From: Acidobacteriota bacterium
GTDB lineage: Bacteria; Acidobacteriota; Blastocatellia; Pyrinomonadales; Pyrinomonadaceae
Assembly (NCBI GenBank): GCA_003223975.1
Contig: QHXS01000043.1
Span: 1 to 52,173, forward strand
Direction: 5' to 3'
DNA length: 52,173 nucleotides
Shown here: piece by piece, positions 1 through 52,173 of the stretch
Layout: each line of letters starts with the position of its first letter
How positions within the stretch are numbered: position 1 is the stretch's first letter
Notes under the pieces: generated by a model
Database searches by the model: none
Told to the model about the DNA's origin: nothing
Seen by the model: the letters and a program-made list of their open reading frames with translations, nothing else
Position numbers and translations under genes: made by a program

Positions 1-179
1 ATCACACCAGCTATTTGTGATGAGGGGCTTCAAAGGACCTGTTCCGACGTTGAGAACTCCGGCGCCACTGCCAGTGCGGGTGATCTTAAAGGTAGCGCCT
101 TTGGTAGCGGGAACATTAAGGCCGAGAGCGACACTGCCACTGGCGATTGCGGCACTGTAGAGGATTTGCTGTGGATCTA
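1..179. repeat. Left copy of exact 179-bp terminal direct repeat (= 51995-52173)
   Basis: atcacaccagctatttgtgatgagg...gatttgctgtggatcta was read at both window ends and is identical throughout. Confidence 0.95.
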
Positions 180-3100
180 TATCTGCGGTGAGGTTCTTCG
201 CCGCTGTTACTTCAAGCATATCTATGGTCTTGCCGAAAGGCAAGAAGGTGGCAGCGGCACTGCTGACGAATGTCCAGCCGTAGTTGTCTGTAGTATTGCT
301 GACAAAGGTCCAACCGTAGTTGTCAGCGCCGGTGACTGCACCACTGGAGTGGGAAGGTTCCACAGTGGATGCTACTGCTCCCGGATCAGTTGAGCAGCGG
401 TAGTACTTCCCGTTGGATGCTAAAATGAAGGCGTTGAGAGCGTAATCAGTGCCGGTGAGCCAAAGAGTTGAGAGGCGGAGCCAAGCATAGCCGTCAGCGA
501 CTTTAATCTCCCCTACGTCGTGGGTGGGCTCAGTGTTGCAAAAGGTATTCCCTGGGTCGATTGTGCAGCGATAGTACTTTCCGTTGGATGCCTTGACACA
601 GTCGTTGAGGAAGTAGTTAGTGCTGTTGGCCCAATTAGCAACGAAAGTCCAGCCGTAGCCATCTATAGGGTTGGTGATCTCTCCGCTGGCGTGGGTGGGC
701 TCGATGGTGGAGAAGGTGGCTCCAGGATCGAATGAACATCGGTAGTATTTGCCATTCGATGCTAGGATGAAAGCATGTTGGGGATAGTCGGTGTTGATAG
801 TCCATACCGATGCTGCTGCGCGGATGACCTCGCCGCTGGAGTGGGAAGGTTCTATGGTGGAAAGGAAAGAGCCTCCTGGATCGAGAGAGCAGCGGTAGGT
901 ATTGCCATTGGTGGCGAGCACGTAGTTGTGGATAGCGTAGTTGGTCCCAGTTGCCCAGGCGGGAGTGGTGCCCGCTACGCCACTTCCAGTGCAGACCCAG
1001 CCGACATAGGTGTCGATTGCGGCATTGGTGTTCCAGATAACATCTCCGGCGGCGTACTCCCCTGTGGCTGGCATGGCGTTGCTGGTGGTTTGCCGGCGGG
1101 TGGTGGTAGCAGCGCCACCGCCACCAATTGCCAGCGTCGGGAAGTGCATCAGATAGGGCTGTGCGCGAGAGGTGCCCATCTTTTGCGTAGTGTTGGCGGT
1201 GGTGAGATAGTGCGCGATGAAGGAGCCACCGTTTATTAACTGGTAATTACCCGTCGGGTGGTCGTATTGCCAGATCCAAGTAAGGGGCTCCAGCCATGCT
1301 TTGTAGTTCAAAGCGCGGAAAAGCGTTCCGGAGCTGTTGGGATCGCCACCGAGGCTGACACGGTTAGTGTTCTCATCTATCACGCCAACACCAGAGGGGA
1401 AGGTTAGCACGCCGAGATTGCTCTGGATGTGACCACCCTGGGGCTGCCAGTTGGTAATACCGCCCACTGCGATAGAGGTGGCAGATAGAAAGCCTGGGGA
1501 CTCATCTCCCTCTTGGTAGCAGCCCAGGAAGGTGTTCCTTGCGTTGGGATTGTCACCGACGAATCCTCCGCCTTTGAAATACGTGCCGACGGGCTGCCCA
1601 GGCAGCCAGACGGGGAAGTAGGGATGGAAGGGAACGTTGATGCCGCCGCCAGAGGTAGGTATCCAAACACTGTCATCAGTACCGGGCTGGGTAGCGGCTA
1701 GCAGGGCTTCAGTCGTAGTGAACTTGGCGTAGTATTTGTTGTATGTTCCGCCTGGTCCGTTCTGTAAAGAGACCATGGAGGATTGGTTGGCAGGGTTGCC
1801 GCCGTTAGTAGCGCAGCCGTTGCCACGCGAGTGGCAGCCGATCCAGGTGTTGCCGAGGAAATTACTGTCATTGATGCCGTGGCGGCCGTTGGCAACTGCG
1901 TTGATGGTAATGCCAGTGACGACGTTACTGTCTCCTCCGTCAATGAATATTCCGCTGCCTCGGTTGGCGACTACACCGACATTGTGGAAATGGGAAATAG
2001 AGGGACCGCCGCGAGTAAGCGGATTGACGTATTGCCAGACGAAGCCGTCGGGATAGGGAGTTAGATCACTAGGGTCGGTGTGAGTAGGTTGGCTGGTAGA
2101 AGCAGTGCCGGGATCGGTGAGGCAGCGATAGCCCTTTGTCCCACCAGCGGTTACTACGCACTGCAGTCTCGCGTAGTCAGTGCCGGAGGTCCAGGGAGTG
2201 TAGCTTTGACCAATGCTGGTTCCAATGGCGTGGATTCCATTTCCATTGAAATTATCAATGTAGCAATTCCGTACCTGAGTGGCGGTGCAGAGCCACAGGC
2301 CGTGTGCATTGGGGTTGCCTACAGTTCCAGTGGTGAGAATGCCACGGAAGCCGATACCGTCGATGACTGAACCGATGGTTCCGCCTGTGCCGAAGGTACC
2401 TACGGTTTCTATAATATTCTCAAAGGTGTCGAAGTGGTTGAACTTCATGCCACAGCAGTCGACGGGGAAATGCAGGGTGGTGGCGTGCAGGTGGCCAGGA
2501 GGGTTGTAGCTCTCCCCGCGGAGGCGGGTGACGGCTTTGACCTGAATGCCCCAGGGGCCGGAGTTCATGAAATAATCGCCCGCCGGGATGTGAATGGAGG
2601 GGCCTTCTGGCCAAGGGTTGCTGCCGGGGATTTCTGCTGGGTCGAAAAGGGGGCGGATGGCGAGGAGCTTGCGAAGCTTTGGCGCGTCGTCAGTGACGCC
2701 ATCGCGAGCAGGGTTCATGGCGAGAAAGTTATACCAACCATCATCGCCCTGGAGTACGTAGAGTTTCACTCCGCCGGCGGTAGTGAGGTGATGGTCTGTG
2801 GCGCCTGCGGCGGCTTCTCGGTAGTGGAAATTCGCGCCCTTCCAAAGGGAGCCAACGCCTTGCGGCCCGTTGGTGGATGCTAAGAGGGCTGCGACAGTGG
2901 GGAACTGTAGGCCAGATGGTGGTCCAGGAGGTCCCTCATCGCCCTTGGGGCCGGTGTCGCCCGGAGGGCCTTTTTGGATATAGAAGGCGGGGAAAGAGCC
3001 TTCTTGGGCAATCGTAGTTCGGAAAAGCAAGACGTAGGTTTTGTTCGGATCAAGCTCTCCGGCGGCTAGCTCCTCTCCCCCCTCGGCGAAAATGGGATAG

Positions 3101-3369
3101 GCTGGAAGGGTGTTGATGGAGAGTGAGGGGTTGGCGTTGCTGGGGATGTGGGGGGAGAAGTAGAAGGCTTTGTCCTCGGTTAGTAAAAAGGGATCGCTGA
3201 CGGTGTAGCCAGAAATGTGGCCAGTGTAAATGCTTCCGGTGTTCTGGACATCTACAATCCGTTCTGCGACGTGGTTCCAGAGGAGAGGGATGTTCTGCTC
3301 TGTATACTCGGTGAGCACTTTGCCCGCTGGGCCGTGCATTGCGCTGTAGCTGCCGATATGCTTAGACAT
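1..3369 (-). CDS. Tailspike/tail fibre, first 1,123 codons. The ORF runs off the left edge and continues at 51994->51944.
   Basis: Manual minus-strand translation from ATG (comp 3367-3369) stays open to position 1. RBS GGAGAG lies 6 nt upstream. The protein starts MSKHIGSY and has a collagen-like stretch GPPGDTGPKGDEGPPGPP. DGVTDDAPKLRKLL and NRGSGIFIDGGDSNVVTGITINAVANGRHGINDSNFLGN are beta-helix (pectate-lyase-3-like) motifs. Five W-x-G-T-D/N-Y...NGKYYRC...EP(S/T)H modules follow. It is absent from the ORF track because it is edge-truncated. Confidence 0.85.
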   Translation of the reverse strand, partial: MSKHIGSYSAMHGPAGKVLTEYTEQNIPLLWNHVAERIVDVQNTGSIYTGHISGYTVSDPFLLTEDKAFYFSPHIPSNANPSLSINTLPAYPIFAEGGEELAAGELDPNKTYVLLFRTTIAQEGSFPAFYIQKGPPGDTGPKGDEGPPGPPSGLQFPTVAALLASTNGPQGVGSLWKGANFHYREAAAGATDHHLTTAGGVKLYVLQGDDGWYNFLAMNPARDGVTDDAPKLRKLLAIRPLFDPAEIPGSNPWPEGPSIHIPAGDYFMNSGPWGIQVKAVTRLRGESYNPPGHLHATTLHFPVDCCGMKFNHFDTFENIIETVGTFGTGGTIGSVIDGIGFRGILTTGTVGNPNAHGLWLCTATQVRNCYIDNFNGNGIHAIGTSIGQSYTPWTSGTDYARLQCVVTAGGTKGYRCLTDPGTASTSQPTHTDPSDLTPYPDGFVWQYVNPLTRGGPSISHFHNVGVVANRGSGIFIDGGDSNVVTGITINAVANGRHGINDSNFLGNTWIGCHSRGNGCATNGGNPANQSSMVSLQNGPGGTYNKYYAKFTTTEALLAATQPGTDDSVWIPTSGGGINVPFHPYFPVWLPGQPVGTYFKGGGFVGDNPNARNTFLGCYQEGDESPGFLSATSIAVGGITNWQPQGGHIQSNLGVLTFPSGVGVIDENTNRVSLGGDPNSSGTLFRALNYKAWLEPLTWIWQYDHPTGNYQLINGGSFIAHYLTTANTTQKMGTSRAQPYLMHFPTLAIGGGGAATTTRRQTTSNAMPATGEYAAGDVIWNTNAAIDTYVGWVCTGSGVAGTTPAWATGTNYAIHNYVLATNGNTYRCSLDPGGSFLSTIEPSHSSGEVIRAAASVWTINTDYPQHAFILASNGKYYRCSFDPGATFSTIEPTHASGEITNPIDGYGWTFVANWANSTNYFLNDCVKASNGKYYRCTIDPGNTFCNTEPTHDVGEIKVADGYAWLRLSTLWLTGTDYALNAFILASNGKYYRCSTDPGAVASTVEPSHSSGAVTGADNYGWTFVSNTTDNYGWTFVSSAAATFLPFGKTIDMLEVTAAKNLTADIDPQQILYSAAIASGSVALGLNVPATKGATFKITRTGSGAGVLNVGTGPLKPLITNSWCD
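265..957 (-). repeat. Four tandem 51-57-aa carbohydrate-binding-like modules inside the tailspike gene (nucleotide period 153-171 bp)
   Basis: Module-initial Trp codons sit at comp 955-957, 802-804, 631-633 and 460-462. The recurring nucleotide block cggtagtacttcccgttggatgc / cgatagtactttccgttggatgc / cggtagtatttgccattcgatgc encodes (A)SNGKYYRC. A DNYGWTFV duplication lies at 265-324. Confidence 0.8.
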
Positions 3370-3476
3370 CTGGTGCTCTCCGATTTGCTTCGGAGTTCCG
3401 TTGCGCGCTTCGCGCGCTGGTGCTCTCCGGAACTAGGATTTCGAGGGGTGCGGGACAGGGATCTCCCAGCCCGGAG

Positions 3477-3505
3477 AGCATATGCGGGGGCAAAGCGCCC
3501 GTCAA
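3477..3505 (-). promoter_or_regulatory. Sigma70-like promoter for the tailspike gene: TTGACG-N17-TATGCT
   Basis: Minus strand reads CCCCTTGACG GGCGCTTTGCCCCCGCA TATGCT. The -35 is comp 3500-3505 and the -10 is comp 3477-3482, with an exact 17-nt spacer. It lies about 110 nt upstream of the ATG at 3369. Confidence 0.55.
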
Positions 3506-4098
3506 GGGGATGCTGGCAGCTCCTCGGTGGGATGGGCTGTAGGTCGCATCTTCGATTGCTCTTCAATCCAGGGCATGACTTCACGCACCACGCTGTTGCG
3601 TAAGTCAGCTAGGGTTCCATCATTAAAGATGTAGAAGGTGTTGGAGATTCCTGGGATGGAGAAATCTTCTCTGCTGTCGCCCTCAAAGGTGCTGCCTCGG
3701 CGTTGCACTTTGAGCTGGAGAATGCGAAGCCCGGAGTGGACTAGCACCATTGCTTCACTAAGGCGGCCGAAATCTGGGACTAGGATGAGGGGGGAGTGGC
3801 AATAGCGAATGGTGTCAAAAAGGTGATGGCCTAGCCAATCCTCTCCCATGAGGTCTCGGCCGAGGATCCAGGCGCCGATCTGGAGATCTCGGTAGCTAGT
3901 TCCAAGCAAGTTGAGGGGGTCGTCTTTTCGCTGCTCGATTCCTCCGCGCTGAGCGAGGGGGATGAACTGCAGGGCGATGGTCTTCAAGGGAGCTGACATG
4001 CGGCGGATAGCTGCTGCACCATGCAGTTCGCTGATGATGCTGCAAATGGAGTCCTTGCCAGCCCTCGGCGGGCCGGAGAGGCCGAGGATGATTTGCAC
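3502..4098 (-). CDS. P-loop dNMP-kinase-like protein
   Basis: Start trimmed to GTG (comp 4096-4098), 8 nt after GGAGGAG. The N-terminus (M)QIILGLSGPPRAGKDS is a Walker A right after beta-1, as in phage deoxynucleotide monophosphate kinases. The upstream part of the track ORF is Arg-rich junk. Confidence 0.5.
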   Translation of the reverse strand: MQIILGLSGPPRAGKDSICSIISELHGAAAIRRMSAPLKTIALQFIPLAQRGGIEQRKDDPLNLLGTSYRDLQIGAWILGRDLMGEDWLGHHLFDTIRYCHSPLILVPDFGRLSEAMVLVHSGLRILQLKVQRRGSTFEGDSREDFSIPGISNTFYIFNDGTLADLRNSVVREVMPWIEEQSKMRPTAHPTEELPASP

Positions 4099-4108
4099 CG
4101 GGATAGCT

Positions 4109-4125
4109 CCTCCAATCACGAGTTC
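4109..4125 (-). promoter_or_regulatory. Conserved 17-mer GAACTCGTGATTGGAGG, copy A (identical to 4589-4605)
   Basis: Exact 17/17 identity with copy B. It supplies the GGAGG RBS of the kinase-like gene and contains the TGA stop of the upstream ORF. Confidence 0.6.
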
Positions 4126-4409
4126 GCCGGCTGCACTTCGGCCGAAGGTTGCTGGGCTGCGCGAGCGCGATCTAGCATTCCGGTCCAGAAAGCCAGCATG
4201 CGCTCTGCGAACTCCTCTGCAGAAGGGGGTTGTGGCTGCATGTGCTCGTCTTCCTCTTCGCGTCCTGCTGTGGAGCTGAAAGTACACATACTGCCAGAAG
4301 GGAGTTGGAAGTGCTCCTCTTGCTGTGGTGGAAAGCTCTTCGAGCTGCCATCTTCAAAGTAGACTACGATGTCCGCCTCAGTTGCCATGAAGGTAAAGTT
4401 AATGCTCAC
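4116..4409 (-). CDS. Hypothetical early protein (97 aa)
   Basis: GTG start sits 7 nt after GGAGG and overlaps the stop of the upstream small ORF as GTGA. The sequence is VSINFTFMATEADIVVYFEDG... Confidence 0.5.
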   Translation of the reverse strand: MSINFTFMATEADIVVYFEDGSSKSFPPQQEEHFQLPSGSMCTFSSTAGREEEDEHMQPQPPSAEEFAERMLAFWTGMLDRARAAQQPSAEVQPANS

Positions 4410-4573
4410 TTTCTGTCCTCCCAGGGAATGCCGCAAGAGCGGCCAGAGAAATGTTGATGTCTGTTACAGCCTTTATAACCACAACAGGTGTCATGCTTCG
4501 GTGGTAGGTAGTGCGCAAGCTCCTGATGGCCGTTCAGCCACAACATTATAGCTAGTATGATCCCTGCGCCCAT
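4406..4573 (-). CDS. Small Cys-rich ORF (55 aa), below the ORF-track cutoff
   Basis: MGAGIILAIMLWLNGHQELAHYLPPKHDTCCGYKGCNRHQHFSGRSCGIPWEDRK. Its stop overlaps the next start (GTGA). The RBS spacing of 15 nt is poor. Confidence 0.3.
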   Translation of the reverse strand: MGAGIILAIMLWLNGHQELAHYLPPKHDTCCGYKGCNRHQHFSGRSCGIPWEDRK

Positions 4574-4588
4574 TGGGCTGTGCTGCTG

Positions 4589-4605
4589 CCTCCAATCACG
4601 AGTTC
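4589..4605 (-). promoter_or_regulatory. Conserved 17-mer GAACTCGTGATTGGAGG, copy B
   Basis: Exact copy of 4109-4125. It lies immediately after the stop of the 4604-4933 gene. Confidence 0.6.
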
Positions 4606-4933
4606 AAAGACCTAGATCAGCTAAGCTGAGCTGGTGTTTCTCCTTCTTCGCAGGACGGACAACAACACCAGTTGCTGCTTTAATATCTGCCCGGCGCTTC
4701 GAGTGCCCTGCGAGTTGCTTCGGTTCTCCCCAGGAGGCTCCTCTGAGGGCTTCAAGGATTTGGGCCTGGGTTGGACTGCCGGGGGTTGCGATTTTGGCAT
4801 CCTGCGTCCAATCCCTGATTGTGGTAGCTAGAAGGTGGATGCCCGCCTCTGTTGCTGGGATGTCAACAAAGTGGGTTGGGAGTTGCAGCCTAAAGCTGCC
4901 GTTCGGCGCGAGAGCTATGGTGAGCGATTTCAT
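4604..4933 (-). CDS. Early protein with C-terminal QLSLADLGL tail (109 aa)
   Basis: Start trimmed to ATG AAA, 9 nt after AAGGAG and downstream of the predicted TSS. It ends ...RPAKKEKHQLSLADLGL*. Confidence 0.6.
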   Translation of the reverse strand: MKSLTIALAPNGSFRLQLPTHFVDIPATEAGIHLLATTIRDWTQDAKIATPGSPTQAQILEALRGASWGEPKQLAGHSKRRADIKAATGVVVRPAKKEKHQLSLADLGL

Positions 4934-4956
4934 GGCATGGGACTCCTTTGCCCGCC

Positions 4957-4985
4957 ATGATGGCACACTTATGCACAGTTGTCAA
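4957..4985 (-). promoter_or_regulatory. Sigma70-like early promoter: TTGACA-N17-CATCAT with TGC extended -10
   Basis: Minus strand reads TTGACAACTGTGCATAAGTGTGCCATCAT. It aligns column for column with the promoters at 8304, 47917 and 51867. Confidence 0.6.
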
Positions 4986-5004
4986 GACCCATTGGCAGGG
5001 CGCT

Positions 5005-5016
5005 AATCACGAGTTC
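5005..5016 (-). promoter_or_regulatory. Partial third copy of the GAACTCGTGATT motif
   Basis: Minus strand reads GAACTCGTGATTAGCGC. It sits between the palindrome at 5019-5047 and the promoter. Confidence 0.45.
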
Positions 5017-5018
5017 GA

Positions 5019-5047
5019 TGGGTGTGTTCGCTTTGTGAAGATACCCA
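5019..5047. promoter_or_regulatory. 29-bp imperfect palindrome, copy a
   Basis: TGGGTGTGTTCGCTTTGTGAAGATACCCA. Outer arms are TGGGT/ACCCA and inner arms TTCGCT/TGTGAA. It matches copy c at 23/29. Confidence 0.55.
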
Positions 5048-5114
5048 TTAGGTTGGCCGAAGGCCAACTGAACACATCCATCAGGCCTATGCTTGGGAGG
5101 ACGCTAGGCCAATG

Positions 5115-5867
5115 CTACTTCTTTGCTGCCTCGTCTCGCTGCCGCTTCTCTTCCGCTTCACGCTTCTGGCGAGCTGCTTCGTCGCGCTGGCGCTTCTGCG
5201 CTGCGTCATCTTTCGGCTGCCCTGCCGGCTGCCCTGTGGTGGGGTTAGCTGGGTCGCCCTGGGCTGCCCAGTCCGCTTGGCGCTTTGCCCTGCTGCTGCC
5301 CTCCGGCGCACTCTCCGGTGGGACTTCAGGCAAGTTAGTGCTATCTAGCGGGGGTGAGATTGTAAGGGGAGGCTCGGCTGGACAAGCGATTGAGGGGGGA
5401 GCGTCGGTGGCGACACCCAGCGCTTGTCCAAGGGCGCCATAAGAGGTTGAGGGGGTCCAGAGATCGAGTATGATGTCGGTAAGGATTTCGGGATGGAGTG
5501 GGGTGGCGATATCGCGCTCACTGGCACCACTAGGGCTGAGAGCCGATGGCGTGGGATTGAAGTGAAGGCCGGTGTCGAGGGTTCGCTCGGGAAAGCTGGC
5601 CGCGCGACGGCCTCCGGCCGTCCCGTTGAACATCGCGATGTGCTGAGGGTCCAGGAACTCGTTGGCGCCAAAGTTGTTGGGGTCGAGCTGCTCTGTATAC
5701 CAGGGGGCGTCGAGTGCTGCACGGCGAGTGCGAGCTTGCTCCTCTGCACGCTCTGCAAGTGCTGCTTCATGCGCGAGAGCGCGAGATGCTACTGCGTCTG
5801 TTCGGCGCTCATTAGAGCTGTGGTTGCTGATTGCTGCGCCCGCTGGGGGGATGGTGACATTTGCCAT
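5115..5867 (-). CDS. Hypothetical protein with disordered middle and KR/E-rich coiled C-terminus (250 aa)
   Basis: Start trimmed to MANVTIPP, 10 nt after GAGGAG. The track ORF start would overlap the 6001-6222 gene. The C-terminus is KRQRDEAARQKREAEEKRQRDEAAKK. Confidence 0.55.
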   Translation of the reverse strand: MANVTIPPAGAAISNHSSNERRTDAVASRALAHEAALAERAEEQARTRRAALDAPWYTEQLDPNNFGANEFLDPQHIAMFNGTAGGRRAASFPERTLDTGLHFNPTPSALSPSGASERDIATPLHPEILTDIILDLWTPSTSYGALGQALGVATDAPPSIACPAEPPLTISPPLDSTNLPEVPPESAPEGSSRAKRQADWAAQGDPANPTTGQPAGQPKDDAAQKRQRDEAARQKREAEEKRQRDEAAKK

Positions 5868-5880
5868 AGCTATGATGCTC

Positions 5881-5906
5881 CTCAATGCGCACGTCTGCGC
5901 ATTGAG
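5881..5906 (-). promoter_or_regulatory. Perfect 11-bp-stem hairpin overlapping the RBS of the 5115-5867 gene
   Basis: ctcaatgcgca cgtc tgcgcattgag. On the minus strand the 3' arm runs into TTGAGGAG. Confidence 0.5.
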
Positions 5907-5907
5907 A

Positions 5908-5936
5908 ATGTTAATGCTAAGGTAGCTTCGAGTCAA
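5908..5936 (-). promoter_or_regulatory. Sigma70-like promoter: TTGACT-N17-TAACAT
   Basis: Minus strand reads TTGACT CGAAGCTACCTTAGCAT TAACAT, in the 133-bp gap between the 6001-6222 and 5115-5867 genes. Confidence 0.5.
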
Positions 5937-6000
5937 GAGATTGGCTGTAAAGAGCCAGTGTCTGTGGGCTCGAGTGTTAATGCCCTGCAGGCACAACGCC

Positions 6001-6222
6001 CTAGGAGATGCGCCAAATTCTGCAAGCAACGCCAGTGCCATCGCGTCGGGTGGTGTAGTTCCATCCAGGATGCTCCCGCTTGTATTTTGATGCTGCAGAA
6101 ACGACTTTACTCTGTGAGGGGGCAGAGAAGGAGTCCCCGATCTGCATATCACAGAAGGGATATTTTCTGCATCTACCTCTGCTATCTCCAGGGACAGGAA
6201 TTCCAGTTTCGATCTTAATCAT
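6001..6222 (-). CDS. Hypothetical small protein (73 aa), KYPF..M..GDSF motif
   Basis: Start MIKIETGIPVPG lies 6 nt after GAGGAG and overlaps the stop of the 6215-6601 gene. Confidence 0.55.
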   Translation of the reverse strand: MIKIETGIPVPGDSRGRCRKYPFCDMQIGDSFSAPSQSKVVSAASKYKREHPGWNYTTRRDGTGVACRIWRIS

Positions 6223-6601
6223 GAGATTCTCCTCGGTTCCAACGCGCAAATTCCTCATCAAGGTTAAGGTTCTCCAAGTCAGAGTCAGTGAGGGGGCGGA
6301 TAACGCTGGTTGGCGCGTTGATTGGATGGGGCTGGGTAGCCCGCTTTCTGCGCATGCGATCCCTGTTCTTCTCGTTCGCGCCCCTGCGGTAGCGCCAATG
6401 GACGGACTCTGCAATGAGGTTGTCCGCCGGTGGGAGTTGGGAGGTCGCTATGATGCCCTCGATCAGGGTTATCGCCATGAGGGTATCCATGCGATGGGCT
6501 GCTAAGGTGGTGCTGATTTCATCTCGCAAGCGAACGAAGGCTTGACGCTGGGCCAGGCCCTCGGTGCAAAGGGCGATCATGCGTTCTTGAGTGATTGGCA
6601 T
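6215..6601 (-). CDS. Hypothetical protein (128 aa)
   Basis: ORF-track ORF in the operon strand, with a plausible composition. Confidence 0.55.
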   Translation of the reverse strand: MPITQERMIALCTEGLAQRQAFVRLRDEISTTLAAHRMDTLMAITLIEGIIATSQLPPADNLIAESVHWRYRRGANEKNRDRMRRKRATQPHPINAPTSVIRPLTDSDLENLNLDEEFARWNRGESHD

Positions 6602-6639
6602 CTAGAAGCTCCTTCCAGTCAGAATGCAAATCCCGGGCA

Positions 6640-6846
6640 TTAGTTTAGCTCCCTCTCAAGACGCAAATCAACTGTGACCTCCGGCCAGGTCTGATGCAGG
6701 GCACGAAAGAAAGCAGCTTCATCCATCCCACCTGCCTTTGCAAGTGAGATGAAGTCAACTGCTATTGCCTCCATGTCCCAGGAGATGCCATCTGCATCCT
6801 CATGAGAATAGGCGCGAAGGCGTGGGCAAAAATCCTGTGGTCTCAT
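6640..6846 (-). CDS. Hypothetical protein (68 aa)
   Basis: Start trimmed to the second ATG (MRPQDF...), 7 nt after GAGGAG. Confidence 0.5.
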   Translation of the reverse strand: MRPQDFCPRLRAYSHEDADGISWDMEAIAVDFISLAKAGGMDEAAFFRALHQTWPEVTVDLRLERELN

Positions 6847-6847
6847 C

Positions 6848-7066
6848 TCACATCTCCTCATTTACTGCTAGAGTTGCGGTGCTTCCATCTGAGAAGGTGA
6901 GAAGGAGGAAGACATCACCATACTCCTGCTGAAGATATAGCTCTGGTCGACCAGATTCACTCTCCAAGCGTGCTGCTTCAAGTAGAAGGCGAGCGAGAGG
7001 GACTGCACCCTGATATGTATCGACTAGAGTGCTAATCCTGTGGTTAAAGCGGTCTGAGGTTTTCAT
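6848..7066 (-). CDS. Hypothetical protein (72 aa)
   Basis: Start trimmed to MKTSDRF after AAAGGAGAG. The longer track ORF would run through the upstream hairpin. Confidence 0.55.
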   Translation of the reverse strand: MKTSDRFNHRISTLVDTYQGAVPLARLLLEAARLESESGRPELYLQQEYGDVFLLLTFSDGSTATLAVNEEM

Positions 7067-7091
7067 GGCTACTCTCCTTTGGTTTAGGATG

Positions 7092-7115
7092 CCAGCGGAC
7101 AATCAAGTCCGCTGG
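7092..7115 (-). terminator. 9-bp-stem hairpin (ccagcggac aatcaa gtccgctgg) between two early genes
   Basis: Perfect inverted repeat read directly. No U-tract follows, so its function (terminator or processing site) is uncertain. Confidence 0.35.
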
Positions 7116-7120
7116 ACACC

Positions 7121-7182
7121 AAAGCCAACTAGAGTGCAAGTCAAAAGCCAACTAGAGTGCAAGTCAGGTGCAAGTCAAAAGG
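7121..7182 (-). repeat. Two perfect 23-bp tandem repeats plus a partial third copy
   Basis: aaagccaactagagtgcaagtca occurs at 7121-7143 and 7144-7166, followed by ggtgcaagtcaaaagg. On the minus strand this gives three TTGACTTGCAC units. Confidence 0.85.
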
Positions 7183-7222
7183 TGAAGGCGCGTGGGAAGA
7201 TAAACTTCAAGGTCGCTTTGAG

Positions 7223-7453
7223 TCAAGCCAAAGCGTCGTCGATCCCTGAGAGAGCTTCCTCCAGTGCACCCACTGTGCTGTCGAGAATGGTAATGGTGGT
7301 TGAGATGTTCTCTCCCTGCTCTGCATCCTTCAAGCCCTGTGGTAGGTTATCGAAGGCTTCTTGTTCCTCATCTCCTAGATCTTTGATGAGATCCATGGCT
7401 TGTGAGATGAGTTTGCTAGCTGCTTCAAGATGGTTCTTCCGAGAGTCGTTCAT
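7223..7453 (-). CDS. Hypothetical acidic helical protein (76 aa)
   Basis: The ATG lies 8 nt after AGGAG. Confidence 0.6.
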   Translation of the reverse strand: MNDSRKNHLEAASKLISQAMDLIKDLGDEEQEAFDNLPQGLKDAEQGENISTTITILDSTVGALEEALSGIDDALA

Positions 7454-7481
7454 GGGAATTACTCCTGGCGGCGAAGCCGCT

Positions 7482-7598
7482 CTATGAGTCGTAGTGTGTG
7501 AAGTGTTTCCAAATGCCCCAAACTAGGGCTGCTAATACTATCCAGAGGATGATGTAATTCTGTCCTCCGAAGAGTAAGTCAAGCTTGTCAGGTGTCAT
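7482..7598 (-). CDS. Small single-TM ORF (38 aa), below the track cutoff
   Basis: MTPDKLDLLFGGQNYIILWIVLAALVWGIWKHFTHYDS. It has an ATGA overlap with the stop of the 7595-7939 gene. Confidence 0.4.
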   Translation of the reverse strand: MTPDKLDLLFGGQNYIILWIVLAALVWGIWKHFTHYDS

Positions 7599-7939
7599 GT
7601 TGCAATCTCCCAGTTGATGTCAGATGGAAACTCCAGCCACTCTTTTCCGTCGTACTCGCAAATGCGGTAGAGCTGGCCAGAATCAATGTTGCGCACTACA
7701 AGGCCCTCGCCGGCCAGCTGCCCCAGCTCTTCCACTGCACGAACTAGATCCGGGTCTGTGCGATCCCAGGTGTAGGGATCCCAGTAAGTGGACTCATTGA
7801 AGTCAGGGTCCTCGTAGTAGCAGGTATAACCCTCCACTTCCTGCGGGTAGATGTTCTTGCCTTTCAAGTGAGCGATACGGCAAAGAGCCGTATCACTGAG
7901 GTGGAATGCCCCGTAGGTTTTGTTAAGAACGAGTTTCAT
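7595..7939 (-). CDS. Hypothetical protein (114 aa)
   Basis: Start trimmed to MKLVLNKTYGAF after AAGGAGA. Confidence 0.6.
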   Translation of the reverse strand: MKLVLNKTYGAFHLSDTALCRIAHLKGKNIYPQEVEGYTCYYEDPDFNESTYWDPYTWDRTDPDLVRAVEELGQLAGEGLVVRNIDSGQLYRICEYDGKEWLEFPSDINWEIAT

Positions 7940-8252
7940 GATGAGTCTCCTTCCTGTGGTTTGGTTTCCTGCGGTAGATGCCACCGATGTTGCTAAAGCC
8001 GTGGCGTGAATACCAAGCCTCGAGGGCGTCAAAATCCAGGCCATCCGAAGGTGCGATCTCGAGCCACAGGGTGGTGCCTGTGGTATCTGCTTCTGCTAAG
8101 ATGCGCTTTAAGAGGGCGCTAGCGTGGCCCTGCCCACGATGAGCCTTTGGAGTGTTAAGGCGGGTGATGATAAGCCCTTTGGAATAGTAGTCTGTGAGAT
8201 CTGCAATCGCGAGTGATGCAGGTCCAAGACGAGTGTGAAAGCTGGTTCGCAT
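7923..8252 (-). CDS. GNAT-family acetyltransferase-like protein (109 aa)
   Basis: An acetyl-CoA motif-A-like RGQGHASALLKRIL is followed by ...WYSRHGF. Confidence 0.65.
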   Translation of the reverse strand: MRTSFHTRLGPASLAIADLTDYYSKGLIITRLNTPKAHRGQGHASALLKRILAEADTTGTTLWLEIAPSDGLDFDALEAWYSRHGFSNIGGIYRRKPNHRKETHHETRS

Positions 8253-8303
8253 GGGTGAGTCTCCGTGGGTGCTCTACGGGCGAAGCCCGTTGTGCCATGC
8301 ACA

Positions 8304-8348
8304 ACAATGGCATATCTTCCCCCAGTTGTCAATTGGATTGTGTAGGGG
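8304..8348 (-). promoter_or_regulatory. Early promoter cassette: upstream CTACACAAT element, then TTGACA-N17-CATTGT (TGC extended -10)
   Basis: Minus strand reads CCCCTACACAATCCAATTGACAACTGGGGGAAGATATGCCATTGT. Confidence 0.6.
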
Positions 8349-8350
8349 TG

Positions 8351-8620
8351 CTAAGTCCAGGGACTGAGACCATTTTGTAGTTTCTTCGCGTTTCGTTCTA
8401 GATAGGATAGCAGATCGCTGATTGACGCGAGATCTCGCTCGGTATTGTATACTCTACAAAACTGAGAGATATTAAGTGGCCAATTGGATAATTCTGCACG
8501 GGCTTCGCCCGCTGTGGTGAAGAAGGCGAAGGCTGCGTTTCGCCGCTTTGAGAATGAGGGATTGTTGTTGAGGGCAGCAACGAAAAGCCCTCTAGTTGGG
8601 TGTATGATAACGAGTGGCAT
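8351..8620 (-). CDS. Hypothetical protein (89 aa)
   Basis: Start trimmed to MPLVIIHP after GGAGGAACACACGCA. The longer track ORF would span the promoter at 8649-8692. Confidence 0.55.
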   Translation of the reverse strand: MPLVIIHPTRGLFVAALNNNPSFSKRRNAAFAFFTTAGEARAELSNWPLNISQFCRVYNTERDLASISDLLSYLERNAKKLQNGLSPWT

Positions 8621-8648
8621 TGCGTGTGTTCCTCCTGCGAAATGCACA

Positions 8649-8692
8649 ATTATGGCACAAATAACGCCAGCGCACAATCGGATTGTGTAGTG
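8649..8692 (-). promoter_or_regulatory. Early promoter cassette: CTACACAAT element, then TTGTGC-N17-CATAAT (TGC extended -10)
   Basis: Minus strand reads CACTACACAATCCGATTGTGCGCTGGCGTTATTTGTGCCATAAT. Confidence 0.5.
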
Positions 8693-9032
8693 GTATGCCA
8701 GCTTCACGCGCATGGGACTGGAGAGCCCACACAACGACCCATACAACACCCCCCGAACATGTGACCCGTCGGTGTCACACAGAGTGCTGTGGGCCTTCAT
8801 GTATGCCTGAGAGGGGGGTATTATATATATATATTTCCTACAGAAGCCAGCCTGCAGTTGGCTCTCTGCATTTTCACGTCCAGACCTTCATGTGTCCGCG
8901 ATGGGTAACACAACCAGCTACAGTTGTGCACCCGGTTGTGTCTTTTACAACCGTAGTTTACAGCCCTGCATTGCAAGGAAGAGGGTTTCGGCCCCTGCAT
9001 GGGCTGGGCAGTGGGCGCCAGCAGCGTGAAGA

Positions 9033-9050
9033 GGGGGCCAGTTGGCCCCC
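9033..9050 (-). terminator. GC hairpin gggggcca gt tggccccc, 7 nt after the stop of the 9058-9276 gene
   Basis: Perfect 8-bp stem. It belongs to a three-copy hairpin family with a GCCAA(T/CT)GGC core. The downstream run is T/C-rich, not a clean U-tract. Confidence 0.4.
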
Positions 9051-9057
9051 TCGAGTG

Positions 9058-9276
9058 CTATTTCTGCTTCGCTGGGAAGTATTGATGTCCGCTCTTGCTG
9101 ATCTTCTTCGTCGCGACCAGGGCGCCCATGATGGCCTCGAATTGTTCGAGGGAGAACCCTTTGGTGGCAAAGGCCATATACAGTGGCCCGGCGGGAACGC
9201 CCTGTGGACTGGCGTTGATCTCCTCTGCGATGCCAAGGCATAGCTCGCGGAAAGCTTCTCTGACTTCTGGTGACAT
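9058..9276 (-). CDS. Hypothetical protein (72 aa)
   Basis: Start MSPEVREAF is directly preceded by the conserved leader TTTGAAAGCCAGTCCA. Confidence 0.5.
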   Translation of the reverse strand: MSPEVREAFRELCLGIAEEINASPQGVPAGPLYMAFATKGFSLEQFEAIMGALVATKKISKSGHQYFPAKQK

Positions 9277-9306
9277 TGGACTGGCTTTCAAATGTGGTGG
9301 AAGGGA

Positions 9307-9327
9307 GGAGGCGCCATTGGCGCCTCC
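9307..9327 (-). terminator. GC hairpin ggaggcgcc att ggcgcctcc, 3 nt after the stop of the 9331-9492 ORF
   Basis: Perfect 9-bp stem, from the same family as 9033-9050 and 9522-9542. Confidence 0.4.
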
Positions 9328-9330
9328 GGT

Positions 9331-9492
9331 TCATGAGTTCTTCTCACAATAGCAGTTGTTGGTAAGGTCGAATGCCAAGATGCCTTCATCGTAGAGTTTC
9401 CGGGCGATTTGCCAATGCAGCCAATAATCCTTCGTAGCATCGCGCGTATCGCGAATCACGCGGACCTTGGTTTCCGGCTTTGGTTTCTTCAT
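9331..9492 (-). CDS. Small basic ORF (53 aa), below the track cutoff
   Basis: MKKPKPETKVRVIRDTRDATKDYWLHWQIARKLYDEGILAFDLTNNCYCEKNS. It is preceded by the leader TTTGAAAGCCAGATCC and bracketed by two family hairpins. Confidence 0.4.
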   Translation of the reverse strand: MKKPKPETKVRVIRDTRDATKDYWLHWQIARKLYDEGILAFDLTNNCYCEKNS

Positions 9493-9521
9493 GGATCTGG
9501 CTTTCAAAAGGGTGGCGGGAA

Positions 9522-9542
9522 GGGGTGGCCATTGGCCACCCC
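9522..9542 (-). terminator. GC hairpin ggggtggcc att ggccacccc, 7 nt after the stop of the 9550-10080 gene
   Basis: Perfect 9-bp stem, from the same family. Confidence 0.4.
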
Positions 9543-9549
9543 GATTGTC

Positions 9550-10080
9550 TCACGACTCGTCGTCTTCTTCGTCGGACTCCTCTTCGTCCGACTCGTCTTC
9601 CGCATAGAGTTCGTCCAAAGCGGCGAATGCATCGGGCTTGATCGTTTCGACCTTTTCAAGGTTGATCCGGGCTTGTTCGACCAGTTCGTCCCAATCCCGT
9701 TCGACCTTCATGCGAACGTAAACCGCTTGCTTGTCCTTCGGCACTTTCTTCTTGGTGAAGAGTTCCGCCAAATCCAAGGCCGCGATTTTCCACACCTCGC
9801 GTTCCATCGGGGTCTTCGTCGGAGTCCGTTCCCCGCTTCCCGCCACGCGAACTGTCCCCGCGAATATCGCGTCGGACTTCTTCATGATCTTGCCTTCGAA
9901 TGCGGCCTGATCTTTCATCCCCGCGATACCGTCAATCGTGGATTGACCGAAACCGTAGGCCGCGCAATACGCCATGCGGGGGGTAAGCGCGTCGAACTCC
10001 GCTTGGAAATCCTGTGGTATCGTGATCTCGCACGAGAAGCCCTGCTTCTTGTTCGTGAACAAAGTTTGTAAAGTGGCCAT
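9550..10080 (-). CDS. First leftward early gene: 176-aa protein with a poly-acidic C-terminal tail
   Basis: It ends ...LYAEDESDEEESDEEDDES*. The opposite-strand ORF 9409-10071 is R/L/F-rich shadow. Confidence 0.65.
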   Translation of the reverse strand: MATLQTLFTNKKQGFSCEITIPQDFQAEFDALTPRMAYCAAYGFGQSTIDGIAGMKDQAAFEGKIMKKSDAIFAGTVRVAGSGERTPTKTPMEREVWKIAALDLAELFTKKKVPKDKQAVYVRMKVERDWDELVEQARINLEKVETIKPDAFAALDELYAEDESDEEESDEEDDES

Positions 10081-10155
10081 TGTGACCTGCCTTTCGGAAG
10101 CCCGGTTCGGGCGGGTTGCCCGTGTGAGTCCGTATGTCCGTCTTCCATGCGTATA

Positions 10156-10184
10156 TGTGTATCAAAGGACATGGGCTGGGTCAA
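10156..10184 (-). promoter_or_regulatory. Leftward sigma70-like promoter in the divergent control region: TTGACC-N17-TACACA
   Basis: Minus strand reads TTGACC CAGCCCATGTCCTTTGA TACACA, about 75 nt upstream of the ATG at 10080. Confidence 0.4.
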
Positions 10185-10235
10185 CAACAATCGAACGCCA
10201 GTCGATCACAAGATCGTGAACGCACATCAACGTGC

Positions 10236-10323
10236 GGTTGTGTCCACAATCCTACTAGGTTTGTGGGTTTATGTAGCACCCTATAAACCCAGTGGGTTTG
10301 TGGGAATACCTGTGGTTGTGGGG
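10236..10323. repeat. Four GGTT(T)GTG(G/T) boxes in the divergent control region
   Basis: ggttgtgtcc 10236-10245, ggtttgtggg 10258-10267, ggtttgtggg 10295-10304, ggttgtgggg 10314-10323. Confidence 0.7.
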
Positions 10324-10421
10324 TGGGCCTTCCCCCCTGCATGGCTGCGCAGGGCGGGCGAACCAGCTCTCCAGTTTTCTGGCGTGCTGGAGGTGATGGG
10401 CTCTTATGAACATCCACCTGA

Positions 10422-10450
10422 TGGGCTCTTTCACATTGTGAATGTGGGCT
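10422..10450. promoter_or_regulatory. 29-bp palindrome family, copy b (inner arms perfect, outer arms direct)
   Basis: TGGGCTCTTTCACATTGTGAATGTGGGCT. The flanking ATGGGCTCT motif is repeated three times between 10396 and 10453. Confidence 0.5.
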
Positions 10451-10502
10451 CTCAACTCGGGGGCATTCATCTCCATTTACATTTTACCAGCTAAGTTCCC
10501 AC

Positions 10503-10531
10503 TTGCATGGCGGGCTCTGGAGGTTTACATT
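10503..10531 (+). promoter_or_regulatory. Rightward sigma70-like promoter for the late arm: TTGCAT-N17-TACATT
   Basis: ttgcat 10503-10508, a 17-nt spacer, tacatt 10526-10531. It lies 25 nt upstream of the RBS-supported ATG at 10557. Confidence 0.45.
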
Positions 10532-10556
10532 GCGGGGAGAATTGCGGAGGCTCTCC

Positions 10557-10970
10557 ATGGCGGCTCTTCAGAAATTTAATTCCTTCGCGCAGGATCTTTT
10601 GCTTGCCCGCTTTAACTTTTCTACTCATGCATTCCGGCTGGGGCTTACCAGCACTCCTCCCAGCGCGACGAATACGCTTTGGACGGGAGCGGGAGAGGTT
10701 ACTGGCACGGGCTACACTGCGGGAGGCGGCGTGCTAGCGGTTACCCTCGTCCCACCTACTGGCGGGGTCTCGAAGGTGACGATAGCAGATTACACCTTCA
10801 CCGCCACTGGTACTTGGACCGCCTTCAGGTATGGCGTCATCTACAGCAATGAAACGGCGAGCAAATATCTCGTCGGCTGGTTCGATCACGGAGCGAGCAT
10901 TACGCTCTCCGCTGGAGAGACCTTTAAGGCAGATTTCGATGCGGCGAACGGAGTTTTTACATTAGCGTGA
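10557..10970 (+). CDS. Hypothetical virion-module protein (137 aa)
   Basis: Start trimmed to MAALQKFNSF, 6 nt after GGAGG. It is the first gene of the plus-strand arm. Confidence 0.55.
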   Translation: MAALQKFNSFAQDLLLARFNFSTHAFRLGLTSTPPSATNTLWTGAGEVTGTGYTAGGGVLAVTLVPPTGGVSKVTIADYTFTATGTWTAFRYGVIYSNETASKYLVGWFDHGASITLSAGETFKADFDAANGVFTLA

Positions 10971-10972
10971 GC

Positions 10973-11022
10973 AGCATTTTGACTGGAGATCGTGATTAGC
11001 ATTTTGACTGGAGATCGTGATT
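10973..11022 (+). repeat. Perfect 25-bp tandem duplication (agcattttgactggagatcgtgatt x2)
   Basis: 10973-10997 equals 10998-11022 base for base. It contains TTGACT and GATCGTGATT motifs. Confidence 0.9.
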
Positions 11023-11050
11023 TGGGAACTCGTGAGCGCGAAGGCACCCA

Positions 11051-11344
11051 ATGACTGACTACATTTCTAGTCCCAGCACAGCACACTTCATCCTCACCTG
11101 GGGTGCTGCTCATCCTGGGCAGAACTTCACTGGCATTGACAGAGTTCGCTTTAATTTAACCTTTGGAAAGGTGATAAGCAGAGCGGGCTATGTAGAGAAA
11201 ATTGATACAACTAGCTACTCACTCACAATGCAGGATTTGAGTTTTCTCCACACCTACGCTGTTGGCCCGCTCCTTCCCGCATCTTTCACTTTACTAACAT
11301 CTCGCACCAATCCCGATGAACCACAACCTGTGAGCGCGCAGTGA
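11051..11344 (+). CDS. Hypothetical protein (97 aa)
   Basis: ORF-track ORF. Its stop overlaps the next start (GTGA). Confidence 0.55.
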   Translation: MTDYISSPSTAHFILTWGAAHPGQNFTGIDRVRFNLTFGKVISRAGYVEKIDTTSYSLTMQDLSFLHTYAVGPLLPASFTLLTSRTNPDEPQPVSAQ

Positions 11345-12117
11345 ACGCACCAGACGCTCTCTTTGAAGAGCTGGAAGCGATGATCCCTGGAGGGCAGCAG
11401 CCCTTCTTCGCCCATTTTGCGAGAGAGCTAGTTGAAGAGGATCTAATACTTGGCGAAGCCCTGCCGAAGCGCCAGCCGGAGGGGGCGGCGCTTTTAAAGA
11501 AGATCAGGGGCTCTCATCATGAGGCGGCCCGGCTAGTAGCTCTAGGCAAAGACAACGCTGAGATCTCGCTCATCACTGGATATACCCCGCAGCGGGTCGT
11601 GCAGCTCCGCCATGATCCGGCTTTTCAGGAGCTAATCGCGCACTACACCGGGCAAGTGGAAGAGCTTTATTTTGATACTCATAAGAGGCTTGCTGGCTTC
11701 ACAAATGACGCCATGGAGGTGCTGCACGAGCGCCTCATAGAAGCGCCGGAGAAGATTAAAACCTCTGACTTGAAGGATCTCTTGACTCTAGGCCTTGACA
11801 GGACAGGATTTGGACCGAAGAGCACTGTGAACACCAATATCAAAGCGGTGGTGATTACCAATGCTGAACTTGAGCGGATCAAGGGAGAAGCAGCAGCAGC
11901 TCGCCTTGGAACTGTTAGACAGCTTGAGGCATCGCGGATCACGCACGATCCAGGGACTGAAGTGGGCGGAACTGGCGCTGCGCAGCCCACACCAGAAGCA
12001 GAGGGTGAGGGGGAGCAAAGCGAGGGGTCTGAGCTACGAGCGCCAATTCCAGCGCCATTTCAGCTCGAGCTTGCCCTTGGAAGCCCAGATTCATCACAAC
12101 CAGTGGATGAGATTTGA
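11341..12117 (+). CDS. Small terminase subunit candidate (HTH plus coiled region plus acidic tail)
   Basis: HTH-like HHEAARLVALGKDNAEISLITGYTPQRVVQL. The gene lies upstream of TerL in the packaging arm. No family match is possible by eye. Confidence 0.4.
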   Translation: MNAPDALFEELEAMIPGGQQPFFAHFARELVEEDLILGEALPKRQPEGAALLKKIRGSHHEAARLVALGKDNAEISLITGYTPQRVVQLRHDPAFQELIAHYTGQVEELYFDTHKRLAGFTNDAMEVLHERLIEAPEKIKTSDLKDLLTLGLDRTGFGPKSTVNTNIKAVVITNAELERIKGEAAAARLGTVRQLEASRITHDPGTEVGGTGAAQPTPEAEGEGEQSEGSELRAPIPAPFQLELALGSPDSSQPVDEI

Positions 12118-12403
12118 GGACTCTAATGGCATTGGCTATGCGCAAACAGATAGCTACCTTGTCCTCAACTCCCGAGTCATCTGCTTCGAGTGCAAGCTCA
12201 CAGAAACCCTTGCGGGATACTCCCAGCTTGAAAAGCTCTACAAACCACTCCTTCAAGCGATCTATGAGAGACCCATCGTTCTCGTACTCACTTGCAAAAA
12301 TCTCTCACGACTTGACCTACGGAGAACTGAAGCCAATTCACTTCGCGAAGCGCTCTTGGCGCCGGCTACAAAGGGCGTTATTACCTTTCAGTGGCTTGGA
12401 TAG
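12107..12403 (+). CDS. PD-(D/E)xK-nuclease-like small protein (minimal ATG-start version)
   Basis: ...YAQTDSYLV...VICFECKLT fits a D...ExK core. Upstream in the same frame, GLSYERQFQRHF also looks nuclease-like, so the true start may lie inside the 3' end of the 11341-12117 gene. Confidence 0.4.
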   Translation: MRFEDSNGIGYAQTDSYLVLNSRVICFECKLTETLAGYSQLEKLYKPLLQAIYERPIVLVLTCKNLSRLDLRRTEANSLREALLAPATKGVITFQWLG

Positions 12404-12414
12404 CTATCACAGTT

Positions 12415-12441
12415 GAGCGAGACCGTAGGTCTCTGACTAAC
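12415..12441 (+). promoter_or_regulatory. Conserved stem-loop element GAGCGAGACC-N3-GGTCTCTGACTAAC (copy 1 of 3)
   Basis: Stem gagacc/ggtctc spans 12419-12433. It lies 12 nt after a stop and 8-17 nt before the next start. Confidence 0.6.
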
Positions 12442-12448
12442 ACATAGG

Positions 12449-12931
12449 ATGCACGCCATGATTGACTATAGCACCCTGATGGGAGTAGGGCAAAATCAGC
12501 AGCGAGGGAATCCGCAACCGAGCGGCGCTGCATTCTCCTCCCTGGGGAATATGTATGGCGGAGGGGGAGCGAGCGGGACTGGCAGTGCGCCCATGAATAC
12601 GATGCCTGGGCAGCCCGCGCAACAGCCGGGGATGAACTTGCAGGGGATGTTGAGCTGGCTGGGAAGTGCCTTCCAGCCCCAGCAAGGGCTCATCACATCT
12701 AGCATACCACAGGGTGGAGCGCAGCAGCCCTCTAGCGGGATTGGCGGATCGCTACAGCAGCTCGCCCAGATCTACGGCGCGGCGAGAGGGATGCCAAAGC
12801 CGACGGCCCCGCAGTGGGCGAAGGATATCGGCTTTGGGCAGACGCCTAGCGGTATGGCTGGAGATCTAGTCAATCGCCAGGCGCCAGGAGCGCCAATTCC
12901 TCGCCCACGACCACCCTATAATCAAGCTTAG
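12449..12931 (+). CDS. Gly/Gln/Pro-rich low-complexity protein (160 aa)
   Basis: It ends ...APIPRPRPPYNQA and shares the (I/L)PR(A/P)RP motif with the next two low-complexity genes. Confidence 0.55.
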   Translation: MHAMIDYSTLMGVGQNQQRGNPQPSGAAFSSLGNMYGGGGASGTGSAPMNTMPGQPAQQPGMNLQGMLSWLGSAFQPQQGLITSSIPQGGAQQPSSGIGGSLQQLAQIYGAARGMPKPTAPQWAKDIGFGQTPSGMAGDLVNRQAPGAPIPRPRPPYNQA

Positions 12932-12943
12932 GGAGCTAATAAG

Positions 12944-13162
12944 ATGGCAATCTCCATTGGCGGGCTCATCAGTTTTTTGATTATTCTTCTAGTGCTGGGC
13001 ATTGTTGTCTGGCTGGCGTATTATATCCTGGCGAACTTCGCGCCACCAGAGCCCTTGGGTCGCATAATCCGAGTTGCGATTATGGTCGTCGCAGTGTTGA
13101 TAGTTGTTGTGCTACTGCTTAATTTCGCGGGCATTGGTACTGGATTGCGGCTTACAGGATGA
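12944..13162 (+). CDS. Two-TM membrane protein (72 aa); holin-like topology
   Basis: There are two long hydrophobic helices, LISFLIILLVLGIVVWLAYYIL and VAIMVVAVLIVVVLLLNFAGI. The function is inferred from topology only. Confidence 0.45.
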   Translation: MAISIGGLISFLIILLVLGIVVWLAYYILANFAPPEPLGRIIRVAIMVVAVLIVVVLLLNFAGIGTGLRLTG

Positions 13163-13188
13163 GCGAGACCCGAGGGTCTCGGATTAAC
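13161..13188 (+). promoter_or_regulatory. Conserved stem-loop element GAGCGAGACCCGAGGGTCTCGGATTAAC (copy 2 of 3)
   Basis: It overlaps the TGA stop of the membrane-protein gene and lies 20 nt before the ATG at 13208. Confidence 0.6.
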
Positions 13189-13207
13189 ACTATAGGGAGC
13201 TAACGAG

Positions 13208-14827
13208 ATGGCCCTTCCAGCACTACTCGCAAATCTCGCAACGCTTCGCGGCGCTGCGGCGGGAATTATGCCAGCGGGCATGAGCCTTGGGGCTGGTGTT
13301 GGCCAGCTGGGAGCTGCCGCAGCTGCTGGCGCTCCGGCGCTTTCTAGCTCCCTTAGCGTCGCACCAGCTAGTGCAGCGCCAAGTGCAGCTCCTGCTGCTG
13401 GTGCGGCGGGCGAAGCTGGCGCCCTGAGCGCGCCGAGCAGCTTCTCGCTGCCCCCTCACCTAGAAAGTGGCGGTGGAGCGCATGGAGGAGGGCAAGCGCC
13501 CTCTACACCCTCAGCGCCAATTACCCCTGGCGGCGCCGGTGCGATAGGTGGGGGTGGACTAACTTCGCTGAGCGCAGCGCCAGCGCCGTCAGCGTTCTCC
13601 AGTGGGAGTAGTGATCGCACTGCCAACATTAATCCCTATATTGGCTCCACCGGGGGAGCAAATGCTAATATTGATAGATCCATGAGCCCATATGCTCCAG
13701 GGATAAGTGAAGGAGCGGGAAACTATTATCAGAATCCAGCGGAGCTTCCTGGCCCAACCACAATGGATGATCTCATCAACAGTTTGCCCGGCGCTCCTAC
13801 TGGCACCTCCCCAGACTACAATCCGGGGTACTTTAATTCCCCAGGCTCGCCGCAGCGTGTAGCTGACAATTCCGGCGGGGTGTACGGCAATTCCGCTGGT
13901 GGCGCCAGTGCCCTCTCCGCCACTGGCTATCCAGGGGGATTTCCCACCGGAACGCTGACACCCACAGACTCCTATGATGCGCCATTTATGGGTGCTGGCA
14001 AAGCCGCTCCGGGTTTCTCTGGCGCTACTCGTAATAGATTGAACTATGGTGGTGCTGGACCTGCAGCTCCCGGCGGGCCGATGCCCGGCCAGTCCTATTC
14101 TCTCCCACCCTCCCTGCAAGGCACTGGCTCCAGCCATGGATATGATCCACTGACATCTATCCAAGCGCCAAGGGCGCCAGCGCAGGGACCAGAGTTCTCT
14201 GGAGTCACGCGGGAGAGGGCCAATGCAGCTGGCGCTGTGAGACCAGGTGCAGCGGGAACACCCACCCAGAATTATCAAGTCCCAGGAGCAGCGGGAACGC
14301 CAGCTGGTACATATCGTTCAGTTACCAGTGGGACGGGAGGAGCGAACAGGGGCACAGAACCAGATCTCTACGGAGGAGTCTTCTCGCCATCTGATCTTGG
14401 GCTAGGTGGTGTGAGTCCAGCAGCGGCAGCTCCCGCGCCAGCAGCGCCTGCGGTTAATCCTTTTGCTAGCATTGGTGATTTCTTCTCCCCGCCGAGCCAG
14501 CAGGCGGTGGATCTAATGGCAGGGGGTTATGGCGTCGCCCCGCCAGTAGCTAGCACTCCGGGGTTCCTAGAAGCGGGTGGGGCTAGCAAAGCGCCCGCTT
14601 ATGGCACTCCACGCCCGCCGCAGCCGAGGCCAGCTGGTGGCCCGCCGGATAGCTATAAGTTCCTCGGCAACATGCCGCAGCCGAGGCCTGATCCATTCTC
14701 TCCCGATTATCAGCCGTATGTAAGAAGAGGGAGTGGATGGAGTCCCTATGAAGAGGGCTTTACGCCACCTCTGCCAAGAGCCCGCCCAGAGTATATAAAT
14801 CCATTCGGATACTACTTCGGGGAGTAA
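13208..14827 (+). CDS. Ala/Gly/Pro/Ser-rich low-complexity protein (539 aa)
   Basis: The ATG lies 8 nt after GGGAG. The C-terminus is ...PRPPQPRPAGG...MPQPRPDPFSPDYQPY...PPLPRARPEYINPFGYYFGE. Confidence 0.6.
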   Translation: MALPALLANLATLRGAAAGIMPAGMSLGAGVGQLGAAAAAGAPALSSSLSVAPASAAPSAAPAAGAAGEAGALSAPSSFSLPPHLESGGGAHGGGQAPSTPSAPITPGGAGAIGGGGLTSLSAAPAPSAFSSGSSDRTANINPYIGSTGGANANIDRSMSPYAPGISEGAGNYYQNPAELPGPTTMDDLINSLPGAPTGTSPDYNPGYFNSPGSPQRVADNSGGVYGNSAGGASALSATGYPGGFPTGTLTPTDSYDAPFMGAGKAAPGFSGATRNRLNYGGAGPAAPGGPMPGQSYSLPPSLQGTGSSHGYDPLTSIQAPRAPAQGPEFSGVTRERANAAGAVRPGAAGTPTQNYQVPGAAGTPAGTYRSVTSGTGGANRGTEPDLYGGVFSPSDLGLGGVSPAAAAPAPAAPAVNPFASIGDFFSPPSQQAVDLMAGGYGVAPPVASTPGFLEAGGASKAPAYGTPRPPQPRPAGGPPDSYKFLGNMPQPRPDPFSPDYQPYVRRGSGWSPYEEGFTPPLPRARPEYINPFGYYFGE

Positions 14828-14830
14828 TAG

Positions 14831-15283
14831 GTGCAAGACCGTATGGGGAATGATATATTTGCTGGCCAGCCAGAGCGCTCTACGCGCTATGGAGGAGGAG
14901 CTGCGCCGCAGTCCCGCACACCTACGGCGAGAAGCCCTGGGGTGGGCTATCCCGCAGCACCGTATGGTGGAGGAGTCCCACCACAGCCCCAGATCCCTAG
15001 GGCTCGCCCTGATGTGACCCCTCCCGGTGGGATGATGCCTATGCGGCCGCAGTTGCCAGGGATCAGTCCCTTTGGTCAGCCAGTGGCACCGCAGGCACCA
15101 TTCCATGGGCTAGATCGCCCGCCAGAGGTGAATAATGCTCCCCGCCAAAGCGATGTTCCGCCGCAACAGCAGACCTTCCGTGGAATCAACTACTCAGGCC
15201 CGCCGCCAGAGCTGCTCCGCATGATGCAGCTGATTAATGGTGGCTTCAGCCCCGGTGGTGGTGCTGGTGGGGGTGGGTACTAG
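14831..15283 (+). CDS. Pro/Gly-rich low-complexity protein (150 aa)
   Basis: The start is GTG (or ATG at 14843). It contains PQIPRARPDVTPPGG, paralogous to the C-terminus of the preceding gene. Confidence 0.5.
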   Translation: MQDRMGNDIFAGQPERSTRYGGGAAPQSRTPTARSPGVGYPAAPYGGGVPPQPQIPRARPDVTPPGGMMPMRPQLPGISPFGQPVAPQAPFHGLDRPPEVNNAPRQSDVPPQQQTFRGINYSGPPPELLRMMQLINGGFSPGGGAGGGGY

Positions 15284-15284
15284 A

Positions 15285-15313
15285 GAGCGAGACCCCGAGG
15301 GTCTCTGATTAAC
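15285..15313 (+). promoter_or_regulatory. Conserved stem-loop element GAGCGAGACCCCGAGGGTCTCTGATTAAC (copy 3 of 3)
   Basis: It lies 1 nt after the stop at 15283 and ends 1 nt before the TerL start at 15315. Confidence 0.6.
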
Positions 15314-15314
15314 T

Positions 15315-17006
15315 GTGGATCAAATGACCGAAGAAGAGCTGCATTATCTGCGCCTTCAGTGCTATAGAGATCCAACCCTCTATGCGAGGACTTTCAAACG
15401 CTCCGCGTTTGAGTTCCCGATGAGCTGGGTCCACAGGGGGATGATTGCAATACTTCTAGGACGGGCAGACTTCTTGTTGAAGTTTGGTGCTGAAAGCTGG
15501 CCGAAGGCGGAATGGCACTGGGATGAGGAGCAATTGGAGAAGATTATCAAGTATTTCACCTACAAAGTCGACTACGACAACCCCTATGAAGTCCCTAAAC
15601 CACTCTTTGAGTGGGATAGGGTAGCAAATACGATAAATATGACTACTTCTCGCTTCGTTGTGCTGATGCTGCCTAGGGGTGTCGGGAAAACTACCATTGT
15701 GAACCTTGCGAATGAGATAAACATAGTATACCAGGATGTAAAGTTCCTAGTCTACGTCAGTGAGACTGCTACGCACAGCATAAGCCAGCTGGATAACGTC
15801 AAAAGGGAGCTGGAAGACAATGATCTGCTCAAAGCGACCTTTGGAGTGCTTAGGCCGGAGCGCAGCACTGGACTATCCTGGAGTGAGGACTACGTAGAGC
15901 TAACTAATGGCGTAGTCGCGCTGTGCCGCGGTCGAGGTGGGCAGATACGTGGCCTCAATGTGGGCTTCGTCCGACCCGACTGTATTATCGTCGATGACGT
16001 AGAGGATGAGGAGAGTGTAAGTACTGAGGAGCAGATGGGGAAGGCTAAATCCTGGTTCTATAAGGCGCTAGTGCCAGCTCTACCCCAGATGAGTGGGGAG
16101 GGCAGGATAGTAGCCATCGGCACACTCCTCCACCCGCAGGCGCTCCTGATGAACCTAGTAAAGAATCCTGAGTGGTGCGCAGTGGTCTTTGGCGCCCTCG
16201 ATCCCGAGGGGGAGCCAATAGCACCATTCTATATGACTGTGGAGCAGTATAATGCCAAACGCCTATCATATGCGCGTATCGGGATGCTTACTACATTTGA
16301 GATGGAGTACGGAAGTAGGGTTTACCAGGACGATGAAACTAGAAAGTTCGACCCCTCTAGAATTAAAATACAGATTAGGGAGCGCACTGAGTTTCTGGCC
16401 GTCTCAGAAGTCATTGATCCAGCCATCTCTGAAGATAAACGAGCGGCATATTGTGCAATTGGAGTAGTGGGAATTGATGCCACCGGGAAGATCCATGTCC
16501 TAGACACCTGGGAGAAAATAGGAGCGCACCCTCTTGAGCAGGTCGAGCGATACTTCGATCTACACTTCATGTGGTCTCCTACCCACCATGGCGTGGAGGC
16601 GATTGCATATCAGGCTGCTCTGGTCCACCTCTTGCAGGCTGAGATGTTTAAGCGAGCCAAGACCTGGGGACCAAGGGCGTACTTCGAGATTATCAAAGAA
16701 ACAAAGCAGCTCCATGGTACTGAGCGAAAGAAGGTGCCTAGAGTGGAGGGCATCCTCGCGCCTAGATATAAGGCGGGCTACATCACACATCAGAGGCACT
16801 TTCCGGTTCTTATCACGCAACTGAATGACTGGCCTCTTGGCAAGATGGACCTTCCTGACGTGATCGCGATGTGTATCGCGCTGCTCGATCCATTCGCGGC
16901 CACTGGCGCGGCGGACGCCACTGATGCGAGCGGCCAGAATGTTCTTGCACTAGATGAATACCGCCCGATCCGACTGGAGATGGGCGAGTACAGACAGGCA
17001 CCGTGA
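15315..17006 (+). CDS. terL: Terminase large subunit
   Basis: Walker A-like VLMLPRGVGKTT and Walker B DCIIVDDVEDEE are followed by a C-terminal nuclease half. At 563 aa it sits directly upstream of the portal with an ATGA overlap. Confidence 0.9.
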   Translation: MDQMTEEELHYLRLQCYRDPTLYARTFKRSAFEFPMSWVHRGMIAILLGRADFLLKFGAESWPKAEWHWDEEQLEKIIKYFTYKVDYDNPYEVPKPLFEWDRVANTINMTTSRFVVLMLPRGVGKTTIVNLANEINIVYQDVKFLVYVSETATHSISQLDNVKRELEDNDLLKATFGVLRPERSTGLSWSEDYVELTNGVVALCRGRGGQIRGLNVGFVRPDCIIVDDVEDEESVSTEEQMGKAKSWFYKALVPALPQMSGEGRIVAIGTLLHPQALLMNLVKNPEWCAVVFGALDPEGEPIAPFYMTVEQYNAKRLSYARIGMLTTFEMEYGSRVYQDDETRKFDPSRIKIQIRERTEFLAVSEVIDPAISEDKRAAYCAIGVVGIDATGKIHVLDTWEKIGAHPLEQVERYFDLHFMWSPTHHGVEAIAYQAALVHLLQAEMFKRAKTWGPRAYFEIIKETKQLHGTERKKVPRVEGILAPRYKAGYITHQRHFPVLITQLNDWPLGKMDLPDVIAMCIALLDPFAATGAADATDASGQNVLALDEYRPIRLEMGEYRQAP

Positions 17007-19063
17007 TGGCAATAGCTAGCGATATTCCAACTTCAAGCCCGCAGTATCAACCTGAGGCCAACCAGGTTGATATCCCCGGCGGGAGTACTTCCCCTCCGCC
17101 CGAGGGAAGTGCAATTTCCAGGCTCTCGCCGGGGAGCCCTCTTCATGCGAAAGTTCGCGATAAGCTTATCGAACGCTTGAAATCAAGCGAGGATAAGATG
17201 AGCCAGTTCCACGCTCGCTGGCAGGCCAATGAACGTCGCTTCATGGCCTACATCAATAGGACAGACTTTGATAAACTACTGGCTGATACAAATAATAAGG
17301 GCGAAGCGCCGAGTGTTACGACAATCAATGTCCCCTATATTTATGCCACGGTGTGGACTATTGTCACGTATCTCATCCATACTTTCTGCGGCCAGAAGCC
17401 GATCTTTCAAGTGAGTAGCTATTCCGCCGAGGCGGTGGAGCCAGCGAGGAAGATGGAGACGATACTGCAGTTCAACGCGGATAAATCCAAAGCAGTGAGG
17501 AAGATCTTTCAGTGGATGATGGACGGGCAGATCTACGGAGTGGGAGTGGTAAGAAATCTCTGGATCACAGAGTGGAAGATGAGAGCCGTCCAGGGGTATG
17601 GAAGCCCTCTCGGAATGCTCGCGCCAGAGCTGGCGCCTGACACGCCGCTGACGCAAAAGAAACCCTATCTCTGCTACGAGGGCAACGATGTCACTTCAAT
17701 TAATCCCTACAAGTTTTTCCCAGATCCAAGAGTTCCCATGGAGGAAGTCAATAAGCGTGGAGAGTTCGTATTCTGGCGCAGCTATGAGGGAATGCACACC
17801 CTTAAGAGGGCAGAGCGAGATGGAACTCTCTTCTATATTGACGCGATTGGAAAGCCTGGAGGTAGCAAGGGAGGTGATGAGGCAGCGGATCAAAGCATGC
17901 GCTCGCTACTCACTGGTGGGGATAGTGATCCTGGGAGTAGTAATTCTGGTCGCTGGGATACTAGGATTGCACAGTATCATCAATTAGACCAGGGAACAAT
18001 TGATATCAGTCCAAAGGATTGGGGACTGGGAGAGGATGATGCGATAGAGCGCTGGATCTTCACGATAGCTAATAAGAGGCAAATAATCCAGGCCGAGCCA
18101 TTTGAAGACGAGCATGGGAAGCATCCGATCTGTGTGATTGAGCCAAATTCCATTGGCTACGGCTTCGGTCAGATGTCGCTAGTTGACATGCTAGGCCCAA
18201 TTCAAGATGTTCTCTCCTGGTTCGTAAACTCCCACATGTTTAATGTCCGCAGTGCGCTAAACAACATGTTCGTCGTCGACCCGCACTATGTAGAGATGCA
18301 GGATCTAAAAGACCCCGGTCCTGGGAAGTTTATCCGCCTCAAGCAGGCGGCTATGGGCAGGGATGTTAGAACGGTGCTGAACCAGCTATCAGTCCAAGAT
18401 GTAACCGCTGCCCACATCGACAATGTGAGTGCGTTTATGCGCCTTGGCGACATCCTCAGTGGGGTCAACGATAGCCTTAAAGGAGTTCAACCTGGCGGGC
18501 GGCGCTCTGCGACAGAAAGCAGGATAACTAGTGAGAGTGGAGCGAGCCGCCAGGCGGCGCTAGCGAGGATGATTAGTGCACAGGGCATGACTGAGCTGGC
18601 TGAGATGCAGGCTTCCAATGTCCAGCAATATCAATCCATGGAGTTCTATCTAAAGATAGTGGGGGCGGAGGGCCTACTCGTACCCATCAAACCCGATGAT
18701 GTGCAGGGTAACTTCTACTTTCCCATCCATGACGGAGCGCTGCCACTTGACAGGGTGGCCATGCTTGATGTATGGAAGGAGATCTGGCTTGCTGTATCCA
18801 CCAACCCACAACTTGCAATGCAATATAACGGGCCTGCGATCTTTGAGTACATGGCGAACCTCGCAGGGGCGAAGAATCTTACTAGTTTCAAAATTCAGGT
18901 TGCTCCGCCTATGGCAGCGGGAATGCAACAGGGCGGGGATATGTCAGGCCAGGAAGGGGTGCCGATAGATGCAGGACTCCCAGGAGTTAGACCTCCAAAT
19001 GGAGGAAATGGCGCTCAAGGCCCCGCCGGAGGGGCTGGGCAAGCAACTCAAGGCTTATATTAG
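17003..19063 (+). CDS. Portal protein
   Basis: A 686-aa ORF immediately after TerL and before the scaffold and capsid genes, with a Gly-rich C-terminal tail. The call rests on synteny and size. Confidence 0.8.
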   Translation: MMAIASDIPTSSPQYQPEANQVDIPGGSTSPPPEGSAISRLSPGSPLHAKVRDKLIERLKSSEDKMSQFHARWQANERRFMAYINRTDFDKLLADTNNKGEAPSVTTINVPYIYATVWTIVTYLIHTFCGQKPIFQVSSYSAEAVEPARKMETILQFNADKSKAVRKIFQWMMDGQIYGVGVVRNLWITEWKMRAVQGYGSPLGMLAPELAPDTPLTQKKPYLCYEGNDVTSINPYKFFPDPRVPMEEVNKRGEFVFWRSYEGMHTLKRAERDGTLFYIDAIGKPGGSKGGDEAADQSMRSLLTGGDSDPGSSNSGRWDTRIAQYHQLDQGTIDISPKDWGLGEDDAIERWIFTIANKRQIIQAEPFEDEHGKHPICVIEPNSIGYGFGQMSLVDMLGPIQDVLSWFVNSHMFNVRSALNNMFVVDPHYVEMQDLKDPGPGKFIRLKQAAMGRDVRTVLNQLSVQDVTAAHIDNVSAFMRLGDILSGVNDSLKGVQPGGRRSATESRITSESGASRQAALARMISAQGMTELAEMQASNVQQYQSMEFYLKIVGAEGLLVPIKPDDVQGNFYFPIHDGALPLDRVAMLDVWKEIWLAVSTNPQLAMQYNGPAIFEYMANLAGAKNLTSFKIQVAPPMAAGMQQGGDMSGQEGVPIDAGLPGVRPPNGGNGAQGPAGGAGQATQGLY

Positions 19064-19076
19064 TAGTGATAGTCCA

Positions 19077-19262
19077 GTGAATTGGGCGCTCTCGCGCGTA
19101 GTACTGCAAGCGAGGGAACTTGCAAAGGGATTAGCTACGGTGGACTTTACTACAGATGAAGGCAGGCTAAAGGCCATTCGCCAGCAGGGTGTAATCGAGG
19201 GGCTGATAATGGGAGTTGAGATATTCTTAGCCCCAGTGAAGGAGTTAGATGATGGCAGATAA
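19077..19262 (+). CDS. Possible small ORF between portal and scaffold (61 aa from GTG; the track ORF begins at 18969 inside the portal gene)
   Basis: The frame stays open from 18969 to 19262. No good RBS is visible and the start is uncertain. Confidence 0.3.
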   Translation: MNWALSRVVLQARELAKGLATVDFTTDEGRLKAIRQQGVIEGLIMGVEIFLAPVKELDDGR

Positions 19263-20163
19263 CAATAGCAATGGCGCAGCAGCGCCGGCATCGAGCGCAG
19301 AGCCCGTTGCTGGCCCTAGTGTAAAAGATATCCTCGACTTCGATCCGTTTGAACCCGCATCTGCGGGCCAGGGAGGAGCGCAAGCTCCTGCGCCTGCGGA
19401 CGAACCTGTGGAGCGCGCTGAGGGAGATGCTCTTCCTCCTTCTGGGGGTCAAGCCCCCAGCCAGCAACAGCCGCAGGGAGGCGCGCAAGCGCCTGGGGGG
19501 CAAGCCCCCGATCCTGTACTTCGTGAATTGGCGAGAATTAATGAAACCCTAGCTGCGGCACAACAGCCACAATACACTCCTCCGCAAGCAGCGCCGCAAG
19601 GCCCTCGCTTCAATCTGGAGATTCCACAGCAAATCCTAAAGGCTGTGATCCACTCCGAGGATCCAGAGGAAAGAGCTGCGGGTCTGGCGGCTTTAGTCAA
19701 TGGGCTGGCAAATACCCTCTATAATGATATTTCTGCTGAGGTGAGAGCAAATCAGCAGCAGATGTATCAAGCCCTACCGCAAGTCCACCAGCGGCTTAAT
19801 CAAGAGCAAGTGGAACAGCAGAGAGCTGCGAGTGACTTCTTTGGCCGCTTTACCAACCTCCAACCTACTCCACAGATGATGCAGTTTGTGGCAGCGGAGG
19901 CGAAGCAGCTGGCTGTTGAGCAGTGGAGAGCGGGAAACCGCAATCTACAATGGAATGATGAGTTCCGGGAAGCTCTCGGATATCGCATCCATGCTGGGTT
20001 GGGGCTGCAGTTTCCTCAGAGGGCACCAGCTCCTGGGGCGCAAGCCCCGAGGGCTCCTAAGCGCCCTCAGTTTGCTGCTGGCGGTGATGCTAAGGGATCT
20101 AGTGCTAATTCTGCGCCAAATCAGGAAGTGAAGGAAATCTGGGACGTTTTTGGCTATAACTAA
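19249..20163 (+). CDS. Scaffolding protein candidate
   Basis: A 304-aa Ala/Gln/Pro-rich helical protein located between the portal and major capsid genes. Confidence 0.6.
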   Translation: MMADNNSNGAAAPASSAEPVAGPSVKDILDFDPFEPASAGQGGAQAPAPADEPVERAEGDALPPSGGQAPSQQQPQGGAQAPGGQAPDPVLRELARINETLAAAQQPQYTPPQAAPQGPRFNLEIPQQILKAVIHSEDPEERAAGLAALVNGLANTLYNDISAEVRANQQQMYQALPQVHQRLNQEQVEQQRAASDFFGRFTNLQPTPQMMQFVAAEAKQLAVEQWRAGNRNLQWNDEFREALGYRIHAGLGLQFPQRAPAPGAQAPRAPKRPQFAAGGDAKGSSANSAPNQEVKEIWDVFGYN

Positions 20164-20177
20164 GGGGCTTCGCCCCT
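20163..20177 (+). promoter_or_regulatory. Short GC hairpin (aggggc ttc gcccct) between scaffold and capsid genes
   Basis: It overlaps the last base of the TAA stop at 20161-20163 and is followed by GAGGAG and the ATG at 20192. Confidence 0.4.
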
Positions 20178-20191
20178 GAGGAGCAAATCAG

Positions 20192-21454
20192 ATGCCTATT
20201 CTTGGTTTCCGTCACACTGCGAACTTCGTCACCAATGAGCGGCCAGAGAACTGGCGCCAGGCGATCCTGAGGGAATACCCTAATGGCACAGCGCCACTGT
20301 TCGCGCTCACTAGCTTGATGAAGAGCGAAAGCACAGATGATCCGGTGTTCCACTGGTGGCAGAAGAACTTTGATAATCGTCGCCTCAAGTTCTCCGGCGC
20401 GCTGACTAACGTCGCCACTGCCGTGACAGTTGACGCTACGTTCAAGTCTGCCTTCATTGTCAAAATGGGAGACATGTTGCTAATCGAAGGAACGGGCGAG
20501 ATCGTGACTGTGACTAGCGATCCAACTGTGTCAACTGCTCTCGTGGTGACGAGAGGGCAGGCGGGGACTAGTGGGACGGCGATCGACGCAGGTGTGGCGG
20601 GCACGAACTTCTACATGACAGTGATCGGCTCAGCGTATGAAGAGGGAAGCCTTGCACCGAGTGGCGTCAACTACGATCCGAATGAGGTCTACAACTACAC
20701 CCAGATCTTCAGAAATACGCTGGAGATGACCCGCACAGCGAGCAAGACGAAGCTGCGCACTGGGGATCAAGTTAAGGAAGCAAAGAGGGAGTGCCTGGAG
20801 ATCCACAGCACGGATATTGAGCGGGCTCTCTGGTTCTCCAAGAAAAGCACTGGGACTAAGAACTCCAAGCCCTACCGCACCACAGATGGGGTTGAGGCTC
20901 AGATCATTAATGGGGCGCCAGCTAACGTGATCCCCGCTGTAACTGGTGGTGGCGTCACGCTCACCGCTCCAGGCGTGATCAACATGAACTGGGTGGAGTA
21001 TGCAATGGAACTGGTGTTCCGGCGCGGTGGTAGTGAGAAGATGATGTTCACCTCCAATGCTGTGATGCTCGCGATCAATCAGGTTGCGAGGCGCAACAGT
21101 GTCTACAATCTGAGTGGGGGTGAGAAAGAGTATGGGATGAGAGTGTCCCGGCTGGTGAGTCCGTTCGGCGAACTCGTGATTAAGACCCACCCGCTGTTTA
21201 ACGACATGAGGGGTGGGACGAACGGTGGGACTTCATTCACCTCCAAGGCCAACAACGCATACATCCTGGATATGGGCGAGTTCATCTATCGCCACTTCAC
21301 TGGTGATGACATGCGGTATGAGAAGGATCTGACGCCAGTCGGCCTGGACGGGATGAAGAGCGGGTATCTCACTGAGATGGGTGTCGAGCTGCACCATCCC
21401 AGCTATCACTTCATCTGGACTGGGATTATTGGTGGAGCGGAGGATCCTCCGTAG
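20192..21454 (+). CDS. Major capsid protein
   Basis: A 420-aa ORF. The N-terminus MPILGFRHTANFVTNERPENWRQAILREYPNGTAPLFALTSLMKSESTDDPVFHWWQK matches my memory of a podovirus capsid family. Synteny and a strong downstream hairpin support the call. Confidence 0.8.
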   Translation: MPILGFRHTANFVTNERPENWRQAILREYPNGTAPLFALTSLMKSESTDDPVFHWWQKNFDNRRLKFSGALTNVATAVTVDATFKSAFIVKMGDMLLIEGTGEIVTVTSDPTVSTALVVTRGQAGTSGTAIDAGVAGTNFYMTVIGSAYEEGSLAPSGVNYDPNEVYNYTQIFRNTLEMTRTASKTKLRTGDQVKEAKRECLEIHSTDIERALWFSKKSTGTKNSKPYRTTDGVEAQIINGAPANVIPAVTGGGVTLTAPGVINMNWVEYAMELVFRRGGSEKMMFTSNAVMLAINQVARRNSVYNLSGGEKEYGMRVSRLVSPFGELVIKTHPLFNDMRGGTNGGTSFTSKANNAYILDMGEFIYRHFTGDDMRYEKDLTPVGLDGMKSGYLTEMGVELHHPSYHFIWTGIIGGAEDPP

Positions 21455-21479
21455 GATTGCAGTCATAGTTGTAGAAACT

Positions 21480-21512
21480 GATGGGTATATTCACAAATCG
21501 AATATACCCATC
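21480..21512 (+). terminator. Perfect 13-bp-stem hairpin after the capsid gene
   Basis: gatgggtatattc acaaatc gaatatacccatc. It has no U-tract, so it may attenuate or process rather than terminate. Confidence 0.5.
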
Positions 21513-21520
21513 TAACTCGG

Positions 21521-22327
21521 GTGATCCAAATGCCCATGACTGTAGCTGAATTCTACGATGACCTGAGGACGGTGATAGCTAGAGGGACTGCAGTAGATAC
21601 TAGTATTCCAATCTGGAGTCGAAGTGCCCTGCGCTTCCTAGAGCGCGAGATCACTTTCGACTACATGAAGGTGAGCTTCTTTCTGCTGCAAGAGCCAGGG
21701 AGTAAATTTTTCGACTTCGGAGCGGAAGATCCGCCAATCCCGCTAAAGCGAATAGAAGCCCTGGGCTACTTCGGCCAGGATGGCGGGATGATCCCCCTGT
21801 CTCGCATTAATGTGAATAGTATAGGCCGCAATATCTCTGTGATCCCGAATGGCTATCGGCAAGCGGGGACGAGGATATTCTTTGAGGGAGCGGTGAGCCC
21901 GCCTGGAATCACAGAGACTACAACTGCCTACCCGCTGATGCTTCATACTAGCCTATTCACCGAGTGGCCTACGGTTGGCTCGCAGACTCATCCGATATTA
22001 GACATTGCAGATGATCTCATCAAGCATCAGGTGCTGCTGCAGAGCGTGACTAGTGTAAGAAAGCAAGAGGAGATGGCGGGGTGGAAACTCCTGCGCGATG
22101 AGGCGATTGGGAGCGTTCGGCGCCTGCAAGATGAGAATGAACTAGAAGGCTCTCAGGCGGCGCAGATGGACTACTGGGGTGGGACCACAGGGAGACTATT
22201 CCCCAATGTGAGTGCGGCGATCGCAGCAATCAAGGGGATGTATGATGTGCCTAATTCCTTTGGCGTCGCCGGGCTATACATGGTGGGAGGTAGTGCTGCT
22301 GGGCTGGCTGTTGGTTCTGGGAGCTAG
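21521..22327 (+). CDS. Virion structural protein (head-tail adaptor candidate, 268 aa)
   Basis: It is located directly after the capsid gene. The start is GTG at 21521 or ATG at 21530. Confidence 0.5.
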   Translation: MIQMPMTVAEFYDDLRTVIARGTAVDTSIPIWSRSALRFLEREITFDYMKVSFFLLQEPGSKFFDFGAEDPPIPLKRIEALGYFGQDGGMIPLSRINVNSIGRNISVIPNGYRQAGTRIFFEGAVSPPGITETTTAYPLMLHTSLFTEWPTVGSQTHPILDIADDLIKHQVLLQSVTSVRKQEEMAGWKLLRDEAIGSVRRLQDENELEGSQAAQMDYWGGTTGRLFPNVSAAIAAIKGMYDVPNSFGVAGLYMVGGSAAGLAVGSGS

Positions 22328-22332
22328 CGCCA

Positions 22333-23688
22333 ATGAGCGCCACCGAGCCACTGATCAACGCAGGTCCTGGTGGGGTGATGGAGGCGGGGATAGCTCCTGC
22401 CCGCCATCCAGAAAGCGTGCCATTTTGGTTCGATGGGGAGAATGTGGCGTTCCGCAACCTGGGGGTGGAGAAAGCTATTGGGGCTGACCATATACTAACT
22501 ATCGGCAAGAAGGTAATCCGCATCGCCCAGGCATTCGTTCCAGGTAGTGGGATGAGAGCGTACTACCAGTGCGATGACTTCTCGATATTTGGTTGGGATG
22601 GGAGTGGGTTTCCGTATTTCATCGGGCAAACTGTGAAGCCCGCCGACCTCATCCCTTATGGCTCCTGGCTCTTCATTGCTGCTAATGGCCTCTGGTGCTG
22701 GCGCAATGAAGGCGCGATGGAGCAAATACTGAGTGCTAGTGATGTCGACTTCGGGCTGCGATTTAAAGGTCATCTGCTGTTCTCTGGCAATGGGACTACA
22801 CTAAGATGGCCGCATCTACGCGATCCAACGAACTTCACTTCAAGCAGGGGCTCCACTGCAGGTAGGCTGCAACTAAGAAACATGGGCTCTAATGCGCTAT
22901 GCCTCCGCCCTTGTGGCGACGGGGTTGCGCTGTACTCCACCGATGCTATGCGTATGGTGAAGTATGCGGGGGCGGGAGTTTGGTTTGGGGAGAGTGGGGA
23001 ACCAGTTAATGGGATTGGGGCGATAAGCTCGCGCTCCGTTGTGGAGGCTGGGTTCAAGAACTATGGACTAAACAGGAATGGGTTCTTCATCACTGATGGT
23101 ATCTCCTTCCAATACATTGACACTCCCGCCTTCCACGGCTATCTAGAATCCCGCCTGGACTGGGCTAGGCAAAGCGAGGTGTTCGGCTGGCATAATGAGA
23201 AGTTTCAAGAGATTATGTGGGTCTACCCAGGCGTGGACGGGTTCCAGCATGGAGTGGCCTTCAAATACACTAATGGGAGCTTCACCCGCTATCGCCTGCC
23301 AATCTACGCTGCGGAGCCTCGGGATGTATTTGCCTTCCCGCTGATAGGAACTGTGGGTGGTTTGGCGTATGCTAGAGGGACTGCGAATGCCCGCTGCTTT
23401 GTCCGCACCAAGCCACTGGATGCTGGGAATGCCCTGCGCTACAAGTATTTTGATAATTTCCGCCTCGTTGGTAAGTTCCTCAACGGTGAGACTACTATGA
23501 GGCTAGGGCTGCATAATACGCTGAATGGAGCCCCAACTTGGGTCTACGAGGGTCCGGCGCAAGCCAGCACCTTCCTGATGCGCGAAGCGGTGTTTCTTAC
23601 TATTGAGTTCGCAACTGAGGAGGAGCCGAACTTTGAGATCTCGCAAATCCTAGTGACTGGCAACATCGCTGGGGATATCTTCCAATGA
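22333..23688 (+). CDS. Virion structural protein (tail/nozzle candidate, 451 aa)
   Basis: The call rests on synteny only. Confidence 0.5.
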   Translation: MSATEPLINAGPGGVMEAGIAPARHPESVPFWFDGENVAFRNLGVEKAIGADHILTIGKKVIRIAQAFVPGSGMRAYYQCDDFSIFGWDGSGFPYFIGQTVKPADLIPYGSWLFIAANGLWCWRNEGAMEQILSASDVDFGLRFKGHLLFSGNGTTLRWPHLRDPTNFTSSRGSTAGRLQLRNMGSNALCLRPCGDGVALYSTDAMRMVKYAGAGVWFGESGEPVNGIGAISSRSVVEAGFKNYGLNRNGFFITDGISFQYIDTPAFHGYLESRLDWARQSEVFGWHNEKFQEIMWVYPGVDGFQHGVAFKYTNGSFTRYRLPIYAAEPRDVFAFPLIGTVGGLAYARGTANARCFVRTKPLDAGNALRYKYFDNFRLVGKFLNGETTMRLGLHNTLNGAPTWVYEGPAQASTFLMREAVFLTIEFATEEEPNFEISQILVTGNIAGDIFQ

Positions 23689-23936
23689 TAGGAGATGTTA
23701 ATGCGGTTGGGGGAATTGGAACTGTTCTCTGCCAACTAAAGTCCATGCCAATCCCTGACGGCTGGCTCTCCTGTGATGGAAAGTGCTATGATGGGATGAT
23801 GTTTCCAACCCTCTTCGAACTGCTGAAGCATAATAGAATGCAGGGCGATCCACAAGGCTATTTCAGGGTTCCAAATGAAAAGCCCTTCTTGCCAGCTGGG
23901 GTGCTAATCACGCTGATAATTCGAGCCACAGCATGA
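23685..23936 (+). CDS. Tail-collar-domain-like small protein (83 aa)
   Basis: ...MPIPDGWLSCDGKCYDGMMFPTLFELL...FRVPN fits the P-x-GW-x-CDG...YP-x-LF...F-x-(L/V)P collar pattern. Confidence 0.5.
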   Translation: MIGDVNAVGGIGTVLCQLKSMPIPDGWLSCDGKCYDGMMFPTLFELLKHNRMQGDPQGYFRVPNEKPFLPAGVLITLIIRATA

Positions 23937-24364
23937 TTGAAATAACCAGGGTGCTGCCGCTAGAGTTGGATGAAGCTGATAAACTAGACCTAATCAAGTT
24001 CTCCCATTGGGACTATAATAAGCGCAGTGCGGCTGAGATTGTAGAGAGTGCGCTGAAGGAGCTATTCCAGATTTGGCGGGTCACAGAGGGGGATGAGAGG
24101 GGATTGCTGATCACTAAAGTCATTGCTACAGCTAGGGGTGGCCGCACCCTCTATGTTGAGGGAATGGCTGGTACAGGCTTTGTAAAGAAGCCGAAGGAGA
24201 TGGTAGAGCTGCTGTTCAATCTGGCCCGCCAAGGGGGCTGCAATTCCGTGACAGGATGGGTGCAACGGCCTGGAATGATAAAGTGGCTAGAAGAAGCGGA
24301 GCTTCCGCTGGTTGCTAGTGTCTTCATGAAGGAGGTGCCTGATGTATCGCAACCAGAGGCTTGA
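23933..24364 (+). CDS. Hypothetical protein (143 aa), possibly an acetyltransferase-like fold
   Basis: ORF-track ORF with an ATGA overlap to the upstream gene. The resemblance is weak. Confidence 0.45.
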   Translation: MIEITRVLPLELDEADKLDLIKFSHWDYNKRSAAEIVESALKELFQIWRVTEGDERGLLITKVIATARGGRTLYVEGMAGTGFVKKPKEMVELLFNLARQGGCNSVTGWVQRPGMIKWLEEAELPLVASVFMKEVPDVSQPEA

Positions 24365-25265
24365 GGAATGCATCTCCGAGCTGCAATATGCCCTATGGTT
24401 TGGCGGTAGCTCCTCCGGCGATGCTGATGTTACTTCCAGGGTTGAGCCGTGGGAGGCAGCGAAGGATCACTTCGAGCGGCTGTATAATTTCGCCAACACT
24501 GCTTACGATGATACGGATAAGAATCCCTACCCAGGGGAGTTCCACGCAGGGGAGAATGAATTCGACCTCCTAGCGCGAGACCAGATTGTATATGCTGCGG
24601 AGCAGATGAATGATGATGCACTTAGAACTAGAACATTGGGTAGAAAGACGCTAGCTGGAGAGTTTCTCGAACCAAGTACTAATCCAATCCTGCAGGCTTC
24701 AATTAATGCTGCGGTGGAGAGGGCGGAGAGTGCGCTGCTCGAGGATGTGATACCACAGGTGCTGGATATTGCGGTGAAGAGTGGAGCGTACTCTGGCACC
24801 GCTACGGATATCATTATAGATCGAGCCCTGGAAGGGTTCTCTCGGGAAACCCTGCGGGCTACTACTGGGATCTACTATGAAAATTATACTAGAGAGCGCG
24901 GGATGCAGCCTCAAGGGGTGGAGCTGCTAAAGGTGGCTGAGGTGATGGAGTTTGAGCGAGCCAAGCTCCATATGTCCAATGCTGATATATTACGCCAGCT
25001 GGAGCAGATTGAGCTAGATAATGCTCTCCAGCACTTCGAAGATGAACTAAAGAGCCATTGGAGAGGGCAGCAGGAATATATGTCGATTATGACAGGAGGG
25101 GGATTCCATGCGGATACTTCTAGTGATCCATCTAAGAAGAAGAATATTGTTGGGAGTGCGCTACAAGGCGCTGTAGGCGGCGCCAGTCTGGGAGCCACTG
25201 TGGGTGGTGGGCCAGGAGCGATTGTTGGCGGTATACTGGGTGGTGTAGCGGGCCTCTTGGGCTAG
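24342..25265 (+). CDS. Internal virion protein candidate with a C-terminal glycine-zipper TM (307 aa)
   Basis: It ends GSALQGAVGGASLGATVGGGPGAIVGGILGGVAGLLG. Confidence 0.5.
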   Translation: MYRNQRLEECISELQYALWFGGSSSGDADVTSRVEPWEAAKDHFERLYNFANTAYDDTDKNPYPGEFHAGENEFDLLARDQIVYAAEQMNDDALRTRTLGRKTLAGEFLEPSTNPILQASINAAVERAESALLEDVIPQVLDIAVKSGAYSGTATDIIIDRALEGFSRETLRATTGIYYENYTRERGMQPQGVELLKVAEVMEFERAKLHMSNADILRQLEQIELDNALQHFEDELKSHWRGQQEYMSIMTGGGFHADTSSDPSKKKNIVGSALQGAVGGASLGATVGGGPGAIVGGILGGVAGLLG

Positions 25266-25281
25266 AAGGGGGTGCAAGCAG

Positions 25282-27813
25282 ATGGCGACATCTAGACTAG
25301 AGAGGGAACTAGGCCGGCGCAAGAAGAGGCGCCAAATGGAGCCGCCTGCTCCTGGTATCCCACCAGTTCCATATTTGCAAACGCTGCAAGAGTTGCGTCG
25401 GGGGCTGCCACAGGCGGCTGCTCCTGGGATGCTGCCAAATAGACCTCCAGTGCAGCAAGCTGTTGAGCCAGCTGCGCCGGGAGTGCCAAGCCCGCCAATT
25501 AATATCCCCTTCCCAAATCGCGCAGCGCCAGCTCCACCAGCTCCTCCGCCAATGCAAGCTGCTGAGCCGTCTGCTCCAGGAGTGCCAGCTAGGCCAAGGA
25601 ATGTCCCACCTAGCTCCTATGGGCTGACTAATTTCCAAGCTGCTGGGCCTGATATCCCTGCGGTGTTTGAGAATACTAGGGCCCAGAGCCAGTCTGCTGC
25701 TCTCAATCCTACGTTCCAACCAACTCCGCTGATCGCTCCAAATTCTCCTCATGCTACCGCCTCCCCCTACGGTTCTCCTCCGCCGCAGCTGCCAGCCCAA
25801 AGCTACGCCGATCAGTGGAAAAATTTGATCCCTACAGGCCCGCAATTCTCCTCCTTTGGTGGCCCAGCTGATCCTCGCGGTGGTCCTGTGGATGGTCCTG
25901 TGCCCTCTTGGTTCGGTAATGCTCAGCGCGAGATTGGTAATAAGGTCTTCGAGGGGGTAGGAACAGCCATAGATCGCACAGCGAGGGAAGTGAATGCGAT
26001 AGCTGGAGCGCCATTCAAGCTGGCTCATCAGCTATTCACCCCTGGGGTTCAATTAGCTGAGGAGCAAGCAGTAGCGCAGGCGCAAGAGGTGGCGAGCCAA
26101 CCACCTGCTGCACCACAAAAGGTCTTCCATTTACAGCCTCCTCCACAGCTCACTCCAAGCTCCATTCCAAGTCCCACTCCGACTGTGGCCGCTCCAGGCA
26201 CAATGCCAGCACAGGCTGCTGGCACAACGCCCGCTCCAGTGGCTGGCACCACAGGGGCTGCGTCGACGCTTCCTCCAAGTCAAAATGCAGTGCCAGCTGC
26301 GCCAGGCAATTGGAACGCGCTACCTCCTGCCGCGCTCGAGATGGCTCAGCAATTTCAGGCGATGGGCTACTCTCCACTGGAGATTGCGGGAATACTAGGC
26401 CAATCCAGTGGTGAGACCGGCTTCCAGCCCGGAGCGGTGGGGGATAGTGGGACTAGTCACGGTCTCTTCCAACATCACGGACCGAGAGCACTAGCGCGTC
26501 AACAGTGGGCGACAGCCAACGGACTAGATCCGAATGACCCGACTACAGAGGCTCTATTTCTGGACTATGAATTTAATACTAGTGAGAATTATGCCCGACA
26601 GCAATTACACGCCGCGCAAGACCCATATGGGGCTGCTGCAGCAGGGCTGCATTTTGAGCGCCCGCAGGGCTATTCCAGAGCCCCAGGTCAGTTCAATCCG
26701 ACTGCAGTCTCTGGATGGAACAACAGATTAAACAGCACGCAGCAAATCTATAATCTGCTCAACCAAGGTCCGCTGCCACCCGCTCCGGAGAGCTTCCAGC
26801 AAGCTGCGCCGCCAGCGCAACCTAATCCTGTGGATCGGCCTCTTCCAGTTGGGCCAGATTATGCTGCCACCAATGACTGGCTGAATAGAGCCGCACCACA
26901 ACCTGTAGATCCCGCTGCCCAGCGTCAGATGATGTTTAATCAAATACTGAGTGGGATTGCTAGCGCGAATGCTGGTGTGGATACTAGAGGTCCAGGTGGA
27001 ACTGGAAGGCTGATAGCTGCTCTCGGCGCTGGTGCGGCGGGTGGGAAAGCTAGTGGGGAGGAGAGGGCGAGAGCGGAGAATGAGACCTTCAAGGAGAAGC
27101 AGCAGGCTTATGCTGGTGATAGGGCAGGCTACGCCCAAAGCCAGGCGAATGTCACCGCTGATGTAAAGAATAAAGTATCTGAGACTCAGTGGGCCAATAT
27201 GACTGATGATCAGCGGACAGACTTCATAAATAGAACTAGTGAGTTTAGCGTTGGTCAGGAGAATAAGCTGGGCCAGTTCAACGCGCGCCAGGCTAATAGA
27301 GAGAATCTCTACAAATACCAGCTTGGCGCAAAGGCTGGAGCCCAAGGGGAATTGAAGTTCATGGGGAACTATGTAGCGCAAGTTAATCCCGATGGAAGCC
27401 TGGGCAAGATTGTTGATCTGCGAGATAATACTACCGATGCGCTAAAATACCGGGCTGAGATCGCCCAGGGTAAGCATGGAGAGCCAGCTAGATTGAATCA
27501 GCGATACCAAGAGTTTATTGATTCGCAGGACGAGACTGGGTTGAAAAAGGCGATACTAGAGGACGTGGTTGCGAGTGGTGCGGGAGCTACGGTGTTTCAA
27601 GAGAACTATCAGAATGCTGTAGACGAGGCTAATAAGATAATGGCCAGGGGGCAAATGGGTGGAAGTGGAGATGTGCAAGCTTCAAAGCGAATAAGAGATG
27701 ATATTGTTTCTAATCTGCTCTGGCAATCCTACTATAACCAGGGTGAAGATTGGCTCCAAGCTGCTGCGGGTGCGCAGAACCCAGGGGCGATAGCACTGAC
27801 AAGGGGACAATAA
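25282..27813 (+). CDS. Internal virion protein with a tail-lysozyme-like muralytic domain (843 aa)
   Basis: The N-terminus is Pro-rich. The central stretch LEIAGILGQSSGETGFQPGAVGDSGTSHGLFQHHGPRALARQQW...EALFLDYEF (about 26330-26700) matches the phage tail lysozyme pattern (ES...G.FQ...R). Confidence 0.7.
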   Translation: MATSRLERELGRRKKRRQMEPPAPGIPPVPYLQTLQELRRGLPQAAAPGMLPNRPPVQQAVEPAAPGVPSPPINIPFPNRAAPAPPAPPPMQAAEPSAPGVPARPRNVPPSSYGLTNFQAAGPDIPAVFENTRAQSQSAALNPTFQPTPLIAPNSPHATASPYGSPPPQLPAQSYADQWKNLIPTGPQFSSFGGPADPRGGPVDGPVPSWFGNAQREIGNKVFEGVGTAIDRTAREVNAIAGAPFKLAHQLFTPGVQLAEEQAVAQAQEVASQPPAAPQKVFHLQPPPQLTPSSIPSPTPTVAAPGTMPAQAAGTTPAPVAGTTGAASTLPPSQNAVPAAPGNWNALPPAALEMAQQFQAMGYSPLEIAGILGQSSGETGFQPGAVGDSGTSHGLFQHHGPRALARQQWATANGLDPNDPTTEALFLDYEFNTSENYARQQLHAAQDPYGAAAAGLHFERPQGYSRAPGQFNPTAVSGWNNRLNSTQQIYNLLNQGPLPPAPESFQQAAPPAQPNPVDRPLPVGPDYAATNDWLNRAAPQPVDPAAQRQMMFNQILSGIASANAGVDTRGPGGTGRLIAALGAGAAGGKASGEERARAENETFKEKQQAYAGDRAGYAQSQANVTADVKNKVSETQWANMTDDQRTDFINRTSEFSVGQENKLGQFNARQANRENLYKYQLGAKAGAQGELKFMGNYVAQVNPDGSLGKIVDLRDNTTDALKYRAEIAQGKHGEPARLNQRYQEFIDSQDETGLKKAILEDVVASGAGATVFQENYQNAVDEANKIMARGQMGGSGDVQASKRIRDDIVSNLLWQSYYNQGEDWLQAAAGAQNPGAIALTRGQ

Positions 27814-27816
27814 GCA

Positions 27817-30800
27817 GTGGCAATGAGGCCGCTAGTTCCGTTAACTCCCTATGGTGGTGGTGGAGCGCCTGGCGCTACGCCGCAAATACTACCTCCCGGC
27901 GTAGCTGCGCCAAGTGAGTGGCAGGATCCTACACTTAAGTATCTCCAAGGGCTAGCTGCAAGTGCCCTCTCTGGCGCTACTGAGCTGGTCGGCTACACAG
28001 TTCCTGGCGCCACAGAGTTTCGGCAAGAGAACCCTGTGGTCGGAACGATTAGCCAATTTGCCTCCTCTGCGGTGCCCTATGTTGCCTGGATGGGGGGAGT
28101 GAGGAAATTCAAGACCGCTATGAATGTAGTGGATAAGATTGTAGGGCTAGAGAAGGCGCCCTTTGCCGCTGGGGCGATTAAAGAAGCTGCGATACTGGCG
28201 CCCTTCGAGGTTGGTAGAGTTGCAGCGAGCCAAATTATTCCTGGCACCGATCAAAGTTTCGGCGATATGGTTAGCTCTGCTGCACTAGACCTCACGCTGA
28301 GCGCGGGAATAGGTGGGCTGGCGAAGACGATCGCAGCGGGAGGGACTAGAGCGAGGCGAATCGCAATACCTGATCTAGATTTAGCTGCGCCGCCGCCTCT
28401 ACAGTTGAGAAAGCTAAAAGAACTGCTGGCGGGAAAGACACTAACTATCGAACAACAGGGTGCGGCGAATAATCGCCTTAAGGATCTCAGTGAGCGGGCG
28501 AGAGTGGAAGAGGCTCCGAAGCAGAATGACTATATCGGGAAGGTGAATAATAATGAAGCTCTGACAAGATATCTAAACAGCCTCTTCAATATGAAGGGGA
28601 ATTCTGGACTACTAACGAAGCGCTTCTTTGCAGTGGGCGCGAAGCGCGGCTTCTCTTCTGAAAGTGAGTGGCGTCAAGCTGCAAAGTGGAACTCCCTGCC
28701 TGAGAACTTCGACGAAACAGGACGGTATTTCCGAGAACTGACCTTCCAACCCACAGGGGGTGAAGAAGCAGCAGCGGTTATGAAGGATCTGAGTGATAGG
28801 TTCCTGGCTAAGAAAATCACTATGGAGGAGTTGGTTGCGGAAACTGCTAAGCTGACAGATGATGCAAATGTCGCGAAGCGGGCTGCTAATGTAGATAAAG
28901 AGCTGAGAGCTGGGATGCAATCTATGGGCTTCTCCTGGCTGATGGGGAAAGAAGAGAATGGAATGTTTGTGCTGGCGAAGAAGACTAAAGGGAAGTTTGG
29001 TGAAGGTAAGGTTAATGACAGGTGGGTGCTCTTCAAGACTGATATGCCAGGCCTGTATCTACCAAAGCACAAGGCCTGGCAAGAACTGGTGAATGGAAAG
29101 CTCTCCTGGGATGTCACTGCCGCTCCGCTGGAGATTGGTGGAATCTACGGCCTGATGCGGAAGTTCCATGAGATGTTTCCAAAGGAGTTCTTTGAGACAG
29201 TTGCTACTCCTCATGCACTTGCAGCACTGGTGCCAAAGGGGCTGACGAAGAGTTCTTCTGAGCTAGTGCAAGCGGTAAAGGATGGGAGTAGAGAGTATCT
29301 CGCGCCAGCTAGCGGGCAATTCAAAAAGCAAGGCCTCGCCCAGCAAGTCTATATGACCGCGAAGCTCGGTCACAATGAGGCTGATACTCTCGCCCATCAA
29401 GTAGTCTATGGGCAGCTACTCCCTGGCAAGCACAATCTCTTCAGAGAGGCGCTATCCCAAGGAGTAATCAATCCAGAGGTAGATTCCATTAGCTCCATCA
29501 CCGGGCCACTGAGTGATAGCCATCTGGAGCAGGTGGTGAAGCTATCCAATGATCTGGTTGATCCGGCGAACTATGATGCGCTGGTGGCGGAAGGGGTGCT
29601 GAGTGCTGAAGCCCGCCAAGCGGCAGACCGCCTCGAGGCACTCGCGAATGTGGTAGAACTAGATCACCAGGCAATCACCGAGGGACTGGGGCTGCCATAT
29701 TCTCCACGCCCGGTAGGCAATCTGGGGCTAACAAGGCGCTGGGAGGGGGATCCGAGAATCCTGCTGGCTGATGAAACGGGGGCTCCGAAGATCGTAGTAT
29801 CTGCGAAGAATAAGCGGGCTGCGCAGGAGAAAGCGAAGAGGCTGATAGAGAGCGATCCTACTCTGCATATCGCCGAAGAGGTTGATATATCTAAGACTAA
29901 GGGAGCGAGAGGGAAAGATATCCAGATTAGTCCAGCTATAAAGTCCACTATGGAGAAGGGAGGCGGGCTAGAGGGGCTGAGAGGATTTAAGTGGGACCAT
30001 GACCCTGTGGTAAGGAAGGAGCTGCTGCAGCACTGGCAAGAAGCCTATGCCGCGAAGTTTAAGTGGCAGGCGGAGAGGGGAGTGGATGATCTGCTGGCGC
30101 AGCCGAGAGCGATATTAAATGAGATTGATCCGACTACTACACGCATTCTCAATGATAGACTACGAGATCTCCGAGGTGAGCCGGGGAAACTCTCGCAAGC
30201 GCAGAACGAAGCTGTGGATCGCGTTCTCGCTCCGATGATTGGGCCAAATAGCGCCTCTAAGATAGTAAGTGTGACAAATACTGGGCTAAGCCTGTGGCAC
30301 CTGGGTATGGGCAACGTAGCCCATCCGATCATGAATGCTATTACATTCATCCAGACCGTGGTGCCCGAGGTTGCTATGATCCTCGGCGCTACAATGAAGG
30401 ACTTAACTCATTACAGCCATGCTCTTGCGGGTGGAACAAGAGGACCAGTTGGAGCGTTAGCTTTCCTCTCTCCAATGAAGATATTGGTAAACTCCTTCCG
30501 GATGATGGGAAATCCAGATGAGATGCTTCAGCGTTTGATAGCTAGATCTGGCGCGGCGGGTGTCACCCAGCCCAGGGTGGCAGAGGAGTTCATCGGTCTC
30601 AATGCTACGAAGGTCAAGGATCTGAGGGCTGCTATCTCCAGTCCTGGCGGGTTTGCTACCTGGGTGAAGGAGCTAGGAACTTGGTTGCCAGCTAATTCCG
30701 AACGCATGAGTAGAGTGCACGCCTTTACAGTTGGATATTTAACAGGAAAGGATGTGATGGGGATAGTTGATGAAGAGCGGTTATACCAATGGGCGAAGGA

Positions 30801-31761
30801 GTTTACCGAGAAGACAATGTATAACTATACTACAGCGGATCGGCCAAGAATTTTCACTGGTCCCTTTGGCTCTTCCATGGGACTATTTAAGACCTGGATG
30901 GCGAACTACATGGCCGCTATGCTAGAATACTCCGGTCAGGCACTAAAAGGTAATGTCGCGCCGCTGTTCTGGCAAACTGCGGGGACCGCAGCTGTTGGCG
31001 GGGTGGCGGCCACCCCGCTGTATTGGATCGCAGATGGGTTTTCTAAAGCCTTTACAGATAAAGATATTCTCCAGCAAACTTATGATAATCTAAGTGAGGG
31101 TCCTGCCGACGCCCTGATGTTTGGAATGCCAGCGGCACTTACTGGCATCTCGCTATATTCCCAAGCAAGCAGTCCCTTCGCCAATCCACAGAGAGATGCT
31201 TCTATGCTGTGGTCCAACGTGCTATGGTCCCGTATGCAGGCGATGGGTAGAGTTGCGGGGAATGCATATGACCACTGGCATGCCACTGGCGAGCATCCAG
31301 GTTCCACACCAGCTGTGTGGAATGCACTAGTGCAAGCCTTCGCACCAGCTACTATTGCGAGAGCTACTGCGGCGGCCTCTGGAGAGGATGTGATTAATTC
31401 TCTCTCCTCTGGATATCCGTTAATCAGCAATGTGTCAATCACCGATCGTGTTCTGTATGGGCTGAAGTTCAATCCGCTGGAGCTAGACAAGGCAATGGCT
31501 ATTGCAGACACATTATTCAGGAAGAGAGATAAAGCTAATGCACTGGTAAGTGAGCTAGGAAAGGCGTTCGCTGAGGCGATGGAGCGAGGGGATGGGGACG
31601 CCATGAGTGAGATTTATATGCAAGCTACTGCATGGGGGCTAGACCCTGGTAGGGTGCTGCATTCCGCGCAGACGCGAGGACAACTGGCTGCCGAGCCGCT
31701 TCTCGAGCGGACCTTCTCACCCGAGCTGATCGCGCCAGCGATGAATGTGTTGGGGCAATAG
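27817..31761 (+). CDS. Giant internal virion / DNA-ejection protein candidate (1,314 aa)
   Basis: The call rests on size and position after the lysozyme-domain protein, as in the podovirus ejectosome gene order. The start is GTG at 27817 or ATG at 27823. Confidence 0.6.
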   Translation: MAMRPLVPLTPYGGGGAPGATPQILPPGVAAPSEWQDPTLKYLQGLAASALSGATELVGYTVPGATEFRQENPVVGTISQFASSAVPYVAWMGGVRKFKTAMNVVDKIVGLEKAPFAAGAIKEAAILAPFEVGRVAASQIIPGTDQSFGDMVSSAALDLTLSAGIGGLAKTIAAGGTRARRIAIPDLDLAAPPPLQLRKLKELLAGKTLTIEQQGAANNRLKDLSERARVEEAPKQNDYIGKVNNNEALTRYLNSLFNMKGNSGLLTKRFFAVGAKRGFSSESEWRQAAKWNSLPENFDETGRYFRELTFQPTGGEEAAAVMKDLSDRFLAKKITMEELVAETAKLTDDANVAKRAANVDKELRAGMQSMGFSWLMGKEENGMFVLAKKTKGKFGEGKVNDRWVLFKTDMPGLYLPKHKAWQELVNGKLSWDVTAAPLEIGGIYGLMRKFHEMFPKEFFETVATPHALAALVPKGLTKSSSELVQAVKDGSREYLAPASGQFKKQGLAQQVYMTAKLGHNEADTLAHQVVYGQLLPGKHNLFREALSQGVINPEVDSISSITGPLSDSHLEQVVKLSNDLVDPANYDALVAEGVLSAEARQAADRLEALANVVELDHQAITEGLGLPYSPRPVGNLGLTRRWEGDPRILLADETGAPKIVVSAKNKRAAQEKAKRLIESDPTLHIAEEVDISKTKGARGKDIQISPAIKSTMEKGGGLEGLRGFKWDHDPVVRKELLQHWQEAYAAKFKWQAERGVDDLLAQPRAILNEIDPTTTRILNDRLRDLRGEPGKLSQAQNEAVDRVLAPMIGPNSASKIVSVTNTGLSLWHLGMGNVAHPIMNAITFIQTVVPEVAMILGATMKDLTHYSHALAGGTRGPVGALAFLSPMKILVNSFRMMGNPDEMLQRLIARSGAAGVTQPRVAEEFIGLNATKVKDLRAAISSPGGFATWVKELGTWLPANSERMSRVHAFTVGYLTGKDVMGIVDEERLYQWAKEFTEKTMYNYTTADRPRIFTGPFGSSMGLFKTWMANYMAAMLEYSGQALKGNVAPLFWQTAGTAAVGGVAATPLYWIADGFSKAFTDKDILQQTYDNLSEGPADALMFGMPAALTGISLYSQASSPFANPQRDASMLWSNVLWSRMQAMGRVAGNAYDHWHATGEHPGSTPAVWNALVQAFAPATIARATAAASGEDVINSLSSGYPLISNVSITDRVLYGLKFNPLELDKAMAIADTLFRKRDKANALVSELGKAFAEAMERGDGDAMSEIYMQATAWGLDPGRVLHSAQTRGQLAAEPLLERTFSPELIAPAMNVLGQ

Positions 31762-31766
31762 TTATG

Positions 31767-31795
31767 TGGGCTTCTTCGCTTTGTGAAAACGCCCA
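31767..31795. promoter_or_regulatory. 29-bp palindrome family, copy c
   Basis: TGGGCTTCTTCGCTTTGTGAAAACGCCCA. It is 27/29 identical to the reverse complement of 47964-47992. Confidence 0.6.
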
Positions 31796-31810
31796 TCAGG
31801 AGCCAAAAAG

Positions 31811-32983
31811 ATGCTAGCGATAAGGGGTAGATCCTATGGCCGCATGGGGAAGCATAAGAAGCGCCCTGTGAATACTGTGGCTCCGGTGCTCTCTGGAATA
31901 CCTACAGTTGGCCAGACGATAAGCTGCACCACAGGGGTTTGGACTGGGCTAACTCCAATCACATACTACTATCAAGGTGCTCGAGATGGAGTGGGGATTG
32001 CAGGAGCTAATTCAAATAGCTATGTGCTAACCCTCGCTGATGTTGGGAAGATGATGCAGTGGGAAGTCTATGCTGAGAATGCCGATGGACCTACTGCTCA
32101 CAATGCCCTTAGTAATACGCTCGGCCCGGTGACTGCTATTCCGACGCTAAGCGCGGTGAGTGCCATAGATTTCTCCGACATCTTCGTCTGGGCGCGAGCA
32201 ACTACTGACGGCATCACAGGGACGCTTTATGCAGTGGTGGTGCCGAGTGGAGCGCCAGCTCCGAGTGGGGCGCAAATTGCTGCTGGGACGGATGGAGCGG
32301 GGACTGCGGCGACTTCTAGCAATAATGTGGTGATCAGTTCCAGTGGAGTAAAGAATATACTTCTAAGGGGACTGACTGCGGTTACTTCCTACACAATATA
32401 CATGACGCATAAGCTAGGAGCGCCAATCTACAGTGCTGTTGCCAGTGCCAGCTTCACTACTGATACGCTGATGGCTAGCTTTGCTACTAATGGGCTGGCT
32501 ACTGGACTGGGTGTATCTACTGGCTGTGGCCCTTTTGGCACAAATATCGCTGATCCGCACGGTGGTACGAATGCAGTGAGATTTGTTGACAACGCTGCTG
32601 GTGGGACTAATCAGGTGGTGTTTAGCTGTGGTCCATTTTCGTTTTTCAACGGAGTTAATAAGATCCACATAACAGCGAAAACGCAGAGCGGCGCTGCATG
32701 GATTCGCCAGGCTCCCATATCAATAACTGTAGGCAGTGTTTCTGCTTGGTATAATACATCGACGGGTGCGACTGGAACTGTTGGTGGAACATGGTCTCCT
32801 ACTCCAGTTGTCTTTGACGTAAATGGCTGGAAAATGTGGTCAAGTGCGATCAATCTAGCTGGGGCTGATGTGCTTGGGACTTGGAATATCAACAAGGGTA
32901 TGGTTGATAATAATATAGGAAACATCCCCTTGGACGGGACTAATATTCAAGACCTCTACAACATCCGCATCACGAGGGTGTAG
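31811..32983 (+). CDS. Ig-like-domain tail fibre / decoration protein candidate (390 aa)
   Basis: APVLSGIPTVGQTISCTTGVWTGLTPITYYYQ is a typical Ig-like repeat signature. The ATG lies 8 nt after AGGAG. Confidence 0.5.
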   Translation: MLAIRGRSYGRMGKHKKRPVNTVAPVLSGIPTVGQTISCTTGVWTGLTPITYYYQGARDGVGIAGANSNSYVLTLADVGKMMQWEVYAENADGPTAHNALSNTLGPVTAIPTLSAVSAIDFSDIFVWARATTDGITGTLYAVVVPSGAPAPSGAQIAAGTDGAGTAATSSNNVVISSSGVKNILLRGLTAVTSYTIYMTHKLGAPIYSAVASASFTTDTLMASFATNGLATGLGVSTGCGPFGTNIADPHGGTNAVRFVDNAAGGTNQVVFSCGPFSFFNGVNKIHITAKTQSGAAWIRQAPISITVGSVSAWYNTSTGATGTVGGTWSPTPVVFDVNGWKMWSSAINLAGADVLGTWNINKGMVDNNIGNIPLDGTNIQDLYNIRITRV

Positions 32984-32986
32984 CAA

Positions 32987-35900
32987 ATGGATCTAATGCG
33001 GCTGCTGAATGCCTGGGTTGCGCAGGGAGAAGCTACTGCGGAGGGGGTACGAAGGAAACGCTATGCGAGTTCCCAAGAGCCTCTACCATACCCAGGACAT
33101 CTATTGAAGGGACTAGTCTACGATCCTCTGGTCGCAGCAGGAGAGCTGGCGGGCGGGAAAGAGGTTCCATATCTGCAGCAGGATCTGACGAGGAATGTTA
33201 GTGAGGGCTACTTCGGCCTGGGTGAGCCATTTCAAGAGAGCTTCTATGCGGGAGAACTAGATCCAAGGTATGTTGAAAAAGTTGCTGATGTAGCAATGAA
33301 TCTGGATATGCCGGGGATAGGTAAGGGGGCGATTGGTGCTGCTGCGGGCGCGCCAATGCCAGATATGAATCAGGTTAATATCAATCCCTTCCCGACTAAC
33401 CATCTTGGCAATCCAGAGCTCTTCAAAGAAGTTCCAGGGAGCCATCTCGGTGGCTCCACCGGGGCGAAATTGATGCAGGATAAAGCAATCCTGCCTAATC
33501 AATATGTCTTCAAGGCGGGAGCGAGCCCAGAGCATGTGAATGAGGAACTGATCGCGGATGACCTGTATAGGGCCATGCAGTTCCCTCATCCGGAAACCTA
33601 TCTAGCTGACATCGGTGGGGTGGAACATAGGATTTCTCCATTTGTCAAGGGGAGGAACTATCCGGATCTAGGCCCGATGGAAAAGAATGTCGCCGATCAG
33701 CGCTTGCGCGATCAATTCCTGGGAGATGCGCTGCTGGCGAATTGGGATGTTGCAGGGGGAAGTAAGTGGCCTAACATCATCATTGAGCCGGGTACGCTTC
33801 AACCGCTGAGGATAGATCCAGGGGGAGCGCTGAGATTCCGAGCCCAAGGAGGGCCGAAGGGAGCAGCTTTTGAGAAGAACGCAGTGCCAGAACTGCAGTC
33901 CATGCAGAAATATGCAACAGCTAATATGCTGCCGGATGATCTACAACATCAGTATGGGCAATACATCTCTCCGAATGAAGTAGAGATTATGAAAGCTGTG
34001 GGGCATGATCCTGAGCTGGAAGATATTATGGGAGGGCGGCTTGGAGCGCTGAAGACGCAGTTTGGGAAGGGGACCGCCGGAAGCCTCCCGCCGACTAGCC
34101 AGCTAACGCCACCTCCCGCGCCTACTAATTTCCTCCAGCCTGGATCCAATGCACTGTCATCTCCAGCTCCGCCAGCTAATGCTCCACTGCAAAGTGGAGT
34201 GAGCTACGGTATCCCGACGAGCGGGCCGAAGACAGCGCCTGCGCCACTAACTCCATCCCTGCCGAATCCAGCACAGCTCCCTATAACACAGGGCAACAAT
34301 AACTATCTATCACAGTATGGACTGCCGCCTCCTCCACCATCTCCTGCTCCTCCAATGTCCAATGTCCACATGGGGAGCTATACAGATTTCCTAGCCCAGC
34401 ACAATCTCCAAGATGATAATAATAACTGGTTAGACTATGTGCTGAATAAGCCGCCGGGGCATCATGCGGGGCAGATCGCAAGTGGGGCGCCGCCAGCTCC
34501 TGCTGCTGCTAATCCCAATGCACAGGTTCCATTCTCCCAAGGCAATCCAGACTACGCGGACTGGCTACAAAAGTATGGAGCGATAGATATTCCTGAGAAC
34601 GCGGAGGATTGGGCGAATGGCTGGTCTCCAGGAACTACAATGGCGCATGGAGGAAACTTTCCTGCCCCAGAGTGGCATCCAGCAAAAGCTGAGTATGATA
34701 AGCTGGTGCAGTATTTTGTAAAGGGTGGAGAGCCTATGCCCGCAGCGCAGAACTATGCTGCGGATGCGATAGACAATCCACATAACTGGCCTACTACACT
34801 GAAGTCTGCAAAAGTAGATATCAACACGCTGAAAGCCGGCCTCGCTATCCATCCGAGTACAGGGGAGATTATACCAGCGGGGGCTTATATCCCACCGCAG
34901 CATACGACGAGCTTCAATGCTCCAAGTAGTTCCTATCCTTCTCCTGCGATTAATACAGCGCCTTTCAAGCCTACAAGCCCACCACAGCTGCTGCGCCCAG
35001 GAGGGAAGTTCGATTGGGAGGGAGATTTTGATAAGCTAGCGAATTGGATCGCTGGAACTGGCTTAAATGTAAAGGATCCAAAAGAGTGGGCTAATGTCAG
35101 TTCCCTTGCCCAAACCATGGTGGAGCATCCAGGGACCTACACTGGGGAGGCTACGAAAGCAGGGATAAATCTAAGGGGGCTGGGTCAAGCCGATCCGGGA
35201 GAGATTGAATGGACTGTACAGAATAGAAAGAGAGTAGCTGCTGGGAACGCGCCCTATGCTCATTCGAGACAGGATGTGCATACTGAGCCAGGGTGGGCGA
35301 CCCATCAGTATCGCAGCCAATACAATTCTCCACTCTACACTGGTGGTGATGAATGGAATCGGCTGATGAATGCAGGCTACAATGCTAATCTAGATTTTGA
35401 TAAGGATATAATTGCTGCAATCAAGCCATCAAATCCAGAAGCTGTGAAACGCCAAGCGCAGCTCAATATGTTAGATCAGTTGCCGAGGGATTGGCAGCAA
35501 AGCCTGGCGCATGAACCCTATGTGCCCCATGCGGTGAAGCAGAGCGATCCAGACTGGAAGCAGAACTTGCCAACGGATCTGCAATCTGCGATGACGCCAG
35601 AGCGATATGCGAATGCGATGGCAGGGGGCTTCGATCCGAGGCTCTTCTATAGAGGTGCTCCGTATCCATACAGAAGGTTTCTAGATCCTAGTGGGAAGCC
35701 GGGTAGCCCGTATATATTTCAATCTGAGTCGCCAACGATTGCTGGCTACTACGGCAGTAAGTATGTCTATCCAGAGGCGCTGCGGTTTGGCAACACTGAG
35801 ATAACTGATGTTGGGGGGAGGAGCTATGGCTCACCCACTATGTGGTTAGAGCATATGGCACAGGGTGGGAGGCAAAAAGGACTGGAGTCTATGCAGATCC

Positions 35901-36133
35901 AGAATATGTATGACGCAGGAGGGCAACAGACACAATACCTGATTGGGAATCCAAATCAAGTTAGAAGTCCATATGCTGCGTTTGATCCGAACAGGCTTCA
36001 TGAGCCGGATCTACTGGCGGCGAGGGTAGGTGGGATTAATCCCTTTGCTGGGCAGCAGGATGAGGAGCAGCCACTGTTCCCCTGGCTGCCAGTGCCAACT
36101 AGTCCACCTGCCCGTGCTCGTCCGCGCGCCTAG
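32987..36133 (+). CDS. Giant polyvalent virion protein (1,048 aa) with a kinase-like domain
   Basis: See findings. Ordered kinase-like motifs are HLGGSTGAKL, YVFKAG, NEELIADDLYRA, DALLANWDVAGGSKWPNIII and RIDPGGALRFRA. The middle is Pro-rich and the C-terminal domain is globular. Confidence 0.6.
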   Translation: MDLMRLLNAWVAQGEATAEGVRRKRYASSQEPLPYPGHLLKGLVYDPLVAAGELAGGKEVPYLQQDLTRNVSEGYFGLGEPFQESFYAGELDPRYVEKVADVAMNLDMPGIGKGAIGAAAGAPMPDMNQVNINPFPTNHLGNPELFKEVPGSHLGGSTGAKLMQDKAILPNQYVFKAGASPEHVNEELIADDLYRAMQFPHPETYLADIGGVEHRISPFVKGRNYPDLGPMEKNVADQRLRDQFLGDALLANWDVAGGSKWPNIIIEPGTLQPLRIDPGGALRFRAQGGPKGAAFEKNAVPELQSMQKYATANMLPDDLQHQYGQYISPNEVEIMKAVGHDPELEDIMGGRLGALKTQFGKGTAGSLPPTSQLTPPPAPTNFLQPGSNALSSPAPPANAPLQSGVSYGIPTSGPKTAPAPLTPSLPNPAQLPITQGNNNYLSQYGLPPPPPSPAPPMSNVHMGSYTDFLAQHNLQDDNNNWLDYVLNKPPGHHAGQIASGAPPAPAAANPNAQVPFSQGNPDYADWLQKYGAIDIPENAEDWANGWSPGTTMAHGGNFPAPEWHPAKAEYDKLVQYFVKGGEPMPAAQNYAADAIDNPHNWPTTLKSAKVDINTLKAGLAIHPSTGEIIPAGAYIPPQHTTSFNAPSSSYPSPAINTAPFKPTSPPQLLRPGGKFDWEGDFDKLANWIAGTGLNVKDPKEWANVSSLAQTMVEHPGTYTGEATKAGINLRGLGQADPGEIEWTVQNRKRVAAGNAPYAHSRQDVHTEPGWATHQYRSQYNSPLYTGGDEWNRLMNAGYNANLDFDKDIIAAIKPSNPEAVKRQAQLNMLDQLPRDWQQSLAHEPYVPHAVKQSDPDWKQNLPTDLQSAMTPERYANAMAGGFDPRLFYRGAPYPYRRFLDPSGKPGSPYIFQSESPTIAGYYGSKYVYPEALRFGNTEITDVGGRSYGSPTMWLEHMAQGGRQKGLESMQIQNMYDAGGQQTQYLIGNPNQVRSPYAAFDPNRLHEPDLLAARVGGINPFAGQQDEEQPLFPWLPVPTSPPARARPRA

Positions 36134-37478
36134 GGAACCAGAGGTTAGTGCCCGCTTCGCGAGCAATTATATTAGCTCTCTCCGCCATGCTAATGATGCG
36201 CTCTATCCGATCGCTAGTGGTGCGAGTGATCAGGAAATTAATCAAAAAGCTCTCATGCATGGGTTTTCTCCCGTTCCGCATCCAGACGGAGAACATGTAG
36301 AAGTTTAGTTGCTTGATTAGTTCTCCATCACTCTTCCCAGTCATCTCTCTAAAGACATCTGGCATTACTTCTTCTGCTTCTAGCATCCAACCCTGGGCTC
36401 GTCGGAAGTCCTCCTCCTGCACGATGAGGGAGTTGCTTCTCGACAGCGCTGCAATCATAGAGAGCTTCACGCAGTGGAGATCTCTGCGGCCACAATAATG
36501 CACGAGTTTGCTGTGCGTCGGAACTGGCGGCATGCCAGCGTTGGTCCACTCCACAGCTGCTCTTCTCGCGCCAGGGGCCCACTTCATCTCTCCATAGAGA
36601 TCGAGAATTTGAGAGAAGTCAGAGACGATGGAGCGCTGGAGAGTTCTCATCTTAATATCCACTACGTTATCGAAGAGGTCGTCCTCGGGAAATAGCTGCT
36701 TCTTTACCCCCGTCCCGGAGTAGATCAAAATGATCCTACTCATAGCGCCCATACCCCAGGCCTCCTCTGGTAGGATACTAGCGAGGAATGCAGGCTGCGT
36801 GCCACCTAGAAAAGTGATCTGGGGATTGAAGACTTCTACGGAGAGCTTGTTGGTCCGCCTCGTCTCGCTATAAACTGCCTTACTATTATAGATCTCGGTG
36901 AGCAGGGAGAGGAAATCAATGTCATGACTGGAGATGAGCACACCAAGCTCCTCTGCGAGGATCGCGAGAGAACTGTATTCGAGAAATTCTATTGAGAGCG
37001 CATCTGTACCAGCGAACTTATTGAGTGGGATATGTCGCTGCGCCTTCGCCATCTCATCTACAAGAGATGCTTTGGTCATAGAGCGAGGGGCTACCTTCAA
37101 GCGGCCAGTGATAGTGCCCTTCGCAGAGTGCCAGATGCGCTCCACTGGTCCTATGGCCTGCCCTTTTCCAATCGCTGGTGGGGATACTAATAAAGTATAG
37201 AGGGAGGGAAAGACATCAAATTCTGTTTGCCAACTCTTCCCCGTCCTCGTCCAGATTCTCTTCTCTGCCGCTGCACTGATCGCAGTGATCCCTGCCCAGA
37301 GTCTAAATCGGGCTGGACTAGGTGCATCTGCCGTGATATCTAAGAAGCTATCTATCCAATCCGAGAGACGCCTTGATTTGATACCAGGCGGTCCGCTTGT
37401 GGAGGAGCTTATGGTATCGCTCGTTGGGACAGAGAACAAGGTTCCCGTAGCTGTTGTCTCCTCGTCTCCCGTTGACAT
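36099..37478 (-). CDS. DUF3987-like P-loop replication protein (primase/helicase-associated candidate, 459 aa)
   Basis: ...RLSDWIDSFLDITADAPSPARFRLWAGITAISAAA...LYTLLVSPPAIGKGQAI matches my memory of the DUF3987 N-terminus and P-loop. The first ~44 codons overlap the HNH gene, so the start is uncertain. Confidence 0.45.
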   Translation of the reverse strand: MSTGDEETTATGTLFSVPTSDTISSSTSGPPGIKSRRLSDWIDSFLDITADAPSPARFRLWAGITAISAAAEKRIWTRTGKSWQTEFDVFPSLYTLLVSPPAIGKGQAIGPVERIWHSAKGTITGRLKVAPRSMTKASLVDEMAKAQRHIPLNKFAGTDALSIEFLEYSSLAILAEELGVLISSHDIDFLSLLTEIYNSKAVYSETRRTNKLSVEVFNPQITFLGGTQPAFLASILPEEAWGMGAMSRIILIYSGTGVKKQLFPEDDLFDNVVDIKMRTLQRSIVSDFSQILDLYGEMKWAPGARRAAVEWTNAGMPPVPTHSKLVHYCGRRDLHCVKLSMIAALSRSNSLIVQEEDFRRAQGWMLEAEEVMPDVFREMTGKSDGELIKQLNFYMFSVWMRNGRKPMHESFLINFLITRTTSDRIERIISMAERANIIAREAGTNLWFPRRADEHGQVD

Positions 37479-37839
37479 GATGGACTATGGCTCCCTCTGG
37501 TAGTGGCCTTCCCAGAGCTTTTTCAGCTAGGTGGCGATGTTCTAGTTTATAACCACCATCTACAAAGATATACCTATATCCATTCGGAGCTGTGTAGCCA
37601 GATCCTTTTGGTGCTATCAATCTATCATAGGTTCCTCGATCATACATTCTGTGATAGTGGGCCATGCAGACGCGGAGGGTGACAGCAGGAGCTGTGCAAC
37701 CAGGAGCGACGCAGGTAGTTCCTTTGTTATAGAATTTTGTGAAGTGAGGATCACCATATTTTTTGACTCTCTCGTAGTGCTGACAACACATCTTCTTTTT
37801 CCTGGCTGGTTTCTCACAGCCATCTACAATGCAGCTCAT
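37348..37839 (-). CDS. HNH homing-type endonuclease (163 aa)
   Basis: HHVNGRRGDNSYGNLVLCPNERYHKLLH is the H-N-H core. Two C-x4-C...C-x2-H zinc-ribbon repeats lie upstream. Confidence 0.8.
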   Translation of the reverse strand: MSCIVDGCEKPARKKKMCCQHYERVKKYGDPHFTKFYNKGTTCVAPGCTAPAVTLRVCMAHYHRMYDRGTYDRLIAPKGSGYTAPNGYRYIFVDGGYKLEHRHLAEKALGRPLPEGAIVHHVNGRRGDNSYGNLVLCPNERYHKLLHKRTAWYQIKASLGLDR

Positions 37840-39425
37840 ATCATCATCCTTTCTAGGCCTTTGGCTGATGGGTCTTCCCTGCGCGAACGGATGTCTGGGA
37901 CACCAAGGACTCGGCCTCTGAGTCCATCAAGGTTAAGTGGCTTGGGTTTTCTTCCTCTTCTGGCGTCATTTGCAGCCATTGCCTCATCATAGTATTTCGA
38001 CCAGTTCCAGCCAACAGCAATGTCGGAGGGGATTATCATTTCCCTGCCGTTGTGGTAGAGGGGCGTTGCCATCAGTGGGATCACTGCCTGGAGGACTTTC
38101 TCTTCTCTTTCCTCGTCGTATTGGATGAGGACGGCATCGTGGACTTGAGCGAGAATTTCGCACTGCCGTCTAAGGTAAGCCCGGATTCGCCAGAGAGCGA
38201 GGTTGAGGAGAACTCCGACCATGTGCTGAGGAACGTGAGCAATTGCTTCACGGAGTGTTGCATCATCATTGCTTCTCCCAAAGAACATTCTGCTGGTTAG
38301 CAGAGGAGTTGAGATTTGGCCGTGGAGTTGGAGTTGCTGTGCACACCACTTGTGGTAGCGAGAGATGTCGGGGAAGGCCGCGAAGTAGCCTTGCTGAAAG
38401 TCCTCAATCAACTTCTGCGGCACTTTCATTTGCCGAGCTATGGTGAATGGCTTGCCGTAGTAGTTGGTGCCATGCCCTCCTCGCTTGGACATATAGCGAT
38501 AGGTGTGGTGGAAGTAGAAATCCTGATCAGCAAGTTCCTTGTCGACTTTAGCCTCTCCAGTCCAGCCAAGTCCTGGCCAGATCAATCGGCAAGTAGAGGT
38601 GTGTAGATCGCCAGACTCACAAGCGTCAAGATAGTGGCTGAGATTAAAGAGAATAAAGCAAAGAAGGCCCAGAACGCGAGACTCCGCTTGCGCGAGGTCG
38701 ATGTAGGCAAACTTCTTCCCTCTATCCGCGATAAAGATACGACGGAGTTCTTCAGTGATGTTCTGTAGATTTGTTCCGCCTCCGAAGACGTTAGAGGAGG
38801 ATGACCAGCGGCCTGTCTCAGGGCCTGCAACATTGTAGGAGGTTCGCATCCGAGAGTCACCGTCAACTTCTGTCCGCAACACGGACACTTTTTTACTGAG
38901 ATCGCGAAGTCGGATGATGCAGTTGCAGATTGGCTCTGCATGGAAATATATGGAGAGCTTCTCCAAGGCGTCCCTGTTAATGGAGACGTTTTTTCGTCCT
39001 TTGACATATGAGTGCTGCTCCGGTAGCTTCATAGCCTCGTAGAAGAACTGCTTAAGCTGGTGGTGGGAGTTGGGGTTGAGAGGCTTCCCCCAGACGGCAC
39101 AAGCGAACTCGTTGAGCACATTCTGCAGATGGGATATTCTTCTCTCCAGAGATGCAACTACTTCCCAGCGATAGTAGTTGTCGACTAAAATGCCCCTTCT
39201 CATCATGGCGAGTGCTGGCCCTTGCATGGCGCGCTCGAAGGAGTAGTTAATGCGAGCGCCAGCCTGCCACGCACGGTGCTCTGGAGTGGCTTCCTCTCGA
39301 TCCAGCTCCTCGCGCAGGCGTTGCCATACCTCAAGTGTAATCCCAGCGTCTAGCCCATTATAGACCTGGTGAGAGTCATGGGGACTCAGGTATTTCGGCA
39401 TGTTAGTGGTAAGGATTTCAGTCAT
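37836..39425 (-). CDS. Family-A DNA polymerase, polymerase domain only (529 aa)
   Basis: Motif A YIDLAQAESRVLG, motif B-like SKRGGHGTNYYG and motif C AQVHDAVLIQ are present. There is no exonuclease domain in this ORF. Confidence 0.85.
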   Translation of the reverse strand: MTEILTTNMPKYLSPHDSHQVYNGLDAGITLEVWQRLREELDREEATPEHRAWQAGARINYSFERAMQGPALAMMRRGILVDNYYRWEVVASLERRISHLQNVLNEFACAVWGKPLNPNSHHQLKQFFYEAMKLPEQHSYVKGRKNVSINRDALEKLSIYFHAEPICNCIIRLRDLSKKVSVLRTEVDGDSRMRTSYNVAGPETGRWSSSSNVFGGGTNLQNITEELRRIFIADRGKKFAYIDLAQAESRVLGLLCFILFNLSHYLDACESGDLHTSTCRLIWPGLGWTGEAKVDKELADQDFYFHHTYRYMSKRGGHGTNYYGKPFTIARQMKVPQKLIEDFQQGYFAAFPDISRYHKWCAQQLQLHGQISTPLLTSRMFFGRSNDDATLREAIAHVPQHMVGVLLNLALWRIRAYLRRQCEILAQVHDAVLIQYDEEREEKVLQAVIPLMATPLYHNGREMIIPSDIAVGWNWSKYYDEAMAANDARRGRKPKPLNLDGLRGRVLGVPDIRSRREDPSAKGLERMMI

Positions 39426-39753
39426 TGCGCCCGATCCTACGGTGAGCAGTCTTCATGTCCGGGAAATACTTTTCAAGTCTGTGGCGTGCTTGCTCCATTC
39501 CATTCGACTCTCCATAATCCATATAAAAAACTACTTTCTCAGCATGAGGCCAGAAATAATATCCCAGTTGAATACCTAGCTTACGTGAAGCTGGATCTCT
39601 ATCATCGAATACCCAGGTGAAGAAACCATGTGATGCAAATGGAACTTCACCCAGAGATATAGCGTGCCGAATCGCTCGCCCGAGGTAGATGCGATTACGT
39701 TCCAACTCTCCAGCGTAAGGAGATTCGATGATGGTGAGGCCGTTGGGGACCAT
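39418..39753 (-). CDS. Hypothetical 111-aa protein inserted between the exonuclease and polymerase genes (possibly a deoxyribosyltransferase-like fold)
   Basis: IIESPYAGE...GEVPFASHGFF...VVFYMDYGESNGM loosely recalls DUF4406/DUF1937-type proteins. The call is low-confidence. Confidence 0.35.
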   Translation of the reverse strand: MVPNGLTIIESPYAGELERNRIYLGRAIRHAISLGEVPFASHGFFTWVFDDRDPASRKLGIQLGYYFWPHAEKVVFYMDYGESNGMEQARHRLEKYFPDMKTAHRRIGRND

Positions 39754-40809
39754 CTATTCCTCCCGCTTGGTTTCTTGTGAACCATGTCTGGCACGCATAC
39801 GCTTCCATGCAACGTCGTTAGTGTATATTGAACCCAGGAATGCCAGGCTCTTAGGTAGTTCGGGATACATACTGTGATGCAATATCATAGTGTCTTCTAG
39901 AAAGCCTGGAATAGGTATTAACATGTCCCACAAATATTGGCAGTCATATATCCCGTTCTGGAATAGCACCCGAGGGTGGGAGGAAAGCAAATGAAAAATC
40001 TCGTCCCAAACAATACACTCCTCAACTTCATTCCAGTGACTCCAATCGGGTTTCTCTTTGTTCCAAAAGGGAATCACGAGAATGTTGCTAGGGGTGGTGG
40101 CGAAAGCGATGCTGGTTATTTGCCTCTTCTCAGTCTCTATATCACAAGAGAGAATGGGAGAGCGCTGGGCGTCTAGCAACCAGAGGAGAGTTTCTTCAAG
40201 CCCAGAGTTGATTTTAATCCTTCGCTCCGTGCGCCGGATCTCCGGGAACTCCATCTCCAGCTTCGCCTTTGCGAGATCTTGTAGTACCACGACTCTCCAA
40301 GCCCAATTTCTGAGCACAGCAGCGGGGTGGTAGGTCGGAAGAACTTTAAGACCCGGAATGAGAGTGGAAGAGGATACAGTACCCCGCGAACTGCCGATGG
40401 CTGCGGAGCCCGTAAGGGCCCAGAGGGCGGTGTTGCCGAGGGCGACGCAGAGGTTTGGACGTAGTTCATCCAGCTCACTCTTGAGGCGATCCAGTTCTGG
40501 TAGGAGGTCGGGGTGGAGATACTTGCCCAGCGAGAGCGGCGGGAGGCTATAGCTCGAAGGGAGATCTTTCTTCGAGACACAGAAGGACTCCATCTTATTG
40601 TTAGGTGGACGAGTCCATAGAACGTTGGTAAGATAGCATCTGCTGCGCTCAATACCAGACTCCTGCAAGAGCGCGGTGAACTCTTGGCCCGCTTTCCCTA
40701 CAAAGGGGATGCCAATCATCTCCTCTGTCTCTCCAGGGGCTTCACCTACAAATGCTATGCGGGCGTCAGCTGGACCAACTGCCTTGATGCAGGGAAGGAA
40801 TAGGCTCAC
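39754..40809 (-). CDS. Family-4 UDG-like domain fused to a DnaQ-like 3'-5' exonuclease (351 aa)
   Basis: UDG motifs are FVGEAPGETEEMIGIPFVGKAGQEF and PTYHPAAVLRN. Exonuclease motifs are Exo I SCDIETE, Exo II FQNGIYDCQYL and Exo III-like YTNDVAW. Confidence 0.8.
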   Translation of the reverse strand: MSLFLPCIKAVGPADARIAFVGEAPGETEEMIGIPFVGKAGQEFTALLQESGIERSRCYLTNVLWTRPPNNKMESFCVSKKDLPSSYSLPPLSLGKYLHPDLLPELDRLKSELDELRPNLCVALGNTALWALTGSAAIGSSRGTVSSSTLIPGLKVLPTYHPAAVLRNWAWRVVVLQDLAKAKLEMEFPEIRRTERRIKINSGLEETLLWLLDAQRSPILSCDIETEKRQITSIAFATTPSNILVIPFWNKEKPDWSHWNEVEECIVWDEIFHLLSSHPRVLFQNGIYDCQYLWDMLIPIPGFLEDTMILHHSMYPELPKSLAFLGSIYTNDVAWKRMRARHGSQETKREE

Positions 40810-42089
40810 TTGCTGATCGCCCTGAGGGTGCGGAAGTTGCGCAGTGCAGTGCGAGCATTCTCCGCGAACTCTTCATTCTTCTCTAGACCAAAGACAAATG
40901 CAGCCCCCAATGACTCCGCAGCTCGAAGCGAAGAACCGCTACCAGCAGTAGGATCAAGAATACGAGAGTGCTCATCAACAAACATCTGCATGAAGTGGCG
41001 AAGAACTGGCTCGGGCTTTTCAGACTGATGGGATTTAGTACCAGTTGGAGCAGCGTAAGCGTTTGCCACGGCGCGAACAATGAGCCTGTCGCCGCGAGAA
41101 GCAATAAAGCAAGTCTCATAGATTCTCCTTGGGCCACGTTTTGGATCGGGCAGGATGCCTTTGTTATCGCTCTTGAGCCAAACTAAGGGGAAATCTTCGA
41201 GAGTCCATTCAGGCAGCCGGTGGGAGAAGAAGTCCCTGGTCTCACAGTAGTACTTCATAGAGAACCAGAACATCATATGAGCGCTGCTGGAAAGTATTCT
41301 ATTCTCGTTAGTCGCCAGAGATTCAAGTAGTTCCCAGTAAACGTTAGGGTCATCTTCGTAACCCCCGTAGGAATCTGAATTACCCTGGTCGGAGGTGTGA
41401 ATAGAGATGCCAAAAGGAAAGTCACAGTGGAGGAAGTTGAACAGAGGACCGTTGTAGAGAGGAGCCCATTGTGTAAAGTCTGCTGTGATGATGGACTCAA
41501 CAGGAGGGGGTGCAAGTGCTCCCTGTGGTCTCGTAATAGACTCGGTGAGATCGGCGAGGATAGTGTCATTCTTCCTTTGCACCTCCCGAGCGAGAGTATT
41601 GTGAGCCTGGCGCCAACCAGTGGCCTTCGCGATGCGTTCATTGCCAGCGAGGGCGGCGGTGCCGACTCCGATCATCATGCTCACAGTGCTAGTGGCGAGG
41701 CCAATGCTGTCTGCCGTTTGCTTCTGGGTCCACTCTGGGTCTAGCTTATGATAGAGCGAATGGATGCGGACTATCGCTCGCGTCTGGTCCTCCCAAGATA
41801 GATCCTTCCTCTTGAGGTTCTCTTCCAGCTCTATTATTTGAAGCTCAATAGGATCAAGCTCCGATGCAAAGCGAGCTGGGATATCATGCAGGCCGAGCTT
41901 AATGCTGGCTGCAAGCCGCCGCTCTCCACAGACCAGCACTAGATCTTCTGTCACTACGATGGGCTGGATGACACCTCGCGCCTTGATGCTAGGGAGCAAA
42001 TCATCCAGCACAAGGTCTGTGCGCTGTCGCTCATCTCGTAGCACAGTGATATCGCTGCAAGCGATCCTGCGGTATCGGTTGGTTAGCAT
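40806..42089 (-). CDS. ParB-like N-terminal domain fused to an N6/N4 DNA methyltransferase (427 aa)
   Basis: The ParB box is IQPIVVTEDLVLVCGERRLAAS. The catalytic motif IV variant is HCDFPFG and the AdoMet motif I is ILDPTAGSGSSLRAAESLG. The order IV...I indicates a beta-class enzyme. Confidence 0.75.
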   Translation of the reverse strand: MLTNRYRRIACSDITVLRDERQRTDLVLDDLLPSIKARGVIQPIVVTEDLVLVCGERRLAASIKLGLHDIPARFASELDPIELQIIELEENLKRKDLSWEDQTRAIVRIHSLYHKLDPEWTQKQTADSIGLATSTVSMMIGVGTAALAGNERIAKATGWRQAHNTLAREVQRKNDTILADLTESITRPQGALAPPPVESIITADFTQWAPLYNGPLFNFLHCDFPFGISIHTSDQGNSDSYGGYEDDPNVYWELLESLATNENRILSSSAHMMFWFSMKYYCETRDFFSHRLPEWTLEDFPLVWLKSDNKGILPDPKRGPRRIYETCFIASRGDRLIVRAVANAYAAPTGTKSHQSEKPEPVLRHFMQMFVDEHSRILDPTAGSGSSLRAAESLGAAFVFGLEKNEEFAENARTALRNFRTLRAISK

Positions 42090-42342
42090 ATGTTCCTCCC
42101 AGTCAAAATGCTAATGCTGGTGGGGAGAGGAAGGCTCACCTCCTCCTCTCCCCTTCACCCAGGCTCATCGTTGAGAGTCGTCTGGGTGAAACTAGTGGGG
42201 GCTGCACTGAACTAGCTACAAATGCAGTGCAGCCCCAAGTGGCCTTTCAACGGCCGCTGTCTCAGCTCAGGCTATCCAAACCAAAAGACAGCTATGCTGG
42301 CTCGTAACCACTCGTGAGTCCTTAAGGGGCTGTTAAGCCCCT
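42090..42342 (-). other. Highly structured 243-nt intergenic region with four stem-loops
   Basis: Stems were read directly: 42122-42153 (10 bp), 42156-42188 (7 bp), 42198-42236 (12 bp, 15-nt loop) and 42325-42342 (7 bp, over the stop codon). The region also holds the 17-mer ATTAGCATTTTGACTGG at comp 42099-42115. Confidence 0.6.
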
Positions 42343-42809
42343 GCTCCCGCCTGGCCAGTGAGCCGGGCAATGTTGTTGTAGATGATCGGCGAGCCATCTT
42401 CGTTCCGCTTCTGTTTGTCCGGGGTCTGGTTGACCTGGACAAAGACAGGAGCGTTCTTCACCTCCGGCAGGGTCTCGCCGAAGGATCGCCCTGCGGTTTC
42501 CACTCCGCAGCTCCTAATAAATTCCGAGAGCTTCCACTGGTTCTCCTCATCCAGCCAGAAGTCATGGCGCATCCGACGGTCTGCGACGCGGATAGGTTTT
42601 CCCTTGGCGTCAACCAAGTCCGCCGCTTCGATGCCATCGGAGGCTGCAGTGATGCGGATGTTCACGCGAACTTGGGGTGTCCTGTCCGCTGTGTTGCTCT
42701 CAATCGGCTGGTAGTCAACCACGACTCCCTCATAGGTGCCAACAGGGAGGATAGCAGGACGCTCTGCATCATCGACTCGCTTTGATAGTAAGCTCTTAAA
42801 ATCAGCCAT
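42333..42809 (-). CDS. DUF669-like protein (ssDNA-binding/recombination accessory candidate)
   Basis: Start trimmed to MADFKSLL, 6 nt after GGAG. The gene sits beside an AAA_24-type ATPase, the usual partner of DUF669. Confidence 0.45.
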   Translation of the reverse strand: MADFKSLLSKRVDDAERPAILPVGTYEGVVVDYQPIESNTADRTPQVRVNIRITAASDGIEAADLVDAKGKPIRVADRRMRHDFWLDEENQWKLSEFIRSCGVETAGRSFGETLPEVKNAPVFVQVNQTPDKQKRNEDGSPIIYNNIARLTGQAGAGA

Positions 42810-42836
42810 CTTCATCTCCATCAGTTAGTTAGTCAG

Positions 42837-43700
42837 CTACTCTGCTGCTTCAGAAATCAGGGGCTTCACCCCTGATGGGTTAGAGCCGAGCACATCGTAG
42901 AAGTACTGCGCTAGCCCGGTCTCAATGGGGTATTCTCTCTTCACACCAGTGGGGTTACTAGACTTCAGTCCGAGGGAAACCATCGGGACTGTGGTGATCT
43001 TCCTCTTCATGGCAGGACCAACGCCAGTGCAAACTACTTGCAGGGCATCGTTGAAGTAAGAGCCAACTTTCTCCGGTAGCTTGTTGCCCGGAGCAGATGG
43101 GAATCCACCCTCAAGTTCCCTGCCCAGCACCTGTAGATTTTCCTTCCCGCCCCTAATTTCGCGCCAGCGCCAGTCAATATGTGTAATTACACACACCTGG
43201 CATTTGATCTCACTATCCTTCAGCATCTCAAGCAGCTCTTTAATCATCGTTTGCACTATCCCCCAATCAGGGAGGGTAGGATGTTGCCCAAGTTTGGCGT
43301 TAAGAGACTGGTGGTATCGCATTGCGGCTTCGCCACAGTGGGTAAGGGAGTCAATGACCAGGATGGAATTAGAGTCCCACGAGGACACTGGTCCAAGGGA
43401 ATCGGACTTCCAGTTCGAGAGCAAAGTGACGGCCTTAGTCCATGCCACGAGAGGGGTGCGAGGCAGTAGTCTCCCTTGCACGTTCTTGAAAGAATCTGTG
43501 CATTTCTCCACGTAGACGCGGGACATAGCATCTGGATCGTCCTTCAAGAGGGAGGCCAAGATCTGAGTTCCGTTGTCAAAGTCCAGGATGCGGAGGGAAT
43601 ACCCGGCGCGAGCGAGGCTAGCTAGCGCTCCTGTTTTCCCCATCCCAGAGTCGGAGACTAAGAGGAGCATCATACGTTCTGTTGGGGTGAGACGAGGCAT
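42837..43700 (-). CDS. RecA-fold AAA_24/Sak4-like ATPase (287 aa)
   Basis: Walker A LLLVSDSGMGKTG and Walker B ILVIDS are present, in the recombination-module context. Confidence 0.65.
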   Translation of the reverse strand: MPRLTPTERMMLLLVSDSGMGKTGALASLARAGYSLRILDFDNGTQILASLLKDDPDAMSRVYVEKCTDSFKNVQGRLLPRTPLVAWTKAVTLLSNWKSDSLGPVSSWDSNSILVIDSLTHCGEAAMRYHQSLNAKLGQHPTLPDWGIVQTMIKELLEMLKDSEIKCQVCVITHIDWRWREIRGGKENLQVLGRELEGGFPSAPGNKLPEKVGSYFNDALQVVCTGVGPAMKRKITTVPMVSLGLKSSNPTGVKREYPIETGLAQYFYDVLGSNPSGVKPLISEAAE

Positions 43701-43724
43701 GGGGATAGCTCCGTTGTGGGTTTC

Positions 43725-43753
43725 AATGTATCATGGTTCATTCGAGTTGTCAA
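43725..43753 (-). promoter_or_regulatory. Sigma70-like promoter: TTGACA-N17-TACATT (TGA extended -10)
   Basis: Minus strand reads TTGACAACTCGAATGAACCATGATACATT, 25 nt upstream of the ATG at 43700. Confidence 0.55.
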
Positions 43754-43770
43754 TCATTATCATTAGTGTA

Positions 43771-44727
43771 TCACACATCTCCCCTCACTTCAAGAGGATC
43801 CCAGATCTTTCTGGTGAAGCTCGCTTGCAGGAGAGTGTCTCGCATAGCGGGGGCTGAAGAGCAGATGCTGCGAAAGCTGCAACCTCCATAGTGCCCGCAA
43901 GCCTTGTCGTTCTTGGGCCAGAAGCTCTTGCGAGCATAGGCTTCTCCCAGCTTGATATACCAGCCGGCTTCTTCGAGCCATTCATCAAGTTCCTCCCTGT
44001 GGCGAGTGGTGAAGCCACGCTGAAAGCGGGTGAAGTTAACTAGAATCTGCGCGCCAGATATGATGACCCCTTTGACTGGCTGCTCATACACTATCTGGGA
44101 GGCTAAGGTGTAGAGGGACATCTGATTATCTGGATTGAACATGGAGAACCATTCAGGGGATAGACTATATTTGCTGGTCTTATGATCCATCGCCCAGATC
44201 TGGGAGTTAAATTCCACAAGCCGGTCTAGATGCCCACAGAGCATAGCTCTTTGACCTGAAACCTCATATGGAATCTCGAACCGGAAGGATAGTTCGACGG
44301 CGGGCTTCCCATTGTTAAGCAGAAGAGTACGGGCGGAATCCTCTTCGAATTGCTCCAGATACCAGACAACTGAGCGTAGTAAAGTAGCTCGGTTCTTGTT
44401 GGGATCATCGGAACTCCAGGGACGCCAGCGTCCATCGGGGAGCCGAGTGATGGTGGCAGTGAGACAGTAATGGACGCTTGCGTCCACTGCATCATCATGG
44501 GAAAGATCGGCGGCTCGCTTGTGGTCATAGATCTCTATCGCTTTGTGGTAGTGCAGGCCAAAGGTGAGATGGACGGACTCGAGCGCGGGTATCCAGCCCT
44601 CGAGAATGGTGTACTGGTATTTCCTCGGGCACTCTTTGAGCAGGCCAAGGCTTACGCTGTCGAAAGCGAATTGCAGGCCAGGCACTTCTGGGGAAAATGC
44701 TTTGCGGCTAGTTGTGTCGGAGATCAT
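43771..44727 (-). CDS. Cas4/RecB-like PD-(D/E)xK exonuclease with a Cys cluster (318 aa)
   Basis: The nuclease core is GHLDRLVE...WAMDHKTSK. There is an N-terminal Cys (LKECPRKYQY) and a C-terminal CGHYGGCSFRSIC. Confidence 0.7.
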   Translation of the reverse strand: MISDTTSRKAFSPEVPGLQFAFDSVSLGLLKECPRKYQYTILEGWIPALESVHLTFGLHYHKAIEIYDHKRAADLSHDDAVDASVHYCLTATITRLPDGRWRPWSSDDPNKNRATLLRSVVWYLEQFEEDSARTLLLNNGKPAVELSFRFEIPYEVSGQRAMLCGHLDRLVEFNSQIWAMDHKTSKYSLSPEWFSMFNPDNQMSLYTLASQIVYEQPVKGVIISGAQILVNFTRFQRGFTTRHREELDEWLEEAGWYIKLGEAYARKSFWPKNDKACGHYGGCSFRSICSSAPAMRDTLLQASFTRKIWDPLEVRGDV

Positions 44728-44796
44728 GGTGGTGAGCCTTCAAAATTTTGCGCTAGGATGGGGACTGATGTGCTTACATGTATGGCTGCTCGGTTG

Positions 44797-45117
44797 TCAT
44801 TTTGGGAGCTCCGGTCGGACGCCAGCGGCGATCTCGACGGCACGCTTTGCTGTTGGCACGTCCTGCATGCAGCCGAGGCGTTTGAAGATTGACCACTCGA
44901 CCTCCATCGAAGGCACGTTTATTGGTTCGTCTTGGTTCTGCGGCCGCGCCCAAGCGTAGCAGGAATCGCCGCTGTCGCCTTCGAACTGTGATGGCTCGTC
45001 CTGTCCTGTGAACTGCTCGATCCAGCCGAGTAATAGGCCGTCAGCATCACGCAGCTCGTCGTAGAGCGCGTAGTGATCGCTCTTAAAGGTCTCTCCTGGC
45101 TTCCAGGTTGCTGTCAC
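44797..45117 (-). CDS. Hypothetical protein (106 aa)
   Basis: ORF-track ORF, coupled to the upstream gene by an ATGA-type overlap. Confidence 0.5.
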   Translation of the reverse strand: MTATWKPGETFKSDHYALYDELRDADGLLLGWIEQFTGQDEPSQFEGDSGDSCYAWARPQNQDEPINVPSMEVEWSIFKRLGCMQDVPTAKRAVEIAAGVRPELPK

Positions 45118-45524
45118 TTCTTCCCTCCCTGTGCTTTTGGGGCAGGCTTGAGGGCGACAAACGGGCGGGCACGGAGACGGGTGTACAGGTTACGCAAACA
45201 CCACAACTCTTCGGCTCTGACTATTTTTCCAAACCTGCCTGTTATTTCGTCGGATGGCGCAAAGCGTTCTTCGTGATAAACGTCGGCGGCTCTTGCGAAT
45301 GGCGCTAGCGCCTGCGCCGCCTCCTCCAGCACGGCGGCTTCGATCAGGGGAATGGCGGCGGTGAGGGCGACATTGGCTTCCGGGACAAAGTTCGGCCATC
45401 CGGCATCCTCAGATGCTTTATACCGCTCAGGGGTTAGTGGCTCACGATGTCGCGAGTTAAAGTCTAAGCGTTGTCGTGCCAACGCCCGAGCCACCGCCTC
45501 CACGATTGCCGGGTCGAGCTTCAT
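45114..45524 (-). CDS. Hypothetical protein (136 aa) in a GC-rich segment
   Basis: ORF-track ORF. It is the longest and best-behaved of many overlapping frames. Confidence 0.5.
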   Translation of the reverse strand: MKLDPAIVEAVARALARQRLDFNSRHREPLTPERYKASEDAGWPNFVPEANVALTAAIPLIEAAVLEEAAQALAPFARAADVYHEERFAPSDEITGRFGKIVRAEELWCLRNLYTRLRARPFVALKPAPKAQGGKK

Positions 45525-46231
45525 GCCTTCCCCTCCTCTGGTCGGGTGGGAGGGACTTCAACGAACTGGCCGTCTTCAAACTCCTTGATTGGCCGTGCCC
45601 AGAATGCGCTGCCCCATCCTCCAATGTCGTGACGGTAGAAGACGATTGGCGTAATGTCATCGACGCCATCCCCGGATGCATACAGACCGCGCCCAATTTC
45701 AGTTACGAGCGCACCACTGTTTACGTGTCGCCAGCGCTTCCTCTCCTCTGTCCGGGCGGGAGGGGGAGGGGCTGCGGCGAGTGGAGTTGCTGCGGGGCGA
45801 ATAGCTGCGATGGCAGCGACGGCCGCTGCTCGGATGCGAGCCTCCTGCTTTTCGTCCATGTCACTCCACGACATGGGGCGCTCGACTTCGGCGACGTTCT
45901 CATGGAGCGCACGCAGGATCGCCCACGCGACGCGCTCAGTCTCAGCGTCGAGTTCACCAATGCTGGCGTAGCCTTTCTGCCACCCCTCCGGCGCTGCTGA
46001 CCGCTCCAGGCGGTCGAGGGCGGCGAGGGCCTGAAGGTATTGGGTGCTGCACCACACTTCTACGTCACGACCATCATACAGCGTGTGGTCGATGCACCAC
46101 GCTAGTTCCAGTTTAGCGAGAAGCGCGCTCGCCTCCTCCAGCGCCGCGCGCACCTCTGCGATGTCGGTCATCTCCACGGGATCGCTCCGAAAACGATACC
46201 GATCTCCAGTAAGCAGAACAGCCAAAACCAT
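45521..46231 (-). CDS. Hypothetical protein with a DUF1653-like C-terminus (236 aa)
   Basis: C-terminal RWRHVNSGALVTEIGRG...IVFYRHDIGGWGSAFWARPIKEF resembles the Y-R-H-x-K-G...W-x-R-P pattern. Confidence 0.5.
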   Translation of the reverse strand: MVLAVLLTGDRYRFRSDPVEMTDIAEVRAALEEASALLAKLELAWCIDHTLYDGRDVEVWCSTQYLQALAALDRLERSAAPEGWQKGYASIGELDAETERVAWAILRALHENVAEVERPMSWSDMDEKQEARIRAAAVAAIAAIRPAATPLAAAPPPPARTEERKRWRHVNSGALVTEIGRGLYASGDGVDDITPIVFYRHDIGGWGSAFWARPIKEFEDGQFVEVPPTRPEEGKA

Positions 46232-46317
46232 AGGTCCTGCGAACCTTGCTCACAGATTGAACTCATCCCTCACCCCCTTCGGCTTGCGTGGCGGAGTGGG
46301 TACAGCGCCCGCATTGG

Positions 46318-46551
46318 CTAGAGCCCAAGATCAGCGAGGGAGATTGGCCCTGTGGTCTTCTTTCCATTCTTTCTCTTTGGCTTCTCCTGCTGCTCCTCTT
46401 GCATGAATTGAAAGCGCTGGGCGCGAAGGGTGCGAACGATGGCGTCCCTGTCGGCGCGAGTGAGTTCCTCCGGATCGCGCGACATTATTTCCTGCATGGA
46501 GATCACCGGGTTGGCTTCATCTAGGGGCGAAGCCCCTGGGCTATCACTCAT
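46318..46551 (-). CDS. Early protein with a C-terminal ISLADLGL tail (77 aa)
   Basis: Start trimmed to MSDSPG after GAGGAGG. It ends ...EKPKRKNGKKTTGPISLADLGL*. Confidence 0.6.
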   Translation of the reverse strand: MSDSPGASPLDEANPVISMQEIMSRDPEELTRADRDAIVRTLRAQRFQFMQEEQQEKPKRKNGKKTTGPISLADLGL

Positions 46552-46714
46552 CTGCTTCCTCCTCTTCTCCCTCTTCAAGTCCTGTAATAAAGTCCTCTAT
46601 TGTTTCCTGAATCTCCGCAGCGAGTGCTGTTATTATCTCTGTGTTGCCGGCGTAGCTGGTATCGCTGAGAAAGAGTTCTGCGAGATCGTAGCATTTGGGA
46701 TCAAAGGTAGTCAT
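46544..46714 (-). CDS. Small very acidic ORF (56 aa), below the track cutoff
   Basis: MTTFDPKCYDLAELFLSDTSYAGNTEIITALAAEIQETIEDFITGLEEGEEEEADE. The RBS is GAGGAGG. It has an ATGA overlap upstream and its stop overlaps the next start. Confidence 0.45.
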   Translation of the reverse strand: MTTFDPKCYDLAELFLSDTSYAGNTEIITALAAEIQETIEDFITGLEEGEEEEADE

Positions 46715-46950
46715 TGGTGCGCCTCCTCAGCTAGTGCTTCAAGCTCCTCGTCATCTAGTGGCCGGATTGGTTTCTGGCGAGAGGCTTGTAGATCCTGCAT
46801 TCTCTTTACGCTATTGCGGACTATCGTGCGAACAGCTTTGCCCACTCCCACCGATTCCTCCCTTCGGTAGTTGCTTCTCAGCCACTCCAAGTCGGCTGAG
46901 AAGAGGTTGATGTGAATGCGTTCTATTGGTTCGTCCTCCTGGCGTGGCAT
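46711..46950 (-). CDS. Ribbon-helix-helix (CopG/Arc-like) regulator candidate (79 aa)
   Basis: ERIHINLFSADLEWLRSNY...GKAVRTIVRNSVKRM fits a beta-alpha-alpha RHH pattern. Confidence 0.45.
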   Translation of the reverse strand: MPRQEDEPIERIHINLFSADLEWLRSNYRREESVGVGKAVRTIVRNSVKRMQDLQASRQKPIRPLDDEELEALAEEAHQ

Positions 46951-46977
46951 GGTGGAGATGGCTCCTAGTGCGTTGTT

Positions 46978-47289
46978 TCAAGGGGAGATGTCGATCGGTA
47001 GGCTGGTATCTAGTTCTTCTTCAGGCGGCAAAGCCGCCTGGCGCTTCTTTACAATCCAAAGCTCTGTCCGTGGACTATAGGGCGATGGGATGAAAGATAG
47101 TGCCCGTAGGGCGCTATCTCCATTGGTGCTTCTCGCCTGAGAGAACATAGCCTTGGCATCGTGGACATTGGAGACTACTACAATGATGCCCAGTGGACTC
47201 GCCGCTGCCTGATACATGAGAGATACGAGGTTCTCATGAGCGGAAGTTGGAAGGGGGATAGGCATGGTGTTACTGGGTCCCTCTTCCAA
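46978..47289 (-). CDS. Hypothetical protein (103 aa; TTG start)
   Basis: TTG lies 7 nt after TGGAGC. An alternative ATG occurs at codon 9. Confidence 0.45.
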   Translation of the reverse strand: MEEGPSNTMPIPLPTSAHENLVSLMYQAAASPLGIIVVVSNVHDAKAMFSQARSTNGDSALRALSFIPSPYSPRTELWIVKKRQAALPPEEELDTSLPIDISP

Positions 47290-47303
47290 CTAGATTGCTC
47301 CAA

Positions 47304-47861
47304 TTACTGGGCGGTAGCTTCTGCACCTTGGGCGGGAAGTTCCAGCTCGTCGAGAGTGATCGAAGTCTTGGCGCTGATCCTCCGCTGGGCCTCTTCTCTG
47401 ATCTCTGGCCGCTTCGCGAGGATCCCGGGGACGAGCCCAGCGATCTGCTCTGCGTCCAGCTTGCCATAGCCCTTCGACTTCGCGTGCTGGCGGATGAGAT
47501 CCCTCGCCATGACGTGAGCTTCGCGCTCCACAGGATCTCTTGGTAGCCCCGCTTCGCCAGCGCCAGAAGCTGCTCGGGTGCCAAACTCATAGTCATTGGC
47601 GTAGGAGCTAAACTCCTGCTGGAGATCGTCCGGAGCCGCCTCGCCATCTCCCGGGAACTCTCCACCGTTCTTCTGCGCAGCTTCCTTCGCGGACTTCACT
47701 TTCTTGGCAAAGTTATTCCGAAGGTTCTCAGCAAAAGTCTGGTTGAGGGTGTTCGCCTCGTTCTCTGTAAGAACATGGCCGGTTTTGTAGGGAGCTGGGG
47801 CGTTGAAGAGCAGACCTTCAACCTTGATCCTCCGCTGTTCGCTAGTTCCATTCTCGCTCAT
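47304..47861 (-). CDS. Hypothetical early protein (185 aa), first gene of its operon
   Basis: The ATG lies after AGGAAAGGAAAAACTACC, about 50 nt downstream of the predicted TSS. Confidence 0.6.
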   Translation of the reverse strand: MSENGTSEQRRIKVEGLLFNAPAPYKTGHVLTENEANTLNQTFAENLRNNFAKKVKSAKEAAQKNGGEFPGDGEAAPDDLQQEFSSYANDYEFGTRAASGAGEAGLPRDPVEREAHVMARDLIRQHAKSKGYGKLDAEQIAGLVPGILAKRPEIREEAQRRISAKTSITLDELELPAQGAEATAQ

Positions 47862-47882
47862 GGTAGTTTTTCCTTTCCTATG

Positions 47883-47896
47883 GTGGGGGCGGTTGC
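47883..47896. repeat. 14-bp direct repeat gtgggggcggttgc (left copy)
   Basis: Identical to 47996-48009. Together the two copies bracket the promoter-plus-palindrome cassette. Confidence 0.85.
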
Positions 47897-47916
47897 CCCG
47901 ATGCTTTGACGTGGTG

Positions 47917-47960
47917 ACTTTGGCACAAAATTAAAGGGCTGTCAATGGGAATGTGTAGGG
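47917..47960 (-). promoter_or_regulatory. Early promoter cassette: CTACACAT element, then TTGACA-N17-CAAAGT (TGC extended -10)
   Basis: Minus strand reads CCCTACACATTCCCATTGACAGCCCTTTAATTTTGTGCCAAAGT. Confidence 0.55.
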
Positions 47961-47963
47961 TTA

Positions 47964-47992
47964 TGGGCGTTTTCACAATGTGAAGAAGCCCA
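47964..47992. promoter_or_regulatory. 29-bp palindrome family, copy d
   Basis: TGGGCGTTTTCACAATGTGAAGAAGCCCA. Arms are TGGGC/GCCCA and TTCACA/TGTGAA. It abuts the upstream element of the promoter. Confidence 0.65.
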
Positions 47993-47995
47993 TCA

Positions 47996-48009
47996 GTGGG
48001 GGCGGTTGC
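47996..48009. repeat. 14-bp direct repeat gtgggggcggttgc (right copy)
   Basis: Identical to 47883-47896. Confidence 0.85.
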
Positions 48010-48014
48010 TTCTG

Positions 48015-48239
48015 TCATAGGCCTAGCTTCTTTCTCTCTTCTTCGTAGAGAGCCTCAGCTCGATTCTTCTTGAGCTGGGGTTGCTGCAACTGCAACTCTC
48101 GCACTACCCAAGCTTTGCGGATCGCTGCCATCTCTTCGAGTGAGAGCGTGTGGGTGCGGGCGAGAGCTATTAAGGTGGGGAGATCTAGTGTGAGTCCCCC
48201 ACTCCTCAAGTCGGATAGCTTTTCCTGCCAGCTCTGCAT
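48015..48239 (-). CDS. Hypothetical protein ending KKLGL (74 aa from an internal ATG)
   Basis: Track ORF 48015-48404 overlaps the 48256-48549 gene in another frame. It was trimmed to MQSWQEK just after that gene's stop. The RBS is weak. Confidence 0.4.
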   Translation of the reverse strand: MQSWQEKLSDLRSGGLTLDLPTLIALARTHTLSLEEMAAIRKAWVVRELQLQQPQLKKNRAEALYEEERKKLGL

Positions 48240-48255
48240 GTGCTGTGCCTGGGGA

Positions 48256-48549
48256 CTAGAGCCCCAGGTCGGCGAGGGAGAGGAGCTGCTTAGCGGCTTC
48301 TCGTTTGCTGTACTGGCCTCCGGTGGAAATTCCTGCTGCGGCATTTTGGCGAGCCCTTTGTTTGAAGTACTCTGTGTGGTGATCTCCCCAGGCCTGAGGG
48401 CCAAACCTCCATCTCCCTATGGCGTAGATCATACCGAGGTAGGTGGAGTCTGGGTCCTCTTTCGAGCTTTGATAGATCTTAAAAAGCTCTTCAAGGGGAC
48501 AGTTAAAGAGCTGGTGCTCAAGCACCAGCCTCGCGTGGTCTAGGTCCAT
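48256..48549 (-). CDS. Early protein with a C-terminal LSLADLGL tail (97 aa)
   Basis: It ends ...QYSKREAAKQLLSLADLGL*. Confidence 0.55.
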   Translation of the reverse strand: MDLDHARLVLEHQLFNCPLEELFKIYQSSKEDPDSTYLGMIYAIGRWRFGPQAWGDHHTEYFKQRARQNAAAGISTGGQYSKREAAKQLLSLADLGL

Positions 48550-48772
48550 CGAAGATCTCCTCTAGGTTGTCCTCAATGTTCTTCCCGTTGAGGATGTTGA
48601 TGTGGGTAGCCCTCCGCTTGAATACTAAGTGGCCGAAGGTGCCAGGGTAGCGCTGGCGCTCCCTTCGCAGGGCGTTAAATATCGTTGCGAGAGTGCGGGG
48701 CTCTGCGCTAACGCGCAGGCCCCCCTTCTTGCTCTCTGCGGCGCGAACTAGAATACTGTGCGCTTCTGTCAT
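48518..48772 (-). CDS. Hypothetical basic protein (84 aa)
   Basis: It has an ATGA overlap with the helicase stop. Confidence 0.5.
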   Translation of the reverse strand: MTEAHSILVRAAESKKGGLRVSAEPRTLATIFNALRRERQRYPGTFGHLVFKRRATHINILNGKNIEDNLEEIFDGPRPREAGA

Positions 48773-50334
48773 ACAAATTGCTCCAAATTGGCCAGAATTA
48801 ATGTATCCTTCGCCCTGGTTTCAATGACGTACTGGAGGTTCATCTCCTGCTCCATGAGCCAGGGCTGTTCCAGTTCCACATTGCGAGCCCACTTCGAGGG
48901 GATGCGCCAGGGATCAAGGTGGAGCACGCAATGCCACTCCAAGCCCTTTGCTTTGTGCCCGGTGGACAGGGTGATCTGGCCGTTAGCTGCCTCGAAGAGC
49001 TGCTCAAGACAGGAGATGATGTGGCGGACTGTTGTGATATCACCACTGGACTCAATCACAGCCATGATGGACTCGTACTGATCTTCTACGCGATTTCCCT
49101 TCTCTGGCTTGTCCGCTGCGTTGGCTAACCGCATCTCCTTCTCTTTCCAGGAGGTGAAAGCAGGAACAAACTCATCCACACCAAGGATCTTCGTTCCAGC
49201 GATCTTCTTGACTAGCGTAGTGAGGGACTTGCCGAAATCCCTGCCGAGGACTTTGATCCCAATCCGCTTGCGGATAAGAGAGAAGGCAAGGCTAATAAGA
49301 GGGGCGTTGTTGCGGCAGAGGATAGCGTTGGGCATCACGCTCTCAGCGGCCGATGGCAGGGTCCATTGCTTCTGATCACGCCAGTCGAGGAGGCGCCCAT
49401 CTGGGGCCTCGGGCGCCGCAGTGTATTGAGGGGCATGGCCTAATTGCCTCGCCACTACCACCTTTGGACACCGCCAGGTGACGGTAAGAGGGAGATCAAT
49501 CCAGTCCGGCTTCAGTTCTTTGATCTTCCGCATAGAACTGCTATCTGCTCCTCGGAATGCATAGATGCCCTGCTTCTGATCGCCAGCGATGATAAGGCGC
49601 TGCCCGCAGGACTTCATGAGCTGAAGCCTGTTAAGGTGGCTGATATCCTGGCTTTCATCGCAGATAACAGTGTGAAATTTCTGGTAGAGGCCAGAGAAGA
49701 GGCACGACATGTAGATCTGGTCATCAAAGTCGATCGTCCCTGCCAGCGCAAGATCAATAGCCTCACACAAAATCTGCCGAGCGCCCACCATGAGAGCTTC
49801 TGTAAGGTCGATGTTAAGGGCGTCAGCTGCGCTCTCCCATCCCCAAGAGTCATCAGGCAGTAGGCTGCGCCGGGCCTGCGGATAGCGGGCAGGAACCAGT
49901 CCCAGCATCTTGGCTCGCTTGACGAGATTGGAAAGGTTCCCCCACTCGTCGTCAGAAACCCCACCAAGCTTTTTGGTGTATGCAGTTGTGAGGCGGGCGA
50001 TTTTTCTGTCATCTAGGATTAGCCTTCGGCCAGTTGCGGAAGCGAATGCCCTGTGGCCGAGAGCATTGAAGCTCTTCACGACGACCCAGGGGGCGAGAGG
50101 AGGCAGCTCTTTGTTCTCTCCTCGAGGTTCTATAAAGACCTTCTCAAGGTCCAAGCAGTTCTTCTTGTTGAAGGCGAGAAGGAGAATAGACTTCGTGGGA
50201 AGGTGAGGGACTAGGAGTTCTATTGCTGTGGTCTTGCCAGTGCCGGCCAGGGCGAAGATCATGAGATTAGCATCGCTGCTTCGCGCTGCGTCCATGATGG
50301 CGAGCTGTTCAACAGTTGGTGGAAAGTGTGTCAT
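48769..50334 (-). CDS. UvrD/Rep-like superfamily-1 helicase (521 aa)
   Basis: Motif I FALAGTGKTT, motif II VICDESQDIS, motif III IIAGDQKQGIYAFRGA and motif VI LSTGHKAKGLEW are present. Confidence 0.85.
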   Translation of the reverse strand: MTHFPPTVEQLAIMDAARSSDANLMIFALAGTGKTTAIELLVPHLPTKSILLLAFNKKNCLDLEKVFIEPRGENKELPPLAPWVVVKSFNALGHRAFASATGRRLILDDRKIARLTTAYTKKLGGVSDDEWGNLSNLVKRAKMLGLVPARYPQARRSLLPDDSWGWESAADALNIDLTEALMVGARQILCEAIDLALAGTIDFDDQIYMSCLFSGLYQKFHTVICDESQDISHLNRLQLMKSCGQRLIIAGDQKQGIYAFRGADSSSMRKIKELKPDWIDLPLTVTWRCPKVVVARQLGHAPQYTAAPEAPDGRLLDWRDQKQWTLPSAAESVMPNAILCRNNAPLISLAFSLIRKRIGIKVLGRDFGKSLTTLVKKIAGTKILGVDEFVPAFTSWKEKEMRLANAADKPEKGNRVEDQYESIMAVIESSGDITTVRHIISCLEQLFEAANGQITLSTGHKAKGLEWHCVLHLDPWRIPSKWARNVELEQPWLMEQEMNLQYVIETRAKDTLILANLEQFV

Positions 50335-50387
50335 TGTAGTTCTCCGGAGGCCGGCGGGATTGCCGGCTCATTGATGTTCAGTTGCTG

Positions 50388-50699
50388 CTAGTCAATCCTA
50401 GCGATCTCGAATGAGCCATCCTTCTGCATGATCCCCACCCAGGAGGACTCGTAGAAGAGGATGGTTTCGTCACGTAGCTGGGCACGAGCCAGGGGCCGCA
50501 TAGTAGGGTCTCCCGGATACTTCAAAGAGAAGGTCTGAGGGTTGAACTTAAAGCCAGTGAATGGATCCCATCCTCCTCCATGCTGATAGTTATCATGGAT
50601 CTGCTTCCAGGCTGGACGAGGGTCAGCTTCGCTCAGCCAGCCTGGAAGGAACCCTAACCACTCGGGCGTCATTTGAGGGTGTAGGATGTGCCAGTTCAT
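50388..50699 (-). CDS. Hypothetical protein (103 aa)
   Basis: It has an ATGA overlap with the upstream ORF. Confidence 0.55.
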   Translation of the reverse strand: MNWHILHPQMTPEWLGFLPGWLSEADPRPAWKQIHDNYQHGGGWDPFTGFKFNPQTFSLKYPGDPTMRPLARAQLRDETILFYESSWVGIMQKDGSFEIARID

Positions 50700-50854
50700 T
50701 TCTTCGCTCGCTTCTTGGCTCGCTTCTTAGAGGCGGGCTTCTTGCCCGCCTCCTTAAAGCCGTCAGTGGCGTAGTAAAGCGCCACCTGCTTCTTGGTGTA
50801 AGTCTTGCCCGAAGGCGACTTGAACTTGCCGCCACTAACTTTCTGGAATGGCAT
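50696..50854 (-). CDS. Small lysine-rich basic protein (52 aa)
   Basis: Start trimmed to MPFQKVSGGKF after GGAAGGAGACAGTG. It ends KKPASKKRAKKRAKK. Confidence 0.45.
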   Translation of the reverse strand: MPFQKVSGGKFKSPSGKTYTKKQVALYYATDGFKEAGKKPASKKRAKKRAKK

Positions 50855-51182
50855 CACTGTCTCCTTCCTCTTCAAGAGGCGAAGCCTCCTCCTCATCTCC
50901 AAGTTCCACCTCCACGCGGGGGTAGCCTGAAGAGCTGAAAGTAAGGTGAGCTTCGGGAGTCCCCTCCAGGTCGAAAACGGGAGCCCAGTCGCTCGCATGT
51001 TCTCTCGCGATGTAGCCAAGCAAAGTGCCGTCGAGAGTGAAGACCTGGATTGCGTTCTCATCGTAGGCGTTCTCCGGCTCTCGGACTAGAGTCAAGGGGT
51101 CTCCAAAGCCGAGGGTGAGAAGTTTCTCGCTTGCGCCCTCGTGGTGGCGCATCCCGACGAGGGGTGCTGTGATAGTGGTCAT
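50835..51182 (-). CDS. HIRAN-domain protein (115 aa)
   Basis: APLVGMRHHEG...GDPLTLVREPENAYDENAIQVFTLDGTLLGYIAREHA matches the HIRAN pattern (VG..y.G...L.REP.N.YD.NAI.V....G..lGYi). Confidence 0.7.
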   Translation of the reverse strand: MTTITAPLVGMRHHEGASEKLLTLGFGDPLTLVREPENAYDENAIQVFTLDGTLLGYIAREHASDWAPVFDLEGTPEAHLTFSSSGYPRVEVELGDEEEASPLEEEGDSDAIPES

Positions 51183-51352
51183 TGTGGTAGCTCCTCTCCG
51201 GTGAGTTCAAGATAAACTACTTCCAACATCAGGCGGTCATTCTTGTCCTCGATCCCCTCTAAGAGATCGCGAATGACAGATGGTGGTGCGAACTGCAAGA
51301 GCCATTGCTTCACATGCGCCCGCTGGACCATACGAACGTTAGAGTCGGCCAT
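51179..51352 (-). CDS. Small ORF (57 aa), below the track cutoff
   Basis: MADSNVRMVQRAHVKQWLLQFAPPSVIRDLLEGIEDKNDRLMLEVVYLELTGEELPQ. It has TGATG and ATGA overlaps with both neighbours. Confidence 0.4.
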   Translation of the reverse strand: MADSNVRMVQRAHVKQWLLQFAPPSVIRDLLEGIEDKNDRLMLEVVYLELTGEELPQ

Positions 51353-51585
51353 CACGCGGCCTCCGCAGAAGCATCACTGTGAGCCCGCGTGACTGAGTTG
51401 ATGGCGTCAGCGAGATCCTGCGTATATCCCAGGTCATTAAAGAAGATGACTATGGGGGCGTCGATGCCAGTGGTGCTGAGATTCAGGGTCGCACCAAAGC
51501 CCTCGCCGAGATCGAAGGAGCGGGCGAGGAGCTTGTGCTCGCGAAAATGAAAAGAGTGGGTAGATGCGATGAGTGTGGTCATCAT
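51352..51585 (-). CDS. Hypothetical protein (77 aa)
   Basis: The RBS is GAGGAGG, with an ATGA overlap upstream. Confidence 0.5.
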   Translation of the reverse strand: MMTTLIASTHSFHFREHKLLARSFDLGEGFGATLNLSTTGIDAPIVIFFNDLGYTQDLADAINSVTRAHSDASAEAA

Positions 51586-51830
51586 TCGGCCTCCTCTTCA
51601 AGCGCCCGCACCAGGTCACGAAGCCATTCGGCCTCGTTCGCGCCGTGTTTGCGAAGATGCACAAGCATAGCTGCTCGATGGTTGTGATACTTGTGATAGG
51701 CTAGGGGGTTGTGGGTAGACCAGCCGGGGGTGCAATGCGCCCGCCAGGTGGCTACTGCAAGATCAAACTGCTCCCAAGCAGAAGTTCCCGGGCCGGTTGG
51801 ATCTGTGAACTTCGGACGAGTAATGGGCAT
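51582..51830 (-). CDS. Hypothetical protein (82 aa), first gene after the promoter at 51867
   Basis: Start trimmed to MPITRPKF, 9 nt after GGAG. The track start at 51878 lies upstream of the predicted TSS. Confidence 0.5.
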   Translation of the reverse strand: MPITRPKFTDPTGPGTSAWEQFDLAVATWRAHCTPGWSTHNPLAYHKYHNHRAAMLVHLRKHGANEAEWLRDLVRALEEEAE

Positions 51831-51866
51831 GTGGTGAGTCTCCATGCGGAGTTGTTCCGCATGGTC

Positions 51867-51911
51867 ATAATGACACACCCATGGACAGTTGTCAATGGAA
51901 TTGTATAGGGG
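51867..51911 (-). promoter_or_regulatory. Early promoter cassette: CTATACAAT element, then TTGACA-N17-CATTAT (TGT extended -10)
   Basis: Minus strand reads CCCCTATACAATTCCATTGACAACTGTCCATGGGTGTGTCATTAT. It is the best match to consensus among the family members. Confidence 0.65.
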
Positions 51912-51927
51912 CGCAAAGCGCCCCTAT
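51905..51927 (-). terminator. Perfect 10-bp GC-rich hairpin 17 nt after the tailspike stop
   Basis: ataggggcgc aaa gcgcccctat. It overlaps the upstream element of the next promoter and has no clean U-tract. Confidence 0.5.
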
Positions 51928-51943
51928 GGCGCGTCAATGCTAG

Positions 51944-52173
51944 TTAAAGGGTTCCGTAGGCGGCGAGATACCAGGCGGTGCCGTTGTAGGTCACATCACA
52001 CCAGCTATTTGTGATGAGGGGCTTCAAAGGACCTGTTCCGACGTTGAGAACTCCGGCGCCACTGCCAGTGCGGGTGATCTTAAAGGTAGCGCCTTTGGTA
52101 GCGGGAACATTAAGGCCGAGAGCGACACTGCCACTGGCGATTGCGGCACTGTAGAGGATTTGCTGTGGATCTA
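51944..52173 (-). CDS. 3' end of the tailspike gene. Codons at 51944-51994 are unique; 51995-52173 duplicates 1-179.
   Basis: Reading across the junction gives ...LITNSWCD|VTYNGTAWYLAAYGTL* with TAA at comp 51944-51946. The total of 3369+51 = 3420 nt is divisible by 3. Confidence 0.8.
   Translation of the reverse strand, partial: DPQQILYSAAIASGSVALGLNVPATKGATFKITRTGSGAGVLNVGTGPLKPLITNSWCDVTYNGTAWYLAAYGTL
51995..52173. repeat. Right copy of the exact 179-bp terminal direct repeat
   Basis: Identical to 1-179. Confidence 0.95.

Follow-up and report, generated by a model that had tools for sequence, protein, structure and literature searches.

Why do several small proteins of one phage, otherwise unrelated, end in the same few residues, and which partner might these residues engage? 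The DNA analysed here, a stretch of 52,173 nucleotides to which we refer as the window, is the complete 52-kb genome of a podophage that belongs to an uncultured family of short-tailed phages, with a single cultured relative, Caulobacter phage Kuura. The C-terminal residues S-L-x-D-L-G-L are shared by several otherwise unrelated small proteins of this family. We consider it very probable, judging from the sequences, that this tail is a short linear docking motif by which a defined set of small, otherwise unrelated proteins, encoded in the non-structural arm, is tethered to a single shared partner. The motif would take the form Phi-[S/T/D]-L-x-[D/E]-L-[G/x]-[L/I], and would be presented mostly at the free C-terminus, on a flexible basic linker.

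Tail-bearing proteins and their neighbourhood

The initial annotation reported that SLADLGL, followed by a stop codon, ends three open reading frames (ORFs) of the minus strand, at 46318-46551, 48256-48549 and 4604-4933. This is indeed the case, and no further ORF in any of the six frames of the window has this ending. The first carrier (77 aa; 46318-46551, minus strand, with an alternative TTG start at 46578), in which the tail is encoded at 46321-46341 and the stop codon occupies 46318-46320, has a small helical body that is joined to the tail by a Lys-rich linker. In its AF2 model, helices at residues 19-24 and 32-54 are followed by a low-confidence linker (55-71) and a helical turn (72-75), and a profile search assigns the region 46318-46578 to the carrier family cl0. 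The second carrier (97 aa; 48256-48549, minus strand, tail codons 48259-48279) has close relatives only, and all 14 of 14 homologues (69-99% identity) end in SL[AS]DLGL, with variation in the linker that precedes the tail. The third (109 aa; 4604-4933, minus strand, tail codons 4607-4627), for which a GTG start at 4966 is possible, is, over 4604-4966, a distant member of family cl1, with its 'GSPTQ' motif (profile E=1.1e-6). The carriers have no match in Pfam or PHROG, and BLASTP searches after removal of the last 10 residues bear out the original impression that their bodies are unrelated. Judged solely from their position in the replication arm, the carriers would be expressed early.

A fourth ORF that had been offered as an example (48015-48239, minus strand), ending in KKLGL, is not a carrier, because the L-x-D portion is missing, no homologue turned up in the 80 related loci that we compared, and its orthologue in a close relative, L095, ends in KRKAGL.

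The family cl0 is part of a conserved cassette, fam1-fam0-fam6-cl0, found in more than 65 of 81 loci. The fam1 protein (185 aa; 47304-47861, minus strand) contains the motif in degenerate form, as ITLDELEL (47337-47360), at an internal position with 10 residues after it, and a second fam1 paralogue, found in other genomes, has either the canonical SLADLGL or DLEALGL at its C-terminus. The AF2 model of fam1 has a pLDDT of 86, with low confidence for the C-terminal 18 residues, and Foldseek detected no match to it in PDB or BFVD. The fam6 protein (46711-46950, minus strand) belongs to the cassette as context and looks, by eye, like a ribbon-helix-helix protein, and searches of Pfam and PHROG gave no significant match to it; 13% of the fam6 members in other genomes end in a tail-like motif (ITLEEIEA, VTLEDLA).

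Spread and conservation of the tail

The comparison set comprised 80 related contigs or loci and the window (81 loci). In this set, the helicase (coding) strand has 68 ORFs of 50 aa or longer that end in LGL and the opposite strand has 2, with about 4.7 expected from the internal frequency of LGL, and a broader tail pattern yields 109 vs 5 ORFs; the pattern of LGL endings is far beyond chance. The distribution of the tail is modular: it is present on at least five multi-member families with unrelated bodies, and on singletons besides, following a disordered Lys/Ala/Pro-rich linker, and across the 81 loci it never occurs on the enzymes of the phage.

The commonest carrier family, cl0, is represented in 68 of the 81 loci and includes 339 representatives at 50% identity. 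A Phi-x-[DEN]-Phi-x-Phi core lies within the last 14 residues of 96 of the 149 cl0 representatives examined for it, vs 3 of 481 control windows from the bodies. The Asp and Leu of the cl0 tail carry 4.2 and 4.0 bits of information, respectively, and the linker carries 1-1.8 bits, figures for which the choice of sequences was biased with respect to the Gly and the last Leu; this Asp-Leu pair is conserved as strongly as the best residues of the body, and the tail Asp column of the cl0 alignment contains Asp in 86 of 88 sequences. The linker of the cl0 carrier is predicted to be disordered, with AF2 pLDDT of about 58-64 for residues 55-71 and the tail. Close homologues combine an invariant tail with a variable linker, and in homologues generally the tail is retained while both linker and body diverge, a check that the initial annotation had proposed, so that a common binding partner is the natural reading. 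From this pattern we infer that the tail binds at all, and the same holds for the identity of the partner discussed below.

Among the cl0 tails of the hexamer type, 94 of 114 are terminal and 20 are followed by one to five extra residues, and some tails extend further or occur in tandem (DLLSDLGLGGDNPLDELGLK); in many orthologues, one to five or more residues follow the motif (LGLE, LGLK, LDLDELLGKQL, INLASLGLKAPEVPAGSIIKRRV). These observations bear on an alternative raised at the outset, namely, that the tail is a C-terminal degron that ensures a short life of the carriers via a host AAA+ protease (ClpXP, ClpAP, Lon or FtsH). The extreme C-terminal location of most tails and the non-polar last residues in most carriers are compatible with this function, and it would make biological sense to dispose of a shared group of proteins at a set time, but the degron alternative is weakened because the motif is so often followed by additional residues or present in tandem internal copies. 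The tail also has conserved acidic residues inside it, is unlike the LAA-type degron ending, and varies in dialects of 8-11 residues, described below, that would be unexpected for a protease tag. A degron is, in our view, unlikely.

Selection at the protein level and genome-specific dialects

As previously pointed out, the three copies of SLADLGL in the window differ in synonymous codons: TCC CTC GCC GAC CTG GGG CTC, TCC CTC GCT GAT CTT GGG CTC, and AGC TTA GCT GAT CTA GGT CTT. Ser at one tail position is encoded by either TCN or AGY, and the same residue is encoded by the same codon in 31% of the cases within genomes vs 28% between genomes. Given that the codon match is no higher within than between genomes, selection acts on the protein. 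The core of the original claim, that a tail maintained by protein-level selection is common to unrelated small proteins encoded in the non-structural arm, holds. If the tail instead had no protein function, it would reflect a DNA-level constraint at gene ends (a Shine-Dalgarno-like, or SD-like, GAGGA combined with an ATGA in which the stop codon overlaps the start of the next gene) or a dispersed repeat, and there is indeed some excess of the ATGA overlap at the end of tail genes (39% vs 25%) and of an SD-like word in their last 18 nt (50% vs 37%). However, the overlap is absent in 61% of the tail genes, and the tails in the window (GCC GAC or GCT GAT, with TAG or TGA stops) show neither feature. 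Moreover, the Leu and Ser codons vary freely, with same-residue codon identity at the background level, and conservation tracks amino-acid classes across proteins of at most 50% identity. The DNA-level explanation is close to refuted.

The tails change in concert within genomes. Each genome has its own tail dialect, spanning 8-11 residues, that is common to its unrelated carriers: unrelated carriers from the same genome are 37.7% identical over the 8 residues that precede L-G, compared with 30.4% for orthologues in different genomes and a background of 24.4% (permutation p<0.0005), and the type of ending (LGL, LGLL, LGIL or LGLV) is concordant within genomes.

The host sliding clamp as a possible partner

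The initial annotation combined two proposals, that the tail docks on a common partner and that this partner is the host beta sliding clamp, DnaN; the former is supported by the analysis, and the latter seems plausible. The hydrophobic cleft of the host clamp is the single partner that we tentatively rank first. In this case, the two terminal leucines would fill subsite I of the clamp, like the L-G-L of Pol IV, with the Asp in the favoured third position, and the carriers would either deny host polymerases access to the clamp or use it as a landing pad on DNA that is being replicated, by analogy with Mor/MuC of phage Mu on the host clamp and with gp33/gp55 of T4 on T4's own clamp. In agreement with the original description, no clamp was found in the phage by Pfam or PHROG among the scanned subset of its ORFs.

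The motif that binds the bacterial clamp (a Q-Phi-x-[L/M]-[F/L] pentamer or a Q-Phi-x-[L/M]-x-[F/L] hexamer) resembles the tail in being a short peptide, often at a disordered C-terminus, that is borne by unrelated proteins. Positions 3-6 of the hexamer match [D/E]-L-G-L, with position 5 free in both, and the tail thereby matches the C-terminal half of the hexameric motif, V-L-G-L in the case of Pol IV, the C-terminal motif of which was correctly given in the initial annotation (346-QLVLGL-351; PMC4564189). In clamp ligands, Asp is favoured at position 3, LF by itself can occupy subsite I, and the LGL of Pol IV is the equivalent of LF (PMC11139829). Among the 114 cl0 tails, position 3 is occupied by Asp in 94, Glu in 12 and Asn in 8 (the search pattern required these residues), and the ending is L-x-[L 95, I 11, F 5, V 3], which is L-G-L in the window. 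Both forms of the clamp motif have counterparts among the tail orthologues, hexamer-like D-L-x-L in 114 cl0 sequences (x = G 71, D 17, E 9, K 9) and pentamer-like D-L-[LF] in 18, and the tail in Kuura, the cultured relative, reads NIDDLFSE. A disordered terminus is predicted by AF2 for both the linker and tail of cl0 and the C-terminus of fam1.

In other respects, the tail differs from the clamp motif. Gln at position 1, which is important, although not essential, for clamp binding (PMC11139829), was never found in the 114 cl0 tails, where this position is most often Leu (69), Asp (14) or Ala (7). The sole 'QL' of the window, in the copy at 4604 that was initially read as QLSLADLGL, is accidental, because the orthologue in L095 ends in KRPLSLADLGL and the Gln is not conserved. 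Among the known natural clamp ligands, only delta lacks Gln, and the delta peptide is a poor binder (PMC11139829). An aliphatic residue at position 2 is mostly absent from the 114 tails (E 29, L 25, D 21, G 13, A 10, K 9; Ala in the window); this position is tolerant, yet Ala there costs about 40-fold in affinity (PMC11139829). The tail has, in addition, a conserved Leu one residue further upstream and lineage-specific dialects, which, the clamp cleft being almost invariant across bacteria (PMC11139829), are not expected of a clamp ligand, unless less conserved adjoining surfaces are read as well. Neither the tail nor a conserved motif of the canonical clamp-binding type is present in any replication enzyme of the phage.

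Two phage systems provide the closest parallels for clamp docking. The unrelated T4 proteins gp43, gp33 and gp55 bear closely similar, interchangeable acidic-hydrophobic C-terminal tails that bind a ring-shaped hub, the clamp, and follow variable unstructured linkers (PMC2988020), and the near-identical acidic-hydrophobic tail found here is likewise attached to unrelated phage proteins by a variable linker. Unlike this phage, in which neither was detected by Pfam or PHROG among the ORFs scanned, T4 has its own clamp, gp45, and loader, and the T4 polymerase bears the tail, whereas here no enzyme does. In Mu, the small regulators Mor and MuC engage the host clamp through a terminal x-x-[D/E]-L-F, of which a bare 'DLF' suffices for Mor to function, and their overexpression is toxic through clamp titration (PMC12867686). 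Mor and C differ from the carriers in that their Gln is conserved (Qx[DE][LM]F, QPDLF; PMC12867686), in that they form one protein family rather than several, and in their known DNA-binding fold, the carrier bodies described here having no assigned function. It is conceivable, then, that the podophages of a whole clade equip a varying set of small effectors, numbering three to five or more in each genome, with a clamp-like plug that lacks Gln, so that all of these effectors would dock on a single hub of the host, the beta clamp being the most plausible one, with the flanking dialect tuned in each lineage to its own host, but we advance this scenario with caution.

A phage-encoded receptor or another host hub

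About equally likely as the clamp is a co-evolving receptor encoded by the phage itself, so that the tail would be a private interaction code of the phage group, a possibility that we likewise regard as tentative. A comparable receptor logic is seen in T7, where the acidic tails of gp2.5 and gp4 bind the T7 polymerase. A phage-encoded receptor is consistent with the genome-specific dialects being kept by selection, not by gene conversion, and with the near-confinement of the exact heptapeptide to this phage group, the source of at least 19 of its 25 matches in IMG/VR (two overlapping scans), which a private receptor fits equally well. The receptor could be a UvrD-like helicase, an AAA_24/Sak4-like protein, a PDDEXK exonuclease, PolA, or fam0 (46978-47289, minus strand), a candidate from the widely kept cassette. 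The fam0 proteins, of about 75-100 aa, have invariant Ala, Gly and Arg and form the most abundant family of the module, its 123 members being spread over 75 loci. The conservation of the cassette, together with the lack of the tail in fam0, its presence once or twice in each genome and its invariant Arg, favours a receptor from the phage; fam0 has no relative in Pfam or PDB and no recognisable fold or family, which argues against such a role. The class of the tail, when compared with ten conserved phage families, reflects common phylogeny only, with nearest-neighbour concordance of 0.58-0.71 for all of them. Furthermore, SLADLGL is also an add-on in a few small bacterial DNA-binding proteins and in one unrelated prophage, an observation that a phage-encoded receptor leaves unexplained and that hints, weakly, at a host receptor.

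Among host receptors other than the clamp, the tail might mimic the ligand of another hub, the leading candidate being the C-terminal tip of SSB, the readers of which the carriers would engage or jam, or might address a different host machine, such as RNA polymerase. The most invariant core of the tail, [E/D]-D-L-G-L-COOH, follows the same pattern as the SSB tip DDDIPF (PMC8509808), that is, acid, acid, aliphatic, small or Pro, hydrophobic, carboxylate, and one sub-clade has only PEDLGL, SAEDLGL or SDEDLGL endings. SSB is likewise built from a body and a flexible linker that leads to an acidic-hydrophobic tip, the carboxylate of which is free, and there the tip is a recruitment hub for at least 12 proteins (PMC3000357). 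However, the hallmark Pro-Phe is replaced by Gly-Leu, so that an acidic run followed by [I/L]-P-F-COOH is not observed, the linker is basic rather than acidic, and one SSB presents its tip to many receptors, whereas here many proteins present the tail. The pockets that bind the SSB tip read the free carboxylate, whereas many tail orthologues carry residues after the motif. None of the carriers matches an OB-fold ssDNA-binding protein in Pfam or PHROG, and the DUF669-type SSB candidate of the phage bears the tail in 0 of 67 members; its lack of an acidic tip is, conversely, in line with a phage-encoded receptor. Mimicry of SSB or of another host ligand seems doubtful.

The tail could, finally, be a capsid-targeting peptide, similar to those that load cargo into encapsulins, whereby the carriers would enter the procapsid and reach the host cell together with the injected DNA. 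The cargo peptides of encapsulins lie at the C-terminus, are attached by flexible linkers to unrelated cargo, and dock on an HK97-fold shell via a Leu/Gly/Ile-rich core of the L-G-I/L type (for example, GGDLGIRK), and pre-made injected proteins are familiar from T4 (Alt and the internal proteins) and P1 (Dar). The major head protein of the phage matches a PHROG major-head family. Nevertheless, all carriers are encoded in the replication arm, the structural genes being on the other strand, and no carrier lies among the virion genes; the motif is acidic; and the scaffold-like protein ends in KEIWDVFGYN. A capsid-loading signal is, accordingly, highly unlikely.

Implications

Short linear motifs that plug into hubs are central to the biology of eukaryotic virus-host interactions, and few have been documented in phages, the main examples being the clamp tails of T4, the Mor/C motifs of Mu, and SSB tips. 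The tail is a new motif with strong statistics, carried by at least five families of function-unassigned proteins in a large uncultured phage group, and its 10-12-residue peptide is a handle on the partner that could give dozens of ORFan families their first functional property. If the partner is encoded by the phage, the dialects would be a natural system of co-evolving peptide-receptor pairs. If it is the clamp, the consensus now accepted for clamp binding would become broader, and the tails would provide natural peptide leads against a validated antibiotic target. Should the carriers indeed present a Gln-less ligand to a host hub, Gln-less clamp ligands would have been systematically overlooked, and these phages would possess a modular, multi-effector device for host takeover or replication coupling.

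The same C-terminal tail on unrelated small proteins

Three minus-strand ORFs of the window (46318-46551, 48256-48549 and 4604-4933) end in the same peptide, SLADLGL, an ending that no other frame of the window has. As the initial annotation had proposed, the bodies of these three carriers are mutually unrelated, and the codons of the tail vary among the three copies. Two details of that proposal fall away: a fourth ORF, 48015-48239, ending in KKLGL, is not a carrier, because it has no homologue in the related loci and the orthologue in a close relative ends in KRKAGL, and the QL that precedes one of the tails is not conserved, the orthologue reading KRPLSLADLGL. The 46318 gene belongs to the small-protein family cl0; a second such family, cl1, has the 4604 gene as a distant member. 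All 14 homologues of the 48256 protein, which are close ones only, retain SL[AS]DLGL, so that the tail is kept while the linker changes.

The window ends in an exact 179-bp terminal direct repeat (1-179 and 51995-52173; unit length, 51,994 bp) and is therefore a complete phage genome. Its structural arm includes the plus-strand genes for the large terminase (15315-17006), the portal (17003-19063) and the major head protein (20192-21454). The replication arm includes minus-strand genes for a primase/helicase (36099-37478), a family-A polymerase (37836-39425), a ParB-methyltransferase (40806-42089), an SSB candidate with a weak DUF669 match (42333-42821), a Sak4/AAA_24-like protein (42837-43700), an exonuclease (43771-44727), a UvrD-like helicase (48769-50334) and a dNMP kinase (3502-4287). 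A DUF7768 gene (39418-39753) lies directly upstream of the polymerase gene and is itself preceded by a minus-strand, polymerase-associated ORF of 351 aa (39754-40809), whose PHROG match is to the N-terminal part of a polymerase family; orthologues of this ORF in two related loci, L092 and L095, carry a precomputed match to the UDG superfamily (PF03167), and in a third relative, L093, a DNA_pol_A_exo1 match occupies the same position. There is no close cultured relative: a megablast search of window positions 44000-52000 against cultured phages gave no match. The nearest cultured relative is the Caulobacter podophage Kuura, which shares the two-arm layout and likewise has direct terminal repeats (PMC9959647). 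As to the host, the encoding contigs are soil or metagenome viral contigs.

The families that carry the tail

We fetched 80 related IMG/VR loci via the adjacent helicase (28-45% identity). Among ORFs of at least 50 aa in these loci and the window, 68 end in LGL on the helicase strand versus 2 on the opposite strand, with approximately 4.7 expected from the internal frequency of LGL; a looser tail pattern yields 109 versus 5 and occurs at least once in 56 of the 81 loci. The consensus of the 61 distinct tails, for which L-G-L itself was the selection criterion, has L or I at position -8, D, T or S at -7, L at -6 (53 of 61), E, A or K at -5 and D or E at -4 (50 of 61), and the 23 residues preceding these tails are 21% Lys and Arg.

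Apart from singletons, the carriers form five or more multi-member families whose bodies are unrelated, and the distribution of the tail is family-specific. It is present in 69% of the members of cl0, in 55% of cl1 and in 47%, 100% and 100% of three further families, but in 13% each of the small-protein families fam1 and fam6, in about 0% of most other small families, and in 0-3%, as isolated matches only, of the helicase, AAA_24, exonuclease, DUF669, PolA, ParB-methyltransferase and primase families. Pfam and PHROG searches with the window carriers, their neighbors and ten carriers from other loci returned no significant family. A cassette of four genes on the minus strand of the window (46318-47861), fam1 (185 aa), fam0 (103 aa), fam6 (79 aa) and cl0 (77 aa), is kept in more than 65 of the 81 loci. 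By eye, fam6 is RHH-like. The AF2 model of fam1 (47304-47861) is confident (pLDDT 86) and consists of a beta-hairpin and five helices; it has no Foldseek match in PDB or BFVD, and the fam1 profile recovers only compositional apolipoprotein matches among PDB sequences. Neither Pfam searches with each member nor a PDB profile search found anything for fam0. In the same arm, L092 has, directly after fam1, an accessory gene (10981-12306) for a 441-aa protein that matches VWA weakly and TROVE faintly, and L095 encodes an accessory HIRAN-domain protein (5192-5569). In another related locus, L031, a LAGLIDADG-like ORF (weak Pfam matches; 18525-18908) ending in ...AREYNTLEELGL and an unrelated carrier (7835-8224) ending in ...PREYNSLEELGL have nearly identical final 12 residues encoded by different codons.

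Depth of conservation and level of selection

The cl0 profile recovers 339 representatives at the 50% identity level among 1.84 billion proteins, and all of the best 149 combine a small body, a Lys/Ala/Pro-rich linker and a C-terminal acidic-hydrophobic motif. This motif is D-L-x-L in 114 of the 149 (x is G in 71, D in 17, E in 9 and K in 9), located at the very C-terminus in 94 of these, D-L-[L/F] in 18, and neither in 17. The core pattern falls within the last 14 residues in 96 of the 149 representatives, versus 3 of 481 control body windows. Even among the apparent exceptions, the majority finish with PEDLGL or AEDLGL, which makes [E/D]-D-L-G-L the hardest core of the motif. In the cl0 alignment, where the choice of sequences favored G-L endings, the Asp and Leu of the tail are conserved like the best body residues, and the linker is conserved in composition only. 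In the AlphaFold model of cl0, two or three helices (residues 19-54) are followed by a linker of low confidence (55-71), and the tail forms a short helical turn.

At same-residue tail positions, codon identity is 31% within one genome versus 28% between genomes, and in one related locus, L002, a single Ser position is encoded by TCA, TCG and AGC in its three tails. Given these values and the alternation between TCN and AGY codons, we rejected a DNA repeat or recent gene conversion as the source of the sharing. A ribosome-binding site or start overlap can likewise be dismissed as the main cause: tail genes are weakly enriched for an ATGA start/stop overlap at the gene end (39%, versus 25% of other genes) and for a Shine-Dalgarno-like word (50% versus 37%), and the window tails have neither feature. 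Many tail genes end in GGN CTA TGA or TTA TGA, where the final Leu codon together with the stop makes up the ATGA overlap with the start of the next gene (for example, L002 8457-8459 and, in a further related locus, L008 12626-12628), and the GAGGA of the Glu-Asp codons is similar to a Shine-Dalgarno site; the tail codons may be put to dual use, for translational coupling.

Genome-specific dialects of a probable docking motif

The unrelated carriers of a genome share that genome's own version of the tail. Three tails of L002 read DDS[IV]TLEDLGL, five of L008 read [ST]LEDLGL and three of the window read SLADLGL; IDLxELGL occurs in L014, L036 and L076, and VDLxDLGIL in L048, L049 and L054. Over the eight positions that precede L-G, identity is 37.7% among unrelated carriers of the same genome, 30.4% among orthologues across genomes and 24.4% in the background (permutation p<0.0005), and carriers of a genome agree in the type of ending (LGL, LGLL, LGIL or LGLV). 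Combined with the codon result, these dialects indicate concerted change under selection, as expected if all the carriers of a genome fit one partner, the surface of which differs between lineages.

The tail is, very probably, a flexibly tethered short linear docking motif. Its logic has the nearest precedent in phage T4, in which gp43, gp33 and gp55 share an interchangeable, acidic-hydrophobic, clamp-binding C-terminal tail behind a variable unstructured linker (PMC2988020). That the tail serves as a degron appears improbable, given the residues that follow the motif and its tandem copies, and a role as a capsid cargo-loading peptide is more improbable still, the carrier genes being located in the replication arm. 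ClpP-loop mimicry (IGF/IGL) was also considered for the tail and set aside, since many orthologues have D, E, K, Q or N in place of Gly.

Tail-like endings in cellular genomes

Scanning bacterial and archaeal genomes (596 Gb) at the DNA level for the pattern [S/T...]LEDLGL with a TGA stop recovered 54 stretches. Of these, 15 are noise, and 18 appear to represent one actinobacterial family: one member has a phosphoribosyltransferase domain by Pfam, and TLEDLGL is fortuitously the C-terminal sequence. Suggestive cases are a few small, stand-alone proteins that bind DNA and end in [LVI][TS]LEDLGL as an extension beyond a restriction-associated domain, namely, a Halomonas RAMA/DUF4357 protein (L117 3512-3997), similar-looking proteins from Methylocapsa (without a Pfam match; L111 1350-1856) and from an alphaproteobacterial MAG (with an HNH domain; L103, minus strand, ending at 2280) and an Mrr_N protein (L126 6381-6881). 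The heptapeptide extension is missing from homologues on Azonexus and Cupriavidus plasmids. The presence of LEDLGL on these proteins could be due to chance or could reflect the same docking signal.

In Selenomonadaceae, a prophage or mobile-element replication module encodes an SF2 helicase, a PriCT_2/AAA_25 primase-helicase, RusA, a 149-aa protein in the position of PcfK, and PcfJ, in that order. The 149-aa protein (L134 3179-3652, minus strand; L139 35-58) ends in ...APSESKAAPAGGFVLSLEDLGL (...GGFVLSLEDLGL) and, with a helical-looking body (by eye) and an Ala/Pro-rich linker, shows the architecture of the carriers in an unrelated element. On Rhodospirillales MAG contigs, an ORF of 340-400 aa with a signal-peptide-like N-terminus, conserved in two genomes (L089 2060-3094, identical to L147, and L131), lies between portal-like and capsid-like ORFs (by eye) and ends in SLK[TS]LEDLGL. 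By our own estimate, chance would yield about ten real proteins with a LEDLGL ending, so the scan is a weak pointer to a host receptor and would serve as a lead only.

The partner of the tail

The initial annotation had proposed the host beta sliding clamp DnaN as a possible partner, and its comparison with Pol IV is correct: Pol IV ends in 346-QLVLGL-351, and clamp-binding motifs take the form QLxLF or QLxLxL (PMC4564189). According to a 2024 review, the canonical forms are Q-Phi-x-[L/M]-[F/L] and Q-Phi-x-[L/M]-x-[F/L]. In these, Gln is important without being essential (it is absent from delta only), substitutions are tolerated at position 2, where Leu is best, position 3 is unconstrained apart from a preference for Asp, and binding is decided at positions 4 and 5/6; subsite I is bound by LF alone, to which LGL is equivalent (PMC11139829). 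The tail fits positions 3 to 6 very well, and pentamer and hexamer forms alternate among its orthologues, as in the clamp motif; unlike the latter, it never has Gln, and it mostly departs from the motif at position 2. The Kuura tails read IDDLFSE and IDDLLSTL, and Mor of phage Mu functions with a bare DLF, the motif of the Mor/C family being Qx[DE][LM]F (PMC12867686). No canonical clamp motif is conserved in the phage's own enzymes, and since none of these bears either the tail or such a conserved motif, the system is not a replisome tool-belt. The dialects, moreover, are hard to reconcile with a clamp cleft that is almost invariant across bacteria (PMC11139829). On this sequence evidence, the clamp is a tentative choice, unproven but the best single named mechanism.

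About equally likely is a phage-encoded receptor co-evolving with the tail, a possible reading that would explain both the dialects and the near-confinement of the exact heptapeptide to this phage group in IMG/VR. A candidate is fam0, which is tail-less, has an invariant Arg and adjoins the carriers, but neither fam0 nor fam1 has recognizable relatives. A covariation test of tail class against ten conserved phage families is uninformative on the receptor because all ten follow one phylogeny. Mimicry of the SSB tip, or of another host hub, is unlikely: [E/D]-D-L-G-L is similar to D-D-I-P-F, but the tail lacks Pro-Phe, the hallmark of the SSB tip.

Thus, the original observation of a shared tail is confirmed, and its scope has grown considerably. 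That proteins share a C-terminal plug for a hub is a known principle; the motif, its carriers and their genome-specific dialects are not described in the literature searchable here. If the host clamp is the target, the carriers would be clamp blockers or adaptors.
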